Shown here: piece after piece, positions 1 to 64,000 of the stretch
Layout of the letters: each line of letters begins with the position of its first letter
Position numbering within the stretch: the first letter of the stretch is position 1
IMG/VR virus record: IMGVR_UViG_3300027733_000050
Location: 1-64,000 of that record
DNA from: a virus
Length of the DNA stretch: 64,000 nucleotides
Direction: 5' to 3' (one strand)
Translations under genes and position numbers: made by a program
Notes under the pieces: generated by a model
Told to the model about the DNA's origin: nothing
Database searches by the model: none
The model's input: only the letters and a program-made list of their open reading frames with translations

Positions 1-155
1 ACCCATATATTAGTGGCATGAAATCTGCAAAGAATACAAATCCTAAGGCCCTAACAAAGACATCAAAAGATGTAATTAAGGCTACAGCTGTAAAGACCTC
101 AGCTGCTAACAAAGGTCTTGTTGGTAAATTTAAATTAAAAGCAAAAATCAAATGA
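1..155 (+). CDS. 3' end of a small lysine-rich basic protein gene, possibly partial at the window edge (in-window ATG at 18)
   Basis: Frame is open from the window edge to TGA at 153-155; translation is K/T-rich (..MKSAKNTNPKALTKTSKDVIKATAVKTSAANKGLVGKFKLKAKIK); same composition as the following ORFs. Confidence 0.35.
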   Translation, partial: PYISGMKSAKNTNPKALTKTSKDVIKATAVKTSAANKGLVGKFKLKAKIK

Positions 156-331
156 AAAAAATGATGAAAGAAGCCAAGACTGGCGAGATGTACTCTAGCA
201 AGAAAGCTATGATGATGCACGAAAAAGGCGAAGGCATGAAAGAAATGTCTAAGGAGTATGGTAAGAAAGCTGCTATGAAAAAAGCAATGGCTAAGAAGAC
301 CATGACAAAGAAAACTGCAAAGAAAAAATAA
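152..331 (+). CDS. small lysine-rich basic protein (59 aa)
   Basis: ATG at 152, TAA at 329-331; MKKMMKEAKTGEMYSSKKAMMMHEKGEGMKEMSKEYGKKAAMKKAMAKKTMTKKTAKKK; overlaps the upstream ORF by ATGA; below the 60-aa ORF-track cutoff. Confidence 0.4.
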   Translation: MKKMMKEAKTGEMYSSKKAMMMHEKGEGMKEMSKEYGKKAAMKKAMAKKTMTKKTAKKK

Positions 332-351
332 TCTAAAAAATAAAAAATAAA

Positions 352-783
352 ATGGCAACAACACCAAAAAAAATGGTAAAGACTGTTACTAAAAAATCAA
401 CACCTAAGACAGGTGGAGGTAATAGCACAACAACAACTCCAAAAGACAATGCAAAGACTAAAACATTTGCTAAAAACGCTGGAGTAAATACAATGAAAAG
501 TTTAGGTTCTAACAATGCAACAGTTGTTACAAAAGGCGGAAGAACTGAGTTAACTACTTACTACCAAGGTAAAGATTCATCAGGAAGAACAATTACTGTT
601 CCTAACAAAACATTTGCTGGAAAAACAACTGCACAAGTAGACAGTATCTCTAACACATTGAATGTTCCAAAAGGAGGATTCAAGAAGGTTACAACATCTA
701 CTTACCGTTCAAACGAGTCAACAAAAACTCCTAAAGGAACTGTAACTTTAAAAAAACCTGCAAAAGTAACTGCTAAAAAATAA
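352..783 (+). CDS. Thr/Lys-rich low-complexity basic protein (143 aa); possibly virion DNA-associated
   Basis: ORF track; strongly T/K-biased composition; tightly packed with co-directional neighbours. Confidence 0.5.
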   Translation: MATTPKKMVKTVTKKSTPKTGGGNSTTTTPKDNAKTKTFAKNAGVNTMKSLGSNNATVVTKGGRTELTTYYQGKDSSGRTITVPNKTFAGKTTAQVDSISNTLNVPKGGFKKVTTSTYRSNESTKTPKGTVTLKKPAKVTAKK

Positions 784-788
784 TTACC

Positions 789-938
789 ATGGCTACTAAG
801 AACAAAGTAGAGAAGGTAATGAAAGAGTTTAAGTCTGGAAAACTACACACTGGCTCCAAGAAGGGGCCAGTTGTGAAGTCTAAGAAGCAGGCTATAGCTA
901 TTGCCTTATCTGAACAACGCAAAGCAAATAAAAAATAA
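789..938 (+). CDS. small basic protein (49 aa) with KSGKLHTGSKKGPVVKSKKQAIAIALSE motif
   Basis: ATG at 789, TAA at 936-938 overlapping the next ATG (TAATG); MATKNKVEKVMKEFKSGKLHTGSKKGPVVKSKKQAIAIALSEQRKANKK; conserved-looking short basic protein. Confidence 0.4.
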   Translation: MATKNKVEKVMKEFKSGKLHTGSKKGPVVKSKKQAIAIALSEQRKANKK

Positions 939-1252
939 TGAATAAATTATTCTTACTAACGGCAGTGATATTACTAACAAGTTGCGTTCATAACACTGAA
1001 GACACAAATGTTTGTGGTAAGGAGATTGAAAACATTTCTTACACAGCTGATGTGAAGCCTATCATTCGTGAGAAGTGTATGGGTTGTCACCAGGATTATT
1101 TTTTGTATGACTCATTAAATGCAGACGTTGTATCTGGTGAGTTTTACAAGCGAGTTTTATACAAGAGAGACATGCCGCCATCAGGAGGTCTTGACACTTG
1201 CGATTATATTGTATTAAAAAGATGGTATTATAACGGTCACACTTCAAACTAA
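938..1252 (+). CDS. lipoprotein class I c-type cytochrome (CxxCH heme-binding motif and MPP Met-ligand motif)
   Basis: N-terminal signal with lipobox LLTSC; EKCMGCHQD = CXXCH; later RDMPPSGG resembles the Met-ligand MPPN of cytochrome c551/c552; mature size about 85 aa is typical of small cytochromes c. Confidence 0.55.
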   Translation: MNKLFLLTAVILLTSCVHNTEDTNVCGKEIENISYTADVKPIIREKCMGCHQDYFLYDSLNADVVSGEFYKRVLYKRDMPPSGGLDTCDYIVLKRWYYNGHTSN

Positions 1253-1258
1253 TAAACT

Positions 1259-1531
1259 ATGGCAAAGAATCCACCAGTAGACAACAAAAAGCCTAATTTA
1301 AGATTAGGTTCCACATCAGAAAATAAAAATCCAAGTTCTCCTAAGTTTGATGTAGGAGCATCTGCAAACAAGAGAGGTTATTCATTAAATGCAGGAGTAT
1401 CGCTACCACTTTCTAAAAATTTTTCTGTTGGAGTGTCTGGTTTTAAGGGGAAAGAAGAAGGCCAAAAATTTAGTGGTAAGGAATTTAATGCTACGGTTAC
1501 TATTCCTTTAAATAGAAAAAAGAAAAAGTAA
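1259..1531 (+). CDS. hypothetical basic protein (90 aa)
   Basis: ORF track; K-rich; start overlaps nothing and stop abuts the next gene (ATG at 1531). Confidence 0.45.
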   Translation: MAKNPPVDNKKPNLRLGSTSENKNPSSPKFDVGASANKRGYSLNAGVSLPLSKNFSVGVSGFKGKEEGQKFSGKEFNATVTIPLNRKKKK

Positions 1532-1797
1532 TGCCATACGTTAATAAGGCTAGACCTTACAAAAAAGAGTACGAGCAATATCACAGCAGCGAAGAGCAGA
1601 AGAAAAATCGTGCTAAGAGAAACGCTGCTCGAAAAGAACTAGAGAAGAAAGGTGTTGTAAAAAAAGGAGATGGCAAAGACGTTGACCATAAGACTCCTAT
1701 ATCTAAAGGCGGAACAAATAAAAAATCAAATTTAAGAGCAATAAAAAAATCCGCAAACAGATCTTTTGCTAGAAATAGCGACCACTCAGTAAAGTAG
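1531..1797 (+). CDS. small HNH-family nuclease-like protein
   Basis: DVDHKTPISKGGTNKKSNLRAIKKSANRS matches the HNH core (DH..P.skGG....NL.....sCN) but lacks the flanking zinc cysteines; basic N-terminus. Confidence 0.5.
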   Translation: MPYVNKARPYKKEYEQYHSSEEQKKNRAKRNAARKELEKKGVVKKGDGKDVDHKTPISKGGTNKKSNLRAIKKSANRSFARNSDHSVK

Positions 1798-1825
1798 TGG
1801 TACATCTTTTGCTGGTAAAAACTTT

Positions 1826-3088
1826 ATGAGGAAAAAAGATAATGTTATCAGCACTGAAGATTTAAAGTCAATAATCGAACAGTCAATAACAAAACATCAA
1901 AACGAACTTCCTAATGTTATTAGGGGTAAGATTTTAGACTTCTTAAAAAAGAAGGGCTATCTATTTGTAAATAATTTTGGAAAGATTAGACCTATAACTA
2001 GCGATGGTATTCGTAAGAGAATGGAAAGATGTTATGAGATTAGAAATAAAATCAAAGACAACCCAATTCCAGAGACAGAATCAGAGCCTATCTCTTGGGA
2101 AAAAGATTTACAAAAGAAAACGGAGAAGTTAGAAGAAAAAAATTTAAAGAAGAAATATGAATCCTTATTGGATGAGTATGATAACTTAAAGAGGATCTCT
2201 GGATTTACAAAAGAATTTTTTAAGCCACTACAAGATTGGAAGATACCTATTAAGGGTAATCAAATAGATAAGTCTATAGCTGTAGTATTAGCCAGCGACT
2301 GGCATTACGAAGAGGAGGTTAGGCCAGAGACTGTAAACCATCTTAACTCATTCGACTTAAAAATTGCGGACAATAGAATTAACAGCTTTTTTAATAACAT
2401 TGTTAAGTTAATAAAAAAAGAACAAAAGGATAGCAATATCAATACTTTGGTGTTAGCTTTGCTTGGTGACTTTATAACTGGTAACATACATGACGATAAC
2501 GTAGAGTCATCGCAGTTAGGTGTTGGTGCAGCGTTATGGACAGTACAGTCTAGAATCAACTCAGGTATAAAGTTCTTGTTAGACAACACGAATCTTGATC
2601 TAGTAATACCATGCCACAGTGGTAATCATGCTAGACATACTAAGAAGCAGAGGATAGCTAACGAGAACGATAACTCACTAGAGTGGTTAATGTATAAAAA
2701 CTTAGCTACATTGTGGGCAGGAAACAAAAGAGTATTGTTCCTTGTAGGCGACTCATATCATAGCTATGTAGAGGTATTCCCAGGATATACAATTAGGTTT
2801 CACCATGGCCATCACGTTAGATACGGTGGGGGCATAGGTGGCTTAACTATTCCTATTAACAAGGCTATATCTCAGTGGAACAAGAACAGAAATGTACAGC
2901 TAGACTGCCTAGGACACTTTCATCAGTTTCACGATGGAGGAAACTTTGTAGTTAACAGTTCACTGATTGGATTTAGTCCGTATGCTATTAGCGTAAAGGG
3001 AGCCTACGAAAGACCAACACAAACTTTCTTTTTAATAAATGGAAGATACTTAGAGAAGACATGCACAACTAAAATATTTCTTGAATAA
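1826..3088 (+). CDS. calcineurin-like metallophosphoesterase (Mre11/SbcD-type phosphoesterase fold)
   Basis: Ordered motifs LASDWHY (DxH), LLGDFITGNIHDD (GDxxD), HSGNHARH (GNH[DE]), HHGHH and CLGHFHQFHDGG (GHxH); long charged N-terminal extension. Confidence 0.55.
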   Translation: MRKKDNVISTEDLKSIIEQSITKHQNELPNVIRGKILDFLKKKGYLFVNNFGKIRPITSDGIRKRMERCYEIRNKIKDNPIPETESEPISWEKDLQKKTEKLEEKNLKKKYESLLDEYDNLKRISGFTKEFFKPLQDWKIPIKGNQIDKSIAVVLASDWHYEEEVRPETVNHLNSFDLKIADNRINSFFNNIVKLIKKEQKDSNINTLVLALLGDFITGNIHDDNVESSQLGVGAALWTVQSRINSGIKFLLDNTNLDLVIPCHSGNHARHTKKQRIANENDNSLEWLMYKNLATLWAGNKRVLFLVGDSYHSYVEVFPGYTIRFHHGHHVRYGGGIGGLTIPINKAISQWNKNRNVQLDCLGHFHQFHDGGNFVVNSSLIGFSPYAISVKGAYERPTQTFFLINGRYLEKTCTTKIFLE

Positions 3089-3679
3089 ATGAAAAAGAAC
3101 ATCATTGCACTATGCGGAGACATGAAGTCTGGTAAGTCATCAGTAGCTAGAACAATATATCAAAAGCTAGATGACTGTATGATTATACCGTTTGCTGGCA
3201 TATCAAAGCAATGCATTGAAATGATTACAGGGATTGAGATGACCGACAGGCAGCCTGATGGAAGCTATGATTATAGTCAAACTCAAAAGCAGAAGCATTT
3301 ACCTGGTGGTATGATGTTAGGTCAGTTTATAAGAGACTTTTCTGAATCAGTAAGGAGCATTGATCCTTATATATGGGCAGATGCTACGATCAGACAGATT
3401 AATGATATTAGCAGAAGAAATTACATTATTCCAGACTTGAGGATGAAGCATGAGTTTGAGGCTTTGGTTAACCTAGAGAGTGACGATGACTTTAGCGTTT
3501 TTATTTACAGAATCGAAGCAGATGATCAGCTAAAGAAGATTCAAAAGCATGATGGAAGGGATCTGTCACACCCAACCGAAGTTAGCCATAAATTGTTCAA
3601 TGTAGACAAAACTTACACCAACAAGATGGGGTTAATTAATTTAGAATCAATAGCTAACGATATTATCAAGGGCTTGTAA
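3089..3679 (+). CDS. deoxynucleoside monophosphate kinase (T4 gp1-like P-loop kinase)
   Basis: IIALCGDMKSGKSSVA resembles the T4 Dnk P-loop (IFLSGVKRSGKDTTA); YIIPDLRMKHEFEAL resembles the T4 YYIVPDTRQDHEMDAA; size 196 aa. Confidence 0.6.
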   Translation: MKKNIIALCGDMKSGKSSVARTIYQKLDDCMIIPFAGISKQCIEMITGIEMTDRQPDGSYDYSQTQKQKHLPGGMMLGQFIRDFSESVRSIDPYIWADATIRQINDISRRNYIIPDLRMKHEFEALVNLESDDDFSVFIYRIEADDQLKKIQKHDGRDLSHPTEVSHKLFNVDKTYTNKMGLINLESIANDIIKGL

Positions 3680-3708
3680 AATAGCCAGAAATTCGCCATA
3701 TTTACTGT

Positions 3709-4248
3709 ATGGAATCGATCATACAGTTACTCAACTCAATTAAAGAATTTTGGCATGATATTATTTTTTGGTATGTTGTCCCAGAGATGCAGAATGTCGT
3801 TGTATTAAGAAACGGTAAATTTCATAGGCAGACAGGGCCTGGGTTACATTTTAAGTTACCATGCATATTTTCATTTGGCGATGAGCTTCACTATGTAGAT
3901 ACGGTAACAGAGACAACAGATACCCAGCCACAGACAGTGACTACAAAGGATAACTTACAGGTTGTAGTGTCTGCTATTATTAAGCATAAGGTAGTTGATC
4001 CTAAGGTTTACATTATAGAGGTAATGGATGTAAAGTCTGCTATTGTTGACATTACCATGGGCAAGATAAAAAGAAATGTAATGGAAAGGACATGGGATGA
4101 ATGTATCAACCAGGGACTAGACAACGAGATTGCAAAGCAGGCTAGAAGCGAGGCTAAGAAATGGGGTGTTTATATCGAGGAGGTAACTATCATCAACTTA
4201 GCACAGATCAGGTCGGTAAGGTTAATTACTAACAATAGTTTGCTATAA
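3709..4248 (+). CDS. SPFH/band-7 (stomatin/prohibitin/HflKC-like) domain protein
   Basis: N-terminal hydrophobic segment; then VVLRNGKFHRQTGPGLHFKLP...TKDNLQVVVSAII..VVDP...VTIINLAQI pattern typical of the Band 7 domain. Confidence 0.6.
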   Translation: MESIIQLLNSIKEFWHDIIFWYVVPEMQNVVVLRNGKFHRQTGPGLHFKLPCIFSFGDELHYVDTVTETTDTQPQTVTTKDNLQVVVSAIIKHKVVDPKVYIIEVMDVKSAIVDITMGKIKRNVMERTWDECINQGLDNEIAKQARSEAKKWGVYIEEVTIINLAQIRSVRLITNNSLL

Positions 4249-4301
4249 TTAAAAACATTTTTATATTTGCCCCTCGTTCTTTATAAATCACAATGCTTTC
4301 C

Positions 4302-4338
4302 GAAGCGTGGACTCGAACCCCAGTACCGTAATATTGGG
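4302..4338 (-). other. tRNA 3'-half-like sequence (T-arm-like GGGGTTCGAGTCC plus acceptor-like CTTCGGA), partly overlapping the terminator hairpin
   Basis: The minus strand reads CTGGGGTTCGAGTCCACGCTTCGGAAAG; GTTCGAGTCC is a canonical T-loop/stem core, but there is one T-stem mismatch and no matching 5' half was found. Confidence 0.25.
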
Positions 4339-4348
4339 GTTTTATTTT
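4317..4348 (+). terminator. rho-independent terminator after the band-7 gene (hairpin CCCCAGTA-loop-TATTGGGG, then TTTTATTTT)
   Basis: 8-bp stem with one G-U pair, 6-nt loop, U-tract on the + strand; abuts the stop of the convergent VRR-NUC gene. Confidence 0.55.
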
Positions 4349-4806
4349 GTCAAATCGGAAACAATTTTTTTGATCTTTAGGTCTACCTCAGCAATTGTTT
4401 GCTCTATGTCCTTTGCTACAATGTAGATTCCTCCACACTTTTCCACTTCTGCCATCCTTTCTTTTTGATCGTCAGATAGTCTATCCTTTCCAATCTTAAT
4501 TTCTATTGCTAGTTTAACACCGATCTTAACTCCGTTTAATACAAAAGGGTATATTCCATCAACATCCTCAAACCCTCTCTTCATTCCTGACTTACGCCAG
4601 ATCCCTTTTGCAGAATCAAACTGGCCTTGTGTGTTTACCCTTCTACCAGCACCGCCTACAGACTCAAGCCATCTGATAACCTGGTCTGTTAGCCTATTTG
4701 CTGGTGACACGTTTTTGTTTTTACCTTTTGAGAGCCTAGCTGCCGAAAAATAGATCTCAGCTCTTTCTTGTTGCGATAAATTATCTAAATGAAGTTCTTC
4801 GCCCAT
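4342..4806 (-). CDS. VRR-NUC domain nuclease (PD-(D/E)XK superfamily)
   Basis: GFEDVDGIYPFVLNG..KLAIEIKIGKDRLSDDQKERMAEVEKCGGIYIVAKDIEQ matches the VRR-NUC pattern (D...E.K...LS..Q..w...l...G....v). Confidence 0.6.
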   Translation of the reverse strand: MGEELHLDNLSQQERAEIYFSAARLSKGKNKNVSPANRLTDQVIRWLESVGGAGRRVNTQGQFDSAKGIWRKSGMKRGFEDVDGIYPFVLNGVKIGVKLAIEIKIGKDRLSDDQKERMAEVEKCGGIYIVAKDIEQTIAEVDLKIKKIVSDLTK

Positions 4807-4847
4807 AATTAAATAAATATATTTATATTTGTCAAAAATAAAGTAAA

Positions 4848-5048
4848 ATGATCATAAAACCAATTACTATTGATTTGCGAAAGGATGGATACGAAGATCT
4901 ATATGATTATGTCCTTGAATACGCAAAGAAGAATAACCGAGGAAAGATTTCATCTGCTGTTATTGATATCATAAGAGATCATGAGCAAAAACAGATGGAG
5001 AAGAATATTATTGTTCTACAGGGTGACAGGGTATTAGCAAAGGCATGA
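4848..5048 (+). CDS. small hypothetical protein, possibly RHH-like DNA-binding (66 aa)
   Basis: ORF track; predicted beta strand then two helices (KPITIDLRKDGYEDLYDYVLEYAKK..ISSAVIDIIRDH); sits upstream of the terminase genes. Confidence 0.35.
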   Translation: MIIKPITIDLRKDGYEDLYDYVLEYAKKNNRGKISSAVIDIIRDHEQKQMEKNIIVLQGDRVLAKA

Positions 5049-5398
5049 TAGACAAAGAAGTTTTAGAGCAGTGCAAGACAATTGCTAAGGCAAACCCAGC
5101 TGTTGCCAAATTATTAGAAGGTTTCCTCATTCTTAATGAATCGCCATACAAAGAATCTTATATGGTTATATACGATCTTATAGATACATGGCAGAGTGAG
5201 CTAAAGGAGAACATGACTAAGATCAATCTTTTAAAGGCAGAGGATAAAGCATTTGATAGGGCATTTAAGTTGTCTACGTCTATGCCAGATCTTATTGCTG
5301 GTCTTGATAGCATTAGAGATAAGATGTCACCAGAGATGAAGGAAGATGCAGATAAGAAGAGAAGAGCAAAGAAATCAGAAGGTAAAATAATTTTATGA
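5045..5398 (+). CDS. putative terminase small subunit (assigned by position only)
   Basis: 117-aa charged helical protein immediately upstream of, and overlapping, the large terminase gene; no diagnostic motif. Confidence 0.3.
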   Translation: MIDKEVLEQCKTIAKANPAVAKLLEGFLILNESPYKESYMVIYDLIDTWQSELKENMTKINLLKAEDKAFDRAFKLSTSMPDLIAGLDSIRDKMSPEMKEDADKKRRAKKSEGKIIL

Positions 5399-7209
5399 CG
5401 ATAATCAACAATAAAAAGAAAAAGTCACCGATATACACTTACGAGCCGCCACCACTTTTCAAGACGAAGCTCGATGAGCAGCGATATTGGGAGCAGGAGA
5501 AGCAAAGGTGGGTTGAGGGATATAACGATATGCCTGGTACTTTTTATTATGCGATTACGCAGGGTTGGGTAAAGGATCGTATTACTGGTATCATTGCCAG
5601 ACCTACTGTAAGGTATGTTGACTTGTTCATTCATGAATTTATTCAAAAGCAGAGAAACGCAAAGAGAATGGGAGGCGTTATAAAGCCCAGGGGGGTAGGT
5701 TTCTCTACTCAGGTGGGGATACTTTGTAATTACTTCTCTCGTGTGTACCCAGGATCAACAAGCATTGTAACGTCAAAGGATCAGGATGGTATTCAGACTA
5801 TCTTTAAGGAAAAGGTTTTGCCTGCCTATGAGAACATGCCTGTGGCTATTAAGCCAGATGTTGTAAACAAGAACGATACCAAGCAGATGTGCTACCTTCG
5901 TGTACAGGTTCCTGTAAAGAGAGGTGAGGTTGTAGAGTATGCAGAGTCTGAGGTATACCTTCGTGAAACATCTGAGAGTCCTAAGAGCCCTACAAACCTA
6001 TCAGGTAAGGGAGCTATCTTTGGTGCATACGATGAGTTCCCATTACATCCTAGAAGAAAGGAGCTTTTGAACTCTTCTATTGAGTGTTATCGTAATCCTG
6101 TAACAAAGTCGTTAGATGGTTTTTTATTGTGGGGAGGAACGGTAGAGGCTGCATTGACATCTGAACAGTTAAATAAGTTTAGGAGCATGGTATCCGACTC
6201 TACTATCTGGGACTGTGATATTTTGTTTATTCCGTTCTGGATGCAAATGTTTCTAACAAACGGATGGCCTGACCAGAAAAGAGCTGAGGAGTGGTGGGAA
6301 AAAGAATATGAGAAGTTAAACAAGGCTTCCGACAAAGATTCCTTAAAAGCATTCATTCGTAACAATCCTAGGAATTTGGATGATATATTTGAGTCATCAG
6401 AGGGATCTAGATGGGAAGATGATGTAAGCGAATTAATCAAGGAGCAACGTAAGATTGTGATCAACACTGTTCCAGAAAGAACTACTGGTAGATTCTTAGA
6501 CTATGGTAACGCTGTTAGCTTTACTCCAGATAAGGCAGGTAACTGTGTTGTTATGGAACAGCCTAAGCCTGATGTAATTTATTACGAGGTAGTCGATGGT
6601 GTTGCTACAGGTACAGAGTCTGGAAGCAAGGATGGATCAAAGGTTGCAGGGCTTATTATAAAGGGATTTGATCCAGCTGGTGAAAGTTATAAGCCTGTTG
6701 CCATGTATTTAGAAAGGCCAAAGACTGTAGAGCAAAGTTATATAACCCTTGCCTCTATGGCTAAGTATTATAATAAATACGATAACTTTAAGGGTATTAT
6801 GGCCGAAGCTAACGCTGCAACGGCAGATCACTTTAGTACATACCTTAACAGAGTAGGGTTAGGAAAATTTATTATGTACAGAAAAAATTTAAGTGGGGCC
6901 AGGACAAACACTCAGAACAGACCATTTTATTATGTCAATAATGAGATCAGGGATTATCAGATGCGACAGGCAAATCCTTTCTTGAGGAAGCACATATCTA
7001 GCATTATGCTTCTTGAGTTATTGGATCAGATGCTAATGGGAGCAGAAGAAAACACTGACGTTCTGGATGCGTGGTTGATGTTGTTCTTGGCGTTACCTCC
7101 AGATTATGATGCAAGCCCTAAGAAGAAAAGGGTAGAAAGAAAAAGAATGATAAGAGTTTACTCAAGAAATAATAGCGGACAGCTAATTGTGGAATGGAAA
7201 ACCGTATAA
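5395..7209 (+). CDS. terL: terminase large subunit
   Basis: 604 aa; Walker A-like IKPRGVGFSTQ; Walker B-like AIFGAYDEF; acidic nuclease-domain region towards the C-terminus; followed directly by the portal-sized gene. Confidence 0.65.
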   Translation: MTIINNKKKKSPIYTYEPPPLFKTKLDEQRYWEQEKQRWVEGYNDMPGTFYYAITQGWVKDRITGIIARPTVRYVDLFIHEFIQKQRNAKRMGGVIKPRGVGFSTQVGILCNYFSRVYPGSTSIVTSKDQDGIQTIFKEKVLPAYENMPVAIKPDVVNKNDTKQMCYLRVQVPVKRGEVVEYAESEVYLRETSESPKSPTNLSGKGAIFGAYDEFPLHPRRKELLNSSIECYRNPVTKSLDGFLLWGGTVEAALTSEQLNKFRSMVSDSTIWDCDILFIPFWMQMFLTNGWPDQKRAEEWWEKEYEKLNKASDKDSLKAFIRNNPRNLDDIFESSEGSRWEDDVSELIKEQRKIVINTVPERTTGRFLDYGNAVSFTPDKAGNCVVMEQPKPDVIYYEVVDGVATGTESGSKDGSKVAGLIIKGFDPAGESYKPVAMYLERPKTVEQSYITLASMAKYYNKYDNFKGIMAEANAATADHFSTYLNRVGLGKFIMYRKNLSGARTNTQNRPFYYVNNEIRDYQMRQANPFLRKHISSIMLLELLDQMLMGAEENTDVLDAWLMLFLALPPDYDASPKKKRVERKRMIRVYSRNNSGQLIVEWKTV

Positions 7210-7227
7210 ATTTAGTATTTTTGTAAA

Positions 7228-9597
7228 ATGGCAAAAAAGGCAATAACAATAGATTTGGGCGATGCGATATTTCGCAATGGTAGTAACCGCCCTCAAAGAC
7301 AGGATATTCCTGAAGTTGATAAAACTCCACAGTGGTATTTTAGAAATGCGGCTTATTACTTAACCTTTTATAATCAACCAATAGGATCACTACGATTCGA
7401 TGCCTCGCCTACAGACAGAAACATAACATCTATTCCTGAGCATGAAAGGAACTTCCCAGTTCAGCACATGTTACGAATGATGATGTATTATCTAGGTAAG
7501 CAACCTAACCTTGATTTTGCATATTTGACACAGAATGTCAAGGATATTAACATGCAGGCTCAGTGGCACAAGGGACAAGATATTGCAGAGTTCGTAAACT
7601 ATTTTAGAGGATTAATGTTGCAGCGATTAAGCAGGGCTAACTGGACTGCTAAGTCTGTATCTAGAGAGACTCAGAATAAGTATGCAGATATGTACCTTAA
7701 ATTGGAGACAATGTTATTGCTTGCTCCATATTTAAAACAGATAGAAGAGCAGGATGGATTAGCGTTTAGACCTATGCAGGGTGCAGAGAAGTTAGAGGTT
7801 CCAGAGGATATCGAAAGATTGATGGAAACTAATTTCTATGATCAGGGAGCGTTAACAGCTACTGACTTAGCTAACGGTTTTTGGTATACAAACAACTGGG
7901 CACAGAAGGCAGTAAAGAGTTTTATGCATACCGTTATTGCTGGAACAACAGCGTGGTGGCACAGGGTAGAGAACGGTAGATTGATTGAGGATATTATTCA
8001 GCCATATCAATTAATATGGGATAACCGTTTTGATGATGACTTTGGTGCAATGGATGAATTTAGAGGAGTAGTAGAGCCATTAAATGCATATGAGGCTACA
8101 CAAAGAAGGTTTGAAGGAAAACTTAGTCAGCAACAGATTGATGAGATTTATACGATCGCTGGTGATGACGAACAAATGAAATTATATAATACCGCTAGAA
8201 ATATCAACTGGTGGACACATTCTGGAAACAATGTTAGTAACACTATTACTGCTGTCACTGTTTATTGGAGAACTAGACGAGAGGTGTCTAAAGTTAAGGC
8301 CAAGAATCGTTTTGGCAATGAGACGATTAGAAAAAAACAAAGTCCTGACGAACCTTCTACTTATTTTGTTAATGATATCGCTTACGCTACTATACTTGGT
8401 AATAAGTACCTAATAGATTGGGGTTATGTTGATAATCTTGTAGAGTCGGTAGAGGATCCTGGAAGACCAGAGTTTCCAATATTTAGATTTAGACCAAATA
8501 CATTCTTAGGCGATAGTATCTCTGAGGTATCAAGAATACACAAGATGCAAGATGAAATGGATATGCTTGACTTCAAGATTCGTGAGATGATTGGTCGTGC
8601 TAAGGGCAAGACTTATATTATTCATGGAGATAAACTTGGTGAAGGTACATCTGTAAAAGAATTATACGATGACTTTTCTGATATGGGTATCCACGTTTCT
8701 ACAGGAACATCTGGCGAGGCTGGTGACGTTACAGATAGAAAGCAGACAGTAGAGGTTGTTGATTTAACGCTTGATCCTAACATTAGCCGCCTTGCAGAAT
8801 TATATCGTGAGAGAAAGGAAAGAATGGGAAGGGTAACCAGCACATCTGTTATCAGTTTAGGTCAGCAGACTAGATACATTGGATACGGCCAACAGCAAAG
8901 TTCAATAGCTCAGAATCAATTAGGAGTATCTTATTTATTAGATGGATTCATGGACTTCTTAGTTATGAACATGAGATACGCTGTAAATAAGGCAAAGTTT
9001 TTATATTCTCAAAAGGAAGATGAAGAGGTTCAATTCTTAATTGGAGAGAAGGGTTTTAGATATTTAAAATTCACCAAAGATATCAGATTTGAAAGATTCA
9101 TGGTAATGTTAAATATTAATGACTCTATTGACGAGGAAGGAAGAAAACGTATTCTATCGTATGCACAGGCATGGTCACAGAATCCTACGTTTGGTGTTAG
9201 TCCATCTTCAATATTAAAGTTAGAGTCTTCTAAGTCTTATACAGAGGCCGTAGATATGTTAGACTTTGAAATGAAGAGAGCTAAGAAAGAACAATCTCAG
9301 CAACAACAAGCAATGCAAGAGGCACAGATGCAGATGAAACAAGCATCAGAGATGTTTACAGCATCGTTGCAGCAATTGAAAGAGGATAATGCAAACTACA
9401 GAGCTGAGTTAGCTGCATGGGTTAAGGGGGCAACACAGCTTCATGACACCACACAAGAGCCAGCAATGAGTCCATTGCAGCCTCAGCTTCAGATGCAGAC
9501 TCAACAAATTCAACAGCAAATGCAGCAACAGCAAATGCAACAGCAGATGATGCAGCAACAGCAACAAGGTGGCGAACAAATGCCTCCACAACAATAA
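7228..9597 (+). CDS. portal protein (assigned by position and size) with poly-Q C-terminal tail
   Basis: 789 aa directly after terL and before the scaffold and major capsid genes; the C-terminal 90 aa are Q/M-rich low complexity (QQQMQQQQMQQQMMQQQQQ). Confidence 0.5.
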   Translation: MAKKAITIDLGDAIFRNGSNRPQRQDIPEVDKTPQWYFRNAAYYLTFYNQPIGSLRFDASPTDRNITSIPEHERNFPVQHMLRMMMYYLGKQPNLDFAYLTQNVKDINMQAQWHKGQDIAEFVNYFRGLMLQRLSRANWTAKSVSRETQNKYADMYLKLETMLLLAPYLKQIEEQDGLAFRPMQGAEKLEVPEDIERLMETNFYDQGALTATDLANGFWYTNNWAQKAVKSFMHTVIAGTTAWWHRVENGRLIEDIIQPYQLIWDNRFDDDFGAMDEFRGVVEPLNAYEATQRRFEGKLSQQQIDEIYTIAGDDEQMKLYNTARNINWWTHSGNNVSNTITAVTVYWRTRREVSKVKAKNRFGNETIRKKQSPDEPSTYFVNDIAYATILGNKYLIDWGYVDNLVESVEDPGRPEFPIFRFRPNTFLGDSISEVSRIHKMQDEMDMLDFKIREMIGRAKGKTYIIHGDKLGEGTSVKELYDDFSDMGIHVSTGTSGEAGDVTDRKQTVEVVDLTLDPNISRLAELYRERKERMGRVTSTSVISLGQQTRYIGYGQQQSSIAQNQLGVSYLLDGFMDFLVMNMRYAVNKAKFLYSQKEDEEVQFLIGEKGFRYLKFTKDIRFERFMVMLNINDSIDEEGRKRILSYAQAWSQNPTFGVSPSSILKLESSKSYTEAVDMLDFEMKRAKKEQSQQQQAMQEAQMQMKQASEMFTASLQQLKEDNANYRAELAAWVKGATQLHDTTQEPAMSPLQPQLQMQTQQIQQQMQQQQMQQQMMQQQQQGGEQMPPQQ

Positions 9598-9632
9598 TTG
9601 TTAATATTTAATTTTTAACTATATTTGCACAT

Positions 9633-10889
9633 ATGAATCAACCATCGAAAGCAGTTTCCAGTTTTGCTGAGGAATTGGCTAAAAAGCTGTCTGACAACGA
9701 ACCAGTTCAGCAGGTTAACGATCAAGCAACCTCCACAGTAAGTGAACCAACATTTGAAAATGCACAACCAGATGTGCAGGATCAGGTTGAAACAGCACAA
9801 CAGGAGGTGCAAACTCAGACTCAAGATGTAAAGAAAGAAAAGACATCTAGAAGTAAAAAGAGTAAACAAGAGCCTGTTCAGGCCGAACAACAAGAGCAAG
9901 CCCCTGTGGAAACAGAGAGAGAAGCTAAGGTTGTAGAGATGAACCAGGATAGAGATGAGAACTCATTAGACGATTACGAGAAAGATTTTATTTCTTTCTT
10001 GAACGATGATGAAACATCTTTTGACGATACAGGATTAAGGGGTGAGGCCCCAGATGAGAGGGAGGATAAAAGAAAGTATCAAGAAATTGAAACTAAACTT
10101 CAAGAGTATGAGAATACTTTAAACGATCCTCTTATCGCAGCTTTTGCAGAGTTTGTTAAGTCTGGTAAAACAGATGTAGCAGAGTTTGCTAAACAAGTTG
10201 GAGATTTAAGTGTTGGGGAAATGGACATAGAGGATATGTACCGAGCAAGAGCTGTAGAGATGGGATTTGAGGGTGATGACTTAGACGATGCTGTTATGGA
10301 ACAGCTTGATAAGTACAACTCAATGACTCGTCTAGAAAGGAAAGATGAAGAAACTAAGTTAAAGTCTATATACAAATCACAATCAGCTGAAAGGCTAAAA
10401 TCCTTCACTGAGAAAATGAGTAACGAAAAGCAAGCGGAGCAACAAAGAATGAACGAAATTGCATCCAAGGCTGACAAAGAACTTGACGAAGTTTTAAATA
10501 AAATGAAGGGGCAGAGATGGAAGAGTTTATTAATTGATGAGAGTATGGCCAACAACATCAAAGAAACTATTCCAGCAATGGCTCCACTGATGGCTCAATT
10601 AGATGACAAGAATCGTCTAACAGGTTTTGATGTGAAAGAAGGTATTGAAATGGCAATCTGGAAGTTGTACGGAAAACAACTCCTGAAGAGTACATTTGAT
10701 ATCGGCAGAACAGCAGGATTTGACGAGGCGATGAAGGATCGAATTAGGCCAACAACAACAACTGGTACATCGGCTTCACCAGCGGTTCCTGGAAATTCTT
10801 TAAAGGAGAATATCGAGGCAGCTAGAAAACAAGCAGCGGAAAGAGTTGCAGGCAGAAGATCGTTAATGGATATGCTTGGCAACAAATAA
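9633..10889 (+). CDS. scaffolding protein (acidic, coiled-coil)
   Basis: 418 aa, highly acidic (E/D/Q-rich), helical heptad-like, located between the portal and major capsid genes. Confidence 0.45.
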   Translation: MNQPSKAVSSFAEELAKKLSDNEPVQQVNDQATSTVSEPTFENAQPDVQDQVETAQQEVQTQTQDVKKEKTSRSKKSKQEPVQAEQQEQAPVETEREAKVVEMNQDRDENSLDDYEKDFISFLNDDETSFDDTGLRGEAPDEREDKRKYQEIETKLQEYENTLNDPLIAAFAEFVKSGKTDVAEFAKQVGDLSVGEMDIEDMYRARAVEMGFEGDDLDDAVMEQLDKYNSMTRLERKDEETKLKSIYKSQSAERLKSFTEKMSNEKQAEQQRMNEIASKADKELDEVLNKMKGQRWKSLLIDESMANNIKETIPAMAPLMAQLDDKNRLTGFDVKEGIEMAIWKLYGKQLLKSTFDIGRTAGFDEAMKDRIRPTTTTGTSASPAVPGNSLKENIEAARKQAAERVAGRRSLMDMLGNK

Positions 10890-10921
10890 CTGTACTAAAA
10901 TTTATCTAAAAAAATTAAAAA

Positions 10922-12301
10922 ATGTCAAAACAAACCTTAAATCAGATTTCAAATCTACCATTTGAGAATAACTTAATTCTTAATGGTTTAGCGAAAGAAG
11001 ACAAGTCTTCTATCGTGTTCGACTTTTCTGGAGGTTATAATGTCCTAGACCTTATCGTTAGTAAGGTTGCTTCTTCACGTAGAATCGTGGGTAAGGATGG
11101 TATCTTCCAAAAGCCGATTATGGGACTTTCAGTTGTTCAAGCTCAGGTAGCTAGTAACGCTGTAAACGGTTCTTTATTGCGTGTTAATTTCGTTGATCCT
11201 ACTTACGACAAGTTTCGTGTAACAGAAATCATCACTGATGGTACTGCTGCTGATAATATGGGACGTGTTGTAAACGCAGGTGCTGGTTTCATCGAAATGG
11301 AAATCGCTCCAAACGGTACATCTGCTACAGCTTGGAATGCATCTACAATGTTCGTTGCTGGAACTTATGCAACAGCTTTATGGAATGCTCAAGTTAATCG
11401 TGGATCAGGAGCAATGGCTAGTTTGTATGAGTATCCTCAGTACGTTACTAACCAAACTGCAATCATGCGTGAAAACGTAGAATTATATCGTAGAGATGCA
11501 TCTCAAACTTGGGTAGAGTTCCAAGGAGATTACTGGTATTCAGCTCAAGATATGATCATGATGCAACGTATCGCTCGTGCTATGGAACACCGTTCTTTAT
11601 TCTCTTACATGGGAACAAGCACAACAGGTGGTACAACTAACCACACAATGGGATTAAAAGCATCTATCAAGGATCCAAATCGTGGTGGTGTTTACAAATC
11701 ATTAGCTAACTTACCAACTCAAGCTGATTTCGAAAACTTCATCAACGAGATCGCAGATCGTCAAAACGCTGCTGATGTTGAAATCAACATGTTAGTAGGT
11801 CGTGGTTTATTAAACCGTATCCAAGGATTTACATCTCAATACATCCAGTATGCTGGTCAAGCTAACACATTCGGTGGTGCTTCAGTAAAAGGATTAGATG
11901 TTCGTCAATATGACATCAATGGTGTTCATGTTAACTTAATCCACGCTCCAATCTTGAACGACCGTTCACGTTTCCCACAAACTTCAAGCATCGCTGGTGC
12001 TGGTAACTTTACTCGTATGCAATATACAGGTATCGTTCTAGATATCAACAGCTATGATGCAGTAGGTGGTGGTTCACTTCCAGCAATGGAGAAAGTTTAC
12101 TTCGGTGACGAGGAAATGGTATATTACTATGTTCCTGGTATCGTAGGTAGCAACCTTCGTGGTGGATCAGGTGAAATGTTACGTAACGGAGACTTCGTTC
12201 TTGCAGTTAATCATAACGATGCTGTAACTACAGGTTTCTACACTGACTGTGCGTATGATTTCATGTCTTATCGTATGGGTTGGATGGAACTTGCTTATTA
12301 A
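10922..12301 (+). CDS. major capsid protein
   Basis: 459 aa immediately after the scaffold gene; strong high-expression codon bias (cgt/ggt/gct/ttc/atc third positions); typical capsid-gene position. Confidence 0.5.
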   Translation: MSKQTLNQISNLPFENNLILNGLAKEDKSSIVFDFSGGYNVLDLIVSKVASSRRIVGKDGIFQKPIMGLSVVQAQVASNAVNGSLLRVNFVDPTYDKFRVTEIITDGTAADNMGRVVNAGAGFIEMEIAPNGTSATAWNASTMFVAGTYATALWNAQVNRGSGAMASLYEYPQYVTNQTAIMRENVELYRRDASQTWVEFQGDYWYSAQDMIMMQRIARAMEHRSLFSYMGTSTTGGTTNHTMGLKASIKDPNRGGVYKSLANLPTQADFENFINEIADRQNAADVEINMLVGRGLLNRIQGFTSQYIQYAGQANTFGGASVKGLDVRQYDINGVHVNLIHAPILNDRSRFPQTSSIAGAGNFTRMQYTGIVLDINSYDAVGGGSLPAMEKVYFGDEEMVYYYVPGIVGSNLRGGSGEMLRNGDFVLAVNHNDAVTTGFYTDCAYDFMSYRMGWMELAY

Positions 12302-12340
12302 TTCTTAATCAAACGTCTAACTTAAAAAACATATAAAAAA

Positions 12341-13429
12341 ATGGCATCAATATCAACATATAACATTATTACCCCAGGAGCCCAAAGTTCAGCTGCTACA
12401 ACAGACATGAACATTGTAAATGGCTTCTTAAGAATGACTGGGGCTCCAAACATTAATTTTAAAAACACAGTATCTGCTGTAATTTTAGATCCTATCAATG
12501 AAGCTCGTGAGGTGATTACATTAACTCCAACAGCAGCTTCTGGGGCACAAACTTATTCAATCCGTATTCAGCAGTTTGTTAAAACTTTAGGTCGCAACGT
12601 ATCTAAAGTATTTAGCTATGCAGCAGCTAGCGGTGATTCAGCTACTACAATTAGTGCAGCATTTATCGCTATGATTAACTTAGAGCGTGAATTAGCTGTA
12701 ACTGCATCTGGAACTTCAACTATTGTTTTAACAGCAACATCAGGATCTTCTGATATGAATGTAATATTAATAAGTTTAGGTTCTGGTTTATCTCAGGCAG
12801 CTACTTATTTAAGTGCAGCTGGTACGGCTTTAACAGTTGCTACTACTTACACAGCAGGTGTTGCTTCTAACTTAACTACATTAACAGGTGCTACTGGAAC
12901 TCAGCCAGTAACTGGTAACGGTTTAGCTAATGGAGTATTACTTCAGATCACATTAAATGCTAGTGAAACAGGAACAATTACAATGCACGATGGTAGTACA
13001 TATGCAGCAGGACAGAGTTTTTTAGTTCGTTGTAATGTATCTAATAATGCTACTGTAACCTCTGCTACTGTAACTTACGGCCCAACAACTGATGCTAACG
13101 TATTAACAAATACTACAGGATCAGCAGCTCCAACTGTTGCAGTTGTTGCTACACCAGGTCGTGGTTTAGGTTCTGAATTAGCATTGCGTGGTATCGTAGG
13201 TGCAACAGCAGCTACTTCTTACACTCAGGTTAAGGTTAACTGGAACGATGTATCTCTTCAAGGTGGAACACCTATTGCGAAGGAGCATAGCGTTTTCGTA
13301 GATGGTACAACTAGTTCAGGTAACTTAACAGCATTTCGTTTTGTTGCAATTAACTTGTTATCTGGTTATACTGGAACAAACAGTGCTATTTCTTCAACTG
13401 TAAATCCAGAAGGATACGCAGCATTCTAA
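12341..13429 (+). CDS. abundant Ser/Thr/Ala-rich virion protein (head decoration or major tail/fibre component)
   Basis: 362 aa; the same high-expression codon bias as the capsid gene; followed by a strong terminator. Confidence 0.45.
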   Translation: MASISTYNIITPGAQSSAATTDMNIVNGFLRMTGAPNINFKNTVSAVILDPINEAREVITLTPTAASGAQTYSIRIQQFVKTLGRNVSKVFSYAAASGDSATTISAAFIAMINLERELAVTASGTSTIVLTATSGSSDMNVILISLGSGLSQAATYLSAAGTALTVATTYTAGVASNLTTLTGATGTQPVTGNGLANGVLLQITLNASETGTITMHDGSTYAAGQSFLVRCNVSNNATVTSATVTYGPTTDANVLTNTTGSAAPTVAVVATPGRGLGSELALRGIVGATAATSYTQVKVNWNDVSLQGGTPIAKEHSVFVDGTTSSGNLTAFRFVAINLLSGYTGTNSAISSTVNPEGYAAF

Positions 13430-13446
13430 TCGATACAATTCGGTTC

Positions 13447-13476
13447 AAAGGGGTGGGAAACTACCCCTTTGTTATA
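13447..13476 (+). terminator. rho-independent terminator (AAAGGGGT-GGGAAACT-ACCCCTTT, then GTT)
   Basis: 8-bp GC-rich stem, 8-nt loop, U-rich 3' side; sits after the highly expressed capsid operon. Confidence 0.6.
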
Positions 13477-13508
13477 AACAATTACAATTTATTTATTAAA
13501 TAAATATT

Positions 13509-14375
13509 ATGGCAAACAAAATCATTATTAAACCAAACACAAGCGAAACACCAAGCGGAATGATCCTAGGTGGTTCTTATCAGTTCGCACCAGGAAAAAT
13601 CAGATTAATGGTATCTGAGGATGCTTACATTGAGGCAGACGAGTCGGACAAAAATTTACCAGCATCTTTGAATATCACATTTAGCCAAAGAATGCCAGAA
13701 TATATTATCAGCTACGATCCAGATTCTAACGATGCTTATGACAAAAGAAGAAAGGATCTAGTAGAGATATTCTTTGCAGAGCATCCTTTGATGACTCGTA
13801 ATGGAAAGCCTACTAAGTTTACAAGATCTGCTATGTACGACATGCACAGCGAGCAGGAGAAGTCTAACGATCAATATGATGCGTGGCTAGAGAGCTTAAA
13901 GGTAATGAACAGACTTAACGAAATGGATGAGTTAGAGTTAAGAAATGCTATGTACTACTACGGTGTAGAGCCAGGAAGAAAGACAAAGAGCGAGCTTGTT
14001 ATTAAGCTGGGAGATATTCCTAATGGATTAGCTATTGTAGATGTTGATTATGCTACAAAAAAGAGTAACTTTATCAGCATGTTCTCTACTGAAAAGGCGG
14101 AGCTAGAAAAACAATACATTGTTAATATGCGTAAGGCATTGATGAATGGTATTGTTAGCGATAAGATGGATGGTAGCAGACATAATTATTATCATGGCAC
14201 AACATTTGTTGGTACATCATTTAATGACCTAATTGCCTATGCAAAGCGTGAGGACAGAATTTACAAGGAGCATATCATGCCTAGACTAGAGGAGATGGAC
14301 TATATGTTTGTAAAAACTGAGAAATCTGACGAGCTTTTAGGAGCATCAGAGGCAAAGGCATCAAAGAAGAAATAG
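13509..14375 (+). CDS. hypothetical virion-module protein (288 aa)
   Basis: ORF track; flanked by terminators on both sides, so a likely monocistronic unit. Confidence 0.5.
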   Translation: MANKIIIKPNTSETPSGMILGGSYQFAPGKIRLMVSEDAYIEADESDKNLPASLNITFSQRMPEYIISYDPDSNDAYDKRRKDLVEIFFAEHPLMTRNGKPTKFTRSAMYDMHSEQEKSNDQYDAWLESLKVMNRLNEMDELELRNAMYYYGVEPGRKTKSELVIKLGDIPNGLAIVDVDYATKKSNFISMFSTEKAELEKQYIVNMRKALMNGIVSDKMDGSRHNYYHGTTFVGTSFNDLIAYAKREDRIYKEHIMPRLEEMDYMFVKTEKSDELLGASEAKASKKK

Positions 14376-14408
14376 TTTCATAGTTTCCTTTTTTAGTTGT
14401 TAGTTTCA

Positions 14409-14433
14409 GGGTAGAGAAATCTACCCTTTTTTA
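14409..14433 (+). terminator. rho-independent terminator (GGGTAGA-GAAA-TCTACCC, then TTTTTT)
   Basis: 7-bp stem, GAAA tetraloop, T6 tract. Confidence 0.65.
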
Positions 14434-14447
14434 TTATCTTTGTAGTT

Positions 14448-15584
14448 ATGGCAACAACAGGTAATGACTTATGGCTATACACTCAATCACTGATTGATAA
14501 AGACTATAGCGACTGGCTAAGTACGGCCAAGGCAAACAGAATATTTAAGACAGCTCTATATAATGTTATCGAACAAAAGTTAGCCGTAATGGATAACCAA
14601 AAGATATATGACGAGCTAAGTTTTCTTATTAAGACGAATGAGTATGTTCAGTGTGGGCCTACATTTAATGCAGTTAATCCAAATACTATTCATAAAGTTC
14701 CTTTTTTAATATCAAGTGCTACATTAGTAGGTACTGTATTAACATTTACATCTCCAATTAAGCATAACTTAAATGCATCAGCTACAATAACATGGAATAA
14801 CTTAGGATTTTTAACTACTAACAACAATGGCACAGGTGGAGTTCAAAGTTTAGTTGATGATTATAGCTTTACTATTAATATAGTAGATACAACAACTGGG
14901 CCTTATCAAGGTGGTGGAAGTTTCACAACTCCGTATCAGGTTGATGACTATATGAGACTGCTTACTATTAAGTCATCGTTTATAGGGCCAAGGGTTGGAA
15001 CAAATAAAGTATTTGGAGCAACTCCATTAACAAATGATTTTTTTACAGTTGTTACGCAGGGAAATCCTACCATTATTGAGTTTAAAACAAAAACAAAGTT
15101 AAGGACTGGAAGTAAAATAAGAATTTTTGGCGAGAGCGAGGATCCATATCAATACTATGTAAATCAAACAGTAACTCAAATATCTGATAAAAGATATTCT
15201 ATTCCTTTTGATTTGATAGATTATTGGGGATCAGATGATTTTTATGCTCACTATATTTATGAGGAATACTGCACACCTTATTTTAGCGATGGTAAGATCA
15301 ACAAGAACAATGTTCCAAAGATATACGAGCCAGCGTTTGAGGATAGAGAGAACTCAATCATGATTTATCCTATCACAGACATATGTACTGGGGTTTATAT
15401 TGATTATGTTCACAAGCCTAACTATTTCGTAGATGTAACAGATGCATACGATGATTTAGAGTTGGTGTACACAAACAAGTTTTTATACTCTGTGGCGAAT
15501 GAGTTTGCTAACATATTCTCAGCGGCTACAAGGGATCCAGAACTATACAGATCAATTGAAAACGAAATAATCCAGAATCCATGA
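14448..15584 (+). CDS. hypothetical structural protein (378 aa)
   Basis: ORF track; co-directional and tightly packed in the morphogenesis block. Confidence 0.5.
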   Translation: MATTGNDLWLYTQSLIDKDYSDWLSTAKANRIFKTALYNVIEQKLAVMDNQKIYDELSFLIKTNEYVQCGPTFNAVNPNTIHKVPFLISSATLVGTVLTFTSPIKHNLNASATITWNNLGFLTTNNNGTGGVQSLVDDYSFTINIVDTTTGPYQGGGSFTTPYQVDDYMRLLTIKSSFIGPRVGTNKVFGATPLTNDFFTVVTQGNPTIIEFKTKTKLRTGSKIRIFGESEDPYQYYVNQTVTQISDKRYSIPFDLIDYWGSDDFYAHYIYEEYCTPYFSDGKINKNNVPKIYEPAFEDRENSIMIYPITDICTGVYIDYVHKPNYFVDVTDAYDDLELVYTNKFLYSVANEFANIFSAATRDPELYRSIENEIIQNP

Positions 15585-16243
15585 CATACAAAGAATTAGT
15601 TGATAGAATAACATCTAATGTTCAGGCTGGCATCAAGACAGATGAAACTAGATTTAGCAGGGACTTCGTTAAGGCCCATTTAAATACTGCTAGGGCTACA
15701 GCTATTCAGCAGAGTTTTGCAAAGTATAGAAAGATAAATCCTATATGGCAGCAAGAATTTGAGCTAGTATACGATGCAGATGTACAGCTTGACGTTAACT
15801 CAACATGCATAACAAGGTATAATGTTCCTACATGGATTGGAATCGATGGAAGAACAGATGGTATGTTGTTTGTTGGTAACAGCACAAACAGAGGATTTAG
15901 AATATTTAATTCACAGTCGGAACTATCATTATATTTAAACTTACCATTACAGGATCCTTACACAGGAAGGTATGTAGGCGTTGTTAGATACGCTGACCAT
16001 ATTGAGTTGCATTTCTCTAACAGAGTAAAGTCTGGAAAGATATTAATGCTATATCAAGATCCTTTGCAGTGTCCTACATTCAACGAAGACTTAGATCAGT
16101 ATCCTGTAACCGAAGAGTTGATAGGAATGATCGAGGATTTAATATTAAGAAAGTTTATGTCTGTTGCACAGCAGCCTATAGACAGGGTGCCAAACAAATC
16201 AGACTCAAAGGTAGCACAGTCAACTCCATATAGACCACAATAA
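15581..16243 (+). CDS. hypothetical structural protein (220 aa)
   Basis: ORF track; 4-nt overlap with the upstream gene (translational coupling). Confidence 0.5.
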   Translation: MTYKELVDRITSNVQAGIKTDETRFSRDFVKAHLNTARATAIQQSFAKYRKINPIWQQEFELVYDADVQLDVNSTCITRYNVPTWIGIDGRTDGMLFVGNSTNRGFRIFNSQSELSLYLNLPLQDPYTGRYVGVVRYADHIELHFSNRVKSGKILMLYQDPLQCPTFNEDLDQYPVTEELIGMIEDLILRKFMSVAQQPIDRVPNKSDSKVAQSTPYRPQ

Positions 16244-16959
16244 TGAACTATACAAACATAGAAGAAATTATAGCCTCTGCTAAGATTAGGTTGAGGCTTA
16301 CAGATACAAACCAGCCAGACATGGCACTGGAACACTATATCCTTCAGGGAGCAAAGAGCATCAACGCACTAGACTCTTACATTCTAAAGCAGAAGAAGCT
16401 AGATATTGTAAACGGCAGTGCTACTCTTCCAGAGGATTATCATGTGTTGATTGCAGCTAGGTTGCTAGGCATTCATGTTGATCAACAGAGCGTGTCGGTA
16501 GGTAATGGGGGGGAGTGTAGAAGAGCGTTGTATGTAAATGCACCTTATCTATACGCTAGTGGCTGTGACTGTGCTGATGACTCTATGGTAAACTTCTCTG
16601 ATACATTTCAGATTGTAGGTAACGAGATTGTGTTTAACTCACAGGCCCCAGCAGATTATATCTTATTAACATACGAGGCTAGGTCAATCGATGCAAACGG
16701 ATTGCCATGCTTCCCAGAAGATCACTCACGAGCTTTGATTGCTTATGCATGCTATCAGTATGCTATGTCTTACAGAGTAACTCAGCTAGATCCTTCTGGA
16801 TACATGCCAGATCAGGTAGAGTCATTCAGACAGGAGTGGGTAGCACAGAAGTCTTGGTGCAGAGGTAACGCTGTCAAGAAGGATGCAAGACACAGAAGAT
16901 CTGAAATCATGGCTACGGTAAATGCTTTAATAACTGGTAAAAATCCATACTTAAAATAA
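16243..16959 (+). CDS. hypothetical structural protein (238 aa)
   Basis: ORF track; start overlaps the upstream stop. Confidence 0.5.
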   Translation: MNYTNIEEIIASAKIRLRLTDTNQPDMALEHYILQGAKSINALDSYILKQKKLDIVNGSATLPEDYHVLIAARLLGIHVDQQSVSVGNGGECRRALYVNAPYLYASGCDCADDSMVNFSDTFQIVGNEIVFNSQAPADYILLTYEARSIDANGLPCFPEDHSRALIAYACYQYAMSYRVTQLDPSGYMPDQVESFRQEWVAQKSWCRGNAVKKDARHRRSEIMATVNALITGKNPYLK

Positions 16960-16960
16960 T

Positions 16961-19900
16961 ATGTCTACTCAATCAATAGTACAGGGCAACAACGGTAAGT
17001 TGAACTTAGATATGGAACCTGCTTACATTAATCAGGGAGACTATCTAGATGCCAAGAATGTAAGATATTTTACTCGTGAAGGGCAGACAACAGGAAGCCA
17101 CGAGAATGTGTATGGAAACGAATGGGTATTTGATATTGAAAGTATTAATGCAAGGAATAAGGTATACTTTATTGAGTATGGAGATATAACTGGAGATACT
17201 GATTTAACATTTTATTATAGCAATGGTGTTGTTATTGGAACAATAACAGCTATATCGGATCCAGTTAGTTTTGAGGCAGGAGTAAACAGTTTATTCTCTT
17301 CTTCTGATTATCTATTAATATTTAGTTCTTCAGGTGCTGGATTTGGAGTTGAAATAATTCCATATGATCCTGCTGGTTCACCATATCAATTTACTGGATT
17401 TGATTATTCTATAACATCATCAAATGCAGACTGGGTTGTATCGGTAACGCAAGATCCAGTGATGACTGTACACTCAGGAGCAAACAAGGTAATAGGATCA
17501 GTAAATATTGACGATGATTTATTTATTTTAAGTACACCTAATGAATTTGAAATATTATCAGATACTAAATATTTGGCGACAGGTTTAAATAATATCTCTC
17601 CTGGGACTACTTTTTCAATTGATAAAAATAATACTTTAGCTTCTGAAGGAGTTTTACAGTTATATTCCGATAATCCAAATGATATAACAGAATACTCTGG
17701 GCAGCATGTATATTCAAAAAATACAAGCAATCCTTCATACGATGTTATATGTTTAGTTGGATACTATGTAGTAAACGCTCCTGTAGGAGATGTTTATATA
17801 TCACAGGCATCGGTTGGATACGGAACAATAGGTGTAGCAAGAAAGAACGAGAATGATGAAACATGGGCATATACTCGATTACTAGTATCAAGAGAGTTTG
17901 CCTTCTCTACACTTTATCAGGCAGATGTTATTGGAGAGAAAAACAACCGAGGTGTATCAATATACTGGACAGATAATTTTAATGTGCCAAGATCATTTTA
18001 TTACTACGGTGACTATACTACAGATGGTGCGTTGAATAACGTAAACTCTTTGAACAAGTACGTTATTGGAAGTATTGCAAAGCAGACAAGGCTTCAGTAC
18101 GGATACGCTGGTGCTACTATTGACTATGGTGGCCAGGATAATGGTAAATTAAATTGTGGTAACTACAGATATGCTGTTAGGTTTACAACAAAGGAAGGTG
18201 TTAGCACCAACTGGTCTTTGTTAAGCAATCCTTTCTCAACATTCTATGGTGATACTCCATGGACTATCTATGGTGGCGATGCAGACACAAACTCTGGGAA
18301 GTCAAACATTATTAACGTATCGTGGAGTGATAACAATTCTTACGACTATATTCAGTTTTGTTATGTACGATTTGTAGAGGATGCAACTGTTGGAACAGGA
18401 CTGTTTTCCACAGAGGCTTATACGTTTGGAAGAACTAAGTTAGCTCTAGGCCAGACATCTATAGTATACACTCACGATGGATACGAGACAGATGTTGCAG
18501 AGCTAGGCCCTATATCTCAGCTACAGAACTCTACATTTGTTATTAAGAAAGCTAAAAACATTAGAGCCTTAGATAACCGATTAATACTTTCAAATGTTAA
18601 TGTTGCTGGCAACGAAGCATCGTTAGTTAATTTGTTTGATACAATCACATACAGCATTGAGAAGAAAAGCATAGACTCAATAGGCACATTCTCTCCTGAT
18701 AATACATTAACTCAAAGACATGATCCTACTACAGTTTACCAGTATAATTCAAAGATTGTTGATACTGGAGAATACATGGATCCAGAAAACTCGTTTAAGT
18801 ATGTAGGGTACATGATGAACGAGACATATCGTTTCTATGGCGTAGTTGAATACTTAGATGGTACACTGTCTGATGCTTATTATTTATTTGATGCTAAGAT
18901 TTGTACAGATGCAGATGCTCCAGCAGATCCATTAAATAAAAGAAACGGTTCATCTACATTTACTGATTATACTTTAAATACAAACACATCAGCAGGAGAT
19001 GGATTCTATGGCAACTGTTTGTTGGATGAAGCTGAGACTCTTATCCCATATGTAAATGTTACTATTCCATCTGTACTGCCAGCTATTAATGGAGTAGATG
19101 CAAAAAAAGTAATAAACAAGATTCATATATTCAGGGCTGATGTAAAGGAAAAAACAATCCTTGCAAATGGGTTAGGGGTGTTAGGTCTAAGACTAGATTT
19201 AACTCCAACTAATAACTTTGCAAGACATTATGTAAATAATCCAAACACTAGTGGTACTTCATTTATTAATATTTATGGTTCTTTATCATCTGATAATCCA
19301 TATGTTACATCTAGATATACATCATTCCCATTTATTGGAGATGTTGTCTCAGGCGAAACATTTGATAATGATGTTATAAATAATGATTTATATAATGATT
19401 TGTTTATTCCTGCAAATCCTCCATATACAACAGAGGTATACAGAAGATCAATAGAGTTTTATTCTCAAGATCATTTACTTTCAAATGAAAGAATACAATA
19501 CAGTAATATTGATGAGGTAATCAACTATGGTCACTATGATAATTATTTTTACAACTCTTTAACAACAACACCACCAAGAGGTTATAATAGCAGTTCGAGC
19601 TATACTAATAAACATAGTTTTGCATCATTTTATTTCTGTGGAAACTATGGGGATACTGTATATGAAACAACAGCCTTAGATACTACTGTTTTATGTGGCC
19701 CAACACCATGGTTAGATGAAAAAGAACATGTTAAGGTTGATACTAGTGCTTATGGTACTTATAGTAAGTGGTGGCAGGTTAGATGGGGGGCCTTAAATCC
19801 ATATGATGATTATATGACTCACAATAAAGGTCATGTATTTTTTACTGATTCAGATATTAATCCTATTGGAATTAGTGCAGGAAGGACATGTGATTATGCT

Positions 19901-21676
19901 ACTCATTTAATCTCATATTCAAGACCATTAACGCCAGATCAGCAGTATGGGAATAGTAATATAGGAACACTTATTCCAACAGGGGCTTATTATGATTTAC
20001 AAAGCGATACTACACAATTAGGTACACTTGCTACATTAAACGAAGTTAATGTGTTTGGTGGCGATACATATACATGCAAATCCTTACTAAGGTATCGATA
20101 TACAGATCCTAACAATAAAAATGGAAATGGTGATTCAGATGGTGGAAGGTATGGTGTTGGTATTGAGTTTTATTCTCAGTCAAGAGTAAATCCTCAGTTA
20201 AGATATAATACAGAGCCTCAGGGACAAACTCAAAACAATAGGGTATGGCCTTTTGATTTTCCAACTCCTCAAGATAAAAATCAATTTCAAGCCTGGTTTG
20301 CTCATACAGACACATCTAATAAAGTATATCTACCTGAAACAGTTTCGTACAACGGTTCGTTTAGCGATAAAAATACAATAAATTCTTTAGCTATTTACGA
20401 TTCTAATATTTATTACGAAAATAAACAGCCAGCTACAGTTTACTATTCTGAACCTAAGCTACAGGAATCGTTGATTGACTCTTATTCATATATTAAGCCT
20501 AGCAACAGGAAGGATTTAGATATATCTTTTGGTGATATTAATCATCACGAGATTTATAATGGTCAGCTGATTACATTCCAAGAGCGATCTATGAACAGAC
20601 AGTTCTTTAACTCTACTACAATGATATCTAATCCTGACTCTCAGATTGTACTGGGAGATGGTGGTCAGGTGTTATCTAGAAGAGGAGAGACGCTTTCTAC
20701 TTACGGACTAAGAAACAAGTGGTCTGTAATAAAAGGCAGATCAAAGGGAGGTAATGATGTTCTTTACTGGTACGATGCTACCACTAGAAAGATTATGCGT
20801 TTTGCTTACGATGGTGTAGTTCCTATTAGCGTTAGGTCTAATATTGACTCATTTATATGGAACAATACAGGGTTTATACAGATGTACGACACGCCAGCTC
20901 ATGGCGAAGGTGTGTGTGGTGTATGGAACGAAAAATATAACGAGGCACTGTTTACATTTAGGGCTAAGAAAATAGTTGATACATGGAATCCTGATAATAC
21001 ATATGATGAGGGTGATGTTGTTTTTTATACAGGAAGTGGCTATGATGAGTTCCATGAAACAGGTGAGTTTTTTATAAGTAATGTTGATTCAAATACTTTT
21101 GAGCCTGATTTTAATATTGAGGAATGGACTGTTATTCCTCATGACAACAACGAATACTATAACGAGTTTACGATTGTATTCTCTGAGGATAAGAACGGAT
21201 TTACAACATTCTATAGTCCTAAGCCAAAGATTTACATGCCATTTAAGGATGGGTATTTAACACCTATTCCTTTAAGTGATTATGGTCAATATATTTATGA
21301 GAATGATAGAGGAAGTCAATGTGTTTGGTATGATGATTTACAAGAGAACGCATTTATTGAGGGAGTGATTAATTATAATCCTGAGCTGATTAAAACAGCT
21401 GAGGCTATATCTATTGATGCTAATACAACCCCTGTTAGGGTAGATGTAAGATCTGCACAGCACAGCACATATATGTTATCTGCTAATAATGATTTTGCTT
21501 CTGTAGAGGGGATGTACAGAACACCTGTAAAGAATAACGCAACTCCAGATGGGGATACAACTAGAGTATACGGAAGGTGGTTCGGTGTTAAGTATACAAT
21601 GACTCCAGGTACAAGACAAGCTATTAGATCGTTTGTATTAAAAATAAGAGCAAGAAATAGAATGTATAATAAATAA
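16961..21676 (+). CDS. large virion protein (1571 aa), putative tail fibre/host-recognition protein
   Basis: Very long ORF rich in N/Y/T/S/G, typical of fibre and adhesin proteins; no enzymatic motif recognised. Confidence 0.5.
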   Translation: MSTQSIVQGNNGKLNLDMEPAYINQGDYLDAKNVRYFTREGQTTGSHENVYGNEWVFDIESINARNKVYFIEYGDITGDTDLTFYYSNGVVIGTITAISDPVSFEAGVNSLFSSSDYLLIFSSSGAGFGVEIIPYDPAGSPYQFTGFDYSITSSNADWVVSVTQDPVMTVHSGANKVIGSVNIDDDLFILSTPNEFEILSDTKYLATGLNNISPGTTFSIDKNNTLASEGVLQLYSDNPNDITEYSGQHVYSKNTSNPSYDVICLVGYYVVNAPVGDVYISQASVGYGTIGVARKNENDETWAYTRLLVSREFAFSTLYQADVIGEKNNRGVSIYWTDNFNVPRSFYYYGDYTTDGALNNVNSLNKYVIGSIAKQTRLQYGYAGATIDYGGQDNGKLNCGNYRYAVRFTTKEGVSTNWSLLSNPFSTFYGDTPWTIYGGDADTNSGKSNIINVSWSDNNSYDYIQFCYVRFVEDATVGTGLFSTEAYTFGRTKLALGQTSIVYTHDGYETDVAELGPISQLQNSTFVIKKAKNIRALDNRLILSNVNVAGNEASLVNLFDTITYSIEKKSIDSIGTFSPDNTLTQRHDPTTVYQYNSKIVDTGEYMDPENSFKYVGYMMNETYRFYGVVEYLDGTLSDAYYLFDAKICTDADAPADPLNKRNGSSTFTDYTLNTNTSAGDGFYGNCLLDEAETLIPYVNVTIPSVLPAINGVDAKKVINKIHIFRADVKEKTILANGLGVLGLRLDLTPTNNFARHYVNNPNTSGTSFINIYGSLSSDNPYVTSRYTSFPFIGDVVSGETFDNDVINNDLYNDLFIPANPPYTTEVYRRSIEFYSQDHLLSNERIQYSNIDEVINYGHYDNYFYNSLTTTPPRGYNSSSSYTNKHSFASFYFCGNYGDTVYETTALDTTVLCGPTPWLDEKEHVKVDTSAYGTYSKWWQVRWGALNPYDDYMTHNKGHVFFTDSDINPIGISAGRTCDYATHLISYSRPLTPDQQYGNSNIGTLIPTGAYYDLQSDTTQLGTLATLNEVNVFGGDTYTCKSLLRYRYTDPNNKNGNGDSDGGRYGVGIEFYSQSRVNPQLRYNTEPQGQTQNNRVWPFDFPTPQDKNQFQAWFAHTDTSNKVYLPETVSYNGSFSDKNTINSLAIYDSNIYYENKQPATVYYSEPKLQESLIDSYSYIKPSNRKDLDISFGDINHHEIYNGQLITFQERSMNRQFFNSTTMISNPDSQIVLGDGGQVLSRRGETLSTYGLRNKWSVIKGRSKGGNDVLYWYDATTRKIMRFAYDGVVPISVRSNIDSFIWNNTGFIQMYDTPAHGEGVCGVWNEKYNEALFTFRAKKIVDTWNPDNTYDEGDVVFYTGSGYDEFHETGEFFISNVDSNTFEPDFNIEEWTVIPHDNNEYYNEFTIVFSEDKNGFTTFYSPKPKIYMPFKDGYLTPIPLSDYGQYIYENDRGSQCVWYDDLQENAFIEGVINYNPELIKTAEAISIDANTTPVRVDVRSAQHSTYMLSANNDFASVEGMYRTPVKNNATPDGDTTRVYGRWFGVKYTMTPGTRQAIRSFVLKIRARNRMYNK

Positions 21677-21677
21677 T

Positions 21678-21914
21678 ATGGATTACTTAAAGCCGTTAAA
21701 GAACCTTATAGCAGACAAGAGAGAGTATATAATTAATAGATCAACTCTTGCAAATATACTATCTGGGGTTATCTATAAAGTAGACAAGATAGATGCAACA
21801 ATAGCTAGCAAGCAGGATAAGTTAATTGCTGGCGATGGTATGAATATTGCTGGCAATACAGTATCTTTGAACACTAGCGATAGCTTATCGCCTTTATTAT
21901 TAATGGGAGCATAA
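21678..21914 (+). CDS. small hypothetical protein (78 aa)
   Basis: ORF track; abuts its neighbours. Confidence 0.4.
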   Translation: MDYLKPLKNLIADKREYIINRSTLANILSGVIYKVDKIDATIASKQDKLIAGDGMNIAGNTVSLNTSDSLSPLLLMGA

Positions 21915-22496
21915 ATGGCAGCAAACTATAAGATATTAGGTGCTATTGCACACAGGCTACAGGCACATATTGTAACGGCAGATACAGATGGCACATACAA
22001 TACTTACACCGTTGACAATACAGATGGACACTTTCTTGTTCCAGGACAGATCGTTACTATACCATCGGGATCTATTGATCCAGAGTTATCTGGAGACTAC
22101 ATTATATTGACTACTCCTGATATATTTACCTTTACAACATTCACAGGAACACTAACTACAATCACTCCGCCATATACATCAGTTGTATCTGATAATTTTA
22201 CTACCAACGAGGCTCCATTGTATACTGTTCCATCTGGAACATCTACGGTAGTTAGCTCTATAACGGTGTGCAATACTGGTACAGGGATAGAAACTTTTAA
22301 GATAAGAATACAAAAATCTTTTTCAACAAATCTGTTTGCAAACAAGGCAGACTATCTTTACTATAACTTACCTTTAAAGTCAGGCGATACATTTATTGCA
22401 ACAATAGGAACTACTTTATCTGCATCAGATATTGTGTATGTATCGTCAAGCAACAGGGCAGTTCAGTTTATGGCATTCGGATCAGAAATATATTAA
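21915..22496 (+). CDS. hypothetical structural protein (193 aa)
   Basis: ORF track; T/S-rich. Confidence 0.45.
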   Translation: MAANYKILGAIAHRLQAHIVTADTDGTYNTYTVDNTDGHFLVPGQIVTIPSGSIDPELSGDYIILTTPDIFTFTTFTGTLTTITPPYTSVVSDNFTTNEAPLYTVPSGTSTVVSSITVCNTGTGIETFKIRIQKSFSTNLFANKADYLYYNLPLKSGDTFIATIGTTLSASDIVYVSSSNRAVQFMAFGSEIY

Positions 22497-22497
22497 T

Positions 22498-23736
22498 ATG
22501 CAGGGATACGCACTAAAAGATACATCGGCAACTCAGGTTAGTATTTCAAACTCTACAAACTTAGATGCATTTGGGAGGCTTAGGGTTAGCAATCCATTTA
22601 CTTTATTTGATTCAAGCCACAGGTATGCTGATAATGGGCTGTGGTCTACATCTACTGCAACAGGAGGAACTACTACATTTAATGCAAATCAAGGTTTAGT
22701 AGACTTAGCTGTTACAGCGTCTTCAGGCTCTGAAGTTATAAGAGAAACTATTAAAGTATTTGCATATCAACCTGGTAAAAGTTTGCTTGTGTTAAGCACT
22801 TTTGTAATGAGCCCTGCTAAAATAAATCTTAGGCAAAGAGTTGGATATTATGGAACTCAGAATGGTTTATATGTTCAGCTAAATAACGCTACTCTTAGCT
22901 TTGTTGAAAGAAGTTTAGTTACTGGATCAGTAACTGAATCTGTAGTAGATCAATCATCATGGAATGTTGACAAAATGGATGGTACTGGCCCTTCAGGGAT
23001 AGTGTTAGATATTTCAAAGGCTCAAATATTATTTATGGATATTGAGTGGCTAGGTCTTGGGACAGTTAGAATGGGATTTGTTATAGATGGTAATTTTTAT
23101 GTTTGTCATAAGTTTCACCATGCTAACTTAATAACCTCTACCTATATTACAACTGCTTCGTTACCGCTTAGATATGAAATAAGAAATACAGGTGCTACAA
23201 GTGGAGTTAGTACATTAAAACAAATCTGCTCTAGTGTATTATCTGAGGGAGGTTATGAACTTCGTGGTTCACAACAAGCTGTAGGTACACCAATTACTAC
23301 GCCTAAAACTTTGACTACGGCAGGTACATTTTATCCTGTTGTCTCTATAAGACTTAAATCAACAAGGTTAGATGCTATAGCTGTAGCAACAGCTCTCTCT
23401 GCAATAGGAAATACAGCAGCTAATTTTAATTGGCAAGTTGTGTCAGGAGGTACTACTACAGGTGGTGCATGGGTAAGTGCAGGAGCAAACTCTAGTGTAG
23501 AGTATAATATAACAGGAACTTCTTTTGCAGGAGGTAGAGTTATTGCATCAGGATATTTTACAGCTACAGCAAGCACAAGTGTTTCTGTAGATATATTAAG
23601 GGCAGCTTTATTATCTACTCAATTAGAAAGAAATGGATTAACAGGAGTAGCTTCTGAATTTACATTAATTTTAGCGGCAGGTACAAATAATGAAACTGTA
23701 TTTGGTTCAATGGATTGGGAAGAAATAAGTAGATAA
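22498..23736 (+). CDS. hypothetical structural protein (412 aa from ATG at 22498)
   Basis: The ORF track gives 22432 as the start, but the ATG at 22498 (MQGYALKD) follows the upstream TAA by 1 nt; start chosen to avoid a 65-nt overlap. Confidence 0.5.
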   Translation: MQGYALKDTSATQVSISNSTNLDAFGRLRVSNPFTLFDSSHRYADNGLWSTSTATGGTTTFNANQGLVDLAVTASSGSEVIRETIKVFAYQPGKSLLVLSTFVMSPAKINLRQRVGYYGTQNGLYVQLNNATLSFVERSLVTGSVTESVVDQSSWNVDKMDGTGPSGIVLDISKAQILFMDIEWLGLGTVRMGFVIDGNFYVCHKFHHANLITSTYITTASLPLRYEIRNTGATSGVSTLKQICSSVLSEGGYELRGSQQAVGTPITTPKTLTTAGTFYPVVSIRLKSTRLDAIAVATALSAIGNTAANFNWQVVSGGTTTGGAWVSAGANSSVEYNITGTSFAGGRVIASGYFTATASTSVSVDILRAALLSTQLERNGLTGVASEFTLILAAGTNNETVFGSMDWEEISR

Positions 23737-23781
23737 AATAAAAATGGTAAAGTCTTTAAATAAATTGTAAATAATTATAAT

Positions 23782-24963
23782 ATGAAAAACACAATCACAT
23801 TCATCGCAATTGTCCTATTTTTAGTAGGATTAACACACAACATCATTAGCTCTCCTGATGGGGCTCCATCTGGTTACGCTTTTGATAAAGCATCAAGCTA
23901 TAAGTCATGTGCTACAAGTGGATGCCATTCTGGAACAGCAGTCTTTGCTGATACATCTATTGCGAAGATTACAAGTAATATTCCATCAACAGGTTATGTA
24001 CCAGGATCTACCTATACATTTACTGCTACGGTTAACAAGCCTACTTATGTGAGGTTTGGATTTCAAGCAAGTCCTCAAGATAGCTTAGGTAACTACAAAG
24101 GCACAATGGTAGTTACTAACACAAGCAAGACTAAGATAACAGGAACGAAGTACATTACCCATACGCAGAGTGGTAACAGCCAATCATCATGGTCGTGGAA
24201 TTGGGTAGCACCTGCTCTTGGATCAGGACAGGTTAAGATGAGTGGAGCATTGATGGCTGCTAATAATAATGGAGGCACATCAGGCGATTCAGTTTATAAG
24301 GTTTCGGTATTGATTAATGAATGCTTTAAATCTCCTACCAATATAGTAGCTACACCAAAAGGTACATCAGTGACTATTAATTGGACAAAGAATCCTTGTG
24401 CTACAGGGTATAAGATTATGTATAGAGCAGTTGGTGCTACAACGTGGAAGTATATTACACTTCCAGACACAGCTACTAAAGCTATTTATCTTTTAAGTTA
24501 CTCTACTAATTATGAGTATGCAATAGCATCTATCAATGGAACAACATTATCTGCTTACTCTACAATGAAATACTTCACTACCCTGTGCAATTGCCCTCAG
24601 CCTGCATACTACTTAGACAGTTTAACGGCTACATCTAACAGATTCAATTGGACTGATGATGCGTGTGGAGTGAGATATAAGATTCAATACAAGAAATCAA
24701 CAGCTACTGCATGGACTACAAGAATAGTAGGGGATACAGTAAATCAATATACAATAAGTCCATTAGTACCTAACACAACTTATGTGTATCAGTTTAGAAA
24801 AGAATGTAACTCAACAGGTACTTATAACAGCACATGGATTACAGGATCATTCACATCGGCCCCTATTATCCAATCGCCTGACTTAGTTAGAATTATTAAT
24901 ATCGGTGACATTAAAGTTTATCAGTATTCTGATGGAACTACTAAAAAAGTGATTGAAAAATAA
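23782..24963 (+). CDS. secreted protein with two fibronectin-type-III-like repeats
   Basis: N-terminal signal/TM (MKNTITFIAIVLFLVGL); two repeats with the FN3 pattern (..P.N..AT..G.S..I.W....C..GY.I.Y......W......T...L..L...T.Y.Y). Confidence 0.45.
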   Translation: MKNTITFIAIVLFLVGLTHNIISSPDGAPSGYAFDKASSYKSCATSGCHSGTAVFADTSIAKITSNIPSTGYVPGSTYTFTATVNKPTYVRFGFQASPQDSLGNYKGTMVVTNTSKTKITGTKYITHTQSGNSQSSWSWNWVAPALGSGQVKMSGALMAANNNGGTSGDSVYKVSVLINECFKSPTNIVATPKGTSVTINWTKNPCATGYKIMYRAVGATTWKYITLPDTATKAIYLLSYSTNYEYAIASINGTTLSAYSTMKYFTTLCNCPQPAYYLDSLTATSNRFNWTDDACGVRYKIQYKKSTATAWTTRIVGDTVNQYTISPLVPNTTYVYQFRKECNSTGTYNSTWITGSFTSAPIIQSPDLVRIINIGDIKVYQYSDGTTKKVIEK

Positions 24964-25115
24964 TGGCAAAGAAACCAACTACTGCCAAGGTAAGCAGTAC
25001 ATTCAAGAAAAAGGCAAAGGTTAGAAGACCAGGGGTACACAGCAAGAAAGGCTGTAGCTGCTTAAAGTCTTCTAAAAACTATAGCAAGCCGTATAGGTCA
25101 CAAGGGAAAAAATAA
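24963..25115 (+). CDS. small basic protein (50 aa), Lys/Arg-rich with a CxC pair
   Basis: ATG overlaps the upstream stop (TAATG); MAKKPTTAKVSSTFKKKAKVRRPGVHSKKGCSCLKSSKNYSKPYRSQGKK; below the ORF-track size cutoff. Confidence 0.35.
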   Translation: MAKKPTTAKVSSTFKKKAKVRRPGVHSKKGCSCLKSSKNYSKPYRSQGKK

Positions 25116-25146
25116 ATATCTTTGTAATAATTAAAAAAATAATCAT

Positions 25147-25752
25147 ATGAATTTACTAGGACATCGACAATTAGAGGGATTAGGAGCTGCTCCATGGATG
25201 GCTGCTGGTGGTGCTTTGATAGGAGCTGGGGTTGGATATTTACAGTATAGAGAAGGGAAGAAAGAGGCAGAAAGGATAGATAAGTTACCAAGACAGACAA
25301 TGGCTGGTGCTAGATTACAGGAGTTTGGAGCTGTTGAGAATCAGTATAAGGATATGTCACAGCAAGGTCTTGGTGCTGCCGAGACTAATGAGTTCATGAA
25401 AAGAGCTGCTAGTGCAAACTACGCTAACCAGCTAAACGCTCAGTCTATGGGAGGTGGATCGCTGGCACGATATGTGAATAGCCTTAATAACTTTACAATG
25501 ATTAATCAGATCGGTGCATTGGCAGGCCAGAATTTTGGCAGAAGAATGCAGGGATTACAGCAGTATACAGGATTGTTAAATCAGAAGCAGCAAGCAATCA
25601 ACCAAGATGTGATGATGGCAAACCAAAGAATTGATCGTGCTGGACAGGCGGCAGCTCAGTTACAGCAGCAAGGATTGGCTAACGTAGCAGGAGGAATCGG
25701 TGCTGGTCTTTCATCTCTTGGACAAATGTATGCAACTAAATCTACAACATAA
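25147..25752 (+). CDS. Gly/Ala/Gln-rich hypothetical virion protein (201 aa)
   Basis: ORF track; N-terminal hydrophobic glycine-zipper-like segment (AAPWMAAGGALIGAGVGYL). Confidence 0.45.
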   Translation: MNLLGHRQLEGLGAAPWMAAGGALIGAGVGYLQYREGKKEAERIDKLPRQTMAGARLQEFGAVENQYKDMSQQGLGAAETNEFMKRAASANYANQLNAQSMGGGSLARYVNSLNNFTMINQIGALAGQNFGRRMQGLQQYTGLLNQKQQAINQDVMMANQRIDRAGQAAAQLQQQGLANVAGGIGAGLSSLGQMYATKSTT

Positions 25753-27401
25753 TGGCAGAAAACTTTAATACGTTTAAAAATATTGGCGATACGGTTTCCT
25801 TTGACTCTCTGTACAGAGGTATAGAGAACATGGGCAAGGCGATTGCAGCAGCCAGAACAGCTAAGGCTAAGGCTCAAGCTAAGAGTAACGATGAATTACA
25901 AAAGATGATCCTTACATTAGATCAGCAAAAAGGATTAACATCGTTACAAGCTCAAAAGAACAAATCAGATTTGGCTAAGGCTTTAGACAATACTTTTACA
26001 GCTGCAAAAAATGATCCTAACACAACACTAGGAACTTTTTTAACAGAAAGAACAAATTATAATACTTCATCTAATATGGCTGTTGATCAGTCAAAAATAG
26101 AAAATGAAATAAGACAAAAGGCAGGAGAGGGTTTAATATCTGCTACCGTTCTTGATTTATATAATCAAGCAACAAAAGATGGCAATATGTTACCTTTTTT
26201 AAATCCAAATAATCAGTTAGAGCTTAACAGACAAGGGATATATGTGGTTGCAGATCCCAACTCAGTAGCAACATTAACTGATGGAACTCAAAGTGCTACC
26301 TGGGCTTTTGTTTCGTCACCAACACTTGCAAAACCTAAATCGATTATTGATGAATTTGCAAAAATAAAGAATGATCCTTCAAACTATACATCAGCGATTA
26401 CAACCAATGAAAAAAAAGAAACTAAGGTAAACGGTGTATGGGATACTAAAACAATTGAAACATTTACTATAAAGCCAGAAAAGATTACAGAGTTAAAAGA
26501 ACAGTTAGCTTCTGACGTTGGTATACAATCTTTGTATAGAACAGATAATGAGTTATGGAATAAAAAGACTGTTTTAGAATATGATGCAATAAATAAAGAT
26601 CAAACACTACAGGGTTTGTCACAAGAAGAAAAATTAAAGTTAGCTGCTAAGAGAGCAATTCAAAAGGATATAGATGCTTACAATGCACAAGGTGGATTTA
26701 ATTATGCTGATACAAAGGTAGGTACTGTAACTGAAAAATCAGACTCTAAGATTATTATTAATAATCAGCCTAGGACTATTGATAGAGGGCCTATGAGTGC
26801 TAGTAGTGGTGTAAAAACAATAAAAGGTGCTAGAGCATTAGATGCTATTAATACTAAAGCACAACTTAATGAGATAGCTGCTAAATTGAAGAAGAATGGT
26901 GACAACCCTGTATACGACACATTTAATGGTAAAAAAGTAATGTATGTTAGGGTAAAACCTGGAGTAGTTGATGCTTTTTATATGGATGAAGTAGATGAGC
27001 AGGCAGCAGGATTCCAAATTCAAAAAACTAAACAGAATGCTGATCCAAAAAGTTTTGTGTATACCCCAGGAGATTTAAAAGATAAACAGTTTTATGATCC
27101 AGCAAACTTAGCACCAGTTAGTCAATCTAAGGTATCGCAAATTATGAAGGAAGGAACGATAGATGATTATGTTAAGATAGGTGGAAAGATATATGCTAAA
27201 TACACAAGCATTATACAAGGAGCTGAGGGTATTTCTCTTGACAGAACAAACTCATTCTACGTATATGTAGAGCCTAATCAGGAATTTGATAGAATAGGAG
27301 CTTCTTACTATGAAAATAAAGGTGGCAAAGCGATCAACTCAATGTATGATTGGGATGGCTGGGGAAGTGAAGAGACAAACGATGTAATTGACTTTAAATA
27401 A
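25752..27401 (+). CDS. hypothetical virion protein (549 aa)
   Basis: ORF track; start overlaps the upstream stop (TAATG). Confidence 0.5.
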   Translation: MAENFNTFKNIGDTVSFDSLYRGIENMGKAIAAARTAKAKAQAKSNDELQKMILTLDQQKGLTSLQAQKNKSDLAKALDNTFTAAKNDPNTTLGTFLTERTNYNTSSNMAVDQSKIENEIRQKAGEGLISATVLDLYNQATKDGNMLPFLNPNNQLELNRQGIYVVADPNSVATLTDGTQSATWAFVSSPTLAKPKSIIDEFAKIKNDPSNYTSAITTNEKKETKVNGVWDTKTIETFTIKPEKITELKEQLASDVGIQSLYRTDNELWNKKTVLEYDAINKDQTLQGLSQEEKLKLAAKRAIQKDIDAYNAQGGFNYADTKVGTVTEKSDSKIIINNQPRTIDRGPMSASSGVKTIKGARALDAINTKAQLNEIAAKLKKNGDNPVYDTFNGKKVMYVRVKPGVVDAFYMDEVDEQAAGFQIQKTKQNADPKSFVYTPGDLKDKQFYDPANLAPVSQSKVSQIMKEGTIDDYVKIGGKIYAKYTSIIQGAEGISLDRTNSFYVYVEPNQEFDRIGASYYENKGGKAINSMYDWDGWGSEETNDVIDFK

Positions 27402-27411
27402 TTAAAACAAG

Positions 27412-30400
27412 ATGGCAGAAGAACAAGATATAACTCAAGTTGATCAAACTAGTTTAGATATACCTAGCTCCGATCTTGTGGCATCGTCTACAACAGAGGA
27501 GGAGAAGCCTAAACCTACTCCAAAGCCTGATCCTACATTTAGGAAGAAAATTTGGAATGGATTAGTAGCCCTTAATAGCAAAGGTAAAATTAAGTTAAGT
27601 TTAAAATCAGAACAAGAGTTTTATACTAAACTTGATGCTGATCAAGAATATGCTAGACAGTTATATTCTAATTTAAAAAAGGTTGTTCCTGCTGATAATC
27701 TTGATCAGGATGAGTCTGTGTTTCTTTCAAAAATATACGGCAAGCCAACTAAACCTGCTAACAGTGGGATGGCAGCTAATGAGCCAATGACTACTACTGA
27801 TAACAAAACTGCCAAAGTAGAGACCGTTTCAACTGATGCTTGGGAAGAGGCTTTATATACACCAGCTCAAGTAGCTATTGCAAGGAAGGAATTAGATGCT
27901 AACAACAAACAACCTACTCCGTACAAACTTCCTAGTGGCAAGACTGTAATTTTTAAATATAATTCTAAGGGTAACATTACTGCATCATACGCAACTCAGG
28001 GAGAGAAAGCAACTGATAAATTTTTTCAGTTGTCTAATGATGAGAAATTAAAGAAGGAATCTCAGTCAGCATTTTACAATTTTGATCAGATTTATGAAGA
28101 ACATCAAAAAGATCAAGATATTTTAAGAAAAGATCAAGAGGCATTAGATAGCAGAGGAAGTTCATTTGGAGGAATGGAATTGCAAGCTCCAAATAAATTA
28201 TCTAGCATAGATCGAATTAAATATAATAATAGACTTGAGTTATACGATTTAAAAATAAAACAAATTCATGATCAATTTGATGAGATTATAAAGTTTGGTG
28301 TTAATGAAAAGAATTATAAGCGTTTTATAACAATAGATAACAATGGATTTAGCGTTGTAAGCCAGTCAAAGATTGATAGTTTAGCCTCACAAATATTAAC
28401 ACATTATGGAGGAAATAATTCTTCTTATTTAAAAGAGATATTAGTAAAAAAACTGGAATCATATTTGAATGCTTTTCCAGGAATGTTAGAAGCATCAAAA
28501 AATACAGATAAAAAATTAAAATCAAAATTTGAGGCAGCAGCTGATGAAAAAGTTTCTTTGTTGAATAAGGCTCAAAACGAGAAATTATTAACAGAGGAGG
28601 AAATTAAAAATACATCAAAAGCATATTCTAATGAAGCTAAAGTAAAAGGTACTGAATTATCAAAACCTTATTTAGATCAAATCAAAACATTATCTGATCA
28701 ACAAAAATCATTAAACGATAATTTAGAAGCAGAGTCTAAAAAGTTTTTCTCTACTTTAACTGAAACAGATCCTGACATTAAGGCTTTATATGATAGTTAT
28801 TTAGCACAGGCTAAAGAGTTAGAAAATAGTCAATATAATAATCAAGAAAGAAATACATTAAATAAAAAATTTTATGATGACTTTGTTAAGAAAGCATCTC
28901 CTTTTTTTGAGGCTAAACAAAAGGAATTTAACGATAAATATAAAACAACTTTTGATCAAATAGGTCTTCAGATAAATGACTTAGCAAAAGAAATGAATGT
29001 TAAGTTAGCTGATTTATCAAGATCTTATAACGATAAATTTAGACTTTACCAGGATCAAAGGGTTGCACAGGGGAATAAAAAAATAGCTGATATACAAAAA
29101 CAGTTTCAAGCGATGGGTATATCAAAGGAGCTTTCTGATGAATATACAAGGGTATGGAAGGAAGAATTTGATAAATATCAATCTAAAAGAACAGCTCAAA
29201 TATATACTAAAAATGAGGTGGATAATTTTGGCCCTTTAGGATTATTTACAGAGTTTGGTAAAAGTGTATGGAATAATTTTGGCGGCACTTTAGAAAATGC
29301 TGGTACTGTTCTAGATTTTGATGCATTAAAGATATTAGGGGCTGAAATGAATAGAGGAGAGTACGGATTTAGTATTCCAGATATATCATTAAAAAGTTGG
29401 AAGGATATACTTAATCCATATAAAATTGCTGGATCTACAGGTCAGTTGGTTGGAAGAATGGTTCCACAAATTGGAGGTCAAATATTATTAGGATATGCAA
29501 CAGGTGGTGCTTCTTTATATGCTAGGGTTGCTCTTCAGACAGTTGCAGGTTATGCTTTTGAAACCATAGATATGGCTGGCGGTAAGTATAATGAAATATT
29601 AATGAAAACTGGTGATCCAGCGAAGGCTAGTAAAGCAGCTGAAGATTTAGCCTTTTTAAATTTAAGACTTTTGCCAACATATGGCTTAGAGGTGTTACCT
29701 TTTTTTGAAGAATTTAAAAATATTGTTAAAGGCAAAAGTTTACTTTCATATGCAGGAAGAGCAGGTATTGCTGGTGGAACAGAAATGTTAACAGAGACAT
29801 TTTTACAAGAACTTCCTCAGAATGCAATGGAGAGGAAAGTAGAGTTGGATGCTATGTACAATGCAAATGTAAGCCTTTCTGATATACTATTTACTAATGG
29901 TAAGACCTTGACTGATAAATCTGGTAAGGTATTAATTGATCAAGAATATCAAAGAACGATTAAGACAGATGCATCAGGTGATTTAAAGAATACATTTTTA
30001 AATGTAGGGCCATCATCATTTTTAATGGCGGCTCTTCCACATGCTGGAAGCTATGCTAAAACGACATATCAAGAGCTTTCTGGTAAAAGGATGTTTGCTA
30101 AATATAAATTAGGATTAGTAAACAGTAATCTTGCTAAACAAAAATTATTTGAGATTTTATTAACTAGAGGTGAAAATACAGCAGGGGCATTTTTAACTGC
30201 AATGCAAACATCTGGTATGGTATCAGAGGTAGAATTTAATGATATGTTATCATCGTTAGAGGAGATGCAAAGTCTAGCTGGTCTTTCTAAAAGAGAGAAA
30301 TTAAGCAAAGAAGACACCATGTTGTTAGGTGCTTTAATGTTTGAATATAAAACTCAAGAGAAGGCTTTAGCAAATCCAGAATTAACAGCTGATGAGAAAT

Positions 30401-32751
30401 CATTAATAGAGGAAAGATTAAAATATTCAAAGGATAACTTCAATAATTTTTTAAGAGGCAAAAAATCTGATTTTGTTATATTTAGAATAGGCAATACTGA
30501 TCACATAGTTAGCTACGATCAACTAGACAGATTAATGAATGATCAGGAATTTGTTAATAGCACAAAAGGTTCGTTCTCTATTTTTGTTGCTGGTAGTCAA
30601 GTAAATTCTAAGGGTGAAAACCTAAAAGAAAAGGCTATGAAAGTATTTGAGGTTCAGCCTTTAACTCAAGAACAGATTGATGACATGGAAAGGAATGGCA
30701 CTCCAGTGATGGATATATTTGCTAATACAGAGATTCCTAACCTAAATAGTTTAGTTCAAGATTTAGAAGAAAGAATGAATAATGCTGAGGAGATTGATGA
30801 GAAGGACATGAACTCTGCTATTGGAGGATTATACAAACAATTGCAAGATATACTTGACAACCATTACAACACTGAGAACGGAAAGAGAGCTGCTCAAATG
30901 TTGATGGATACAATTGAAAAACTTGAAAATTATGAATTTACAACAAAAGAAGAAACTGTCGATGTTAACGAGAGAACAACAACTCAAAGTATTAGAGAGG
31001 TTGTCAACGCAACAAAAAACATCTTTGGAAGGATCACAGGAACAGCTAAAAGCGGAGCCAAAAAATTCGCAAGAATCGTCACAGGATTCAAGCAGCAAGG
31101 AAAGTATTCAGTAGAAATCAACGAGAAGGATGAGGTTATTTTAACTCCTATGAGTGGAGCCCCTATCGTTCTTGGAAATAGAAAGGATTTAAATGGTAAG
31201 GTAAAGTTTGTTTCGTCTAGCTTTAGCGGAAAGACAGGCAAGATATCTACCATTACCTTCAGAGTAAACGAGGCTAACGAAAACGGTGTGATGCCAGAGG
31301 TTACCTTGTCTACAGCAGATGGATTTAGCTACGATGAATTGCTTGACATGGCTATCGATTTGAGGGCGATGGAGGTTGGTGAGGTTACTACAGAGGAGTT
31401 TGACAATGCAGTAACTGAGGTTGTTACAGGACAGAAGACTGTAAAGACTTTCCCTAATATTGGCAAGGCAGAGCAGAAGGCTAAAGCAAAAGCAGAGGCA
31501 GAAGCACAACAGCAAGCTGCTCCAGAGCAAGCACCGCAACAGACACCAGAGCAGATCAATCAAAGGGTACAGGTATTGCAGGCACAGCAGGAAGAGGAGT
31601 TAAAGGCTGCACAGGATATGATAAAGACATCAAACATCCGTAGCAGTGGAATGACCTTGAGCGAGGCTATAAAGGCAAGAGATGAGAAGGTAAAACAAAT
31701 CAGGGCTAAGTATAAAGTTCTTATTGATAACGCTAAGAAAGGCGTTACAGAGGAAACTCAGCAGGCTGAAGCAGAGCAGCAGCAGAATAAGGATGTTGTA
31801 GACATTACTTCAGACAACATTGAAGATTTGCAAAACATTCCTACTGAAAATAAATTTCAAAAGCGAGTGTTAAATGCGATACCTAACATATTAAAGGCGT
31901 TAGGTAAAATAGTTCCAGGAGTGAAGGTGTCTATTCACTTGACTACACAGTCTTACAGAGACAGTGTACTAAGAGATTCTAATGGAACAAATGATGGAAG
32001 AGGTACAAAGGGATATTATTATAGGGATAGCAAGACCATAAATATTGACTTATCAAAAATAAGCTCTATGGATGGTATGGTTACTACTTTCCACGAAGCG
32101 TTTCATGGTATGTATAAGGAGCTTCCTGATGGATTAAAAAATATTCTTTATGAATCTATCCAGACAATTGTTATGGGAAGTAGTTTTAGATTTAAAATAA
32201 AAACAAAATCTTATTTCAATAAGTTTGCTAAACAGTATACGAATAAAGATAAAAAGAAAGAGAAAGCAATACAGCAGGAAGAAGCAGTTGTTGAGTTCTT
32301 GGGCTATATGGCATCTGGTGGAGTTACATTAACTGTTCCAGGGTATAAGATGTTTATTGAGGCGTTGAACAAAATCCTAGATAAGATCGGTTTAGGTAGC
32401 TTTAAGTTCACCACATCTAATCAGGTAAAAGACTTTGCCAAGGGAGTTGTTAACGCAATGAAGACTGGACAGGATATTACTGAGTTAGTTCCACCATCAA
32501 CTCAAACGCAGCAAGGACAGCAGGATATCTCATTCAGAAATGAAACGGCTAAACTATTCGATCAGGTAAATAATTTAAAGGAAAAGGTTCAGGAAGCGGA
32601 AAATACAGCAGAAAAGCGTAAATTCGCAAGTGAAAGAAGAGAAATGTTGGCCGAGAATCCTTCCGTTAAGCTGATTGACGATAACTTCAAGAATATCATA
32701 GATCAGTTGAAGCAGAACGAAGAGTTTGAGTTTAAGGGCCCTTGCTTCTAA
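27412..32751 (+). CDS. giant virion protein (1779 aa), coiled-coil-rich, with a C-terminal zincin-like HExxH module
   Basis: Long K/E/Q-rich helical regions; ..INIDLSKISSMDGMVTTFHEAFHGM.. (HEAFH at nt 32092-32106), paralogous to the HExxH module of the 2914-aa protein; QQDISFRNE linker-type motif near the C-terminus. Confidence 0.55.
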   Translation: MAEEQDITQVDQTSLDIPSSDLVASSTTEEEKPKPTPKPDPTFRKKIWNGLVALNSKGKIKLSLKSEQEFYTKLDADQEYARQLYSNLKKVVPADNLDQDESVFLSKIYGKPTKPANSGMAANEPMTTTDNKTAKVETVSTDAWEEALYTPAQVAIARKELDANNKQPTPYKLPSGKTVIFKYNSKGNITASYATQGEKATDKFFQLSNDEKLKKESQSAFYNFDQIYEEHQKDQDILRKDQEALDSRGSSFGGMELQAPNKLSSIDRIKYNNRLELYDLKIKQIHDQFDEIIKFGVNEKNYKRFITIDNNGFSVVSQSKIDSLASQILTHYGGNNSSYLKEILVKKLESYLNAFPGMLEASKNTDKKLKSKFEAAADEKVSLLNKAQNEKLLTEEEIKNTSKAYSNEAKVKGTELSKPYLDQIKTLSDQQKSLNDNLEAESKKFFSTLTETDPDIKALYDSYLAQAKELENSQYNNQERNTLNKKFYDDFVKKASPFFEAKQKEFNDKYKTTFDQIGLQINDLAKEMNVKLADLSRSYNDKFRLYQDQRVAQGNKKIADIQKQFQAMGISKELSDEYTRVWKEEFDKYQSKRTAQIYTKNEVDNFGPLGLFTEFGKSVWNNFGGTLENAGTVLDFDALKILGAEMNRGEYGFSIPDISLKSWKDILNPYKIAGSTGQLVGRMVPQIGGQILLGYATGGASLYARVALQTVAGYAFETIDMAGGKYNEILMKTGDPAKASKAAEDLAFLNLRLLPTYGLEVLPFFEEFKNIVKGKSLLSYAGRAGIAGGTEMLTETFLQELPQNAMERKVELDAMYNANVSLSDILFTNGKTLTDKSGKVLIDQEYQRTIKTDASGDLKNTFLNVGPSSFLMAALPHAGSYAKTTYQELSGKRMFAKYKLGLVNSNLAKQKLFEILLTRGENTAGAFLTAMQTSGMVSEVEFNDMLSSLEEMQSLAGLSKREKLSKEDTMLLGALMFEYKTQEKALANPELTADEKSLIEERLKYSKDNFNNFLRGKKSDFVIFRIGNTDHIVSYDQLDRLMNDQEFVNSTKGSFSIFVAGSQVNSKGENLKEKAMKVFEVQPLTQEQIDDMERNGTPVMDIFANTEIPNLNSLVQDLEERMNNAEEIDEKDMNSAIGGLYKQLQDILDNHYNTENGKRAAQMLMDTIEKLENYEFTTKEETVDVNERTTTQSIREVVNATKNIFGRITGTAKSGAKKFARIVTGFKQQGKYSVEINEKDEVILTPMSGAPIVLGNRKDLNGKVKFVSSSFSGKTGKISTITFRVNEANENGVMPEVTLSTADGFSYDELLDMAIDLRAMEVGEVTTEEFDNAVTEVVTGQKTVKTFPNIGKAEQKAKAKAEAEAQQQAAPEQAPQQTPEQINQRVQVLQAQQEEELKAAQDMIKTSNIRSSGMTLSEAIKARDEKVKQIRAKYKVLIDNAKKGVTEETQQAEAEQQQNKDVVDITSDNIEDLQNIPTENKFQKRVLNAIPNILKALGKIVPGVKVSIHLTTQSYRDSVLRDSNGTNDGRGTKGYYYRDSKTINIDLSKISSMDGMVTTFHEAFHGMYKELPDGLKNILYESIQTIVMGSSFRFKIKTKSYFNKFAKQYTNKDKKKEKAIQQEEAVVEFLGYMASGGVTLTVPGYKMFIEALNKILDKIGLGSFKFTTSNQVKDFAKGVVNAMKTGQDITELVPPSTQTQQGQQDISFRNETAKLFDQVNNLKEKVQEAENTAEKRKFASERREMLAENPSVKLIDDNFKNIIDQLKQNEEFEFKGPCF

Positions 32752-32765
32752 AATAAATTACTACA

Positions 32766-33263
32766 ATGATTAAAACAGAAAAATTATCTAAAGATGTTGT
32801 GGCGATCCTAAATCATGGGATGCACAAGGAATTTGATCACATGTTAGCGTACAGAGGTGCTGCTAATTGGTGTAACAATAACGGTTTCTTTAAGGCTGCT
32901 GAGTATTTTGCTAAGGAGGCTGAAGAGGAATTTGGTCACGCTAAGAAGTATCAAGACTTCATGACTGACTGGAACGTAACACCAGATATCCCTAACCTTG
33001 ATCAACCAGTGATGGATTTTGAGAATCTTTGTGATGTTATCGAGACTATCTATGGCAACGAACTAGAGTTATTCCATACATACCAGGAGAACAGCACAGA
33101 GTTGTTTAATTCAGGCGAGATTGCGGTATTTGATTTCATGCAGTTTTACAGAAAGGCACAGAACGATTCTGTTAAGACATACAGCGATATGTTGAATATT
33201 TTAACTGGCACAAATTTAGATGATAAGTTCCAAATGTTAATGTTGGAAGAAAAACTATTTTAA
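32766..33263 (+). CDS. ferritin (FtnA-like non-heme ferritin)
   Basis: 165 aa; LNHGMHKEFDHMLAYRGAANWCNNNGFFKAAEYFAKEAEEEFGHAKKYQDFMTDWN aligns with bacterial ferritin [54 protein letters not shown]; ExxH ferroxidase motifs are retained; FDFMQFYRKAQ matches FNFLQWYVSEQ. Confidence 0.7.
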   Translation: MIKTEKLSKDVVAILNHGMHKEFDHMLAYRGAANWCNNNGFFKAAEYFAKEAEEEFGHAKKYQDFMTDWNVTPDIPNLDQPVMDFENLCDVIETIYGNELELFHTYQENSTELFNSGEIAVFDFMQFYRKAQNDSVKTYSDMLNILTGTNLDDKFQMLMLEEKLF

Positions 33264-33265
33264 TT

Positions 33266-36200
33266 ATGGCAAAACCTTGTATAGTAAAATATAAAGGAAA
33301 GGAATACAGTGTCGAGCAGTTCTCTGCTATGTTACACGATGGTTTGTTAAACAATCTTATTGAGTCAGGAGCAATCGACCAGAACAAGCTGAAAGGTGAT
33401 CTGAAGCTGTTGCAGGATAATGAGATTAGTTTTCAGTTAGAAAATATATTTTTAAATAGTCCTGACAAGCTATCTAGCTTAACAGAGGTTGCAAATTTTT
33501 TAAATGATTTTATAAAGGCAAACAAACTTTTTGAAGATAAAATAGAAAATGTTGCTGACGATATAGTTGTAAAGGAGTTTGCAAATCATATATCAAAGGA
33601 ATTAAAGGCATGGGACAAGGTGAAGGGATCTAAATATATTGGATTTTATGACGAAGATATTCCAGTTAGATTAAATCCAGAGCTACAAAAATTTGCAGAA
33701 AAAAGATACGGAAGAAAGTTACAAGATTTTGAGGTATCGTTGTATCATATTGTAAGTGCATTTGCATCTCCATCGGCCGATCCTAAGTTTGATTCTTCTA
33801 AGGGACTAGAGGTATTTGACAAGTATATGAAAACTGGTGTATTGACAGGATATACAGACAAGCAGGCAACTGAATGGGAAAAAAATGCAAAGGGGAAAAA
33901 AGTAGATACTGGAAGACTAAAATTTGATAAGAATGGAAATCCTGTTATGAAGCAGGTTGCAAAGGCATATGCCGTTGACTCTTTAGAAAAAGTTAAGACA
34001 GTTATCGATAAATTTAATGGAGATGTGGAGAAGGCTGTTAACTGGTTATTTTCTATACATAGCTATCAAGAACTTTCGGATATTATGAACCTTCCTACAA
34101 AAGGGGAAAAGGCATTATCTGAAAATGAATATTTATCTAAGTCAGATGGGGGGTACGGTGTATTTGCTGTAACTGGGGTAAAGCTAGGATCTTACATATT
34201 AAATAGAGTTGGCAATTACTCTACCGTTACAAAGGATATGTGGTACGCAAGAACCATGGCAAGGTTAGCAGGCGAGTCGTTATTAGAGGATGGTGAAGCT
34301 ATTAAAAGTCCATGGAGCTTAACAAAGGCTAATCTAAGAAAGAGAGTATTGGCTGATAAGGCTTTTGCTATAGTGGCCAAAAAATTAAAGACTACCCCAG
34401 CAATTATTCAGCAAAGAATATGGGACTTTGAAAAGAGACTGTATGAACAATTGGGGACAGTAGAAAAGGAAGGATATGCATCAGAAGGCTTTATTAAAAA
34501 AGCGAAGGAGATTCTTGGGGGAGATATTAGTTTCAGATTCGAGAAGTCTGGTACAGCTACCATAAAGAACGCTCCTAAGGGAACATACTTGAACATAGGA
34601 TTGCTGAAGGGCGAGACTGAAGAGTTGATATCTATTGACGAGGTTTTGTCTAACTTACCTTCAGATGTCAAGGTTGTAAAGCAGAGACAGGTTACAGGAA
34701 CGGAGCCTACTCTTGCGTTGCAGATCAGCAGAAAGATGAGCGATCAAGAAATGGAGGACTTCAGAAACGCTACTGCACAGATGGCTATCCCTCAGTTAAG
34801 CGATGGCAAGGGCGTTATACATGGCACGCAGGAGTGGGGAGAGTTCAACCCAGAGTTCTTTGTATTGCCTAACAATAAGCAGCTGTCAAGCATCGAAGGT
34901 GTTGAGATAACTAGCGTAGAGCCTAACGAAGAAGGGCCTAGTTTCCGTAGAGATGATATTGAGGCTACTGCTAAGGCGTTAGAGGGAGTTGGGTTAACTA
35001 ACATATGGCAGGCTGTAATAGGCAATAGAAAATATGGCAAGCCTGTAAGAGTTAAAGAGGATGGGAAAACATTTACTATTAAAAGAACAGATCCTGCTAC
35101 CAATGAGCCGTATGGATTTGAGCTTGGTGATGGATCGCCATATATTAGAACAGAGAGTGGTGAGTACACTAATGGTGACTCAACTTATGAATCATGGAAT
35201 CAATTCCTTCAAATTAACGAAGGTTCTGGAGTTTTAGATGGCATTTCAGATTTAAATGACACTACAGAGGCTGAGGTAAGGGCTAGAGAAAAAGATTTAA
35301 ATGTATCTTTTAATACTTTAAGCGACCTAGGATTCTGGAATAAGGCTAGCAATATTGTTGCTAATTTTTTAGGTTACGATTCTCCAATGCAAGCACAGGA
35401 GCAGAGCAAGGAAGATACTGAGATATGGAAGAATTTAGTTTCTAAGGCTGTAGATTTATTTAACTCTGGAAAGATTGAAAATATAGTTGATTTTTATAGT
35501 AAAGTATTTGGAATGTCTAAGGAGGAAGCCACTGACAGAAGTGGATACAAGACACCGTTTACTTATTTATCAGAGCAATATTATGATGCAAAGGATAACG
35601 GAAGTAATCCTAACTTAGTAAAGGCAGTTGAAGATCAAATTGGTGAGCAAGGTGGTATTTCATTCCGTTTGACAGAGCCATCAGGCGTTTCTTACAACGA
35701 AACATTAAAGATGGTGGGATTAACTCCATCATCATTAGAAGAATATGCAAAGACAATAAAGGTAACTCAACGACAAAAAAGAATTCCTGAGGCACAAAAG
35801 GCAGCAGAGGAATATAGAAAGGGTAACATAACTCAGGAACAGTATATAAAAACAGTAAGAGAGAAGCAGCCGATTACTCCTTTAAAATCTGTGCCAGTAA
35901 TACCATCCCTAAAAAGAGTTGTTACAAGTCTTGCTACCGACAAAGTAGAGAAAGGAATTATAGGATTAACAAAAGAGGTTCCTAACGGCACGCTGGTAGG
36001 TTTAAGATTAGATATTCCTGCTTACGATAGCTACGATACTTGGGTAGTGTCTGTACACGATGGTGCAAACAGAACTAGCAAAGGTGGATCTATTGGCTAT
36101 GGCCAGGCTGCTGTAATTAAAAATGTAACATTTGGTGCAGAGCCTAAGGCTACATTAGCAATTGCTGTAGATAAAGCAAAGGCTCCTATCGCTCGTATGT

Positions 36201-39200
36201 TTGGGGAGTGGGTAAACGAGGATCCACAGTCTGTAAAAGAAAGAGCAGAGAAGTTAATGAACGATCCTGCTTGGACACAGGTAGGAATGAATCCTTTTAG
36301 ACACAGCTGGTTTTATGACAAGGCTAACGGCAATCCTGTAATATCTGCTGACGAGGTTATTCAAGTAGGTGCTTTGGTATTGGCAAAGAATGTTGTGATG
36401 GGATCGATTACTGACAAGCGTTTTGCTACTAAAAATGACAAGGGAGAACAGATATTCTTCCGTAAAGAAGACAAGGTAAAGGGAAGCTACTTCGAGCCTG
36501 CGATGACAACTGACTCTAAGGGCAACTATGTATTCTTCCACTTCTCTACGGCTCCGTTGAAGTCATTGATGAAGGGTATCGACTCAAGAAAATACTACAG
36601 CACCAGAACATCGAGAGATGAGAAGGGATTGCAGTACGGTGTAGCATCTTACTATACAAAGCCTACAGACAGCGAGAATGTTGTTGGTGGGGATAAGTAT
36701 TATGTAACGATATCTCCTGACAAGGTATACCCAATGGATCTTGATCCTAACGGATACAGAGCTGCGGCAGAGAAGAAGATTAAGAAGAACACACCGTTCA
36801 GAGAGTCTAAGATCAGCAAGGAGATTGCTAATGCAGCTGCACGAGATGGCTACGAGATGGCCGTTGGAGAGTGGAGCTTTGACAGATCTGGATTAACCAA
36901 GAGCGAGATCCCTGAGTTCAGAGGTGATGCATTGGTTCCGTTGAAGCCTACAGAGATTACAGGCAAAGAAAAGTTCAAGACAGGAGAAGAAAGAGGTATC
37001 AAGACCGAGCATCCAGACAGAGCTAGATTGGCATTCAATCAGCAGGTAGAGGATCTTGCATCTGATATTGACTCTTATAAGTCTAGCAAGGGTAAGTTCG
37101 ATGATGCCTATGAGATCGCATCTACTGTTATGGTATACGGCGGTATCGTAGAGGATTACGGAACACCTAACCAGAGAGTAAGACCTCTTACAATGAAAGA
37201 GTTCGACACCATGACCAAGGGATTATCTCCTAAGCTAAAGCAAAGAGCTGAGAAGATAAGAGGTCAGATGGAGGATAATCAAGGTATGTCCTTCAGAATA
37301 GATGAAAAAGAAATAGAAAAACCTACAAAAAATGCTGATGGATCATTAAGATATAATTTTAATTTAATACAAAATGGGAAAAAGGTTGGTAATGTTGTTT
37401 ATGATATTTTAAAAAATAAATTAATAATCCAATCAATTAATTCTTTTAAAAATGGAATCGGTAAATTATATATTGAACAATTAAAAAATAAATATCCAGA
37501 CAAAAAAATAACTGGTTATTCAACTGTATCAGCAAGAGGGTTTTGGGAAAAAATGGGGGCCATTTTTAATGAAAGCGATAAACAAGAAAATTATGATGAT
37601 GACAGTGGCGATTTGACTGGATTTGAACTTCCAAACGAAATCTCCTTCAGAATAGACGAAAACTATAAGAACAATATTGAAAAGCAGTTAGGAAAGTTTG
37701 ACGAGCAAAATAAAAATAAAAAATTTCCATCTGCATTAGAGGTTGCTAAGTACGTATTACCGAAAGATATATTTGATCGATACAGAAATCTTTATGAGAT
37801 GGCTGCTAGAAATAATATTCAAGTTACTATTGACTTAGAGAGGTTGCCGTATAACGCAGTTGCAACTTACTCATATGGATTTATAAATCTTAGTAAATTA
37901 AAATCCTCTTATAATATAAATAACTACGAAGAGTTTGCTGAGGTTTTTAATCATGAAATTATTCATGGATTGTTAAGTAAAGGAATTGATGGATTTACAA
38001 AGAAATTTGATTTTCATAACAATTTACAAAACATAATGCAAGCTGTAATAGATAACTCTGATTCTGCAAGTGAAAATGTTAAAGCAATAATATCTTATAT
38101 TGTAGAGGCTGGTGAGGAATTTAAGGTAAAAGATTATTATAATGCAACAAAGGAAGAATCAGAATCGGGTAATTATAGAACTGTTAATGATTTAGAAGAG
38201 TTAATTACATATGCATTTACGAATACTGAATTTGCAGAGTTCTTAGATTCTATACCAGCATCAAAAGATATTGATGTAAAAGGTAAATCTATTTTTCAAC
38301 AGTTAAAAAATATTATTAGAGACTATATAAAAAAATTAGTTAAGGGGCCTACAGCACTTGATGAAATTAATTCTGTTTTAGATAAATTTTTGGATACAGC
38401 TTGGAATGAGCAAGACATCGCTGAAAGAAATAGCCAGTATAATTGGGGACTAAAGTTTAATGCTGACGAAATCTCCTTCAGAGCAGACATGGGCCAGAGA
38501 AGGATCACCAGCAACCCAAGATTAATGGCGATGCTGTATGGTGCTAACTTCAAGGACTTGAGAAGAGCTATCAATATATCTCCAGACTCATTCTATACTC
38601 CACAAAAATATTCACAGCTGAAGCCACAGATAGCAAACATGTCGGATGCAGAGTTGCTAGCAGCTATCGATGTAGATACAGCATTAGAGGATATATTCCG
38701 TAGCACAGATGGGCCAATCGTTGGTCTTGCTTTTATAGAGTACATCAACAGACTAAAGAATCTGATAGCAAACACTACAGATCAAAATGATATTGATCTT
38801 TACGAAGAGTTAATTCAAAATGCTTACGATTCTGTTGCTCCATTTACAACGAAGGTTGCTCAGATTTTAAGACAACTTGGAGAGATCAAGTCAACGATTA
38901 AGAAAGATGAGGTTCAGTTTTATCTTGACATGATCGAGTCATTGATTAATGCAAATGGTTATATGATTAATGAGGATCATAGGGATGCATTAAGAGGAAT
39001 CATAGAGGTTGTATTAAACAGCAAGAAGAACTATACAACATTGTTCCAGGATTTAGTAAACAAAGGTAGTGGTGTTACGGCACAGGACATACAAGATCTA
39101 AACATGGCAGAGGTTGAACTACAGAACGCTAACGCTGCATTGAACATGATCGTGGCATTCTTATCGCCTCCATCATCAAAAGATTTCTGGTCTGGAGTGT

Positions 39201-42010
39201 TAAGAGGGAACCTAATGTCTGTACGAAGTGCATTGACTGGATTATACTCTAACTTAATAAACATGGGAGTGTTTAAATACAGAAATCTTGTACAGTCTGT
39301 ATTGAGTATTCCATTTGCTATACTTAAAAAAGCTGGCATAAATACTTTTGGACTAGAAAAATATCAGTTTTTTAATACTCCAATTGTATCAAACATTAAG
39401 TACGGATTATTCCTAGATGTATTACAGGATGCTATTGTTGGTGTTACAAAGGCTATTGCTACATTAGGAAAGATAATGATCGGAAAGGAATCGTTTAGAG
39501 GGTTCCTAGATAAATCACCTACAGCCAACAGAGTATTTAATATTATAAAGTATGGTTCTTCAGCACTTGAGGGAGGATCTCCTGTGATATTAGATAAGAG
39601 TAACCACACGATGACAGCTATCAGAAAAGCAATGACATCTAAAGGTGGTAAGACTACACTGAATATTAGAGGAATGAAGATGGATGTAGCTAGCTCATTT
39701 AAGAGAACTAGTTTCAGCAAATGGTTTAAAGTTAACTATCCAGGAAGTGATTACAATTCATTATCTGCAAAGGATAAAAAGATTATTCAAGACGAATTTT
39801 TCAACGATCCTAAGGCTGCTGTACCAACAATAGGTGATAAGGCTGCTGTGTTAGGAAGAGCATTTATGGCCGTTAACTCTGAGTTTGTATTTAGATTAGT
39901 AGCCTTATCGGATTACCTTCCCAAGACTTATGCAAACAATATAGAGATGACTAGACTTGCTCAGACTCTTGGACTAGATGAGAATCAAACTCAGCTATTC
40001 ATGAGGGATCCTGCAAAGTACATAGAGATCATGTCAAATGTATTAACTCCAGAGGCTTTAAACTTTTGGATTGATACAGTAGCAGAGGTTACAGTTACAA
40101 AGGATACAGGATTAGGAAAGGCATCTACAGCTTTCGTAGAGGGCATAAAAAATTATGTTCCTATGAAATTAATGAGAGCATTCCCAGGATTAAGTGATAA
40201 CAAGGCGTTTATAAATGCTGTAGGTGTTTGGCAATTTATTATTGACTCTATTGTTCCGTTTGTTAAGATACCTATGAATGCTATCAGTTTAACAGCGGAC
40301 TTCTTAATTCCTAGTAAGCCGTTTATGAAGGCAATCTATTTTAGTGCATTAGCAATTAAAAATAAAGGAACAGATCAAGCTGAAGCATACGCATTGTCTG
40401 CAATGAAAAACTACTCTATGACCGTTGTAGCATTAGGTTTAAGATCATTAGCAGTTGGTTTGGTGTCAGTTCCAGGACTAGTTGTATTAGCACCAGGGAA
40501 GGATGATGACGATGAGAAGAAGAAAATGAAATCTAAGTTCTCAAGAATGTCAATCAATATCGATGCATTAAAGAGATACTTTACACCAGGAGAAGATCCT
40601 TCATATAAGGATGGTGATCAATACCACTCATTAACAGCATATGGTGTATTAGGGATTTTAATTTATAACTATGCATCAATCAATGACCAAGCTAACAAAA
40701 AATATTACGATGAAATAAGCAAGGCTCCTAAAAACTTATTGCCAAGCGAGGGTATTACATCAAATCCTTTTGATATGTCTACAAGTGGATTTTTAGAGCT
40801 AGAATTAAAGGCATTTGAGGCTAGTCAGTTCTTTATCGATCAGTCATGGTTCGTTGGTATTAATTCAGCGTTGCAGGGATTAACTGGTGGTGAAAAAGGA
40901 GCAGATCAGTTTGTAAATAATTACATAGGAACATTATTGTCTACGTGGTGGGGATTCTCTTCACATGCTCAACAAATATCTGATATGTACAGAGAGATAA
41001 CTGGTAAGCCAGTATTTGATGTAACGCTCCCAACAGAATTGCAGAATGTGAAAAAAGAAGGGTATCCAGGAGTATTTAGTGACCGTATATGGAACAACAT
41101 ATTTAAGAAGAATGAACTTATTCATGATGCTATTATGAAATCTCCAGAGGATAGTGAATACATTAAGTTTAGTATGTATGGTGAGAAAATGAGTCCAGTA
41201 GCAGGAAATACTAAAAATAAATTAGATGTTGCTTTGTCTATCGCAGCTCCAGCTAGAAGGGTTACTCCAAACTTAACCAAGGAAGAAAGATTTTACATGG
41301 CTGTATATGAAAACAAAAATAAGATTAATATTCCAGGGTATGAATTAAGTTTAGCTGAACCAACTATGAATAAAACAGAGAAGTTAAAAGTGTTTTATAA
41401 GGTGGCTGAGTTTGGTCAGGTAGCTGAGACAATAAATGTAATGATCATGCCAAAGGAATACAACAAGATTAACGAAATGGCAGGTGATGCCCTAAGGGAT
41501 TTACACTCTACTTTATTAAGCGAACAAGGTTTATTAGACTTTGAGGTAAGAGGAAAAGTTATAAGCCCAGAAGATATTATGTCCAAAAACTGGGGCAATA
41601 CTAAAGAGGTTGCAAATGTAAGAAATGCAATTGCTGTATCTATTTCAGAGGGGAATAAATTATTAAACACTTTCCTAAAACCATGGGAACTGTTTAGTAA
41701 ACCTGTAACTAATTATATTGGTAAGGAGGAGGCTGCTGTTATTCAAGAGGTAAGATCACTAATTGATACTAGACTATTAACTTACAAGGTTTTAAATCCA
41801 AATACAGGTAAAATGGAAATGCTTTCAAGTTATTTAGTGACTAACCCTGAGTTATCTAATAAATTATACAACCTAGCAAAAGAATCAATCCTATTGTATT
41901 TAAAGGCAGCTAGTGAAGCTATAAATAAAAACGATAAGTATAGAGAGCTATTAGACAACCCAGAAATAACAATAGAGCAAGAAAAAGCTAGAAAAGAAGG
42001 TAATTTTTAA
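33266..42010 (+). CDS. giant modular virion protein (2914 aa) with a recurrent ISFR linker motif, a GNAT-like module and a zincin-like HExxH module
   Basis: SFR tripeptide in a conserved context ((D/E/G)(I/M/P)SFRx(D/E)E) occurs seven times (nt about 34523, 34934, 35651, 37283, 37634, 38465, 39485) plus an ISFQ variant at 33418; GNAT-like KNGIGKLYIEQL...SARGFWEKMGAIF (nt about 37300-37620); FNHEIIHGL at nt 37952-37966. Confidence 0.6.
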   Translation: MAKPCIVKYKGKEYSVEQFSAMLHDGLLNNLIESGAIDQNKLKGDLKLLQDNEISFQLENIFLNSPDKLSSLTEVANFLNDFIKANKLFEDKIENVADDIVVKEFANHISKELKAWDKVKGSKYIGFYDEDIPVRLNPELQKFAEKRYGRKLQDFEVSLYHIVSAFASPSADPKFDSSKGLEVFDKYMKTGVLTGYTDKQATEWEKNAKGKKVDTGRLKFDKNGNPVMKQVAKAYAVDSLEKVKTVIDKFNGDVEKAVNWLFSIHSYQELSDIMNLPTKGEKALSENEYLSKSDGGYGVFAVTGVKLGSYILNRVGNYSTVTKDMWYARTMARLAGESLLEDGEAIKSPWSLTKANLRKRVLADKAFAIVAKKLKTTPAIIQQRIWDFEKRLYEQLGTVEKEGYASEGFIKKAKEILGGDISFRFEKSGTATIKNAPKGTYLNIGLLKGETEELISIDEVLSNLPSDVKVVKQRQVTGTEPTLALQISRKMSDQEMEDFRNATAQMAIPQLSDGKGVIHGTQEWGEFNPEFFVLPNNKQLSSIEGVEITSVEPNEEGPSFRRDDIEATAKALEGVGLTNIWQAVIGNRKYGKPVRVKEDGKTFTIKRTDPATNEPYGFELGDGSPYIRTESGEYTNGDSTYESWNQFLQINEGSGVLDGISDLNDTTEAEVRAREKDLNVSFNTLSDLGFWNKASNIVANFLGYDSPMQAQEQSKEDTEIWKNLVSKAVDLFNSGKIENIVDFYSKVFGMSKEEATDRSGYKTPFTYLSEQYYDAKDNGSNPNLVKAVEDQIGEQGGISFRLTEPSGVSYNETLKMVGLTPSSLEEYAKTIKVTQRQKRIPEAQKAAEEYRKGNITQEQYIKTVREKQPITPLKSVPVIPSLKRVVTSLATDKVEKGIIGLTKEVPNGTLVGLRLDIPAYDSYDTWVVSVHDGANRTSKGGSIGYGQAAVIKNVTFGAEPKATLAIAVDKAKAPIARMFGEWVNEDPQSVKERAEKLMNDPAWTQVGMNPFRHSWFYDKANGNPVISADEVIQVGALVLAKNVVMGSITDKRFATKNDKGEQIFFRKEDKVKGSYFEPAMTTDSKGNYVFFHFSTAPLKSLMKGIDSRKYYSTRTSRDEKGLQYGVASYYTKPTDSENVVGGDKYYVTISPDKVYPMDLDPNGYRAAAEKKIKKNTPFRESKISKEIANAAARDGYEMAVGEWSFDRSGLTKSEIPEFRGDALVPLKPTEITGKEKFKTGEERGIKTEHPDRARLAFNQQVEDLASDIDSYKSSKGKFDDAYEIASTVMVYGGIVEDYGTPNQRVRPLTMKEFDTMTKGLSPKLKQRAEKIRGQMEDNQGMSFRIDEKEIEKPTKNADGSLRYNFNLIQNGKKVGNVVYDILKNKLIIQSINSFKNGIGKLYIEQLKNKYPDKKITGYSTVSARGFWEKMGAIFNESDKQENYDDDSGDLTGFELPNEISFRIDENYKNNIEKQLGKFDEQNKNKKFPSALEVAKYVLPKDIFDRYRNLYEMAARNNIQVTIDLERLPYNAVATYSYGFINLSKLKSSYNINNYEEFAEVFNHEIIHGLLSKGIDGFTKKFDFHNNLQNIMQAVIDNSDSASENVKAIISYIVEAGEEFKVKDYYNATKEESESGNYRTVNDLEELITYAFTNTEFAEFLDSIPASKDIDVKGKSIFQQLKNIIRDYIKKLVKGPTALDEINSVLDKFLDTAWNEQDIAERNSQYNWGLKFNADEISFRADMGQRRITSNPRLMAMLYGANFKDLRRAINISPDSFYTPQKYSQLKPQIANMSDAELLAAIDVDTALEDIFRSTDGPIVGLAFIEYINRLKNLIANTTDQNDIDLYEELIQNAYDSVAPFTTKVAQILRQLGEIKSTIKKDEVQFYLDMIESLINANGYMINEDHRDALRGIIEVVLNSKKNYTTLFQDLVNKGSGVTAQDIQDLNMAEVELQNANAALNMIVAFLSPPSSKDFWSGVLRGNLMSVRSALTGLYSNLINMGVFKYRNLVQSVLSIPFAILKKAGINTFGLEKYQFFNTPIVSNIKYGLFLDVLQDAIVGVTKAIATLGKIMIGKESFRGFLDKSPTANRVFNIIKYGSSALEGGSPVILDKSNHTMTAIRKAMTSKGGKTTLNIRGMKMDVASSFKRTSFSKWFKVNYPGSDYNSLSAKDKKIIQDEFFNDPKAAVPTIGDKAAVLGRAFMAVNSEFVFRLVALSDYLPKTYANNIEMTRLAQTLGLDENQTQLFMRDPAKYIEIMSNVLTPEALNFWIDTVAEVTVTKDTGLGKASTAFVEGIKNYVPMKLMRAFPGLSDNKAFINAVGVWQFIIDSIVPFVKIPMNAISLTADFLIPSKPFMKAIYFSALAIKNKGTDQAEAYALSAMKNYSMTVVALGLRSLAVGLVSVPGLVVLAPGKDDDDEKKKMKSKFSRMSINIDALKRYFTPGEDPSYKDGDQYHSLTAYGVLGILIYNYASINDQANKKYYDEISKAPKNLLPSEGITSNPFDMSTSGFLELELKAFEASQFFIDQSWFVGINSALQGLTGGEKGADQFVNNYIGTLLSTWWGFSSHAQQISDMYREITGKPVFDVTLPTELQNVKKEGYPGVFSDRIWNNIFKKNELIHDAIMKSPEDSEYIKFSMYGEKMSPVAGNTKNKLDVALSIAAPARRVTPNLTKEERFYMAVYENKNKINIPGYELSLAEPTMNKTEKLKVFYKVAEFGQVAETINVMIMPKEYNKINEMAGDALRDLHSTLLSEQGLLDFEVRGKVISPEDIMSKNWGNTKEVANVRNAIAVSISEGNKLLNTFLKPWELFSKPVTNYIGKEEAAVIQEVRSLIDTRLLTYKVLNPNTGKMEMLSSYLVTNPELSNKLYNLAKESILLYLKAASEAINKNDKYRELLDNPEITIEQEKARKEGNF

Positions 42011-42022
42011 TATATTTGTATC

Positions 42023-42616
42023 ATGGCACTTACATTAAAAGCAAGCGTAATAGCTGAAGAAACAGGAACATTTACGGTACAGGATACCACAGGAGTATAT
42101 ACATCAAATAATCCAACTGGATATGGGGCTCCTAATCCACAGATTATATACTTTACATCTGCTGATTTGACTGTATCTGTACCAGAACCAGAAACATTTC
42201 TTCCAGCACCTACGCCAGTTACATACAGCATAAATATGTACCCAACGCTTCCAAATACTGGATCACCGTTATACTACATAGACTATTCTATGTTGGGAGG
42301 AAATGCTGCAAATAAATGTCCTGATGGAGTATATGAGTTTACATACGAGGCTTATGACGATGACAATGGTGACTTGTATACTTGGAACGGTAGCGTATTG
42401 ATGTATGCTAATACATTATGTTGCTTGGCTAACCTAGCTATTGCTGGAACCAACTCAGGCTGTGGCTGTGGGTGCGGAAGCAAGATGAGCAGATTTGAAA
42501 AGGGTATGTTAATGCTTGAGGCTGCTAAGTACGCTACGTCTTGTAATAACACTACAGCTGCTGCAAAGGCTTTGCTAGCTGCTAGTGAGTTGTGTAACGG
42601 ATGCAAAGATTGTTAA
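42023..42616 (+). CDS. hypothetical protein with Cys-rich C-terminus (197 aa)
   Basis: ORF track; C-terminal GCGCGCGS...CNGCKDC cysteine cluster. Confidence 0.45.
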   Translation: MALTLKASVIAEETGTFTVQDTTGVYTSNNPTGYGAPNPQIIYFTSADLTVSVPEPETFLPAPTPVTYSINMYPTLPNTGSPLYYIDYSMLGGNAANKCPDGVYEFTYEAYDDDNGDLYTWNGSVLMYANTLCCLANLAIAGTNSGCGCGCGSKMSRFEKGMLMLEAAKYATSCNNTTAAAKALLAASELCNGCKDC

Positions 42617-42617
42617 G

Positions 42618-43271
42618 ATGGCAAAGATAACCTTCAACTCAGAAACATATAACGCATTCTTAGCTGAAAAGAAGTGCTGTATAGCTACTCAGGTTTCTGA
42701 GTATGTAGATGCAATGTACTCTGCCAGCTCAGATGCTGATTGTTTGTTGGATGAGCTGAGAGAGAATATCTACTATTTAAAATTCCTAGAGGCTGGCTAC
42801 ATTCCTGTAGGAGATGTGCTGTATCCAGAGAATGGATCGTGTGCTAATTATGATGAAGGAATTGATTATACTAATATATTTCTTCCTGGAGATAAAATAA
42901 CAATTCATTATACGCTTTATTTTTATGATTTAGATGGAGATTTAGCTACTAAAAATTTTACTTTTAATCCTGGTGCTAATCCTGGTGCTGTTGGATCTCC
43001 AACTTATATAGATAATTATTTAACGGTAGGATTGCAAAGTGCTGGTTTTAATAATGTACAAGTTACAGTTGAGTATTCATATCCAAATTTTAGCATTAAA
43101 ATAAGTGGAAACAATTTAATTGTTTTTAAATTAGTTGATGTAGATAATGAATTTAATGATTTTTATACCTACTCCTGCGACTATGTCTACGCATCCGAAG
43201 ATACTAACTGCCTTACAGATGACGATGCTGTAAAGATGTCTAACCTTATTCACTGTGATTGTTGCAATTAA
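42618..43271 (+). CDS. hypothetical protein with Cys-rich C-terminus (217 aa from ATG at 42618)
   Basis: ATG at 42618 (MAKITFNSE) follows the upstream TAA by 1 nt; the ORF track starts earlier at 42585; ends ..IHCDCCN. Confidence 0.45.
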   Translation: MAKITFNSETYNAFLAEKKCCIATQVSEYVDAMYSASSDADCLLDELRENIYYLKFLEAGYIPVGDVLYPENGSCANYDEGIDYTNIFLPGDKITIHYTLYFYDLDGDLATKNFTFNPGANPGAVGSPTYIDNYLTVGLQSAGFNNVQVTVEYSYPNFSIKISGNNLIVFKLVDVDNEFNDFYTYSCDYVYASEDTNCLTDDDAVKMSNLIHCDCCN

Positions 43272-43485
43272 TATGGAAAAGCAAAGTAACATACTATCGA
43301 AGGTTAATACCATACTGATTGCATTCTGTGCATTTATATTAACGGATATCTATCGTGACTTTAAGATGATGAAGGAAGAGGTGATGGATCATAAGTATCA
43401 GATTAAGAGTATGAACCAGCAGATCATAGATCTAAAGGCTATACTACCAAAGAATCAAACTTACGTTAGTGCTAAAATAAATTAA
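43255..43485 (+). CDS. small membrane protein (one TM plus helical tail); lysis-associated candidate
   Basis: ORF track (the alternative start MEKQSN at 43273 is as likely); single hydrophobic helix ILIAFCAFILTDIY. Confidence 0.4.
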   Translation: MIVAINMEKQSNILSKVNTILIAFCAFILTDIYRDFKMMKEEVMDHKYQIKSMNQQIIDLKAILPKNQTYVSAKIN

Positions 43486-43486
43486 A

Positions 43487-43696
43487 ATGAATTTAAAATT
43501 GAAAAACTACTGGGAACCTACACCGAAATTATTTAGAGTTATCGGTGACACGTTATTATCTGTTGGTAGTATTGCTACTACATATAGCATTATCTCTGAT
43601 ATGAAAGAAATTGCAATTGCTTGTTTAATTTGCTCTATTGTTGGAAAGTTCATGACTAACATGGCTACACTAGGCGAAGGCGAAAATCAACAATAA
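43487..43696 (+). CDS. holin-like small membrane protein (two predicted TM helices)
   Basis: 69 aa; hydrophobic segments LLSVGSIATTYSII and IAIACLICSIVGKF; position upstream of the lysozyme. Confidence 0.45.
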   Translation: MNLKLKNYWEPTPKLFRVIGDTLLSVGSIATTYSIISDMKEIAIACLICSIVGKFMTNMATLGEGENQQ

Positions 43697-44271
43697 TGCA
43701 TAAACCAGAGTTCCTTGCTACAATAGCGTTCTGTTGTTTACTGATTGTACTGTGCTTTAGTACATGCTGTGATGTTAACAGCCCAGAGGTTATTGTAAAA
43801 AGAGATACGATGGTTATAAAGGGGAACCCTGATACATTAATTGTAAGGGATACAATTAACAAAACAATCATTAAACCTAAGCCATATGCAGTCTTTCCTA
43901 CACCTATCTCAAATGATCCTAGTCTTCATAATCTCGATAGTATTCGCATTTATACTAATGATTATGTCGATGACCAAGGACATATTCAAGTATCTGATTC
44001 AGTGCGTGGAATATTGCTACATCAAAGTATATCTGCTACTTTACAGAGTAAGGTTATATCTAAAACGGATACTGTAGTAATAAAGGTAGACAGCATGATC
44101 CTGCCTAAGCCATGGAGTTTTTTTGTAGGAGGAACTATCATCGGTGGCCAAAGCCAGGCAAATAATTTATTTGTTACAGGAGGTGCTGTTAACAATAACA
44201 AGCAATATCAAATTGGATACGATCCATTCAATAAATCTTTTTTAGTTGGTTTTGGAATTAAAATAAAGTGA
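43696..44271 (+). CDS. lipoprotein/membrane-anchored protein (191 aa), spanin-like candidate
   Basis: N-terminal signal with Cys cluster (LIVLCFSTCCD); immediately upstream of the lysozyme with an overlapping start. Confidence 0.4.
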   Translation: MHKPEFLATIAFCCLLIVLCFSTCCDVNSPEVIVKRDTMVIKGNPDTLIVRDTINKTIIKPKPYAVFPTPISNDPSLHNLDSIRIYTNDYVDDQGHIQVSDSVRGILLHQSISATLQSKVISKTDTVVIKVDSMILPKPWSFFVGGTIIGGQSQANNLFVTGGAVNNNKQYQIGYDPFNKSFLVGFGIKIK

Positions 44272-44272
44272 C

Positions 44273-44725
44273 ATGGAAAAGGTAACTGGAACAAACGGAT
44301 TGAACTTAATAAAGAAGAAAGAGGGTTTTGTTTCGATACCTTATAAATGTCAGGCTGGTGTTCCAACAATAGGTTACGGATCTACTTACTATGAGGATGG
44401 TACAAAGGTTACAATGGCCGATCCTGGGATAACAGAGGTGCAGGCAACTAAACTTTTAAGCAATACAATCAAAGGATTTGAAAAGGCTGTAAACACTTAC
44501 GTCACCAGCGACATTAATCAGAATCAGTTTGATGCTCTAGTTAGCTTCACTTACAATGTAGGGCCTGATCAGTTTAAAAAATCTACATTACTAAAGTATA
44601 TTAATAATAATCCTAACGATCCTAACATAGCACTTGAGTTTGCTAAGTGGGTAAAGATAAAGGGAAATGTATCGAAGGGCCTTGTTAAAAGAAGAGCCGA
44701 AGAGTCGAGTTTATATTTTTCATAA
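44273..44725 (+). CDS. GH24 phage lysozyme (muramidase)
   Basis: LIKKKEGFVSIPYKCQAGVPTIGYGST motif (catalytic Glu in EGF; TIGYG) and FDALVSFTYNVG are typical of the T4/lambda lysozyme family. Confidence 0.7.
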   Translation: MEKVTGTNGLNLIKKKEGFVSIPYKCQAGVPTIGYGSTYYEDGTKVTMADPGITEVQATKLLSNTIKGFEKAVNTYVTSDINQNQFDALVSFTYNVGPDQFKKSTLLKYINNNPNDPNIALEFAKWVKIKGNVSKGLVKRRAEESSLYFS

Positions 44726-44744
44726 GGGTGAGTTTCCCCACCCC
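44726..44744. other. hairpin (GGGTG-AGTTTCCC-CACCC) between the convergent lysozyme and nuclease genes; possible bidirectional terminator
   Basis: 5-bp GC stem; no strong U-tract on either strand. Confidence 0.3.
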
Positions 44745-44755
44745 TACAAAACATT

Positions 44756-45664
44756 CTAAGGCATATAATAATACTGCGGTAGCGTTAAGTCAACGATGCC
44801 AAACTTATTTTCTGTTAGCATTCTTTTTTCTATAACACTGTTTCCTATCATTGGCCACGTATCATTTTGAATACAGTTTAGTATCTGCCCTAATACTTCT
44901 CTGTACTGAGATCTTCCGAATGCAATATCATCAGGTAATAACCTGTAGATACAATACTCAAACGGATAAGATTTCTCAATGGCAATGTAGAAATAAGAAC
45001 TGACCTGCTTCTGAGTTACCGCCTCTATCCCATCAATCTGAATAGCCGCTTGCATTGGGTAGTTATACCTTGCTACAGACGATGCAAAATCGTTTGGGTA
45101 AGCACTCTCAGTGGTCTTGATGTCTAGCACGACAATCGTTCCATTAGAAAGTTCGACAAATAGGTCTGGCCTAGTCTTCATGGGTAATCCAGTTCCAGCA
45201 TCGTTCCAATAAACAGATTGCTCAACCTTGCCCATAGATAAATATCTAGACAGTAACTCGTTTGCTATAATTGAATTGTACATGATATCAATGTTAGCAC
45301 TCAAGTCGGAGTCAATAATCTCCTTGCCTAAATCTTTTATTCGCTTTACATACTCTTTATTCTCAGTCTTAGCCATCGTACTGCTAGGAAACGGTAGGTC
45401 TGACTTTCTTAATACATGATACTGCATACTAAACTTTAATGGCTCCAGTATACGAGTGTGTACAATGGTTCCGATCTTAGATGCATCAGTTCTTTGCTCC
45501 TTCTCTCTGAAAGGATATCTGAGGAATTTATACATTGACTTCAACCCTTCCTTTAACCAGGAAGAGCTTATAGAGCCATAATCGTTATGATACGACTCTA
45601 TATCTACGTCAGGATGAATCTCAGCTTTTTTGTTGGGATCTATTGTCCATTTTGTGTAGAACAT
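44756..45664 (-). CDS. RecB-family PD-(D/E)XK exonuclease (YqaJ/Cas4-like)
   Basis: DLFVELSNGTIVVLDIKTT (D..E...D.K core) followed by YNYPMQAAIQ (QxxxY motif of the RecB nuclease family); adjacent to RecT. Confidence 0.65.
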   Translation of the reverse strand: MFYTKWTIDPNKKAEIHPDVDIESYHNDYGSISSSWLKEGLKSMYKFLRYPFREKEQRTDASKIGTIVHTRILEPLKFSMQYHVLRKSDLPFPSSTMAKTENKEYVKRIKDLGKEIIDSDLSANIDIMYNSIIANELLSRYLSMGKVEQSVYWNDAGTGLPMKTRPDLFVELSNGTIVVLDIKTTESAYPNDFASSVARYNYPMQAAIQIDGIEAVTQKQVSSYFYIAIEKSYPFEYCIYRLLPDDIAFGRSQYREVLGQILNCIQNDTWPMIGNSVIEKRMLTENKFGIVDLTLPQYYYMP

Positions 45665-45785
45665 GCTCTTGCTTTTTCTATTGCGTTTTTGACGTTAAAG
45701 TAATACTCTCCTATTGGAAGTTTTTTTTCTGATGATTCCTTCATGGCATCTAATCCTGCCTTTAATTCATCAAAGGAATCAAAAC

Positions 45786-46154
45786 TTAAAAAGGGAGATC
45801 ACTACCTCCAACAGTGGACTCTGGCTTAACAGTTACATTAAATCCAACAGGAACTGTCGCTGTTGCAGGGGCAGTAGCTGTGCTTGGTACAGACGTTGGA
45901 TATTGTGTAAAGCTAGGCGTTGGTACAGCCTGCACCGAAGGTGTTGCCTGAACGGTTCCTCCATTGCTGTTGTCTTCTTGCTGAACAGATCCGCTGAAGA
46001 AGTCTTTGCCTCCATTCTTAGACTGCTTCTTCCACAAAGAAACTTTCATTTTTCTTCCATCAGGCATCTCTAGTGTTCCTGACAATACTGGCTTGTTGCC
46101 ATTTGGTTCGTTTTCGAACAGCGTAATGTACGCTACATGTTTGTAATTTGACAT
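45786..46154 (-). CDS. hypothetical protein with Ser/Thr/Pro/Ala-rich C-terminus (122 aa)
   Basis: ORF track; orientation consistent with the minus-strand block, so the overlapping + ORF 45714-46073 is rejected. Confidence 0.45.
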   Translation of the reverse strand: MSNYKHVAYITLFENEPNGNKPVLSGTLEMPDGRKMKVSLWKKQSKNGGKDFFSGSVQQEDNSNGGTVQATPSVQAVPTPSFTQYPTSVPSTATAPATATVPVGFNVTVKPESTVGGSDLPF

Positions 46155-46159
46155 ATGTA

Positions 46160-46354
46160 TTAATTATTTAAGTGTTTTACTAATTGAATCATTATAAATA
46201 TTATGGACAGGATAAAGAACGCATCTCTGTATGCAGCCATTCTAGCGGAGTTAATTACTCTATTATTAAATAATGATAATAGAAAGTCTGATATAGACAG
46301 TATAGTTAACATGCACGAGAATAATACTATGCACAGGTAAGCTAATTCTTTCAT
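46160..46354 (-). CDS. small membrane protein (64 aa)
   Basis: ORF track; two hydrophobic helices. Confidence 0.35.
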   Translation of the reverse strand: MKELAYLCIVLFSCMLTILSISDFLLSLFNNRVINSARMAAYRDAFFILSIIFIMIQLVKHLNN

Positions 46355-47091
46355 TCCTCGTTAGGTATTTCAACAAAGTCAACATCAAGTAAGTCTTCTG
46401 TATGAACAGGATCTGGTGCTGTCTGTTGATCCATTGTAGACATTGCTGAAGCTAATCTAGAAATGTTCATTGCATCATTCTTAGGAAGGTACTTAAACAA
46501 TCTTCTGATGACTGTCTTTCTTGCCATCTCCGTAAAGTCTGTTCCCCATGCACCATTTAACTTCTGCGATTTCTTGTTCATATCTGAACGCATCGCAATG
46601 TTATACACCTCTTGTGCGGTCATGTACTCTACATACTTAGCATCGTTTGATCCAGTAGCAATAGCATACACACCAATGATATCACCAGGATTTCCATTGA
46701 TGACTGGCTTGTGGGTGATGCTTGTTGATGTTCCGTAGTTAATCTCAAATACATCATTGGCATACACAACCCTTGCCTCAACATTCTTTAAGATACCCGA
46801 ACTAACTAACAAGTAAATCAAGCCTTGGTAACCAGGTTGAAATACACACTTACCTTTTCTTGGAACAAGGTATCCATGTCCCATCACAGGATTAAGTGTT
46901 AGTCCACTCATTGCAATGTTTAATACAGAGCTTGCTACCGACTTAGGATCGCATGCTTGTAAGAATGTATTGTTTGATAAAGCCTGCAATGCGTACATTG
47001 CTTCCTTCTCAAATGCCATATCAGGGGCTATTTGTTTGAATCGCTCCTCCTGTGTAGCGATAGCCTGCTGGGCCAATTTAATGTTGCTCAT
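46351..47091 (-). CDS. recT: RecT-family single-strand annealing protein
   Basis: 246 aa; GHGYLVPRKGKCVFQPGYQGL core typical of RecT/Red-beta-like proteins; overlaps the upstream recombinase gene stop. Confidence 0.6.
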   Translation of the reverse strand: MSNIKLAQQAIATQEERFKQIAPDMAFEKEAMYALQALSNNTFLQACDPKSVASSVLNIAMSGLTLNPVMGHGYLVPRKGKCVFQPGYQGLIYLLVSSGILKNVEARVVYANDVFEINYGTSTSITHKPVINGNPGDIIGVYAIATGSNDAKYVEYMTAQEVYNIAMRSDMNKKSQKLNGAWGTDFTEMARKTVIRRLFKYLPKNDAMNISRLASAMSTMDQQTAPDPVHTEDLLDVDFVEIPNEE

Positions 47092-47768
47092 ATATTTGTT
47101 TGAATTAGTTTCGCTGAATAAAAAAGTCTTTCTAGTTTTCTTGAGTCATATACACCAAAGCCCATGCCATTTATTTTATCGCATATAACTTTATCTGTCA
47201 GGCCAATGTTTCTAAACTCGTTTGCCATTTTATATATAACATCCTTCTGAGGTGTCCAATGCTTCTTTGCAGTAGCTATCGCACCACTCATGTACTCTTG
47301 TGGCTTAAACTCTCGTGGAGTTCCCAACTTGACACCTTTTTTCTTTAGGCTATTCAGTGCATCCTTTGTACGGATGCTACCTCTCTCTGATTCGTATTCT
47401 GCTACGGCCATCATTATCGTTAACACCATCCTGTTAGTAGCCTTGTCGGCATGTGTCGCTGGAAAATCAAGAGCCACAAAGTGTACTCCCATGTTCAGCA
47501 ACTTACCAAGCAATTCTACATCACGACCAAAACGATCTAGCTTGTACACTACCAACGGAAGATCTAACTTAGCGGCTAGACTCATTGCTTCGTGTATCTG
47601 CTTTCTCTTGTGTAACTTCTTTCTGTTACCTGATACGACATCAGTAAATTCGTAGGCTGGCTCCTGCCCCTTGTAGTGATTAATCATACCACTTCTTTGA
47701 GCCTCTAATCCTAATCCTGAGTCACCTTGTTTCACAGATGACACACGATAGTATGCTATGTATTTCAT
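47088..47768 (-). CDS. small serine recombinase (resolvase/invertase family)
   Basis: MKYIAYYRVSSVKQ catalytic-serine motif; LDRFGRD and E-Y-ESER-I motifs of the resolvase catalytic domain; short C-terminal DNA-binding region. Confidence 0.75.
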   Translation of the reverse strand: MKYIAYYRVSSVKQGDSGLGLEAQRSGMINHYKGQEPAYEFTDVVSGNRKKLHKRKQIHEAMSLAAKLDLPLVVYKLDRFGRDVELLGKLLNMGVHFVALDFPATHADKATNRMVLTIMMAVAEYESERGSIRTKDALNSLKKKGVKLGTPREFKPQEYMSGAIATAKKHWTPQKDVIYKMANEFRNIGLTDKVICDKINGMGFGVYDSRKLERLFYSAKLIQTNI

Positions 47769-47782
47769 TGTAGTTGTTTGTG

Positions 47783-47850
47783 TGGAGGATATAGGACTCG
47801 AACCTATTACTAGTGGATTACCACTGCTTTACCTGTTAAGCTAATCCTCC
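47783..47850 (-). ncRNA. tRNA-like element (degenerate/pseudo-tRNA) between the M15 peptidase and serine recombinase genes
   Basis: The minus strand reads GGAGGAT-TA-GCTT-AACAGGTA-AAGC-A-GTGG-TAAT-CCAC-TAGTA-ATAGG-TTCGAGT-CCTAT-ATCCTCC-A: perfect 7-bp acceptor, D-arm and T-arm, but the anticodon arm is about 4 nt short (4-nt loop). Confidence 0.45.
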
Positions 47851-47905
47851 GATGGTGTTGAACATAGGAGCCCCTAACTCCTTGTGCTTTCGCACACACC
47901 ATCAT
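47851..47905 (-). other. long hairpin (GATGGTGT...ACACCATC with an inner GGAG/CTCC stem) directly upstream of the tRNA-like element
   Basis: 8-bp outer inverted repeat; lies 3' of the M15 peptidase gene. Confidence 0.3.
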
Positions 47906-47906
47906 C

Positions 47907-48374
47907 TTAAAAAGGAATATATGAAACCGAATTATTTCTTTTAACTGCCTTTAATACAATCTTTCTCTGTCTTCCTGTTATATCGTAACTAACGTGAACC
48001 CACTCAGGATTATTGTCCGTACCGAACTCCCATATTAACTGATCAAAATCTAGGTTGTTCTTTATGTAGTCAAACAATACTTTGTTTGTAGGCCCATTTA
48101 ATACACCATCTAAGTCAAGATCAAATGCCTGGCCCAAACAATGCTGAGAGGTTGCAGATGAGTTAGATATTTTTGAATTCAACTCCTTGCTACGAAACCC
48201 TGATGTAATAGGAATCTTTATCAGAAACTTCTCACAGCATTTATCGTATACGTTCTTAGCAAGAGCCTCTAGGCACATGATCTGTTGTTGATTTGGTTTG
48301 TTATCAATGTTAAGTCTTGTAGCTGTTGCCGACTTACAAACCTCATCTAATGTTAAATACTTTCCTATAAGCAT
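47907..48374 (-). CDS. peptidase M15 (D-Ala-D-Ala carboxypeptidase/VanY-like) cell-wall hydrolase
   Basis: ITSGFRSKELNSKISNSSATSQHCLGQAFDLDL matches the SGYR..N......S.H..G.A.D signature of Peptidase_M15. Confidence 0.65.
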   Translation of the reverse strand: MLIGKYLTLDEVCKSATATRLNIDNKPNQQQIMCLEALAKNVYDKCCEKFLIKIPITSGFRSKELNSKISNSSATSQHCLGQAFDLDLDGVLNGPTNKVLFDYIKNNLDFDQLIWEFGTDNNPEWVHVSYDITGRQRKIVLKAVKRNNSVSYIPF

Positions 48375-48616
48375 AAAATAATTACTATAAAGATAAACAA
48401 CGAAAGAAAGAATAATATATTGCGTACATTTTTATAAAATGTAATATTTCTAATCATCTTACCTTGTTGATACGAATCATTTTCAAACCAATACTTTTTA
48501 GAACACTTGGTAGATAGATGACCAAAGAATAATCCTGATCCTAACGATACAATAACCCAAGTTATGATGAATAATACCTTAGTCTTTTGATCCATATTTT
48601 CTTCTCCAGTTAACAT
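48365..48616 (-). CDS. holin-like membrane protein (two TM helices)
   Basis: 83 aa; TM1 VLFIITWVIVSLGSGLFFG; TM2 ILFFLSLFIFIVIILCL; start overlaps the M15 gene. Confidence 0.45.
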   Translation of the reverse strand: MLTGEENMDQKTKVLFIITWVIVSLGSGLFFGHLSTKCSKKYWFENDSYQQGKMIRNITFYKNVRNILFFLSLFIFIVIILCL

Positions 48617-49040
48617 ATTTCCAACTTAAATGAACTCCTGCTACACCTAACACACCAACGACCATGCTCCAATTTCTTTGTCTCTTAACAATTCTTAATT
48701 GCTTTGTTAGTTCCATGATTCTGCTATCCTTCCCATCAAGATCATAAGATTGCTGATCTACTAATGATTTATAGTTAACACATCTTTTGTTAGCATCATC
48801 TAACATTTGCTCGTATGTAGACAATCTGTTGTGATATGATTCAATAATTGAATCTCTTGACTGAATGCTATTAGTAAATATAACTTTGTCAATGTCTGAT
48901 TGCTTCAGATCTTGTATCATAAACTCTACTAACTTCTTGTTCATGATAACCGATGAATCACTTGCGGTCTTTGTAGCGGTTTGCGAGAAAGTCATTAAAC
49001 TGCTTAGAGCTAGACTTACTGATAATATTAGCTTTTTCAT
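48579..49040 (-). CDS. secreted protein (153 aa), spanin-like candidate
   Basis: N-terminal signal peptide MKKLILSVSLALSSLMTFSQTA. Confidence 0.4.
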   Translation of the reverse strand: MKKLILSVSLALSSLMTFSQTATKTASDSSVIMNKKLVEFMIQDLKQSDIDKVIFTNSIQSRDSIIESYHNRLSTYEQMLDDANKRCVNYKSLVDQQSYDLDGKDSRIMELTKQLRIVKRQRNWSMVVGVLGVAGVHLSWKYVNWRRKYGSKD

Positions 49041-49299
49041 TTGATTTTGTAATTGGTTTTTGAATGTTATTTTTAATCATGTTATTTAAGATCTGGATGC
49101 TGTCATTCAATTTCTCTAACTGAACGCTATCAACAATTATCTTATCAACGTATACGGTGTCCTTCAACGAATCAGTAGCGTTAACTATAACCTCTTGTTC
49201 GTAATATCTTTTTGTTTTGTTCTTTTGATAGGTAACCCATAACACTGTGGACAATAGTGCAACAATGGATAATCCTAGGTAGATATACTTTTTGTACAT
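48958..49299 (-). CDS. type-II membrane protein with N-terminal TM helix (113 aa)
   Basis: YIYLGLSIVALLSTVLWVTY hydrophobic anchor. Confidence 0.4.
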   Translation of the reverse strand: MYKKYIYLGLSIVALLSTVLWVTYQKNKTKRYYEQEVIVNATDSLKDTVYVDKIIVDSVQLEKLNDSIQILNNMIKNNIQKPITKSNEKANIISKSSSKQFNDFLANRYKDRK

Positions 49300-49300
49300 A

Positions 49301-49666
49301 CTATTTAATTACTGAGTTAATGTTTTCTAAGAATTGGATTGCTTGGATTATCTGAACTTTATCAGCGTAAGGTACAATCTCATATAACTTAAGATTGATA
49401 GTCTTATTAAAGTCCTCAGTTATCTTAGCCACTGCTACACGCTTCTTTTCTAAATATTTAGAAGAAGGCATATCGATTACTCCAGTAGTATCAGACATGG
49501 TGAATGATGAGTAAGGCATAGCTAATGCAAGCTGTTGCACTTGTTCAAGATAGATTTTAGTTAATTGCATCTTGCTCATTTGGTCATAAGGTTGAGCTAG
49601 CCCTTGTGCATTGGCCTTCATCCCGAAAGCGAATAACACGATTATAAATAGTTTTCTCATTGTCAT
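49301..49666 (-). CDS. secreted small protein (121 aa)
   Basis: Signal peptide MTMRKLFIIVLFAFGMKANAQG. Confidence 0.4.
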   Translation of the reverse strand: MTMRKLFIIVLFAFGMKANAQGLAQPYDQMSKMQLTKIYLEQVQQLALAMPYSSFTMSDTTGVIDMPSSKYLEKKRVAVAKITEDFNKTINLKLYEIVPYADKVQIIQAIQFLENINSVIK

Positions 49667-49923
49667 TATTTATTTGGCGAAGATAGGATCTTATGCAATC
49701 CTAAAAAATATTTTATATAATTTATTAAACTTGGATTTATTCTCTTTAATATAATTTTGTTGTTTTTATTTCTAGCTAGGACTATACCATCCCATACTTT
49801 TTTACTGTTACAAATCCTACAGCATACCGATCTTCCCTCGCAATATCTAACATTATAATTATTGCTATCGCTAAAGTACATCCATCGTGGGTAACTCTTT
49901 CTACATTCAAAACATTTCTTCAT
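49666..49923 (-). CDS. Cys-rich zinc-ribbon protein (85 aa)
   Basis: C-x2-C ... C-x5-CC-x2-C arrangement (CFEC...CEGRSVCCRIC). Confidence 0.4.
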   Translation of the reverse strand: MKKCFECRKSYPRWMYFSDSNNYNVRYCEGRSVCCRICNSKKVWDGIVLARNKNNKIILKRINPSLINYIKYFLGLHKILSSPNK

Positions 49924-49970
49924 TTATAAGTATCATTATTTATGCACATACATCATAAGTCATGCCAAAA

Positions 49971-50858
49971 TTATTTCTCATTTTTTGCAAAATTAATTTC
50001 ATATTGAGTTTTATTTTGTTCGTTTAAATCATTGATACCACAAAATCCATTGCACTCGAATAAAGGTTCTACCTTTCTAATTGGCATGTCATCTAAAGAT
50101 TTTAGTTGAGGATACTTAGGATGCTTCTTTAAAAACAATAAAGTATTTCCAGTTTCCTTTGCCTCATTACCTTGATCCTTTAGCATTGTAACAGGCTCGC
50201 CTTTCATATCGGTTAGCTTATGTTCCATATTTGCCATGGCATCAAATTTATCAGGGAAGTCTACTCTTATTTTTTGCCAATAACCTATCCCTCCCTGAAC
50301 ACAACCTGTACCAAAGCAATTATTATTCCTAAATCCTAACTTATACATAATAGGTATCTCTATCCCTACATCTTCAATCATCTTTAGGCAAGCATCTTTA
50401 TCTAATCCCATCATCAACAATGGATATATCCCTTTAGCTTTTGGATGATTCATGGTTAAAGATTTAGCTCTGTTAAATTCTTTTTTATCAAATTCAAATC
50501 CGAATATTTGATAATCATATTCAACACTTTTCTGCCACTGCTCCCTAACCCTTCTTTTAAGATTGGTTGAACATATTGCACCTGTAGCAACATTTAATGA
50601 CTTATGCTTTATCCAAACATCTTGTATGCTGTCATATTTATCTCCTATCGCAGTAATTGTTTCTATTTCCTTGCCATACCACTTTTCGCAGTCTAACTTA
50701 AACCTATAAGTATCTGGGTGTTCATTCTTGGTATCAATCATTACAATCCTGCAATTTTTTACTCCAAATAAATCAATACCTATCTTACAAGATACAGCAC
50801 TTGTTATTCCACCACTCCACCAAGCTATTACTTTTTTCATGTTGTTATTTTTATCCAA
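49971..50858 (-). CDS. PAPS-reductase-like PP-loop ATP pyrophosphatase family protein
   Basis: VIAWWSGGITSAVS = SGGxxS PP-loop; size 295 aa; C-terminal cysteine pairs; a family commonly phage-borne (CysH/DndC-like fold). Confidence 0.5.
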   Translation of the reverse strand: MDKNNNMKKVIAWWSGGITSAVSCKIGIDLFGVKNCRIVMIDTKNEHPDTYRFKLDCEKWYGKEIETITAIGDKYDSIQDVWIKHKSLNVATGAICSTNLKRRVREQWQKSVEYDYQIFGFEFDKKEFNRAKSLTMNHPKAKGIYPLLMMGLDKDACLKMIEDVGIEIPIMYKLGFRNNNCFGTGCVQGGIGYWQKIRVDFPDKFDAMANMEHKLTDMKGEPVTMLKDQGNEAKETGNTLLFLKKHPKYPQLKSLDDMPIRKVEPLFECNGFCGINDLNEQNKTQYEINFAKNEK

Positions 50859-51078
50859 TTAGTTCATCAGCGTTTATATTATGGTTGTCAAAGTGTTCGA
50901 GTATCTTGGTCATCACTTGCTCTGATGATAACTCCCCTTGCTCTTCCATCCATTCAAGTTCCTTACGCATATTTCTAAGTTCCCATAGCACACATGCCAT
51001 GTCTAATGCTTTGACGCATCTCAGATGTGATCTTACATCATCTGGTTCGTTGAGGTCGAATTTAATTATTCCTTCCAT
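50851..51078 (-). CDS. hypothetical small acidic protein (75 aa)
   Basis: ORF track. Confidence 0.4.
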   Translation of the reverse strand: MEGIIKFDLNEPDDVRSHLRCVKALDMACVLWELRNMRKELEWMEEQGELSSEQVMTKILEHFDNHNINADELIG

Positions 51079-51221
51079 GGTTTATTTTATTTGTTGTTAC
51101 GTTACTATTAGTACCACTTTACATATTGTAGAGCATTTACTTTACATATTGTGCATTATATCGCACATTAAGTTGTATTTATTAGGTTAATGTAGCATAA
51201 GTCCATCATTAAGTGCTTTAT

Positions 51222-51303
51222 ATTGCACATTAATTGCACCATAATTGCACCAATTGCACAATTTGTGGCTCATAATGGGCTCATATTGGGCTCAATTGGC
51301 TCA
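51222..51303. repeat. two iteron arrays with identical 11-11-9 bp spacing: 4x ATTGCAC (51222, 51233, 51244, 51253) and 4x GGCTCA (51267, 51278, 51289, 51298)
   Basis: Direct repeats at helical-turn spacing inside a 480-bp AT-rich intergenic region; origin-of-replication or regulator-binding array. Confidence 0.55.
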
Positions 51304-51566
51304 TTTTTAACACCCTATAAGGTATAATTAAGTTAATGAATGATATATCATACCTTTTTGGGTATAAATTTTATACTACTTGGTATTATACCATTTAGTC
51401 CCATATTTAATCTTTATTTGGGACGAACTATTCCTAAAACTTAGCAGTTGTCCGATGTTTTAGGACTACTAAAATAAATGCTTGTCTTTCCAAGCTGTCA
51501 GGATTTTTTATCTATGCAGTGCTTCTCCTTGCACTATTTCAGATGGTTACAAATTGTAACGGTTTG

Positions 51567-51875
51567 CTATTGTTGACCTCCGTATGTTTCGTTGTAGTAA
51601 TACTCTGCATTTCTATTATACCATAGTGAACTTCTTTCTGATTGTTGGTCTGTCCTACCATCACGATAAGTATTAACTATCTGCTCTTTCTCCATTGCTT
51701 TTGCCTCAAGCAAGTCAAAGAGGTCTAACTTTTTATTCGCTGATTGTAAATACAACCATTCAACTGCTGTCTGCTTACTCATTGTTACCTCCGAATATTT
51801 CGCTATAGTATTTTTCGCCTTGCTCTCCATTCCAGTCATTGTATGGATGATTATCAAATATCCGCTGACCTTCAA
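51567..51875 (-). CDS. small protein, paralogue of the next gene (likely true start at the internal MSKQTAVEW, about 51785)
   Basis: KQTAVEWLY and the C-terminal YYNETYGGQQ match KQTSVEWFL ... YYSEIFGGNNE of ORF 51775-52029. Confidence 0.4.
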   Translation of the reverse strand: MKVSGYLIIIHTMTGMESKAKNTIAKYSEVTMSKQTAVEWLYLQSANKKLDLFDLLEAKAMEKEQIVNTYRDGRTDQQSERSSLWYNRNAEYYYNETYGGQQ

Positions 51876-52029
51876 TGTGTGCTTTAACTATCTCCTGTCT
51901 ATGCATCTGCCTCGCTTCATGCTTTAACTTCGCCATCTCCTCAGCAATTGAATATCCTTCGCTATCATACAACTCCTTGCGGTGTGTTAGCTGATCTAAA
52001 AACCATTCTACTGATGTTTGTTTATTCAT
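51775..52029 (-). CDS. small protein, tandem paralogue of the previous gene (84 aa)
   Basis: Shared N- and C-terminal motifs with ORF 51567-51875. Confidence 0.45.
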   Translation of the reverse strand: MNKQTSVEWFLDQLTHRKELYDSEGYSIAEEMAKLKHEARQMHRQEIVKAHIEGQRIFDNHPYNDWNGEQGEKYYSEIFGGNNE

Positions 52030-52134
52030 CTTTATTTATTTTTTATGATTAAATATATTATTAGCATTATGATACCTAGGAAGGATAATATGCTTATGGA
52101 TCCATAACTGATTAGGATCAGTATGTCCCTTATC

Positions 52135-52341
52135 TTATTCTTTATCCTTCCCATTGAAAATGTTTTTTATTTGTTGATAAATATCCTCAGCCTTCTCTCC
52201 CCAGTACATTTCACACTTGCCATCCTTAAACGGAACTTCGGTAAAGTATGATTGCCTATGAGGATTAGGTCTTGCGGTATACCTTCTGCAAGTTGAAGCT
52301 ATGGGGCAATCAGTTCCCTTACACATTGATATGTCAGGCAT
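52135..52341 (-). CDS. Cys-rich small protein (68 aa)
   Basis: MCKGTDCPIASTCRRY...GKCEMY cysteine pattern. Confidence 0.4.
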   Translation of the reverse strand: MPDISMCKGTDCPIASTCRRYTARPNPHRQSYFTEVPFKDGKCEMYWGEKAEDIYQQIKNIFNGKDKE

Positions 52342-52549
52342 TGTCTTCCTCCTTTAATAAATCTGCGTAATACTCACAAAATAAATTATAGCACATCTCG
52401 AATCCAACAAACTCTCTTTGTAAAACATTTTTACGCATTTCCTCTAGACCATGCTTCATAATACTTCTCATGGTCATTGCTCTTTGCCTCGCCAATATCT
52501 TCTGATTTTGGGGTACAGCTTTTGCAGGTTTCACATTCTCTTGCATCAT
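52334..52549 (-). CDS. small hypothetical protein (71 aa); overlaps alternative Cys-rich ORF 52431-52619
   Basis: The two overlapping ORFs of the track cannot both be real; 52431-52619 encodes a C-x2-C...C-x2-C-x2-C zinc-finger-like peptide. Confidence 0.3.
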   Translation of the reverse strand: MMQENVKPAKAVPQNQKILARQRAMTMRSIMKHGLEEMRKNVLQREFVGFEMCYNLFCEYYADLLKEEDNA

Positions 52550-52554
52550 AGTAA

Positions 52555-52929
52555 TTATTGCATATTAGACACCTCTTCCACACCTCGTGGTTCATCAGTG
52601 TTTGGTTCCTTATAATCATTGATCATGTTCATTAACTCTAAACGATTTGCATCCTCTCTCAAGGACATTACCTTATCTAGCAATATGCTGAATACCTCTC
52701 CATCATCCGATACCGCATCATCATTAACATGCTCGTTGATGTATCTAGTTAGCATCTTTGCACTATCTAGGTATTGATTAAGCCTCCACTTAAAGTCAAA
52801 CTTAACCATTCCTTTAATTCCGTATGCCCACTTCTCAGCCTCTCCGCTAAGAACTACGAACATCATTAATGCCTTTTCAAACTCTTTCAGTTTGTTTTCA
52901 TCCATTGCTTCTAAATGTTTTTTAGCCAT
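52555..52929 (-). CDS. hypothetical protein (124 aa)
   Basis: ORF track. Confidence 0.45.
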   Translation of the reverse strand: MAKKHLEAMDENKLKEFEKALMMFVVLSGEAEKWAYGIKGMVKFDFKWRLNQYLDSAKMLTRYINEHVNDDAVSDDGEVFSILLDKVMSLREDANRLELMNMINDYKEPNTDEPRGVEEVSNMQ

Positions 52930-53218
52930 TGTTTTTGTATTTTATAAATATTTCTAGTGCCATCTCAAATGGTATGTTGGTAAGGAAGACACTATCTATT
53001 CCCCTAACATAAATGTTAGCCAATCCATTATAATTTTCATCATCCTCTAACTCCACATTTCTAATGCAAGATATATCGTTCATGTCTATACTACATGTCA
53101 TCCATACATCGTTTACTATTCCCATGTCCTCCATGTACTTGCTATAGCAAGCTACCTTGCAGATCAATATGCTACCATACACCGATGGCTCTTCTAAATT
53201 AATTCTGTTCTTCCTCAT
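52922..53218 (-). CDS. hypothetical protein (98 aa)
   Basis: ORF track. Confidence 0.4.
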   Translation of the reverse strand: MRKNRINLEEPSVYGSILICKVACYSKYMEDMGIVNDVWMTCSIDMNDISCIRNVELEDDENYNGLANIYVRGIDSVFLTNIPFEMALEIFIKYKNNG

Positions 53219-53795
53219 CGTAGATTAAAATTTTATCGTTTATAACTCTATTTAATATTTTTCTGCTTACCTCCATGCACAACTCAGGTGATGCATCCTT
53301 GAACTCTTCGATCAGTATGTTGCATATTGTGTTGATATTGTTCAGTCCCCACTTCTTGAAGATGTTGTCGCTTAACTTATAATTCTTCAGCAACTGCAAC
53401 GTAAAGTCATCCATGCTCTTGCTAAGGTGCTTGTTGAACTGATAATGATCTTGCCCTGTAATATACAAACTCCTTACGTTAGCCGCACTGATATCCTTGC
53501 CTCTGATTCGAAACAACATGCTGATTGCCTCAGATGTTGCTCCCGATAACCTATGCAGTGAATAGGCTAACATTCTTCTGCCAGCAACACCGCTAGCCTT
53601 GTTGCTATTGGAATATACATCCATCAACGTATATCCACTCTCGATCAAGGTCATCTCGCCTGCCGTAAACAAGATCTCTAGATCCTCCTTTATTGACTTG
53701 CTACATGCCTTACATGTGCCTATCCCTATTCCCTTCTGCTGATGGTTAACCTTGCAGATGGAACATATCTTGTATGTGAATTCTTCTCTTGTCAT
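53199..53795 (-). CDS. DNA-binding protein with N-terminal C4 zinc finger and C-terminal helix-turn-helix (HTH) resembling DnaA domain IV
   Basis: CSIC..x13..CKAC; later GRRMLAYSLHRLSGATSEAISMLFRIRGKDISAANV resembles the DnaA C-terminal/LuxR-like HTH. Confidence 0.35.
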   Translation of the reverse strand: MTREEFTYKICSICKVNHQQKGIGIGTCKACSKSIKEDLEILFTAGEMTLIESGYTLMDVYSNSNKASGVAGRRMLAYSLHRLSGATSEAISMLFRIRGKDISAANVRSLYITGQDHYQFNKHLSKSMDDFTLQLLKNYKLSDNIFKKWGLNNINTICNILIEEFKDASPELCMEVSRKILNRVINDKILIYDEEEQN

Positions 53796-54124
53796 TATAA
53801 ATATCTTTTTTGTTGTTGTTTAATTATTACTGCCCTCCAAATTATCTTGAATGCATCCTCTTCGGTTATGTTGTCTGCATCGAACACAAACTTTGCTAAA
53901 CTCCATTGATTACGTTCGTTGTTCTGCAATAATCTTATTGCCTCTAGGATAACCCTTGCAGTTAAAACATAGGTAAATTCATCCTTGTCGTAGTACACCA
54001 AAACTCTTTTACCTTCCGACCATGACTTGTCCTTGTCCCAATCCTTTACGAATCGTATGCCCTTGCTCTCATCTAGCATTTCGAATATGCTATTGATGGT
54101 TAAGTCAGTATTTAAATCTCTCAT
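53795..54124 (-). CDS. hypothetical protein (109 aa)
   Basis: ORF track. Confidence 0.4.
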   Translation of the reverse strand: MRDLNTDLTINSIFEMLDESKGIRFVKDWDKDKSWSEGKRVLVYYDKDEFTYVLTARVILEAIRLLQNNERNQWSLAKFVFDADNITEEDAFKIIWRAVIIKQQQKRYL

Positions 54125-54238
54125 TCGTTAAACGATTTATAGATGAAGTAATAAGCAATGCCGACCTTGATAGCAATGGAACTATCATATTTATAACCTC
54201 CATAGATATAGACTACAGCCAAAGACAAGGTAACAATG

Positions 54239-54463
54239 TTAAGCAATACCTTCTCTAACGATAGTCTCATAGAACGGCTCTATTATAAAGTTAACACCAA
54301 TCTGCTCACCTAGTCTTCTAGCACGATCCTTATCTAGAGGTGCTGAGTTGTATCGGTCATTGCTGAATATCATCTCTCCGCCATTAGAGAGTTTGTCTTG
54401 TAGGTATTTATATTGCTGAGATTCTGCATCCCATATGGCTAACCTAAATTTGTCTTGTTTCAT
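54239..54463 (-). CDS. hypothetical small protein (74 aa)
   Basis: ORF track. Confidence 0.35.
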   Translation of the reverse strand: MKQDKFRLAIWDAESQQYKYLQDKLSNGGEMIFSNDRYNSAPLDKDRARRLGEQIGVNFIIEPFYETIVREGIA

Positions 54464-54542
54464 TTTTGTCTGAGTGCGTTAATTAAAATTCTGATTCCTT
54501 CAAATATTGCGATGGCTCCTACCATCATGATGAATGCAAATG

Positions 54543-54728
54543 CTATTTCTTCCATATCTTTACCTCCCCATTAGGATAAATTGTGTGACTAATTTTTAAC
54601 TTTTTACTTTGCTTTTTTTCGGATGCATCCGACATATTTAATGTGTTCAAATAGTCTTGATACAATGATGAGTTTACAAAAACTCTGTTCCACTTTGTAG
54701 AACTTAAATTTCTATCTAGATGTTTCAT
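54543..54728 (-). CDS. hypothetical small basic protein (61 aa)
   Basis: ORF track. Confidence 0.3.
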   Translation of the reverse strand: MKHLDRNLSSTKWNRVFVNSSLYQDYLNTLNMSDASEKKQSKKLKISHTIYPNGEVKIWKK

Positions 54729-54751
54729 GTGTTTATAATTATTAACAATTT

Positions 54752-54976
54752 TTATGCCAACTTTTTTAATATGTTCGTTTCCATTCCATAATGGATAGCC
54801 ACCTTATCGTAAGTAATCGCAGCCTCTCTCTCGCCTTCGGGCGTAGGATCAAAGTAACCTAGGTGCTTGGATACAACCGATCCGTTGTTGTTAACCCTGA
54901 TCCTAGCCTGATACTTGCGAATGTTTGGCTTGAATACTACACCCCTATACTGAGATGATTTATTCTTTACTCCCAT
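54752..54976 (-). CDS. stand-alone AP2/ERF-type DNA-binding domain protein
   Basis: SQYRGVVFKPNIRKYQARIRVNNNGSVVSKHLGYFDPTPEGEREAAITYDKVAIHYG matches the AP2 fold consensus (YRGV...W.A.I...G..V.LGTFDT.EEAA.AYD.AA...G). Confidence 0.7.
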   Translation of the reverse strand: MGVKNKSSQYRGVVFKPNIRKYQARIRVNNNGSVVSKHLGYFDPTPEGEREAAITYDKVAIHYGMETNILKKLA

Positions 54977-55221
54977 AGGTCTACCCTTTTATTGATGAAT
55001 ACAATCTCATCCCCACTCTCGTAAGCCATGAACACATTGTCGAAGTCTAGCAGATAACTTTGAATTAAGTTAATCTCTCCTAGGGTGAACTCGTGCGTTA
55101 CGTGGTTGTAGTCAACACGAAAGTTTGGTCTGCTACTATTGTGCTTGGTGAATACTCCTAATCCTTCTATAAGAATCTTCTTATATTCTTCGGTCTTAAT
55201 TATTTCTACTTTGTTGTTCAT
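54967..55221 (-). CDS. hypothetical small protein (84 aa)
   Basis: ORF track. Confidence 0.4.
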   Translation of the reverse strand: MNNKVEIIKTEEYKKILIEGLGVFTKHNSSRPNFRVDYNHVTHEFTLGEINLIQSYLLDFDNVFMAYESGDEIVFINKRVDLWE

Positions 55222-55520
55222 AGCGATTCAATTATTTCTTCCATTATTAATGATTCATTGCACTTGATATACTCTTCGATGACCTTATTCTCGGCATCGT
55301 TAAACGCATCCTTGTACCACCCAACAATCTCTAACTCCCAATAGTTGTTGCCTTGGTCATATCCCTCGCTACCCCAATACTCGTAGTGACCAATACCATC
55401 GTTGCATCTTTCCTTGGTGTAGAAAATAGTCAAGTCTCTTGACTTTACATACTCTCCCTCCGAATCGTAGACATCTAGGAAGTCTAGATCGGTCATCTCG
55501 TATTCATACTTTGATCTCAT
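55218..55520 (-). CDS. small acidic protein (100 aa)
   Basis: ORF track; D/E/Y-rich. Confidence 0.4.
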   Translation of the reverse strand: MRSKYEYEMTDLDFLDVYDSEGEYVKSRDLTIFYTKERCNDGIGHYEYWGSEGYDQGNNYWELEIVGWYKDAFNDAENKVIEEYIKCNESLIMEEIIESL

Positions 55521-55807
55521 GGGTGAAATGTTTTATTGATTTCCTTTTTAATCTGCTCTAGCCAGTAATCATCCCAACACATTCCCATATCCTCAACAAA
55601 CGATTCCCAATTGTCTTCCCTAGTGTGATATTGCTGATACAAGTCGCTACCAACAACCTTGTCAACAATATAAATTAGTATGTCTGCGATACCTAACGTA
55701 CCATGGAAGTTGTCTCTAATGTAACTACTACTACACAAGTCTTCCATATAAAGCCATCCCGACAATGTCAGTAATAACTTTTTGTCTTTTTCTAGTTGCT
55801 TATCCAT
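55517..55807 (-). CDS. small acidic protein (96 aa)
   Basis: ORF track. Confidence 0.4.
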   Translation of the reverse strand: MDKQLEKDKKLLLTLSGWLYMEDLCSSSYIRDNFHGTLGIADILIYIVDKVVGSDLYQQYHTREDNWESFVEDMGMCWDDYWLEQIKKEINKTFHP

Positions 55808-56162
55808 TTCTTTCCGATATTATATTGTAAATAATATTTTCTAAAATTGCTGACCATAAATCATCCTCGTATGATTCGTTGTATCTCTTGAGTACCTCTT
55901 CCATTTCTTCCACCGACAAATCCTTATTCAAAATGTTGCACACGTTTACCACATCCTCGTAGCTGATGGAAACAAGTGGCTTGATGCGTTGCTTGTAAAT
56001 AGTCTTTAGAGTATAATCTTTTTGTAGGTACACACACACCTCGTTGTATTCCTCGCAGTAGTGGATGTCAAAGATGTCTGCACTAAACCAAAATTCGGTC
56101 TCATCGGGAGTGATTTCATATCGATAATCTACTCCATTGTAATTGAAATTAATCGTTGTCAT
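55800..56162 (-). CDS. small acidic protein (120 aa)
   Basis: ORF track; preceded by the promoter-like motif at 56171-56185. Confidence 0.45.
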   Translation of the reverse strand: MTTINFNYNGVDYRYEITPDETEFWFSADIFDIHYCEEYNEVCVYLQKDYTLKTIYKQRIKPLVSISYEDVVNVCNILNKDLSVEEMEEVLKRYNESYEDDLWSAILENIIYNIISERNG

Positions 56163-56163
56163 A

Positions 56164-56556
56164 TTACATTAATTTAAGGGTTTCTAAAAGTTGTTTAAGT
56201 CCTATCACTTCGATGACGAATCTTCTATCGTCAATGTTACCATCCTTTAATTCTTGCTGAAGTCCATTAATCTGATTAATGACCATATCGTAAGGATGGG
56301 TGTTGTCAGTGTCAATGTCATTAATCAATTCCACATCTACAGGATCGTATTCTTCATCGGTAATAATACCATCACTATCCAAACAAATCCACCTAGGGAT
56401 GTAACCACATTGGTCATAGATGTCTCTTATAGACTTGTTAATCTTACCACTTGTCTTGAATTCGTTGAGTGTAGCATAGCCTAACTCTTTTATTTCCGAT
56501 GAGTCGCTATAGTACCAATCTATAAAACGACTTGCTAAAATTTTATTTGATTTCAT
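56164..56556 (-). CDS. small acidic protein (130 aa); the only gene here with a canonical Shine-Dalgarno sequence
   Basis: ORF track; AGGAGGA lies 7 nt upstream of the ATG on the coding strand. Confidence 0.45.
   Translation of the reverse strand: MKSNKILASRFIDWYYSDSSEIKELGYATLNEFKTSGKINKSIRDIYDQCGYIPRWICLDSDGIITDEEYDPVDVELINDIDTDNTHPYDMVINQINGLQQELKDGNIDDRRFVIEVIGLKQLLETLKLM
56171..56185 (-). promoter_or_regulatory. conserved early-gene motif copy (reverse strand, consensus TTTAACCCCTTAAAA) upstream of gene 55800-56162
   Basis: aatttaagggtttct on the + strand, 9 nt from the start codon. Confidence 0.4.
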
Positions 56557-56574
56557 AATGTGTCCTCCTATTAA

Positions 56575-57075
56575 TTATAAACTACGTTTTTTAAGATGAA
56601 CGATATGTTTTGCTATATCTTCCAACAACGCATCGGTATCTTCTAATAGATTATCTTGTCGGTAGTCAGCAGATAGTTCAAAGCCACCCTTGTGCAATCC
56701 ATCCTCGTTCTCGTACCGACCTAAATATTTATGTGCATACCATTCCTTATGCTCCCAACAATTATATCTTTTATCTAACTCTCCAATAAATCTTATAGTC
56801 AAGCGACAATAATCTTTATGCTCATACACTTCTAACTCGTAACCGAAGTTATCGAGTAGGTCGGTGACATCAGCCGTTAGCCGATGTAGTAACTCATCGT
56901 TGACAATCTTAGCCATCCTAGTCTGCTCTCTAAATTGTTCTTTCTTGATGGATATTTCATCTAGCTGACTATTGATGAAATTTAATAGGTCATTGTTGCT
57001 GACCTTCTTTGACTTGTTGATTCTATCGAATTCGCTTATCAGTGAGTTGATAATGTTTTGCTGATTGTTAGTCAT
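56575..57075 (-). CDS. hypothetical protein (166 aa)
   Basis: ORF track; motif at 57087-57101 upstream. Confidence 0.45.
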   Translation of the reverse strand: MTNNQQNIINSLISEFDRINKSKKVSNNDLLNFINSQLDEISIKKEQFREQTRMAKIVNDELLHRLTADVTDLLDNFGYELEVYEHKDYCRLTIRFIGELDKRYNCWEHKEWYAHKYLGRYENEDGLHKGGFELSADYRQDNLLEDTDALLEDIAKHIVHLKKRSL

Positions 57076-57086
57076 CTTGTTTATTG

Positions 57087-57101
57087 TTTTAAGGGGTTTA
57101 T
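57087..57101 (-). promoter_or_regulatory. conserved early-gene motif copy upstream of gene 56575-57075
   Basis: ttttaaggggtttat on the + strand. Confidence 0.5.
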
Positions 57102-57102
57102 A

Positions 57103-57654
57103 TTATTGTTCAGTTCTTACAAAGTATTTGTTGCAAAATTCTACTACCTTTTTCACTACCTCTTCACTGCACTCTAGGTGGATTACCTTGTCATTCATAA
57201 ACTCTACACCATCGGGATTAACTCTGAAGTATAAACTTCTTGCATGAACATTGTATCCGTATTCGCTATCTACACTTCCATTACGAATTTGAATATCATC
57301 AATGTTAAAATACTTAGATACTTCTGAAATCAATTCTTTTACCCACGCAAGATGGCTTGCACTTTTTAAAGCATCATCATTGCTCTTAAGATACTTTTTT
57401 ACTAGAGTGTTTACTGAATCTGAACTTGGTTTCATAACTTTTAGTTTTAAGGGGTTAACTGCTTTTAAGAAATTTACGATGCAGTCATATTCCGAATGCC
57501 TTGCATCATTGTACTTGCTTTCGGAGAAGTCAGCATACAAATGCTCTGCTACTTCCCATTGGATGTCTAGTGCCTCATCCTTGTCTATGTTACCGAAATT
57601 AATTGCTAGGTGTAACATCGTGTACACTGAATAGCCATCTTGTGATTGTTTCAT
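57103..57654 (-). CDS. hypothetical protein (183 aa), possibly with a nested in-frame internal start
   Basis: ORF track; the promoter-like motif occurs both upstream (57657-57682) and internally (57445-57459) 10 nt before an in-frame ATG (MKPSSD). Confidence 0.45.
   Translation of the reverse strand: MKQSQDGYSVYTMLHLAINFGNIDKDEALDIQWEVAEHLYADFSESKYNDARHSEYDCIVNFLKAVNPLKLKVMKPSSDSVNTLVKKYLKSNDDALKSASHLAWVKELISEVSKYFNIDDIQIRNGSVDSEYGYNVHARSLYFRVNPDGVEFMNDKVIHLECSEEVVKKVVEFCNKYFVRTEQ
57445..57459 (-). promoter_or_regulatory. conserved early-gene motif copy inside ORF 57103-57654, upstream of an internal in-frame ATG
   Basis: ttttaaggggttaac on the + strand, 10 nt from the internal ATG at 57433-57435. 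Confidence 0.45.
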
Positions 57655-57656
57655 AA

Positions 57657-57682
57657 TTTTAAGGGGTTTTAAGGGGTTAAAC
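57657..57682 (-). promoter_or_regulatory. tandem double copy of the conserved early-gene motif upstream of gene 57103-57654
   Basis: ttttaaggggttttaaggggttaaac on the + strand. Confidence 0.5.
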
Positions 57683-57702
57683 TTATTCTATTAACGATAC
57701 TT

Positions 57703-58089
57703 CTAGCAATATATTACTTCTCCGAAGAAAATTGTTTGGATGATTACATCAGTGTCAGACACATCGTATTCCTCATTCAACACATTCATCAACTGATCGA
57801 TCGGTGCGTTGTTCATCCTTTCGTGGATGTCAGCTAGTGTTACGTAAAACACTTCTTCGCACTCTAGGTCATAGATGCCTAGCTTACCACCATCCTTTAG
57901 CATTTCCATCAGCACATCTTCGTAGCAAGGTGTGTTACCTTTGTACATTTCCATCAATTTACTCTTGCTCTGCTCGTAGGATTTCTTGCCATATATCCAC
58001 TGCAACGAGTGAATGTGAATGTCATTGTCGCATAGGCAATTGAAGAATACATCTTCTGCTTGTGCTTTACTTAATTGATACTTTGTCAT
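57703..58089 (-). CDS. hypothetical acidic protein (128 aa)
   Basis: ORF track; motif at 58100-58114 upstream. Confidence 0.45.
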   Translation of the reverse strand: MTKYQLSKAQAEDVFFNCLCDNDIHIHSLQWIYGKKSYEQSKSKLMEMYKGNTPCYEDVLMEMLKDGGKLGIYDLECEEVFYVTLADIHERMNNAPIDQLMNVLNEEYDVSDTDVIIQTIFFGEVIYC

Positions 58090-58099
58090 AAGATTATAG

Positions 58100-58114
58100 T
58101 TTTAAGGGGTTAAT
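58100..58114 (-). promoter_or_regulatory. conserved early-gene motif copy upstream of gene 57703-58089
   Basis: ttttaaggggttaat on the + strand. Confidence 0.5.
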
Positions 58115-58115
58115 G

Positions 58116-58340
58116 TTATTTAGAATAATGTAAGGAGCAATTACCACTCTCCTTGTTAGTGTAGATGTTGCATATCCATGCTTTGTAAAAACCATCAGCA
58201 CACGTGTACACTAGCTGATTGGTGTATGTTTCCGATGGATGATTGCCTTTGTCCTCTGATAGCACAAAGCCGTTGCTGATTAGATGTTTGATTTTAGAAT
58301 CTAAAGAATCAATGTCAAACCAAATTGAATTAGTGTCCAT
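58116..58340 (-). CDS. hypothetical small protein (74 aa)
   Basis: ORF track; degenerate motif at 58350-58364. Confidence 0.4.
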   Translation of the reverse strand: MDTNSIWFDIDSLDSKIKHLISNGFVLSEDKGNHPSETYTNQLVYTCADGFYKAWICNIYTNKESGNCSLHYSK

Positions 58341-58349
58341 AAGAATAAA

Positions 58350-58364
58350 GATTAAAGGTTAATA
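58350..58364 (-). promoter_or_regulatory. degenerate motif copy upstream of gene 58116-58340
   Basis: gattaaaggttaata on the + strand. Confidence 0.3.
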
Positions 58365-58474
58365 TTATTGTTTGTTAAAGGGAACTATCATTATTTCGTA
58401 TACCTAGGTTTAGCTTGTAAGCTACCCATAGGCAGAGGGGAATCATAACCTCTCCACCTAGGATTGCCATCATA

Positions 58475-58924
58475 CTAATTAATTTCCCAATCGAAATTCT
58501 CAACCATCTCATCAGTGTCATCATAATACAATTGTCCGTTGTTAATGTTTCTAGTAAAGGCTCTTCCGTTATACTTACCACTAGCAAAGAAGTGTGCATC
58601 CAAGTCCACATAGATTTCCATATCTAGGTAATTCCATTTGTCATCAGTAACTTGGAACTTCATCTTTGTACCTACCAACGATGCCACTAACTTGGTGTCG
58701 GTTTCTGCGTGTGGTTGTAACTTAAACACATCAATTACCTTGTATGCCCTAACATTATTGAACTCCATATTCTCGATGGTCATTGATAGGTATTGCCTAG
58801 TGTCATCTATCTGCTCTACACTATCTCCAACATTATTTTTAGATGCATCGTAGATTAATTGCTGACCTTTGCTTGGTGCAGTCATCCCTAGGATAACCGC
58901 TACCACTACTAATAATTTCTTCAT
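58475..58924 (-). CDS. secreted protein (149 aa)
   Basis: Signal peptide MKKLLVVVAVILGMTAPSKG. Confidence 0.45.
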   Translation of the reverse strand: MKKLLVVVAVILGMTAPSKGQQLIYDASKNNVGDSVEQIDDTRQYLSMTIENMEFNNVRAYKVIDVFKLQPHAETDTKLVASLVGTKMKFQVTDDKWNYLDMEIYVDLDAHFFASGKYNGRAFTRNINNGQLYYDDTDEMVENFDWEIN

Positions 58925-58965
58925 AGGATTAAATTTATTTATTGGTTAAACTGATTACTGATTAA

Positions 58966-59478
58966 TTATTGTTTACTCAACGCAGTGCCCCAGTTCGTGA
59001 ACACCACCTCGCCTCTGCTATTGCGTAGTCGGAACTTATACTTCGCACCTTGATACCATCCGCACATATTAATTGCACCATTGCCGTTACCCTGCGTTGT
59101 AAGGTCAGTGAACGTGTGGCCTAGGTATCTACCTGTCACATCTCCAACAAACCTAGTGCCATCCCATCGGTATACGATGGTAAATTCTGCACCACTCACT
59201 GCATCAGTAAAGCGGAATGTCTTACCAATTACTAGGTTAGGTGTAGGCATCTGACCATACACTAAATTCTGCACCTTCCACTTGTGGCAATACACCACAT
59301 TCAACCCTAGTGTGTCGCATCGGAAGTCTAACGTGTAGTCTAGACTATCTACCACGTTGCTAGTGTTGGATGCTCGGTTGCTAGGTTGCACCATACCCAA
59401 CTCATCATTTTCTTTCGTGCATGATGTAGCCATAACTACCATAGTTAACATTGCTACTAATTTCATTACTTGTTTCAT
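58966..59478 (-). CDS. lipoprotein (170 aa)
   Basis: Signal with lipobox MVVMATSC; motif at 59482-59503 upstream. Confidence 0.45.
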   Translation of the reverse strand: MKQVMKLVAMLTMVVMATSCTKENDELGMVQPSNRASNTSNVVDSLDYTLDFRCDTLGLNVVYCHKWKVQNLVYGQMPTPNLVIGKTFRFTDAVSGAEFTIVYRWDGTRFVGDVTGRYLGHTFTDLTTQGNGNGAINMCGWYQGAKYKFRLRNSRGEVVFTNWGTALSKQ

Positions 59479-59481
59479 AAC

Positions 59482-59503
59482 TTTAAGGGATTAAGGGTTA
59501 AAT
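59482..59503 (-). promoter_or_regulatory. double (degenerate) motif copy upstream of gene 58966-59478
   Basis: tttaagggattaagggttaaat on the + strand. Confidence 0.45.
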
Positions 59504-59955
59504 TAATTATTTTGTTCTTCGATGCAACTTCTTATTGCCTCTTCAATAGCATCTATTCTATTCCAACTTTTTAAAGTCTCTTCATTATCTCCATTGAATG
59601 TTTGTAACTCTTCATCAGTGTAACTTTCAAATCTTATTTTTAAAGAGTCATATGCTGATACTAGCACCGCACCTCTACCATCTAGGTGTTCGCTCTCGTA
59701 CCACTCATCATCATCCAATTCTTCCCACTGAGTGTGGTAGTACATTTCCTCATCGAAGAAGAAATCTAGTAACTCTTCATCATCATTGCAGTCAGTAGAT
59801 AACTTGCCTTTGCAGTTAACCCACTCTATTGTGCGTAGGTGTTCTAGCAAGTGTGCCCTAGTGCTGAAGTACATTTCTCCATCTCCGAAACAAAAGCCTT
59901 CGTTGATTCCGTTGTTTGTTGCATCGCATCTGCGAGCGAATTTAAATCTTTTCAT
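59503..59955 (-). CDS. highly acidic protein (150 aa)
   Basis: ORF track; D/E/W-rich (DNA-mimic-like composition); motif at 59965-59979 upstream. Confidence 0.45.
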   Translation of the reverse strand: MKRFKFARRCDATNNGINEGFCFGDGEMYFSTRAHLLEHLRTIEWVNCKGKLSTDCNDDEELLDFFFDEEMYYHTQWEELDDDEWYESEHLDGRGAVLVSAYDSLKIRFESYTDEELQTFNGDNEETLKSWNRIDAIEEAIRSCIEEQNN

Positions 59956-59964
59956 AACGATATA

Positions 59965-59979
59965 TTTTTAGGGGTTTAT
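59965..59979 (-). promoter_or_regulatory. motif copy upstream of gene 59503-59955
   Basis: tttttaggggtttat on the + strand. Confidence 0.45.
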
Positions 59980-60006
59980 ATATTACTAACGTGATTGCTT
60001 ATCCGT

Positions 60007-60327
60007 TTATTGTGCCTTGGGTAAAGAATATCCTTGGCTTTCTAAATTATCAAACATTACTTTGAATGCCTTATACATGGACTTCTTATAAGCCTCAGTT
60101 TGATGCTCGAAAATTCTGCTATACATCATGCTTGTGATTGTTACAAACTGCATCTCGGCTTGGTATGAAAGGAAAGCATAGGTCTCGCCTCTAGATAAAC
60201 TATCTACCAATTCTTGTAGACTACCGATTGCTAACACTTCCTTGTTTGGATGCGTGAAATTCTTTTCTGCTGATGCTTTGATGTGTGCATCTGCAACCGC
60301 TTTGATTTCTTTTGTGATACGTTTCAT
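60007..60327 (-). CDS. hypothetical protein (106 aa)
   Basis: ORF track; motif at 60332-60351 upstream. Confidence 0.45.
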   Translation of the reverse strand: MKRITKEIKAVADAHIKASAEKNFTHPNKEVLAIGSLQELVDSLSRGETYAFLSYQAEMQFVTITSMMYSRIFEHQTEAYKKSMYKAFKVMFDNLESQGYSLPKAQ

Positions 60328-60331
60328 AACC

Positions 60332-60351
60332 TAGGGGATTAAGGGGTTTAT
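60332..60351 (-). promoter_or_regulatory. double motif copy upstream of gene 60007-60327
   Basis: taggggattaaggggtttat on the + strand. Confidence 0.45.
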
Positions 60352-60386
60352 ACTACTAACGTGAATTGTGAATTGTTTATTGTGTA

Positions 60387-60581
60387 CTATTGTAACTTTG
60401 CTATTTGCTCTAGTGTTGGCTTGTTGCCATTAACTCTAACGTAGTATTCGCTGAATGTCCACTTACGTTTAAAGTTGCGTGCATGGTCGAATGATTTGAA
60501 TACCTTGGTGATGCTAGTTGACCATCCATTTCTACCCTCGTTTACAAAGGTGATTTCAATGTTTAGATCGGTGGTGTTCAT
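60387..60581 (-). CDS. hypothetical small protein (64 aa)
   Basis: ORF track. Confidence 0.35.
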   Translation of the reverse strand: MNTTDLNIEITFVNEGRNGWSTSITKVFKSFDHARNFKRKWTFSEYYVRVNGNKPTLEQIAKLQ

Positions 60582-60778
60582 AGGTCATTCAGTTTATTTG
60601 TTATCATAATTGCTAGCACTGATGATGTCCCTAGGGTAAACAATAAGAACATCTCTAGCATCGGTGTGTTCGGTGTCACCTTTGAGTTTGCTACATCTAC
60701 GATTAGGAATAGTGATGCTGATGCTAATACTACCAATCCAATTGCGATTAGTGTGCCGATTAATTTGTCTAGTCTCAT
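60578..60778 (-). CDS. small membrane protein (66 aa)
   Basis: Two hydrophobic helices (LIGTLIAIGLVVLASASLFLIV; LLFTLGTSSVLAIMI). Confidence 0.4.
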   Translation of the reverse strand: MRLDKLIGTLIAIGLVVLASASLFLIVDVANSKVTPNTPMLEMFLLFTLGTSSVLAIMITNKLNDL

Positions 60779-60782
60779 GATA

Positions 60783-60960
60783 TTAGTCGTGTAAAGGGTT
60801 GATTAAATTATTTTCGTAGCGGTAAGCCTCTTCTTTAGCTATAATTTTACCAAGGATAACCAAGGCTTTTACCTTTTCTTCAGTGCTTACATTGTCTGAT
60901 TTAGCTATGTTCTTTAGTAACTGAACATAAAGGTCGATTTGCTTTTTTAATTGCTCATTC
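60783..60960 (-). CDS. small helical protein (59 aa), not in the ORF track
   Basis: ATG at 60960 (reverse strand), TAA at 60783-60785; MNEQLKKQIDLYVQLLKNIAKSDNVSTEEKVKALVILGKIIAKEEAYRYENNLINPLHD; motif at 60973-60987 upstream. Confidence 0.35.
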
Positions 60961-60972
60961 ATAACATTAAGA

Positions 60973-60987
60973 TTTTAAGGGTTAAAC
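60973..60987 (-). promoter_or_regulatory. motif copy upstream of small ORF 60783-60960
   Basis: ttttaagggttaaac on the + strand. Confidence 0.45.
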
Positions 60988-60997
60988 TATATTCTAG

Positions 60998-61040
60998 AGC
61001 GGAGTGAGGGTTCGAACCTCTTATCCCTAATGACTCCGCT
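60998..61040 (-). other. tRNA-like minihelix (acceptor stem AGCGGAG/CTCCGCT plus T-arm-like GAGG-TTCGAAC-CCTC) with no D or anticodon arms
   Basis: The minus strand reads AGCGGAG-TCATTAGGGATA-AGAGG-TTCGAAC-CCTCA-CTCCGCT; the T-loop consensus is kept but only 12 nt sit where about 40 nt of D/anticodon arms would be; located between two minus-strand genes. Confidence 0.35.
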
Positions 61041-61062
61041 GACCACCTTTAATTCACTCGTA

Positions 61063-61530
61063 CTATTTACTATTTACAAATAGCCTATCTTTATGTTTCA
61101 TTTGTACACTATAGCTAGTCACTCTAGGTACTTCAACCTCTGACATATGTTCTAGGTCAAAGATTGATTTTTGTGAGTTAGCCATACCTAAACTTAAGGC
61201 ACTTTTAAGTGACCATTTTCTATCGAAATCGTCATCCTTTTCTAGCAACATTACAACATCGAAGTGGTAAACTTTGTCGCTATCTAACCACCCACCGAAA
61301 GCTAATTTGATGTCTAGTTTCTTCCAATCTGACTCAACTTCCATCATTTCATTGTATACTTGGATGCAGTGTTCAGCACCCTCTAGGTTGTGACTATTCA
61401 AAGTCTGTTTTACTCCGACTACGAAGTAGTTACCGCTTACATCGTTGCCTTGTGCATCCATTGTGAAACCCATCGGGTTTTGTTCTGCTTTACGCATCAT
61501 GTCTGATGCAGTTACTGAAGTTGTGTTCAT
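61063..61530 (-). CDS. hypothetical protein (155 aa)
   Basis: ORF track; motif at 61540-61553 upstream. Confidence 0.45.
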   Translation of the reverse strand: MNTTSVTASDMMRKAEQNPMGFTMDAQGNDVSGNYFVVGVKQTLNSHNLEGAEHCIQVYNEMMEVESDWKKLDIKLAFGGWLDSDKVYHFDVVMLLEKDDDFDRKWSLKSALSLGMANSQKSIFDLEHMSEVEVPRVTSYSVQMKHKDRLFVNSK

Positions 61531-61539
61531 GATTATAAG

Positions 61540-61553
61540 TATTAAGGGTTAAT
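61540..61553 (-). promoter_or_regulatory. motif copy upstream of gene 61063-61530
   Basis: tattaagggttaat on the + strand. Confidence 0.4.
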
Positions 61554-61580
61554 AATTAGTTAACGTGATTACTAGTTGGT

Positions 61581-61796
61581 TTATTGCTTGCCTACTGACA
61601 TTGCACCTAGGATTGCGACTACAAACTGAAGACTAAATACTATAACTGCTGACTGCTCTGTTACTGCTCCAAGTAATCCAATCGTTGCTACTAGTGTGCA
61701 AGTGATTGTTAGTTTAAGTTTGTTTGTCATGGCGTTGTTATCGTTGGTGTTCGGTATAATAACAGCGAAACTACATCGGATATTGTGCTTTGTCAA
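61581..61796 (-). CDS. small membrane protein (71 aa)
   Basis: Hydrophobic helices (LTITCTLVATIGLLGAV; VIVFSLQFVVAILGAM). Confidence 0.35.
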   Translation of the reverse strand: MTKHNIRCSFAVIIPNTNDNNAMTNKLKLTITCTLVATIGLLGAVTEQSAVIVFSLQFVVAILGAMSVGKQ

Positions 61797-61889
61797 GCAT
61801 TATTTTGTAAGTGATTGATTATCAGCATAAAAACTTTCAATAATTCTTTACAATGTGGTTGTGTGTATGGATGCAATGAACTAAGTCTA

Positions 61890-62520
61890 TATTACTGCGT
61901 GCGTGTACACTCGCAGGATACCATTACGTGCGTGCGTGCGTATGTGCGTGCGTTCTTTGTTAATAGGTTGCAATAAATTCTATGTGCCAAAATCGTGCCA
62001 AACTATTGCTATTCCCAAAATGGGAAACTTGTCCCAAAATGGGAATTTACGTTCATTTATTTTCATTTATACGTGTGGTTGTCACAACATTTGTACGTAC
62101 AACAGTTGTATATACAACAATCGATTGCTTGTCTACTGCGTGTGCGTGTGCGTTTGTCTACTGCGTGCGATTGTCTACTGCGTGTGCGTGCGTGACTTGA
62201 TGCAAGGCTTGATAGGTGTATTAAGCCTAGGTAATTTGTCTCGTAAGCCTAGGTGTAACGCAATGAGCCTTAATCATTTGCATCTGCATCTAGGAGTGGA
62301 AATCGGATGGCTTTTGTTTTTACTTTCTTCGTTGGTGGCAACTAACGTCAACACATAACGCTTTTGCATTTGCCTCTGCGTTCGTGTGTGTGGAGGGGGT
62401 GTTTTTTTTCTTCCTTGCGTCCACCTATATGCTACGTATACTAGATCACACCTGCAATTTTAGAATTTTTAGAGGGCATTACCCTGGCCTGGGTGGGGGG
62501 GAATTGTTTTACAGGGGAGG
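61890..62520. repeat. GC-enriched non-coding repeat island: (CG/TG)n alternating tracts, 3x GTCTACTGCGTG, 2x palindromic TTCCCAAAATGGGAA, 2x TAAGCCTAGGT, 2x TTCATTTAT, TTGTATATACAA palindrome and G7 tracts
   Basis: Seen directly; no credible ORF (the track ORFs here are Cys/Val-rich artefacts of the repeats); composition differs from the flanking AT-rich DNA. Confidence 0.55.
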
Positions 62521-62684
62521 ACATTCTATTAGCCTTTATAGTGGTTATAGGAAGTATTGTATATCAGTTACTTGTATTGTAGCCAGTATAAATATAGCAT
62601 GGATCTTTAAACTATAGATAACATTAGTAATCAATTACTTACAAAACAGTAGTATGATCTGAGGAATAAGTTTAAACGTAATTA

Positions 62685-63165
62685 ATAACTGATAATCAAT
62701 AACTTATATATACAACATTACATAACTGAAAGTAAAAGTATAGTACATAGTAAAAATATAAAAATCGTTAGTAAAAGGTATAAAATACATTATTGTATAA
62801 AATAAGGGGGTATAGGGGTAATATAGGGAATCCTGGGTTTCGATATACAGCATGGCCCTAGATATACTGATAATCAGCTACTAATTCAAAAATAAGATCG
62901 AGTTGCCAGAAAAACCCGAAAATTAACTCATTGATTATCAGGGAGAAATTCCATGAAAAGATGTTCTCCATGAGTATCAATTAGTTACGTAAAAAACAGG
63001 CGTTAGGTATAATTCTGGCACACAAATTGCATGCAGATCCAGCAAGAAACGACTGCAAAAACGATGAAAACAGCGTTCCATGGTATAATTCTGGCACACG
63101 ATTTGCAATAAAAATCTAAAAACAAAGTAAAAAAAATAACCAAATTCACAACTAATTGATTATCA
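62685..63165 (+). promoter_or_regulatory. control region upstream of the RHH gene: four copies of the palindrome CTGAT(A/T)ATCAG (about 62687, 62868, 62931, 63156) and a duplicated 25-bp promoter-like element GGTATAATTCTGGCACAC(A/G)A(A/T)TTGCA (63009, 63085)
   Basis: Seen directly; TATAAT-containing direct repeats 76 bp apart; palindromic operators flanking them; the last operator overlaps the RHH start codon. Confidence 0.45.
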
Positions 63166-63166
63166 G

Positions 63167-63688
63167 ATGGAAGTAAGAACAACAGTAGTTTTTGATCAGG
63201 AAGAGTACCTGAGCTTAAAAAAGCGTAGCGGTGAGCTTAACATGTCAGTAAGCAGATTCCTTAGGTATCTGTACTCGACTTATGGCGAAAGACCGATTAA
63301 CAAGTCAAGGAGCCGACTTAAAAGGATTAGCGGCAACATTACCAACAGGGATCTTAGGAAGATCTTAAAGACATGCCCTGAGTATTCCAACATCGAAACC
63401 TTTAGCCCGATTGGAAATGGGGTAAGGTTTAAGGAACTGAAGGATGGTGTTTACACCACGCACCTGGGCGATGTGTACAGACACAGCTTGGGGGGTGGCG
63501 GATATTGCTACACCAAGAAAAGGTACTTCAACCCAGAGAACAACGATGAGGTAACCCACCATTACAAGAAGAAGTACCCACACGAGCTATTCTTCTACGG
63601 ACAGAAGGGCAAGGCATTCGCAGCCGTTCTTTATGGAGAGAGCTTTGACTATTCCTTGGAATCATTTAAAAACATATTAGAAAAATGA
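63167..63688 (+). CDS. ribbon-helix-helix (CopG/Arc-like) N-terminal domain protein (173 aa)
   Basis: TTVVFDQEEYLSLKKRSGELNMSVSRFLRYL = beta strand plus two helices of an RHH fold; C-terminal domain unknown. Confidence 0.45.
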   Translation: MEVRTTVVFDQEEYLSLKKRSGELNMSVSRFLRYLYSTYGERPINKSRSRLKRISGNITNRDLRKILKTCPEYSNIETFSPIGNGVRFKELKDGVYTTHLGDVYRHSLGGGGYCYTKKRYFNPENNDEVTHHYKKKYPHELFFYGQKGKAFAAVLYGESFDYSLESFKNILEK

Positions 63689-63891
63689 ACACCAAAAAAA
63701 GATCATTGGCAAAGACTGTAACATACCGACTGATTAGTTCTGCTATAGGATTTGTGGTTGTTTGGATGTTATCTGACAACGTAAAGACTGGGGCCATGTT
63801 TTCACTGGCCGAAGTTATTTATAAACCGTTGCAATACTATATCCACGAAAGGGTATGGCAGCATGTAAAATGGGGGAAGAATGATGAATAA
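63685..63891 (+). CDS. small membrane protein (68 aa)
   Basis: ORF track; hydrophobic helix LISSAIGFVVVWML. Confidence 0.4.
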   Translation: MNTKKRSLAKTVTYRLISSAIGFVVVWMLSDNVKTGAMFSLAEVIYKPLQYYIHERVWQHVKWGKNDE

Positions 63892-64000
63892 AATATTAAT
63901 ACTCTTACTATTGATTTGTAGTAATGTACATGCCCAAAAAGTAAAGCACTGGTCTTTTGGCCCTCAGCTTGGTTATACTTATGTAACTCAGACACAAAGA
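63881..64000 (+). CDS. 5' end of a secreted outer-membrane beta-barrel-like protein gene (partial), host-like
   Basis: MMNKILILLLLICSNVHAQ signal peptide then KVKHWSFGPQLGYTYV, typical of Bacteroidetes OM beta-barrel (OmpA-like/porin family) N-termini; runs off the window. Confidence 0.35.
   Translation, partial: MMNKILILLLLICSNVHAQKVKHWSFGPQLGYTYVTQTQR

Follow-up and report, generated by a model that had tools for sequence, protein, structure and literature searches.

Two phased repeat arrays in a phage operon leader correspond to arrays at the 3' ends of bacterial Schlafen genes and are probably used to bind two host defence proteins

Phased arrays of protein-binding repeats are a familiar kind of DNA element. 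The origins of lambdoid phages and of theta and rolling-circle plasmids contain iterons placed about one helical turn apart, as exemplified by the 11-bp iterons of pMV158. Direct repeats with helical-turn spacing are also found beside promoters, where a small protein acts as a cooperative switch, as in the case of Cox of phage P2, Apl of phage 186, and the ribbon-helix-helix (RHH) arrays of ParR/parC and omega. A different use is illustrated by the datA locus of E. coli, a titration locus that serves as a sink for DnaA. In the oriC of this bacterium, two clusters of four low-affinity 9-bp DnaA sites separated by 2 bp have been described (PMC6070618). On the side of bacterial defence, the closest described system is the pSlfn-HisKinase-HTH class of Schlafen proteins, to which 19.2% of the Schlafens of prokaryotes belong, which is over-represented in defence islands, and whose fused domains have been proposed to be infection sensors (bioRxiv 10.1101/2025.07.24.666596; PMC12839542). 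Two other pSlfn architectures, not the HisKinase-HTH class, have been shown to defend (bioRxiv 10.1101/2025.07.24.666596).

The locus described here lies in a window of 64 kb (that is, the whole stretch of DNA that was analysed), which represents a phage-like genome with structural genes on the + strand up to ~44.7 kb and a minus-strand gene block spanning 44.7-61.5 kb. This block encodes a RecE-like exonuclease, RecT, a small serine recombinase, an endolysin, and the product of a PAPS-reductase-like gene. Comparison of 40 ORFs of the minus-strand block with Pfam and/or PHROGs yielded hardly any annotation, and no match was obtained in DNA and protein searches of cultured phages with the region, a 604-aa ORF, and a 198-aa protein that is discussed below. 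The initial annotation had reported two four-unit arrays with 11-11-9 spacing within a 480-bp intergenic region. The non-coding gap extends from 51079 to 51566 (488 bp), is one of three gaps in the window longer than 400 bp, and is flanked by two minus-strand genes, located upstream at 51567-51782 and downstream at 50851-51078. The downstream one, the first gene after the leader, encodes a 75-aa acidic protein with no assigned function that was used as the anchor for collecting relatives, and the operon that it opens includes lysis and RecET genes.

Both arrays were confirmed. Array A (CAC-type) consists of four copies of ATTGCAC at 51222-51259 on the + strand, starting at 51222, 51233, 51244, and 51253, and array B (GCT-type) consists of four copies of GGCTCA at 51267-51303, also on the + strand, starting at 51267, 51278, 51289, and 51298, with 11-11-9 spacing in both. 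All eight units are perfect and their spacing is exact. The two arrays comprise the only 6-mers with at least four copies at 9-12 bp spacing in the 64-kb window, no array of this kind was obtained in 200 dinucleotide-preserving shuffles of the window, and neither ATTGCAC nor GGCTCA was found to be enriched elsewhere in it. The intergenic region was base-for-base the same in three independent metagenome assemblies from other samples (L168, L169, and L170), which excludes an assembly artefact. The initial reading needs correction in that the flanking genes are on the minus strand, so that in the sense of transcription TGAGCC x4 is followed by GTGCAAT x4, each spaced 9-11-11. Read in this direction, array A is a series of 9-mers of the form [T/G]GTGCAAT[T/A] separated by 0, 2, and 2 bp, and the same gaps are found within each array when the eight sites are all read as 9-mers. 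The cores of the two arrays are alike at 4 of 6 positions (TGAGCC vs TGTGCA). The spacers, as read from the sequence, are unrelated, and for this reason we rejected the idea that the pair arose from a 45-bp unit duplicated recently in tandem.

When one genome from each prokaryotic species was searched for the pattern GTGCAAT-N2-GTGCAAT-N4-GTGCAA, at least 120 contigs were recovered, nearly all of them from Bacteroidota, with some from Ignavibacteria, Acidobacteria, and others. The window's own 26-mer at 51234-51259 was present without any change in 29 of the 120 bacterial loci listed. In 93 of these 120 loci, the array was located between -30 and +60 nt from the end of a Schlafen gene, mostly at 1-13 nt, and the adjoining Schlafen gene was always on the strand that reads ATTGCAC. 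The spacing among the listed loci was 11,9 in 87 cases and 11,9,11,11 in 17. The gene adjoining the array encodes a protein of ~440 aa composed of SLFN_AlbA_2, HATPase_c_4, and a C-terminal winged helix (wHTH), which is the architecture of the pSlfn-HisKinase-HTH class. The motif E-x4-[ED]-x-K was present in all of the 120 homologues listed, and the gene family comprises at least 7,999 relatives at E <= 1e-30. PADLOC matches of these genes corresponded to Argonaute-associated Schlafen modules, which, together with the presence of restriction-modification, Abi, and toxin-antitoxin genes among their neighbours, agrees with the defence-island enrichment known from the literature; IS genes were also found in the vicinity. 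A role of the bacterial array as operator of a conserved downstream gene was considered and rejected. Indeed, no common gene follows the array: the 89 ORFs located there contain 98 Pfam families, each present in five ORFs at most. The array thus belongs with the Schlafen gene. A full-text literature search for the repeat strings retrieved no paper and no description of the arrays; both the arrays at the 3' ends of Schlafen genes and their occurrence in a phage appear to be undescribed.

The array motif at the stop codon changes with the winged-helix type of the encoded protein, the 11-then-9 spacing being constant. The helix type SRNTASNDL is accompanied by ATTGCAC (72 loci), GKTTATE[ED]L by ATTGGCC (two loci, L220 and L263), SKSTATRDI by TTGG[TC]TC, and KQTLSSQEL by ATTGTTCG. 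In the case of SKATATRDL, the gene is followed by three copies of ATTGGCTCA spaced 11 then 9 (L247 and L326-L331), and in that of SRETATRDL (P0064) by three copies of ATTGCGTCA, the same unit type as the third repeat of the related phage L134. The prediction made from L247, that GGCTCA arrays would also be found at the ends of other SKATATRDL genes, held: the genes of all four distinct SKATATRDL proteins concerned (P0011, P0019, P0117, and P0128, from seven loci) end in ATTGGCTCA x3, and in the three looked up beyond L247, from Pseudarcicella, Ferruginibacter, and another contig, ATTGGCTCAtaATTGGCTCAATTGGCTCA overlaps the last codons. Along the body, the L247 protein and its homologues share 83-100% identity, with C-terminal types that are discrete and swapped, and vestigial ATTGCAC units were detected further downstream in all the SKATATRDL and SRETATRDL loci that were looked up. 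With a constant geometry and a motif that co-varies with the helix, binding of the array by the winged helix is the simplest account, and we infer, from the sequences compared, that each protein would recognise the cognate array that follows its gene. On the other side, the co-variation could reflect the transfer of the wHTH segment and the array together as one recombination module, and the binding account leaves without explanation why the site should lie at the 3' end of the protein's own gene.

Each of the two arrays of the window has its counterpart, by sequence, in a different specificity class of this host gene family. The core motifs are alike (the exact ATTGCAC 26-mer for the first array and ATTGGCTCA for the second, whose GGCTCA units match the ATTGGCTCA(T/A)A of L326-L331), the 11/9 spacing and the head-to-tail orientation are the same, and the two array types also stand side by side in the bacterial loci L247 and L319. 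Differences concern the context and the number of units: bacterial arrays touch or overlap the stop codon of a Schlafen gene and usually contain three units, whereas the phage arrays sit in an operon leader without such a gene and contain four. No homologue of the Schlafen-type gene was found in the window by tblastn or HMM searches, and the phage copy is made up of orphan arrays rather than of a full unit of gene and array. As the phage carries the arrays and no such protein, it is host Schlafen-type proteins that would occupy them in an infected cell.

Our preferred reading, to which we assign a probability of about one half, is that the arrays would be platforms on which host Schlafen proteins of two specificity classes bind, ATTGCAC being the putative site of the SRNTASNDL helix type and GGCTCA that of the SKATATRDL type. 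With its 9-bp sites arranged head-to-tail at 11/9 bp spacing, each array would allow several copies of a protein to line up along the same face of the helix. The phage probably uses these sites to bind two host defence proteins. A point against the preferred reading is that the phage arrays read opposite to the direction of transcription. Of the two functions initially proposed for the repeats, a replication origin or cooperative binding of an initiator or repressor, the geometry and the bacterial co-variation argue strongly for cooperative binding to phased repeats, and little speaks for an origin, as detailed below.

The arrays are embedded in a leader rich in other signals. In transcription sense, the upstream gene's stop codon is directly followed, within 51519-51561, by the perfect palindrome GTTACAATTTGTAAC (51547-51561) and a GTGC-N8-GCAC palindrome (51519-51534). 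Three minus-strand hairpins that follow the upstream operon come next (51398-51495), namely a terminator-like hairpin, GCTTGGAAAGACAAGC, with a subsequent T-run (51480-51495), the hairpin TCCTAAAAC...GTTTTAGGA (51435-51471), and GTCCCA...TGGGAC (51398-51424); these modules are common to the relatives, in different combinations. The elements originally described as GGTATA repeats exist as inverted-repeat and -10-like modules at 51311-51393 on the minus strand, a block that comprises TGGTATAATACCA (an extended -10-like 13-bp palindrome at 51381-51393), GTATAAAA, and two TATACC-N5/6-GGTAT[AG] inverted repeats, and that is promoter-like and may act as a promoter and operator. The sequence GTATAATACCAAGT occurs only once in the window. 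After the block come TGAGCC x4 and GTGCAAT x4, the last unit of which merges into a second GTGC-N8-GCAC palindrome, GTGCTTTATATTGCAC (51213-51228, overlapping the first ATTGCAC unit on the + strand). A further palindrome of this type, GTGCATTATATCGCAC (51151-51166), contains TATAAT on the minus strand. Finally, before the start codon, there are two copies of CTACAATATGTAAAGT (on the + strand ACTTTACATATTGT, at 51116-51152), 23 bp apart, each with a TACA-N3-TGTA palindrome, which form an operator-like pair. Three GTGC-N8-GCAC palindromes are present in the window compared with 0.41 expected, and all three fall within this intergenic region. The leader RNA gave a folding z of -5.1, and an Rfam search of the leader returned no match. 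A function of the repeats as RNA was dismissed, given that their spacing is that of the DNA helical repeat and that the number of units varies. The serine recombinase was likewise discarded as a binder of the arrays in the manner of a res or att site, its likely site being the gap beside its own gene, which has a tRNA-like element.

Comparison with related phages was based on 5 viral and 34 metagenomic loci encoding relatives of the 75-aa protein, complemented by look-ups of exact proteins and a pattern scan (L335). Between the promoter-like block and the gene, the sequence of the relatives is a mosaic, which in L153-L155 includes a whole extra small ORF, and the hairpins and the block recur in many loci. 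The promoter-like block is kept in L129-L136, L139, and L153-L155 and is better conserved than the arrays; GTTACAATTTGTAAC is kept in L129, L130, L134-L136, L139, and L148, and the second GTGC-N8-GCAC element is also present in L133/L152, L147, L148, L154, and L155. GTGCAAT units number four in the window lineage, three in L134, L153, L193, and L335, two in L194 and L141, and none in L198 and most of the relatives. Sets of three are always spaced 9 then 11 when read in the sense of transcription, and L134, L193, and L335 have the canonical 11/9 triple. The GGCTCA/TGAGCC array was found in none of ~110 related phage loci and is confined to the window lineage. In L134, which is nearly the same phage (most neighbouring proteins are 90-100% identical), the GTGCAAT array aligns exactly where the window has TGAGCC, and its third unit is GACGCAAT, of CGT-type. 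Array type and copy number thus differ among near-identical phages (87-100% identity of neighbouring proteins). The close relative L198, which keeps every candidate phage protein except the AP2-like gene discussed below, lives without arrays, which are therefore not essential; its lack of arrays also counts against the preferred reading.

Canonical 11/9 arrays are rare in viruses: only two viral contigs with the ATTGCAC form, both of them relatives of this phage group, and three with the TGGCTCA form were found, and this low number is another point against binding by host Schlafen proteins. Looser triplets at 11-11 spacing (ATTGCAC x3 in 19 viral contigs and GGCTCA x3 in 38) were considered as a common system and rejected as background, since a scrambled hexamer of matched composition, GCCTGA x3 at 11 bp, gave a comparable count (25 viral contigs vs 38 for plain 11-11 GGCTCA). 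The unrelated viral loci with 11-11 triplets had none of the window's proteins in common with it.

The possibility of a phage replication origin, in which the arrays would be initiator iterons with AT-rich flanks activated by transcription from the adjacent promoter, has to be weighed against these data. What this region shares with known origins is the presence of phased direct repeats about one helical turn apart in AT-rich non-coding DNA; the GC content is 0.22-0.28 on both sides of the arrays, but it is low in the gap at large as well (0.31, in a genome of ~0.36). Moreover, the gap is one of three large ones, a gene for a DnaA-DBD-like protein lies 2 kb upstream, and no DNA polymerase, primase, or helicase was recognised among the ORFs scanned, which were those of the minus-strand block. 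Known origin iterons differ from the window arrays, which have no adjacent initiator gene, no skew signal, and an unstable copy number. Two of the checks that had been suggested, on GC skew and on conservation, went against an origin. The cumulative skew, whose reading is confounded by gene orientation, has its maximum at ~45 kb and its minimum at ~60-61 kb, beside a larger repeat-rich non-coding stretch (61.5-63.2 kb), with no turn at 51.2 kb, and among close relatives the iterons vary from 0 to 4, with the GGCTCA array in a single lineage. Repeats that are so unstable and that follow closely on -10-like elements do not look like essential origin iterons. Furthermore, the candidate initiator has no AAA+ module, and at least 120 bacterial contigs have the same repeats where defence-type genes end, a setting that is not that of an origin. 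We consider an origin at this place improbable.

Alternatively, the binder could be encoded by the phage itself. The initial annotation had proposed a zinc-finger/HTH protein (53199-53795) in this role. The 198-aa product of this minus-strand gene was indeed found to combine an N-terminal zinc ribbon with a DnaA domain IV fold, but its link to the arrays was not clearly borne out and it stands as a rival candidate that we do not favour. The arrays would in that case be an operator on which the 198-aa protein, or another early protein, oligomerises head-to-tail on the 9-mers, switching the downstream operon on or off from early to middle expression in the way of Cox (P2) or Apl (186). That a DnaA-domain-IV-like protein could bind asymmetric 9-mers weighs against the host-Schlafen reading, and the geometry agrees: as in oriC with its two clusters of four 9-bp sites 2 bp apart (PMC6070618), the window has clusters of four 9-bp sites with 2-bp gaps and a DnaA-fold protein encoded nearby. 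In addition, the arrays of L193 and L194 begin directly after -10-like elements, and ATTGCAC arrays occur only in phage lineages with the 198-aa protein, the 10 loci without the protein being also without arrays. This co-occurrence is, however, confounded by kinship, as the protein-bearing lineages form one clade with 87-100% identity. Within the phage group, the 198-aa protein co-occurs perfectly only with the CTACAATATGTAAAGT pair, again within one closely related clade: the pair is present in all five lineages encoding the protein (window/L168, L134, L193, L194, and L198), as well as in L153, and is missing in 10 loci without it.

Several other observations speak against regulation by this protein. 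L198 encodes it and has no ATTGCAC unit, and L134, in which it is 96% identical, is without the GGCTCA array. A second DnaA-DBD paralogue that could account for the second specificity was sought and not found, no arrays were present within 6 kb of the distant homologue P0005 (L202-L204), and no such gene was found near any of the 120 listed bacterial arrays. No relative was detected when viral contigs were scanned with a profile of the 198-aa family. The sites match the DnaA box, TTATCCACA, at no more than 5 of 9 positions, the best match being TGTGCAATT vs TGTGGATAA, and the GGCTCA units match less when read from the sequence. The oriC comparison also has its limits: the two clusters of oriC are opposed, whereas those of the window point in the same direction, are each internally uniform, and are not conserved among relatives, and the phage protein differs from DnaA by having no AAA+ domain. 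Altogether, an operator for a phage regulator seems unlikely to us.

The other binder initially suggested, an AP2-like protein of 74 aa (54752-54976), shows YRGV, LG.F, and AA..YD motifs, a match to PHROG_99 (E 9e-8), and a weak BLASTP match, and gave no match to Pfam; its single-sequence AF2 model (pLDDT 53) was too poor to use. The suggestion is not supported, as the gene is absent in L193 and L194, which have arrays, and identical in L134, which is without the GGCTCA array, and therefore tracks neither array. It is also absent in L198, which has no ATTGCAC units. With regard to Cox, Apl, and the RHH-type switches, the likeness lies in several short direct repeats, phased by a helical turn, beside a promoter, here a putative one; no Cox, Apl, RHH-type, ParA, or ParM gene was recognised among the 40 minus-strand-block ORFs with PHROGs and/or Pfam, and here the likely binder would be host-encoded.

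It could also be argued that the arrays are functionless passenger DNA, either host scrap or a recombination scar in a leader tolerant of insertions, which may have been moved by the phage RecET or in the same way as wHTH/array modules are exchanged among bacteria. Modules come and go in the leaders of the relatives, including the extra small ORF of L153-L155, L198 does without arrays, and the vestigial ATTGCAC units downstream of newer bacterial arrays indicate that units can persist without a partner. Neutral persistence is difficult to reconcile with eight units that are all perfect and exactly spaced, in a region that is the same across four independent assemblies, and with the maintenance of intact canonical 11/9 arrays in related phages and also in the distant relative L334 (structural proteins ~30% identical). 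Likewise, no flanking host coding sequence accompanies the arrays, and two array types lie side by side with no other trace of host DNA in this place. For these reasons, we regard passenger DNA as a distinctly unlikely explanation.

Returning to binding by host Schlafen proteins, the arrays separate the promoter-like block from the gene that opens the downstream operon, and they would be multiplied by replication of the phage genome. Both the binding of host proteins to the phage copies and its functional outcome are what we infer from sequence comparison. Two outcomes can be envisaged, which we consider roughly equally probable within this reading: the two host defence proteins may be titrated onto decoy DNA, or they may be co-opted to set the timing of the downstream operon, acting there as a roadblock or at an operator. 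In the first case, amplifiable DNA decoys would soak up the Schlafen-HisKinase-wHTH proteins, or mislead their DNA-sensing winged helix, and thereby disarm an abortive-infection tRNase, a proposal that we put forward as tentative and, taken by itself, rather doubtful. It resembles datA in that a cluster of sites would soak up a protein rather than regulate an adjacent gene, and differs from it in that a virus would carry the element and direct it against defence proteins of its host. To our knowledge, no virus-carried titration locus against host defence proteins has been described. Under the decoy proposal, the turnover of arrays in the phages and the swapping of wHTH/array modules in the hosts would be two sides of an arms race.

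An array at the stop codon that co-varies with the wHTH provides a candidate DNA ligand for the "HTH sensor" of this class of defence genes, and the presence in a phage of intact arrays for two specificities, without the gene, suggests that viruses may exploit or neutralise defence proteins through DNA sites alone. If the decoy proposal is true, a large class of prokaryotic Schlafens would recognise DNA repeat arrays at the 3' ends of their own genes, the rapid swapping of modules at these ends would be explained, and the phage arrays would add to the known anti-defence devices a new category that consists of DNA and not of protein.

The minimum of the cumulative GC skew coincided with a repeat-rich, mostly non-coding stretch at 61531-63166, where the two transcription blocks diverge. 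This second repeat-rich region of the window exceeds the array-bearing gap in size and contains three copies of TTGTCTACTGCGTGTGCGTG, TGCG/TGTG runs, two copies each of the palindromic TCCCAAAATGGGAA and of TAAGCCTAGGT, and a 26-mer including GGTATAAT that occurs twice (63006 and 63082). The stretch would be a better a priori candidate for an origin or an early-promoter site than the gap carrying the ATTGCAC and GGCTCA arrays.

Sites resembling the GGCTCA array units (TGAGCC on the minus strand) were scarce in the window. Allowing up to one mismatch, TGAGCCMAW was matched only 28 times, including the 4 array units, as against 54 ± 7.8 in shuffled sequences; all 100 shuffles gave at least 28 matches, indicating under-representation beyond the array. 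This scarcity could mean that stray sites are avoided, or it could arise at the codon level.

On its upstream side, the leader is adjoined in this phage group by tandem paralogues of a small-protein family with conserved ends (window 51567-52029; also at loci L131, L135, L137, L143 and L151), characterized by the motifs KQTAVEWL (N-terminal), AMEKEQI (central) and YYNETYGG (C-terminal). Their copy number varies among relatives, and searches of these proteins against Pfam and PHROG gave no match. Downstream of the leader, the sequence leading into the 75-aa gene (50851-51078, minus strand, in the window) reads AGAGCAATATAAT[AG]CACTT-ATG in most related phage loci (L129-L136, L193-L198), and a perfect TATAAT lies 6 bases ahead of the ATG with no Shine-Dalgarno sequence, unlike the upstream early genes, which use strong AAGGAGGT sites. 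This arrangement in the relatives looks like the start of a leaderless transcript. The window departs from them at this point, carrying TAAAATAAACC-ATG.

A standalone 74-aa AP2-like protein (54752-54976, minus strand; YRGV...LGYF...EAAITYDKVA) matched the AP2 portion of HNH-AP2 homing-endonuclease profiles (PHROG_99). Its gene was found in the window and in the near-identical phage L134, and was absent from the sister phages L193, L194 and L198, a distribution as expected for a mobile-element remnant.

In the structural block, three very long ORFs are encoded on the plus strand (1571 aa, 16961-21676; 1779 aa, 27412-32751; 2914 aa, 33266-42010). ORFs of 1507 and 4174 aa are also present in the phages encoding P0005, a distant homologue of the 198-aa protein.

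The 138-bp gap separating the endolysin and small serine recombinase genes contains a tRNA-like element (47783-47850, minus strand). It matched the full Rfam tRNA model with 54.9 bits (gathering threshold 29), with an anticodon loop region of 4 nt versus 9 in the model, and ARAGORN called no tRNA over the window. The element may represent an attP-type tRNA-derived core or, alternatively, a decayed tRNA.

At the bacterial loci (L247, L326-L333), Schlafen-HATPase_c_4-wHTH proteins (P0011-P0130) share 83-100% identity over approximately 370 aa, and the winged-helix modules at their C-termini are of discrete types that have been swapped between them. Each module is accompanied by its own 3' array, and residual ATTGCAC units are found downstream. 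The combination of near-identical bodies, exchanged modules with their own arrays and leftover ATTGCAC units suggests a cassette-like replacement, in which the DNA-binding module would be exchanged along with its putative site across different Bacteroidota orders.

Follow-up and report, generated by a model that had tools for sequence, protein, structure and literature searches.

Described systems close to the repeated element reported here include the A-rich initiation regions of the Bacteroidota (GeneMarkS-2 'group B'; Wegmann 2013; Baez 2019), which lie at a short, fixed distance before first as well as internal cistrons, and the PeSL cassettes of T4-type phages, in which a short conserved motif flanks each small gene of a hyperplastic early region and insertions, deletions and replacements between close relatives end at that motif (PMC2839356, PMC4122927). 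The phage locus resembles both; with the former it further shares a G-poor sequence, a TAAAA-type core, A at -12/-13, the lack of a Shine-Dalgarno (SD) sequence and the host phylum (PMC6028130, PMC6847099), the phage host being a member of the Bacteroidota. However, the Bacteroidota region is a loose A-rich composition found at most genes, whereas here there is a sharply defined additional AACCC(Y) at -21 to -16, at only 13 genes of one temporal/variable class and in some phage lineages only. Unlike PeSL cassettes, which combine a sigma-70 early promoter with a stem-loop terminator, the repeats show no recognisable promoter or stem-loop, and the unit is a putative translation leader. The epsilon enhancer of T7 gene 10 (UUAACUUUAA; PMC9590205 for the sequence) is also of phage origin and has the near-identical frame UUAAC-YYY-UUAA. 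It acts on translation, not transcription, and the resemblance is a lead only: epsilon is a single element, accompanied by a strong SD in an SD-using host, whereas the motif here occurs without an SD, faces an SD-blind host ribosome and is repeated at 13 genes. Epsilon lies about 21-23 nt before its AUG, as the motif does here.

In the window (the whole stretch of 64,000 nucleotides that was analysed), the 12-base consensus T-W-AACCC-Y-T-W-AA stands, as a motif leader, upstream of 13 of the ~17 small ORFs in a hypervariable block that heads a leftward operon; that these are early genes we infer from their position. The core AACCCYTWA has 12 matches against 2.42 +/- 1.5 expected from dinucleotide shuffles (none of 100 gave as many), all of them on the minus strand and within 5.4 kb (56174 to 61550). 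A weight matrix built from relatives only and scanned over both strands of the window (threshold at least 12 bits) gave 10 distinct sites (13 counting overlapping registers), all in the block and none outside it on either strand, versus about 2.8 in a shuffled window. The earlier note had proposed a strand-specific, dedicated cis element for each small gene at eleven positions, ending about 10 nt before the ATG, and the sequence confirms this: each position has a minus-strand copy, the A run stops 9-12 nt upstream of the ATG, core matches are minus-only and no matrix sites occur elsewhere. [quoted passage not shown] The statement that the genome lacks SDs was nearly right, the two exceptions being AGGAGG before the ATG at 56556 and AAGGAGGAAG before 52341. 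In the window, the first A of AACC precedes the ATG by 20-23 nt (this spacing is given in nt after the copies below), with the tandem pair at 24 and 14 nt.

55800-61796, minus strand: hypervariable first block of the leftward operon, with ~17 small ORFs (from the ORF list and upstream sequences)
61766-61796, minus strand: putative host sigma-A promoter serving the entire block, TTGACA-N17-TAGTTTCG (TTG-N20-TAnnTTnG)
61528-61552, minus strand: leader unit TTAACCCTTAATACTTATAATC-ATG, gene 61063-61530; copy 61542-61550, 20 nt
60999-61039, minus strand: tRNA-like minihelix between two cassettes, 7-bp stem GCGGAGT/ACTCCGC around a GGTTCGAACCC T-arm
60960-60985, minus strand: leader unit TTAACCCTTAAAATCTTAATGTT-ATG, gene 60783-60962, directly after the tRNA-like hairpin; copy 60975-60983, 21 nt
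60776-60802, minus strand: degenerate unit TCAACCCTTTAC...-ATG, gene 60578-60778, motif within the coding end of the preceding ORF; copy 60792-60800, 22 nt
60325-60350, minus strand: leader unit TAAACCCCTTAATCCCCTAGGTT-ATG, gene 60007-60327; full copy 60340-60348, 21 nt, then half copy TCCCCTAG 10 nt later
59953-59978, minus strand: leader unit TAAACCCCTAAAAATATATCGTT-ATG, gene 59503-59955; copy 59968-59976, 21 nt
59476-59501, minus strand: leader unit TTAACCCTTAATCCCTTAAAGTT-ATG, gene 58966-59478; full copy 59491-59499, 21 nt, then half copy TCCCTTAA 10 nt later
58922-58949, minus strand: degenerate unit TTAACCAATAAATAAATTTAATCCT-ATG, gene 58475-58924, 23 nt; same degenerate form also at the orthologous gene in relatives L245, L248 and L251
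58338-58362, minus strand: degenerate unit TTAACCTTTAATCTTTATTCTT-ATG, gene 58116-58340; copy 58352-58360 (AACCTTTAA), 20 nt
58087-58113, minus strand: leader unit TTAACCCCTTAAAACTATAATCTT-ATG, gene 57703-58089; copy 58103-58111, 22 nt
57652-57680, minus strand: tandem double TTAACCCCTTAAAACCCCTTAAAATT-ATG, gene starting at 57654; copies 57670-57678 and 57660-57668, at 24 and 14 nt; also in L245 and L251
57433-57458, minus strand: leader unit TTAACCCCTTAAAACTAAAAGTT-ATG, ATG at 57435; copy 57448-57456, within ORF 57103-57654 and in its frame, the two cassettes having no stop codon between them
57073-57100, minus strand: leader unit TAAACCCCTTAAAACAATAAACAAG-ATG, gene 56575-57075; copy 57090-57098, 23 nt
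56557-56575, minus strand: strong SD TAGGAGGACACATT-ATG in place of the motif, the sole such cassette in the block; also in L245
56160-56184, minus strand: leader unit GAAACCCTTAAATTAATGTAAT-ATG, gene 55800-56162, motif within the preceding ORF; copy 56174-56182, 20 nt

The search in related phages that the earlier note had called for shows the same arrangement in four related ~68-kb phage genomes, with 41 motif copies upstream of a total of 38 start codons. In 31 of these copies, the spacing from AACC to the ATG is 20-22 nt, and the remainder are at 19 or 23 nt or form tandem pairs at 24 and 14 nt. Between relatives, the block is 67-88% identical or non-homologous, and the genes downstream of 56100 are 88-95% identical. 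Five of the nine blastn homology-block boundaries between the window and L251 fall within 11 nt of a motif start, in zones that cover about 5% of the block. Since homology blocks start and stop at the motif, each unit (motif plus gene) is a cassette; that is, every micro-gene does have its own unit, as the earlier note had it, albeit as a recombination cassette and not in the sense proposed there. Among the phage gene products are RecT and a PDDEXK exonuclease, and recombination probably takes place at the motif.

Outside this lineage, the Bacteroides siphovirus Bacuni_F1 has three copies, each lying 21-22 nt upstream of an annotated start (those of the major capsid protein, DUF2815 and g49), and no protein common to this virus and the present phage was found, which argues that the reader of the motif is supplied by the host. 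An unrelated contig (L119) carries a near-identical tandem double whose second copy is AACCCTTTA. It also has a canonical -7 box (TACATTTG) 34 nt upstream of a motif copy, so the motif there lies within a 5' UTR. The AACCC half is lineage-specific, being found in the present lineage, three unrelated Bacteroidota phage sequences and one capsid-gene family; no association of the AACCC core with starts is seen in Cellulophaga phage phi38:1, in Flavobacterium phage 11b or in an unbiased IMG/VR sample of 1 Mb (1 of 36 sites). A further hypothesis is that the motif has no expression role and is only a scar or substrate of cassette recombination, i.e., a microhomology linker kept by repeated exchange. 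The position of the homology boundaries, the phage-encoded recombination genes and the repeat families, which reach 20-32 nt with the start codon included, would all suit such a linker. However, a pure linker needs neither an ATG spacing fixed within 1 nt, nor exclusion of G, nor A at -13 and -12, and it would not recur at equal spacing in an unrelated Bacteroides phage, before the genes for its capsid and a DNA-binding protein. We regard it as very improbable.

With moderate confidence, we favor the hypothesis that the motif provides internal cistrons with a stereotyped leader for translation initiation and at the same time marks the junctions between cassettes. When the 38 start codons are aligned on the ATG, A stands at -13 in 36 and at -12 in 27, A also at -6 and -5 and T at -1 and -2, with at most one G at each position from -23 to -5. 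At -3, where A is favoured, the leaders have G or A, which counts against a translation leader. In Flavobacterium johnsoniae, A at -12 and -13 has been measured to promote initiation (PMC6847099), the non-SD consensus of Flavobacterium is TAAAAA about 7 nt before the start (PMC6028130), and the modal 5' UTR of B. thetaiotaomicron is 23 nt, equal to the length of the motif unit (PMC7366714). The 3' half of the motif (TTAAAA ~10 nt before the ATG) is the SD-less initiation signal already described for the Bacteroidota. The association with starts is nearly as strong for a scrambled 14-mer that ends in TTAAAA as for the motif (17/120 vs. 25/120, p = 0.23), so only the 3' half can be attributed to that signal. 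This result counts against the hypothesis, as do the lack of start association of the AACCC core in the samples above and the translation of other phage genes without a C-tract (see below). Motif leaders have a slightly higher predicted unpaired probability (0.62-0.67) than the leaders of other genes (0.56-0.62), the value for random positions being 0.50. The motif also occurs at internal operon junctions of only 20-30 nt, and the logic of such junctions was used with GeneMarkS-2 to exclude a promoter for the Bacteroidetes motif (PMC6028130). Of the two options in the earlier note, the translational one fits better.

The other option can be put as a compact promoter, with transcription starting a few bases before each ATG to give a very short-leader mRNA per cassette. 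Its reader would be either the host RNA polymerase, directed by a sigma or phage specificity factor that has escaped recognition, or an injected polymerase that has escaped detection. Like promoters of T7/T3-class single-subunit polymerases, the motif is a short phage-specific sequence repeated before many genes, and its ATTAACCCT matches the 5' part of the T3 promoter, which counts for this hypothesis. Confinement to the first, hypervariable block of the operon and strict strand specificity point the same way, and the late genes (7216, 9620, 14435, 25117 and 42011) have canonical TAnnTTTG -7 boxes ending 4-5 nt before the ATG, for predicted near-leaderless mRNAs, so that a fixed promoter-ATG distance would be in character. 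T4-type phages with early promoters in hyperplastic regions offer an analogue, the PeSL repeat itself containing the early promoter (PMC2839356, PMC4122927). The phage also has crAss-like traits (a muzzle domain and giant virion ORFs), and crAss-like phi14:2 uses an injected polymerase for early and the host polymerase for late genes (bioRxiv 10.1101/2020.03.07.982082), although the phi14:2 early promoters have no common motif (same source). Yet, unlike in T7/T3-class promoters, conservation is limited to 12 of ~23 positions, both an initiating G run (G is excluded) and a conserved purine at the would-be start are missing, and the motif is tied to the ATG, not to a start site. The alignment of relatives holds no information upstream of -23 and no second box, and the geometry matches neither the Bacteroidetes -33/-7 promoter nor ECF nor sigma-54 promoters. 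No phage RNA polymerase was found: DxDxD is absent from the giant ORFs in any frame, no other match lies in an RNA-polymerase-like context in six frames, Pfam, PHROG and PDB-sequence searches gave no polymerase match, and no ORF is of T7-RNAP size (the 2914-aa ORF is of polyvalent-protein type, from its homologues, and the 1779-aa ORF carries an HExxH motif). Further, the L119 copy lies downstream of a canonical promoter, and Bacuni_F1, with its near-identical motif at equal spacing, has neither giant proteins nor proteins in common with this phage. A phage-specific promoter for a distinct machinery, as the earlier note had suggested, thus finds no support, and we consider a compact promoter in general rather unlikely.

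The block has a candidate promoter of its own at 61766-61796, conserved in all four genomes, the relatives' box being TAGTTTAG; its box matches the Bacteroidetes -7 box at 7 of 8 positions, and it is probably a host sigma-A promoter heading the block. No TAnnTTTG was found upstream of block genes on the block strand (the one match, at 59155, is inside a coding region), nor any intergenic terminator in the motif block, which is presumably a single transcript. Equivalents of the tRNA-like minihelix, which gives no tRNA call, are kept in L245, L248 and L251, and it may be an RNA processing point.

Alternatively, the motif might be an RNA-level control site and not the ribosome's own landing signal, i.e., the operator of a conserved RNA-binding protein, a sequence targeted by antisense G-tract RNA, or a site at which the polycistron is cut into monocistronic mRNAs with 23-nt leaders. 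About 60 other phage genes have plain A-rich leaders, start-stop overlaps or leaderless starts and are thus translated without a C-tract, so the restriction of the motif to the early block could reflect class-specific control. Such control would switch the whole early class together, as with T4 RegA/RegB or the Bacteroides FopS sRNAs, which pair with susC leaders and repress their translation and whose seed GATTTAAGGTTAAC is the antisense of TTAACCTTAAATC-N7-ATG, a leader that closely resembles the motif (PMC11697453). The likeness is that a common initiation-region sequence would permit coordinated post-transcriptional control; it is a possibility only, with no regulator identified here. A G-tract block (TAAGGGGGTATAGGGGTAATATAGGG) in a conserved non-coding region on the opposite strand (62803-62828) is predicted to pair with motif leaders at -16.4 kcal/mol versus -10.9 +/- 1.7 when shuffled (reached by 2 of 200 shuffles, a lenient control because shuffling breaks up G runs), and the tRNA-like elements within the block suggest RNA processing. 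However, no promoter box was found upstream of the G-tract strand, the block yielded no identifiable RNA-binding protein or nuclease, and the motif upstream of the Bacuni_F1 capsid gene fits poorly with early-gene shut-off. The motif-using phages have no phage protein in common, which leaves the operator for a phage RNA-binding protein in the earlier note unsupported; an operator for a host factor is possible. Overall, we consider RNA-level control distinctly unlikely.

Under the translation-leader hypothesis, the motif would form the 5' half of a 23-nt leader of the Bacteroidota SD-independent type (T-W-AACCC-Y-T-W-AAA-nn-YTTAA-n-R-TT-ATG-AAA), probably read by ribosomes, possibly via bS1. 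The early block would be one polycistronic mRNA, made by the host RNA polymerase from the promoter at ~61766-61796, in which each internal cistron would require a landing site that is unstructured, lacks G and has A at -12 to -14, as the motif unit would provide. As the only sequence common to otherwise unrelated cassettes, the unit would also serve as the junction for cassette gain, loss and swap between co-infecting relatives, with the phage-encoded RecT and PDDEXK exonuclease at hand, and this role would hold it more uniform than translation alone demands. That is, the motif is most likely an SD-free ribosome landing leader that moves with each swappable cassette, rather than a phage-specific promoter.

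The window holds most of the genome of a ~68-kb podovirus-like phage that encodes a portal, a large terminase, a 1571-aa protein with a crAss muzzle domain and two giant ORFs (1779 and 2914 aa), together with RecT, a PDDEXK exonuclease, a small serine recombinase and an M15 peptidase; no DNA-level relative was found among deposited phages. By its sequence signals the host is a member of the Bacteroidota: TAnnTTTG -7 boxes precede late genes (some with TTG 19 nt upstream), Shine-Dalgarno (SD) sequences are almost absent, and the nearest protein matches are Flavobacterium phages. Two further features of the genome are a tRNA gene and a virion protein, the latter 62-66% identical to structural proteins of the cyanomyoviruses S-RIM12 and S-RIM8 and of SAR116 phage HMO-2011, which looks like a widely exchanged marine module of the tail-fibre type.

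47783-47850, minus strand: tRNA gene just upstream of the serine recombinase gene (Rfam model, 54.9 bits; missed by ARAGORN)
22432-23736, plus strand: virion protein gene

At 56.1-61.6 kb, 13 small ORFs of the minus strand each have, directly 5', a ~23-nt unit whose 5' half is the motif T-W-AACCC-Y-T-W-AA (core AACCCYTWA); they belong to a leftward small-gene block (55800-61796, minus strand) labeled early from its position. All 11 positions reported in the earlier note hold motif copies, and two more were found, at 60792-60800 and, in degenerate form, 5' of the ATG at 58924. The core has 12 matches in the 64-kb window against 2.4 expected, a number that no shuffle reached, and all 12 are on the minus strand within 5.4 kb. 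That the motif is restricted to this block and strand, as the earlier note had claimed, is borne out by a weight matrix trained on the genomes of related phages alone, which returned 10 distinct sites, all in the block, and none outside it when both strands of the window were scanned. The A-rich part of the leader is general among the genes of the phage, whereas the AACCC extension is limited to the 13 genes at 56.1-61.6 kb. Counted from its first A, AACC is 20-23 nt away from the downstream ATG (24 and 14 nt for the tandem pair), and no inverted repeat was found at the motif. Copies are located at operon junctions of 20-30 nt and also inside preceding ORFs, i.e., two within the 3' end of the preceding ORF and one within a fused ORF; hence, the placement of the motif is set by the downstream ATG and not by the upstream stop.

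57103-57654, minus strand: fused cassette (motif plus gene) pair, a single 183-aa ORF with an internal motif and an internal ATG at 57435

The two cassettes are fused because there is no stop codon between them, and the internal motif and ATG would allow the second protein to be made on its own.

Searches for relatives with the early proteins (155, 166 and 198 aa) gave almost no homologues. The 173-aa protein encoded across the non-coding region, used as query, recovered four related ~68-kb contigs (L245, L248, L251 and L252; 62-97% identical in this protein), and a further candidate (L098) was rejected as it shares only one gene with the window. The earlier note had proposed a search for the motif in related phages, and in all relatives the leftward small genes indeed form a hypervariable run in which the motif precedes most genes. 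In a pooled profile of four genomes (41 copies, 38 start codons), AACC lies 20-22 nt before the ATG in 31 of the 41 copies. Anchored on the ATG, the profile reads A or C at -20, CCC at -19 to -17, TT, and AAA at -14 to -12 (A at -13 in 36 and at -12 in 27 of the 38 starts), followed by a weaker second half-repeat YTTAA at -9 to -5 and then R-T-T-ATG-AAA. G occurs zero or one time at every position from -23 to -5, and there is no conservation upstream of -23. The natural variants have CC, CCC or CCCC, tandem copies and, in one case, an SD as substitute.

When the window was compared to each relative by blastn, the ends of the homology blocks coincided with copies of the motif. In the comparison with L251, a motif start is 11 nt or less away from five of the nine boundaries (intervals that make up ~5% of the block), and the pattern against L245 is similar. 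The genes that follow downstream of 56.1 kb, which lack the motif, share 88-95% identity with those of the relatives. Therefore, the unit consists of motif plus ORF and is inserted, deleted or replaced as a whole. This resembles the PeSL cassettes of T4-type phages, where the end-points of indels and replacements between close relatives also fall on a repeated motif (PMC2839356, PMC4122927). PeSL, however, combine an early sigma-70-type promoter with a stem-loop, whereas the units in the window match no promoter, and the only intergenic hairpin is a tRNA-like element, located between two early cassettes.

60999-61039, minus strand: tRNA-like minihelix with an acceptor-like stem and a GGTTCGAACCC T-arm, without D or anticodon arm

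The minihelix is conserved in the relatives (at ~7400 in L245, ~7010 in L248 and ~7440 in L251). Two of them also have a tRNA with a four-base anticodon (gtga) on the minus strand just before the first early gene (8113-8189 in L248, 8121-8197 in L251), and none was called in L245. About 480 nt present in all three aligned relatives are missing from the window at ~61740-61766.

The earlier note had offered two readings of the motif, a phage-specific promoter for a distinct transcription machinery or a translational operator or enhancer. The promoter reading is opposed by several results, the first being that no polymerase gene was found. There is no suitable ORF of T7-RNAP size besides the portal (789 aa) and the Prim-Pol (880 aa, in the relatives), Pfam and PHROG gave no polymerase match for the large ORFs scanned, the D.D.D (DxDxD) signature is absent from the 1571-, 1779- and 2914-aa ORFs, a six-frame DxDxD scan gave no match in an RNA-polymerase-like context, and a PDB-sequence search for a polymerase gave no match. 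With the regex, Pfam, PHROG, PDB-sequence and homologue searches all negative, a hidden virion RNA polymerase was rejected. The virion RNA polymerases of crAss-like and N4-like phages are giant DxDxD or T7-like proteins, with a hairpin promoter in the case of N4; the window, in contrast, has neither DxDxD in its giant ORFs nor an inverted repeat at the motif. The crAss-like phage phi14:2 injects its polymerase, and its early promoters have no common motif (bioRxiv 10.1101/2020.03.07.982082). The two giant ORFs are likely, from their sequence features, to encode injected proteins, and the HExxH motif and coiled coils of the shorter one point to an ejection or polyvalent protein.

33266-42010, plus strand: 2914-aa ORF of the polyvalent-protein class (homologues with PF18760, PF18838, PF18857, PF18823, PF11697 and GNAT domains)
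27412-32751, plus strand: 1779-aa ORF with an HExxH motif (TAFHEAFHG) and long coiled coils, found in close relatives only

Second, a Bacteroidetes sigma-A promoter (-33 TTTG/-7 TAnnTTTG) would call for TAnnTTTG 20-40 nt ahead of the ATG and TTG ~19-21 nt farther upstream, but no intergenic TAnnTTTG is present on the minus strand at 55.8-61.7 kb, the sole match (59155) being within a coding region, and the block has no intergenic terminators; its head carries TTGACA-N17-TAGTTT(A/C)G, a putative near-consensus sigma-A promoter conserved in all four genomes. Third, conservation extends over only ~12 nt, with G excluded between the motif and -5, whereas T7/T3-class promoters have ~23 conserved bp across the start site and an initiating G. 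A resemblance of the motif to the T3 promoter was discarded, given the lack of a polymerase, of downstream conservation and of an initiating G, nor does the motif match the geometry of ECF, sigma-54 or PM2 promoters, the PM2 promoter being near-palindromic with two boxes (PMC7366714). Finally, the authors of GeneMarkS-2 argued that a motif so close before internal cistrons cannot be a promoter (PMC6028130).

The translational option fares better in one of its parts. An initiation leader is favored by the tight spacing to the ATG, the A-run (-12 to -14) and the exclusion of G, the last two being as in known Bacteroidota initiation regions. That is, the Flavobacterium non-SD consensus is TAAAAA ~7 nt before the start (PMC6028130), initiation in F. 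johnsoniae is raised by A at -12 and -13 (PMC6847099), and the modal 5' UTR of B. thetaiotaomicron is 23 nt, the length of the unit (PMC7366714). Like the unit, the Bacteroidota non-SD region lies at a short, fixed distance from the starts of both first and internal genes, has a TAAAA core, lacks an SD and is poor in G; it is found, however, at the majority of genes, as opposed to only 13 with the AACCC extension here. Hence, we favor the (unproven) hypothesis that the unit is a stereotyped, SD-independent initiation leader for the internal cistrons of one early transcript, its uniformity being reinforced because the unit also serves as the junction for cassette recombination. In other words, we read it as a variant of the Bacteroidota non-SD initiation region that also behaves like a PeSL cassette. 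The other part of the option, a phage RNA-binding protein, found no candidate; a reading of the RegA/RegB type, in which the motif would be the translational operator of a phage repressor or endonuclease, meets the same difficulty, and the window phage has no protein in common with three unrelated motif-bearing phages (L119, L003 and Bacuni_F1). Given that no protein is common to the phages using the motif, its reader would be supplied by the host. No Rfam family was found in the motif block. To our knowledge, the 3' tail of Bacteroidota 16S rRNA is not complementary to the motif.

The confinement of the motif to the early variable class has to be weighed as well: since the other genes of the phage are translated without the C-tract, this restriction could mean class-specific control, or a compact promoter with 4-8-nt leaders. 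The earlier statement that the genome otherwise lacks SDs holds in that they are almost absent, except for strong ones before two minus-strand genes.

56557-56575, minus strand: strong SD AGGAGG that replaces the motif inside the early block, likewise in L245
Upstream of 52341, minus strand: strong SD AAGGAGGAAG of the second SD-bearing gene

In a phage of an SD-blind host, these two genes might be aimed at bS21-free ribosomes (PMC13000453). Late genes have -7 boxes at 7216, 9620, 14435, 25117 and 42011.

7216-7230, 9620-9635, 14435-14450 and 42011-42025, plus strand: -7 boxes TAnnTTTG of late/structural genes, ending 4-5 nt before the ATG

This short distance implies leaderless late mRNAs and thus the phage seems, on these signals, to use two initiation modes for early vs. 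late genes.

Beyond the block lies a 1.4-kb non-coding region that is more conserved among the relatives than the early genes and is probably, from its repeats, an origin plus operators.

61800-63166: non-coding region
62129-62184: three iterons TTGTCTACTGCGTG
61816, 62690, 62868, 62932 and 63157: five copies of the palindrome TGAT(T/A)ATCA
62803-62828, plus strand: conserved G-tract block TAAGGGGGTATAGGGGTAATATAGGG, complementary to the early-gene motif
63016-63030 and 63092-63106, plus strand: two sigma-54-type TGGCAC-N5-TTGC elements within a 26-nt direct repeat

The sigma-54-type pair points toward gene 63167 and the Prim-Pol replication module, and both copies are kept in all four related genomes with few base changes. 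The early strand opposite the G-tract carries motif-like copies (ACCCCTA and ACCCCCTTA) with no conserved ORF after them. Predicted pairing of the G-tract with the motif leaders is stronger than for shuffles, and an RNA from the G-tract might pair with them. There is precedent in Bacteroides sRNAs that repress by pairing with a leader very like the motif (PMC11697453). Copies of the exact 23-mer TTAACCTTAAATCTAATACTATG abound in gut metagenomes (loci L374-L493); an ORF of <60 aa is all that follows at 123 of 124 sites (60-299 aa at the other one), and in nearly all of 45 sites inspected the 23-mer comes after the complement of a terminator. The short ORFs and the terminator complement make these matches look like the antisense of sRNA genes of the FopS/GibS type (PMC11697453), FopS being Bacteroides sRNAs that act on susC leaders. 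Scanning metagenomes for the susC-type leader that the FopS seed implies gave no susC leaders, just the genes of the sRNAs.

Outside the lineage, 32 of 120 IMG/VR sites and 19 of 120 GTDB sites of the exact 14-mer TTAACCCCTTAAAA are located immediately before an ORF; ~10 of the viral matches are one capsid-gene family and hence not independent. The genome cases with 8-14 nt spacing and a known organism are all Bacteroidota, and three chromosomal ones have a -7 box immediately upstream. However, a scrambled control (TCACTCACTTAAAA) was almost as start-associated (17/120 vs. 25/120 at 8-14 nt, p = 0.23), and AACCCYTWA preceded a start in only 1 of 36 cases among unbiased control loci, and we therefore dropped the reading of a 14-mer conserved Bacteroidota-wide. 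Taken together, these controls indicate that the TTAAAA half is a generic signal and that the AACCC half is not general. Nor is the latter unique to this lineage: Bacteroides phage Bacuni_F1 carries the motif three times, in each case 21-22 nt ahead of an annotated start (those of the major capsid protein, DUF2815 and g49), the motif also accompanies a family of HK97-type capsid genes that are related to the capsid of Bacuni_F1, L003 has three copies, and L119 has at least five before small genes, including the same tandem double. One L119 copy is 34 nt downstream of a canonical -7 box, which places the motif there inside the 5' UTR. The motif is not used by Cellulophaga phage phi38:1 or Flavobacterium phage 11b, and a literature search for the motif sequence itself gave nothing relevant.

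The T7 gene-10 epsilon enhancer, UUAACUUUAA (PMC9590205), shares the frame of UUAAC-CCC-UUAA in the motif, a resemblance only. Epsilon sits upstream of an SD, whereas the motif has no SD partner. Its location relative to the AUG resembles that of the motif. It is conceivable, if rather improbable in our judgment, that AACCC(Y)-TTAAA is a discrete, transplantable recognition element of the SD-blind initiation machinery of the Bacteroidota, read by the ribosome, bS1 or a conserved leader-binding factor, and thus the functional counterpart of SD/epsilon. If so, some phages would use it for genes that need hard, early translation, and in the window phage an RNA from the conserved, complementary G-tract at 62803-62828 could also switch it off as a class.

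Start-codon choice without SD pairing in the Bacteroidota has so far been described as a loose preference for A-rich sequence. In this lineage, 38 starts before unrelated genes provide natural examples of a sharply defined 23-nt leader whose spacing is constant to within 1 nt, and the natural leader variants represent a ready mutational series on SD-less initiation; as a strong leader for internal cistrons, the unit is also a candidate for use in engineering bacteria of the Flavobacterium/Bacteroides type. On the favored reading, early-gene cassettes would be exchanged at a translation signal and not at a promoter, which would extend the PeSL idea beyond T4-type phages.

What the first reader, a model, noticed from the sequence alone, without database searches (positions are those of the whole stretch)
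61860..62620. GC-enriched, repeat-dense, gene-free island (Z-DNA-like (CG)n tracts, triple GTCTACTGCGTG, paired palindromes TTCCCAAAATGGGAA, G7 runs)
This region is compositionally distinct from the rest of the AT-rich window and packed with direct repeats and protein-binding-like palindromes. Possible roles include a packaging (pac/cos) or terminal-repeat region, a second origin, a partition site, or a prophage-host junction (attL/attR), given that host-like genes follow to the right.
Basis: seen in the sequence. Interest (0 to 1): 0.55.

Follow-up and report, generated by a model that had tools for sequence, protein, structure and literature searches.

The report
Conserved non-coding phage replication-control region
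The repeat-packed stretch is the GC-richer half of a 1.4-kb gene-free control region that a small group of uncultivated freshwater phages keeps as well conserved as their genes; it most likely holds the replication origin and the switches for the genes on either side, and it is not a junction with a host chromosome.

Summary
The repeats are real. The island has the highest repeat density in the window, but its GC enrichment is modest (0.414 vs 0.366). It is non-coding.

The window is a 69,487-nt circular-mapping phage genome with a crAss-type muzzle protein, probably infecting Bacteroidota. The genes to the right are the phage's own replication operon (RHH protein ... PrimPol/SF3-helicase), not host genes, so attL/attR is refuted.

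The island is the left half of a 1.4-kb non-coding region (61768-63166) at the point where leftward small genes and the rightward replication operon diverge. This region is 74-75% identical in relatives whose flanking gene is only 67% identical.

Individual elements survive in phages whose replicase is only 52-58% identical:
- the paired TTCCCAAAATGGGAA palindromes
- the TTGTA..ACAACA palindromes
- GGGGGTGTTTTTT
- the alternating purine-pyrimidine tracts
- a 24-nt hairpin with compensatory changes

Next to the island lies the least stable 200 bp of the window, studded with an 18-nt palindromic repeat, followed by sigma-54-like promoters.

Best reading (about 0.5): a replication origin combined with an operator/promoter hub. 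Rivals are a purely transcriptional hub, non-coding RNA, or genome termini. No function was demonstrated.

The parts
61768..61797 (-). Leftmost conserved block. On the minus strand it reads TTGACA (61796-61791), a 17-nt spacer, then TAGTTT (61773-61768). This is a sigma-70-like promoter candidate for the leftward small-gene block.
   Evidence: Read from the sequence. Invariant in the window, L007 and L012, and nearly so in L009. Not found in L027 or L028. Function is inferred.
61808..61825 (+). Copy 1 of the 18-nt repeat TAAsTnATTGATTATCAG, with palindromic core CTGATWATCAG.
   Evidence: (D3, I3, I5). The exact 23-mer TTTTGTAAGTGATTGATTATCAG is kept in the distant relative L028.
61896..61953 (.). 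Left pair of GC-rich alternating purine-pyrimidine (Z-DNA-prone) tracts, (TGCG/GTGC)n, 15 and 29 nt long.
   Evidence: Tract length varies between relatives through 12-13-nt insertions. Such tracts are enriched in the homologous non-coding region in 6 of 7 lineages.
61984..62000 (-). Two TGGCAC hexamers 11 nt apart on the minus strand (TGGCACGATTTTGGCAC). One mismatch from the sigma-54 pattern TGGCAC-N5-TTGC.
   Evidence: Both hexamers change together to TGGTAC in L012.
62012..62046 (.). Paired palindromes TTCCCAAAATGGGAA and (G)TCCCAAAATGGGAA, 19 nt centre to centre.
   Evidence: D12. Kept in L027 (3160-3194) and L028 (2765-2798), whose replicase is 52-54% identical. Both copies change CCC to CTC together in L012 and L015.
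62079..62119 (.). Three palindromic units: TTGTCACAAC, TTGTACGTACAACA and TTGTATATACAACA.
   Evidence: D4, I10. Nearly invariant in the close relatives. L027 carries TTGTATGCACAACA twice at 3219-3257.
62129..62194 (+). Three direct repeats TTGTCTACTGCGTG fused to the right pair of alternating purine-pyrimidine tracts.
   Evidence: (D1). Copy number varies between relatives: 3 in the window, fewer in L012 and L015.
62205..62228 (+). 24-nt hairpin AGGCTTGATA-GGTG-TATTAAGCCT, with a 10-bp stem and a 4-nt loop.
   Evidence: Present in all nine lineages examined. 92.9% of cells are paired, three pairs change on both sides, and the covariation score is 0.40 against 0.235 for shuffles (3 of 500 reach it). 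The G.U pairs fit only the + strand.
62356..62375 (.). Invariant block TAACGCTTTTGCATTTGCCT.
   Evidence: Identical in all close and mid-distance relatives. No secondary-structure signal.
62395..62409 (+). G5 run followed by TG and a T8 run (GGGGGTGTTTTTTTT).
   Evidence: GGGGGTGTTTTTT is exact in L023 and L027 and near-exact in L028. It lies 168-189 nt after the hairpin in every lineage.
62431..62451 (.). Invariant block GCTACGTATACTAGATCACAC.
   Evidence: Used as a probe, it found only relatives of this phage in the metagenome collection (L018, L019), plus one chance 18-mer hit in the genome collection.
62490..62501 (+). TGGGTGGGGGGG, containing the G7 run.
   Evidence: GGTGGGGGGAA is conserved in the close and mid-distance relatives.
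62606..62805 (.). AT-rich stretch and candidate DNA-unwinding element.
   Evidence: The least stable 200-bp duplex of the 64-kb window: nearest-neighbour dG -210.7, against a mean of -250.5 and sd of 10.3. It contains two copies of the 18-nt repeat on the minus strand, at 62628-62646 and 62689-62706.
62806..62837 (+). G-rich block GGGGGTATAGGGGTAATATAGGGAATCCTGGG, which matches the formal G-quadruplex motif.
   Evidence: Read from the sequence. Kept in L015 and, as GGGGGGGTAGGGGG, in L023. The G-runs are broken in L012.
62867..62885 (-). Copy of the 18-nt repeat with an exact CTGATAATCAG palindrome.
62924..62990 (.). 67-nt imperfect palindrome made of two inverted 18-nt repeats around GGAGAA...TTCTCC.
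   Evidence: Strongest consensus-fold signal in the region, and equal on both strands (z -6.9 and -4.9), which points to a DNA palindrome. The arms are kept in L023.
63006..63107 (+). Two 26-nt direct repeats, each with an exact sigma-54-type motif TGGCAC-N5-TTGCA (63016-63031 and 63092-63107). The second is preceded by TGGTATAAT, an extended -10-like sequence.
   Evidence: D5. With one mismatch allowed there are 10 matches in the window against 2.5 expected; the only two exact matches are these. Kept in L012, L015 and L023. The -12 GC becomes GT in L007 and L009, and the motif is absent in L027.
63149..63166 (+). Last copy of the 18-nt repeat, ending at the base before the ATG of the first replication-operon gene.
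   Evidence: Invariant in all close and mid-distance relatives.
63167..63688 (+). First gene of the rightward replication operon. It encodes a 173-aa protein with an N-terminal ribbon-helix-helix (NikA-like) DNA-binding domain.
   Evidence: 8 of 9 family members match PF21983, best E 3.3e-5, below the curated cut-off. Its C-terminal domain is kept in L023, L027 and L028. It is followed by DUF2061, two small genes, a conserved 144-aa protein and the 880-aa PrimPol + DUF5906 helicase.

Best explanation
The island is the GC-richer, binding-site-rich half of a 1.4-kb non-coding control region (61768-63166) in a 69.5-kb circular-mapping phage. The region lies where the leftward small-gene block and the rightward replication operon (RHH protein ... 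PrimPol/SF3 helicase) diverge. I read the whole region as the phage's replication origin combined with the operator/promoter hub for both gene blocks.

Shown:
- It is non-coding.
- It is under purifying selection at least as strong as that on the neighbouring gene.
- It is built from at least six families of short palindromes or direct repeats.
- Several of these survive, in mostly the same order, in phages whose replicase is only 52-58% identical.
- It contains a hairpin kept by compensatory changes.
- It abuts the most easily melted 200 bp of the window.

Inferred mechanism:
- Phage DNA-binding proteins (the RHH protein, the conserved 144-aa protein, the C-terminal part of the PrimPol-helicase), and possibly host factors, load on the palindromes and repeats.
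- The adjacent AT-rich stretch, studded with the 18-nt repeat, melts.
- The helicase-primase then primes on the exposed strand, possibly at the conserved + strand hairpin, in the manner of the ssi sites of RSF1010.
- The same sites, including the repeat copy that abuts the ATG, let the RHH protein throttle the replication operon, as in copG-repB and orf56-orf904 cassettes.
- The alternating purine-pyrimidine tracts that bracket the palindrome cluster would flip to Z-DNA under the negative supercoiling made by divergent transcription. They could act as a supercoil buffer or sensor. This last step is the most speculative.
For: Context:
- The closed phage map and the replication operon to the right.
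- A gene-free gap of 1.1-1.9 kb at the same strand switch in every relative that keeps this layout.

Selection:
- 74-75% nucleotide identity to L012 and L015, against 67% for the adjacent gene.
- No codon signature.

Origin-like anatomy:
- Repeat density is the maximum of the window.
- The 18-nt repeat has 7 copies, found only here. Six of them account for 6 of the 15 WATCAANNNNTTR matches in the window, within 2% of its length.
- The least stable 200 bp of the window is at 62606-62805.
- A GC-rich module lies next to an AT-rich module.

Deep conservation of elements and of most of their order in L023, L027 and L028.

Concerted change of both copies of a repeat (TGGCAC to TGGTAC, CCC to CTC) points to protein recognition.

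Hairpin covariation.

The replicase is a PrimPol + SF3 helicase, a class that acts as origin-specific initiator in pRN1, where it shares an operon with a transcriptional repressor (PMC4234260). RSF1010 RepB' primes at hairpin ssi sites inside oriV (PMC8567376).

In the prototypic crAssphage an origin is predicted directly upstream of the first forward-strand gene (PMC10983915).
Against: - No replication data of any kind. GC skew flips here, but it simply follows gene orientation.
- No DnaA boxes.
- The repeats are not regularly phased like classical iterons: spacings are 25 and 17 nt.
- In pRN1 the origin is a stem-loop downstream of the replicase gene, not upstream. Here the replicase gene is followed by the next gene after 11 nt.
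- Every feature listed is also compatible with a purely transcriptional control region.
- In the crAss-like phage phi14:2, long intergenic regions in the early region are heavily transcribed non-coding RNA genes.
- Z-DNA formation and binding by any named protein are untested.
- L028 has only one long alternating tract.
Confidence: 0.5

Rival explanations
1. A purely transcriptional control hub. The palindromes would be operators or enhancer (UAS) sites for divergent promoters. These include sigma-54-type promoters firing rightward (63016, 63092) and leftward (61986-62000, minus strand). The origin would lie elsewhere.
For: - Two exact TGGCAC-N5-TTGCA motifs upstream of the operon, conserved in L012, L015 and L023.
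- A third, one-mismatch copy in the island with palindromes 20-130 nt upstream of it, and the 67-nt palindrome 30-90 nt upstream of the rightward pair. This is the usual enhancer geometry of sigma-54 promoters.
- An operator-like repeat abutting the ATG, and an RHH regulator as first gene.
- A minus-strand TTGACA-17-TAGTTT at the left edge.
Against: - The -12 GC is GT in L007 and L009 (second copy) and in L012 (island copy). The motif is absent in L027.
- No GAFTGA activator is encoded by the phage.
- 1.4 kb with six or more site families, plus the window's least stable duplex, is more than divergent promoters usually need.
- The only other gene-free stretches noted (about 0.3-0.6 kb) were not examined for origin features.
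- A hub and an origin are not mutually exclusive.
Confidence: 0.25
2. One or more non-coding RNA genes transcribed rightward across the island. This would resemble the abundant long non-coding RNAs from the long intergenic regions of crAss-like phage phi14:2.
For: - The phi14:2 precedent (10.1101/2020.03.07.982082). One of those regions holds a tmRNA by ARAGORN.
- The 24-nt hairpin keeps pairing through compensatory and G.U changes that fit only the + strand.
- Consensus-fold z-scores are lower on the + strand in the island (-3.6, -4.2 and -5.4, against -1.0, -2.3 and -2.7).
- Hairpin-to-G5T8 spacing is fixed at 168-189 nt.
Against: - No Rfam family at the gathering or E<=10 level, and no tRNA or tmRNA.
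- RNAalifold on nine lineages finds only isolated hairpins and no larger fold.
- The conserved palindromes keep their sequence rather than just their pairing. Their central spacer flips orientation between lineages (AAAAT and ATTTT), as expected for symmetric double-stranded sites.
- Tract lengths vary by slippage.
- No conserved promoter or terminator brackets the island.
Confidence: 0.12
3. The physical ends of the virion DNA (a direct terminal repeat or pac/cos region) lie in or next to the island.
For: - Five independent short contigs end inside 61739-62112.
- In many podoviruses the ends sit next to the early region.
- The crAssphage preprint reports a roughly 2x-coverage region with excess read ends, interpreted as DTRs; this report did not locate it relative to the predicted origins.
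Against: - The contig ends fall at different, non-homologous positions, and each lies in a palindrome or low-complexity tract, where de Bruijn assemblers break.
- Genome-length contigs of relatives (68,173, 68,764 and 69,665 nt) and the 40.5-kb Logan contig run through the region and break elsewhere.
- No read data were available.
Confidence: 0.08
4. A prophage-host junction (attL/attR), or a plasmid-type partition centromere.
For: - An RHH protein gene next to repeat arrays resembles type Ib/II centromere-binding-protein loci.
Against: - The right flank is the phage replication module, and the map closes on itself.
- No integrase or host gene was seen among the products searched or listed with Pfam hits on either side.
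- No ParA, ParM or TubZ-type NTPase in the operon.
- The only canonical Walker-A hit in the genome is a 196-aa protein elsewhere.
Confidence: 0.03

Closest known systems
IncQ plasmid RSF1010 oriV (RepC iterons, GC-rich and AT-rich segments, ssiA/ssiB hairpins primed by the AEP-fold primase RepB')
   Same: - Modular layout: a repeat array, a GC-rich module, an AT-rich easily melted module and a conserved hairpin.
- It is served by an element-encoded primase of the archaeo-eukaryotic type together with a helicase (the oriV layout is from my own knowledge of Scherzinger/Honda 1991 and was not read here).
   Different: - No sequence similarity.
- The repeats here are several families of short palindromes rather than one 20-bp iteron.
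- The region is about 3-4 times larger.
- Only one covarying hairpin was found, not an inverted pair.
- Priming at the hairpin is untested.
pRN1-type replication cassette (orf56 transcriptional repressor/copy-number control protein + orf904 PrimPol/SF3 helicase) and similar phage replicases
   Same: A small DNA-binding regulator gene (here RHH-like) heads an operon that ends in a PrimPol + SF3-helicase replicase. For that class, stem-loop or palindromic DNA is proposed as the origin, including in phages (PMC4234260).
   Different: - In pRN1 the essential stem-loop lies downstream of the replicase gene. Here there is no non-coding DNA downstream (an 11-nt gap), and the palindromes lie upstream.
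- Four extra small genes separate the regulator and the replicase.
- The RHH assignment rests on sub-threshold Pfam hits.
Strand-switch non-coding regions of crAss-like phages (predicted origin upstream of the first forward-strand gene in Carjivirus communis; long intergenic non-coding RNA/tmRNA region of Cellulophaga phage phi14:2)
   Same: A phage with a crAss-type muzzle protein. It has a long gene-free region in the early part of the genome, here at the point where gene orientation flips, and next to replication or early genes.
   Different: - No nucleotide similarity to any deposited phage.
- The genome is 69.5 kb rather than about 100 kb.
- The replicase is a PrimPol-helicase rather than the replication genes of known crAss phages.
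- No tmRNA or Rfam RNA here.
- No DFDxD virion RNA polymerase motif was found in the giant proteins.
Sigma-54 (RpoN) enhancer-dependent promoters
   Same: Exact TGGCAC-N5-TTGCA twice, with large palindromes 30-190 nt upstream. This matches the -24/-12 spacing and enhancer geometry.
   Different: - The -12 GC is not universally conserved in relatives.
- No activator ATPase is encoded by the phage.
- Host RpoN use is unknown.
- This concerns the right edge of the region, plus one degenerate copy in the island.

Membership tests
Iteron-type replication origin | Several copies of a short repeat clustered in non-coding DNA | tested here: met
   The 18-nt repeat has 7 copies, found only in 61808-63166. 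There are also three TTGTCTACTGCGTG repeats, two TTCCC..GGGAA palindromes and three TTGT..ACAA units.
Iteron-type replication origin | Adjacent AT-rich DNA-unwinding element | tested here: met
   62606-62805 is the least stable 200-bp duplex of the window, about 3.9 sd from the mean. The relatives' least stable stretch lies at the homologous place.
Iteron-type replication origin | Location next to the gene of the initiator or replicase | tested here: met
   The region is directly upstream of the operon that ends in the PrimPol + SF3 helicase gene. The arrangement is conserved in L007, L009, L012, L015, L023, L027 and L028.
Iteron-type replication origin | Initiator binds the repeats and replication starts there | not testable with these tools
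   Needs EMSA or footprinting and origin mapping.
Iteron-type replication origin | DnaA boxes (present in many origins, not all) | tested here: not met
   No TTATCCACA with up to 1 mismatch in 61500-63200.
Known RNA families (Rfam 15), tRNA, tmRNA | Match to a covariance model or to ARAGORN | tested here: not met
   Nothing at gathering score. Only chance-level hits at E up to 10. ARAGORN found nothing in the window.
Structured non-coding RNA (unclassified) | Conserved secondary structure supported by covariation over most of its length | tested here: not met
   Only one 24-nt hairpin covaries. RNAalifold over nine lineages gives isolated hairpins and a covariation term of -0.91. Window z-scores are mostly between -3 and 0.
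Prophage attachment junction (attL/attR) | Host genes on one side | tested here: not met
   The right flank is the phage replication module, and the map closes at 69,487 nt.
Terminal repeat / pac / cos region | Read-start pile-up, 2x coverage or consistent contig termini | tested here: inconclusive
   No reads were available. Contig ends inside the region are at non-homologous positions in palindromes, and genome-length contigs pass through.
Plasmid partition centromere (type Ib/II) | Centromere-binding protein gene paired with a ParA/ParM NTPase gene | tested here: not met
   An RHH-like gene is present, but there is no NTPase in the operon.
Sigma-54 dependent promoter | GG at -24 and GC at -12 with fixed 10-nt spacing | tested here: met
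   Exact TGGCAC-N5-TTGCA at 63016-63031 and 63092-63107.
Sigma-54 dependent promoter | Conservation of both elements in relatives, and a cognate AAA+ activator | tested here: inconclusive
   Kept in L012, L015 and L023. GC becomes GT in L007 and L009, and the motif is absent in L027. No GAFTGA protein in the phage. The host is unknown.
Z-DNA-forming sequence | Alternating purine-pyrimidine tract, GC-rich, 12 nt or longer | tested here: met
   Tracts of 15, 29, 17 and 16 nt. Four lie inside the region, against two in the other 62.6 kb. The same enrichment is seen in 6 of 7 lineages.
Z-DNA-forming sequence | Adoption of the left-handed form under supercoiling | not testable with these tools
   Needs chemical, antibody or Z-alpha probing of supercoiled DNA.
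G-quadruplex motif | Four G-runs of 3 or more with loops of 1-7 nt, conserved | tested here: inconclusive
   62806-62837 fits the motif in the window and L015, but the runs are broken in L012. The G7 run in the island is conserved, but its partner runs are not.
pRN1-type replication cassette | Regulator gene plus PrimPol/SF3 helicase gene in one operon | tested here: met
   PF09250 and PF19263 on the 880-aa protein. NikA-like RHH hits in 8 of 9 members of the first-gene family, below the Pfam cut-off.
pRN1-type replication cassette | Essential stem-loop origin downstream of the replicase gene | tested here: not met
   Only 11 nt separate the replicase gene from the next gene.

The most novel reading that the evidence does not exclude
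The conserved alternating purine-pyrimidine tracts that bracket the palindrome cluster are a functional Z-DNA switch. Negative supercoiling from the two divergent transcription units would flip them. That would set the superhelical state, and so the melting, of the neighbouring unwinding element, and the extrusion of the conserved hairpins and palindromes. Early transcription would thereby be coupled to origin firing by a PrimPol-helicase. This would be a selected, phylogenetically conserved role for Z-DNA in a bacteriophage origin.
Probability: 0.1. Interest if true: 0.75.

Novelty: new variant of a known kind. Interest (0 to 1): 0.4.

Why it matters
This clade of freshwater phages has a crAss-type muzzle protein, probably infects Bacteroidota, and has no cultured member and no DNA match among deposited phages.

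The finding pinpoints the roughly 1.4 kb that most likely carries the clade's origin and master switches. It also supplies a short list of conserved sites, and candidate binding proteins encoded next door, that can be tested directly.

If the origin reading holds, it would be a rare mapped origin for a phage PrimPol/SF3-helicase replicon. It could also serve as a starting part for replicons in Bacteroidota.

The conserved Z-DNA-prone tracts and the covarying hairpin are the unusual elements. Otherwise this is the expected kind of feature at the expected place, and no function was demonstrated here.

Tried and rejected
- blastn of the region against 50,697 deposited phages: no match. tblastn of the portal protein: no match.
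- Rfam at gathering score and at E<=10, and ARAGORN: nothing in the region.
- IMG/VR scans with the 173-aa protein, the 19-mer block and the 23-mer repeat: nothing. The flanking 155-aa protein gave only two weak, unrelated hits.
- IMG/VR scan with the paired palindrome: three contigs, but there the motif encodes an SQNGN peptide repeat inside a 567-aa ORF. This is coincidence.
- Genome-collection scan: one hit in a Chitinophagaceae MAG that is only the 18-mer itself, so chance.
- A profile search with the 173-aa family found no further members.
- The AlphaFold model of the 173-aa protein had pLDDT 45 and was unusable, so no fold search was run. A PDB sequence search found nothing.
- The 151-aa ORF 61903-62358 was rejected as a gene.
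- DnaA boxes: none. Phage-encoded HU/IHF signature: none. Phage-encoded sigma-54 activator: none. DFDxD virion RNA polymerase motif in the giant proteins: none. PHROG and Pfam searches gave no polymerase assignment.
- The Bacteroidota -7 box TAnnTTTG is essentially absent from the region. The one minus-strand copy at 62887-62894 is not conserved.
- The intrinsic-terminator reading of the G5T8 element was rejected, because the preceding hairpin is not conserved in L023.
- The distant phages MW202828 and phi38:1, and the 44%-identity relative L025, have no comparable region near their PrimPol genes.
- GC skew cannot be used as origin evidence here, because it tracks gene orientation.
Full report
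**What is in the sequence.** The listed repeats exist.
- (TT)GTCTACTGCGTG occurs three times in 62129-62190, and TCCCAAAATGGGAA twice at 62013-62045.
- There are four GC-rich alternating purine-pyrimidine tracts of 15-29 nt. They include the longest in the window and are four of its five GC-richest.
- There is one G7 run at 62495-62501.
- TGCGTG occurs 11 times in 300 nt, all on the + strand, out of 24 in the whole window.
- Direct-repeat density (58, against a mean of 4.6) is the maximum of the window, and CpG is not depleted here (1.0 against 0.57).
- GC enrichment is modest: 0.414 against 0.366, the 94th percentile.
- The only long ORF (61903-62358), which some pipelines call as a gene, is not coding. 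Substitutions are even over codon positions and relatives carry frame-shifting indels.

**Context.** The window is a phage.
- It encodes a terminase, a portal protein, an exonuclease and virion proteins, and a 1571-aa protein with the Crassvirus muzzle domain (E 1e-46).
- A Logan contig is 100% identical to window 53167-64000. It continues for 5,487 nt and re-enters window 1-4201, so the map is a 69,487-nt circle.
- The genes right of the island are a 173-aa RHH-like protein, DUF2061, two small proteins, a conserved 144-aa protein and an 880-aa PrimPol + DUF5906 (SF3-type) helicase. They are phage replication genes, not host genes.
- Late genes carry the Bacteroidota -7 box TAnnTTTG just before their ATG.
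- The more distant PrimPol homologues sit in Chitinophagaceae genomes. The host is therefore probably a freshwater member of the Bacteroidota.
- The region lies exactly where a leftward block of small genes (44.7-61.8 kb) and the rightward replication operon diverge.

**Conservation.**
- The 173-aa protein has only eight homologue clusters in 5.8 billion proteins.
- Each relative that could be fetched with enough flank has a 1.9-kb gene-free gap at the same place.
- The stretch 61768-63166 aligns throughout.
- In the two most distant of these relatives (L012 and L015) it is 74-75% identical, while the adjacent gene is 67% identical at the nucleotide level and 57-62% at the protein level. The left-hand genes partly turn over.
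- Through the PrimPol I reached a wider circle (L023, L027, L028; replicase 52-58% identical; GC 43-48%). All three have a 1.1-1.9-kb gap at the same strand switch.
- These gaps still carry, in mostly the same order:
  - alternating purine-pyrimidine tracts
  - TTCCCAAAATGGGAA twice
  - TTGTA...ACAACA repeats
  - a GGCTT... hairpin
  - GGGGGTGTTTTTT, 168-189 nt after the hairpin
  - an AT-rich stretch with the 18-nt repeat (one 23-mer is identical between the window and L028)
  - the GAGAAATTC palindrome
  - in L023, TGGCAC-N5-TTGCA
- Alternating tracts are enriched in the gap in 6 of 7 lineages.

**Anatomy of the whole unit, left to right.**
1. A minus-strand TTGACA-17-TAGTTT (61768-61797).
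2. Copy 1 of the 18-nt repeat.
3. The left alternating tracts.
4. Two minus-strand TGGCAC hexamers.
5. The paired TTCCC...GGGAA palindromes.
6. Three TTGT...ACAA palindromes.
7. The GTCTACTGCGTG repeats, fused to the right alternating tracts.
8. The 24-nt hairpin.
9. Two invariant blocks, on either side of the G5T8 element.
10. The G7 run.
11. The AT-rich stretch 62606-62805. This is the least stable 200 bp of the window (dG -210.7, against -250.5 +/- 10.3).
12. More copies of the 18-nt repeat, a G-rich block and a 67-nt palindrome.
13. Two exact sigma-54-type motifs.
14. A last repeat copy that ends at the ATG.

The 18-nt repeat has a palindromic core, CTGATWATCAG. Six of its seven copies match the E. 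coli IHF consensus, giving 6 of the 15 matches in the window within 2% of its length. I found no phage HU/IHF gene, so the IHF fit is a resemblance only.

**RNA or DNA?**
- No Rfam family, tRNA or tmRNA matches.
- Sliding consensus folds give their strongest signal at the 67-nt palindrome, equally on both strands. In the island they give only local hairpins, somewhat better on the + strand.
- One element does behave like a structure: the hairpin at 62205-62228. It keeps 92.9% pairing over seven distinct sequences. Three pairs change on both sides, and its G.U pairs fit only the + strand (3 of 500 shuffles reach the score). With so few, related sequences this is suggestive rather than proof.
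- RNAalifold over the hairpin-to-G5T8 module in nine lineages finds nothing larger.
- The other palindromes keep their sequence, not merely their pairing.
- Both copies of a repeat change together (TGGCAC to TGGTAC; CCC to CTC).
- The central spacer of the TTCCC palindrome flips between AAAAT and ATTTT.
- Tract lengths vary by slippage.

These are the habits of double-stranded protein-binding sites. I therefore rank a large structured RNA low. The precedent of phi14:2 keeps it alive: there, long intergenic regions are abundantly transcribed, and one holds a tmRNA by ARAGORN.

**Origin reading.** The points in favour are:
- the position next to a PrimPol/SF3-helicase operon headed by an RHH gene
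- several repeat families
- GC-rich and AT-rich modules side by side
- the window's easiest-melting DNA
- a conserved single-strand-specific hairpin

Together these match the logic of element-encoded origins served by archaeo-eukaryotic-type primases. RSF1010 oriV has ssi hairpins primed by RepB'. pRN1 has a repressor gene plus a PrimPol-helicase gene in one operon, with a stem-loop origin, a design the authors also see in phages. In the prototypic crAssphage an origin is predicted directly upstream of the first forward-strand gene.

The points against are:
- there are no replication data
- there are no DnaA boxes
- the repeat phasing is irregular
- the pRN1 origin lies downstream of its replicase gene, whereas here no non-coding DNA follows the replicase gene
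- all features also fit a purely transcriptional hub

The sigma-54-type motifs with palindromes at enhancer distance argue for the hub reading. However, their -12 element is not uniformly conserved, and no activator is encoded by the phage.

**Termini, junction, partition.**
- The att reading is excluded by the closed map.
- Several short contigs end inside 61739-62112. They end at different, non-homologous positions, each inside a palindrome or low-complexity tract. Genome-length contigs cross the region. I attribute these ends to assembly, but only reads can settle the question.
- No partition NTPase is present.

**Verdict.** The host-junction idea is wrong. The origin idea is the best supported, at about 0.5, with a transcription-only hub at about 0.25. 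The remainder is split between non-coding RNA, termini and other readings.

This is the expected kind of element at the expected place in a phage genome. Its conserved Z-DNA-prone tracts, its covarying hairpin and its depth of conservation in a clade with no cultured member make it a moderately interesting new variant. It is not a new kind of system.

Noticed in passing
window 63006-63107 (+); also 61986-62000 (-): Two exact sigma-54-type promoter motifs TGGCAC-N5-TTGCA sit inside a 26-nt direct repeat, 136 and 60 nt upstream of the replication operon. A one-mismatch copy lies on the minus strand in the island. With one mismatch allowed, the window has 10 matches against 2.5 expected, several of them just upstream of genes (for example 1798-1812, before the exonuclease gene). 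A phage using host RpoN would be unusual.
   Followed up: partly
window 57089-61567, minus strand: The small leftward genes carry AACCCCTTAA 5-15 nt before their ATG. The three nearest the control region also have CACGTTA 8-10 nt further upstream (3 matches against 0.03 expected). This is probably the promoter or leader signal of this gene class, and it is unlike the Bacteroidota -7 box of the late genes.
   Followed up: partly
window 7216, 9620, 14435, 21862, 25117, 42011 (+): The Bacteroidota-type -7 promoter box TAnnTTTG lies a few bases before the ATG of several structural genes. This points to a Bacteroidota host and to host-polymerase late transcription.
   Followed up: no
L007 4121-4197 (-), L012 4113-4189 (-); window about 60975-61040 (-): The relatives carry, at the left edge of the non-coding gap, a tRNA that ARAGORN reports as 'tRNA-???' with a four-base anticodon, gtga (an 8-nt anticodon loop). 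It is a possible frameshift-suppressor-like tRNA. The window has only a T-arm/acceptor remnant at the corresponding place.
   Followed up: partly
window 47783-47850 (-): A tRNA is found by Rfam (54.9 bits) but not by ARAGORN.
   Followed up: no
L021 (NC_021806, Cellulophaga phage phi14:2) 4031-4500 (+): ARAGORN calls a tmRNA (tag GSSVQKLAMVA) inside the long intergenic region that Drobysheva et al. reported as an abundantly transcribed non-coding RNA of unknown function. Rfam at gathering score does not detect it.
   Followed up: partly
window 33266-42010, 27412-32751, 16961-21676 (+): Three giant virion-module proteins of 2914, 1779 and 1571 aa. Only the last is assignable (crAss muzzle). No DFDxD polymerase motif was found, so it is open whether this phage injects its own RNA polymerase.
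   Followed up: partly
L007 (JGI contig Ga0480322_0000019, 106,817 nt): This contig is about 1.5 genome lengths, and the look-up reported one further similar place for this gene that was not shown; together these suggest a concatemeric or circular assembly rather than a prophage.
   Followed up: no
window 62806-62837 (+): A formal G-quadruplex motif (G5-4-G4-7-G3-6-G3) lies in the AT-rich half. It is conserved in L015, but its G-runs are broken in L012.
   Followed up: partly
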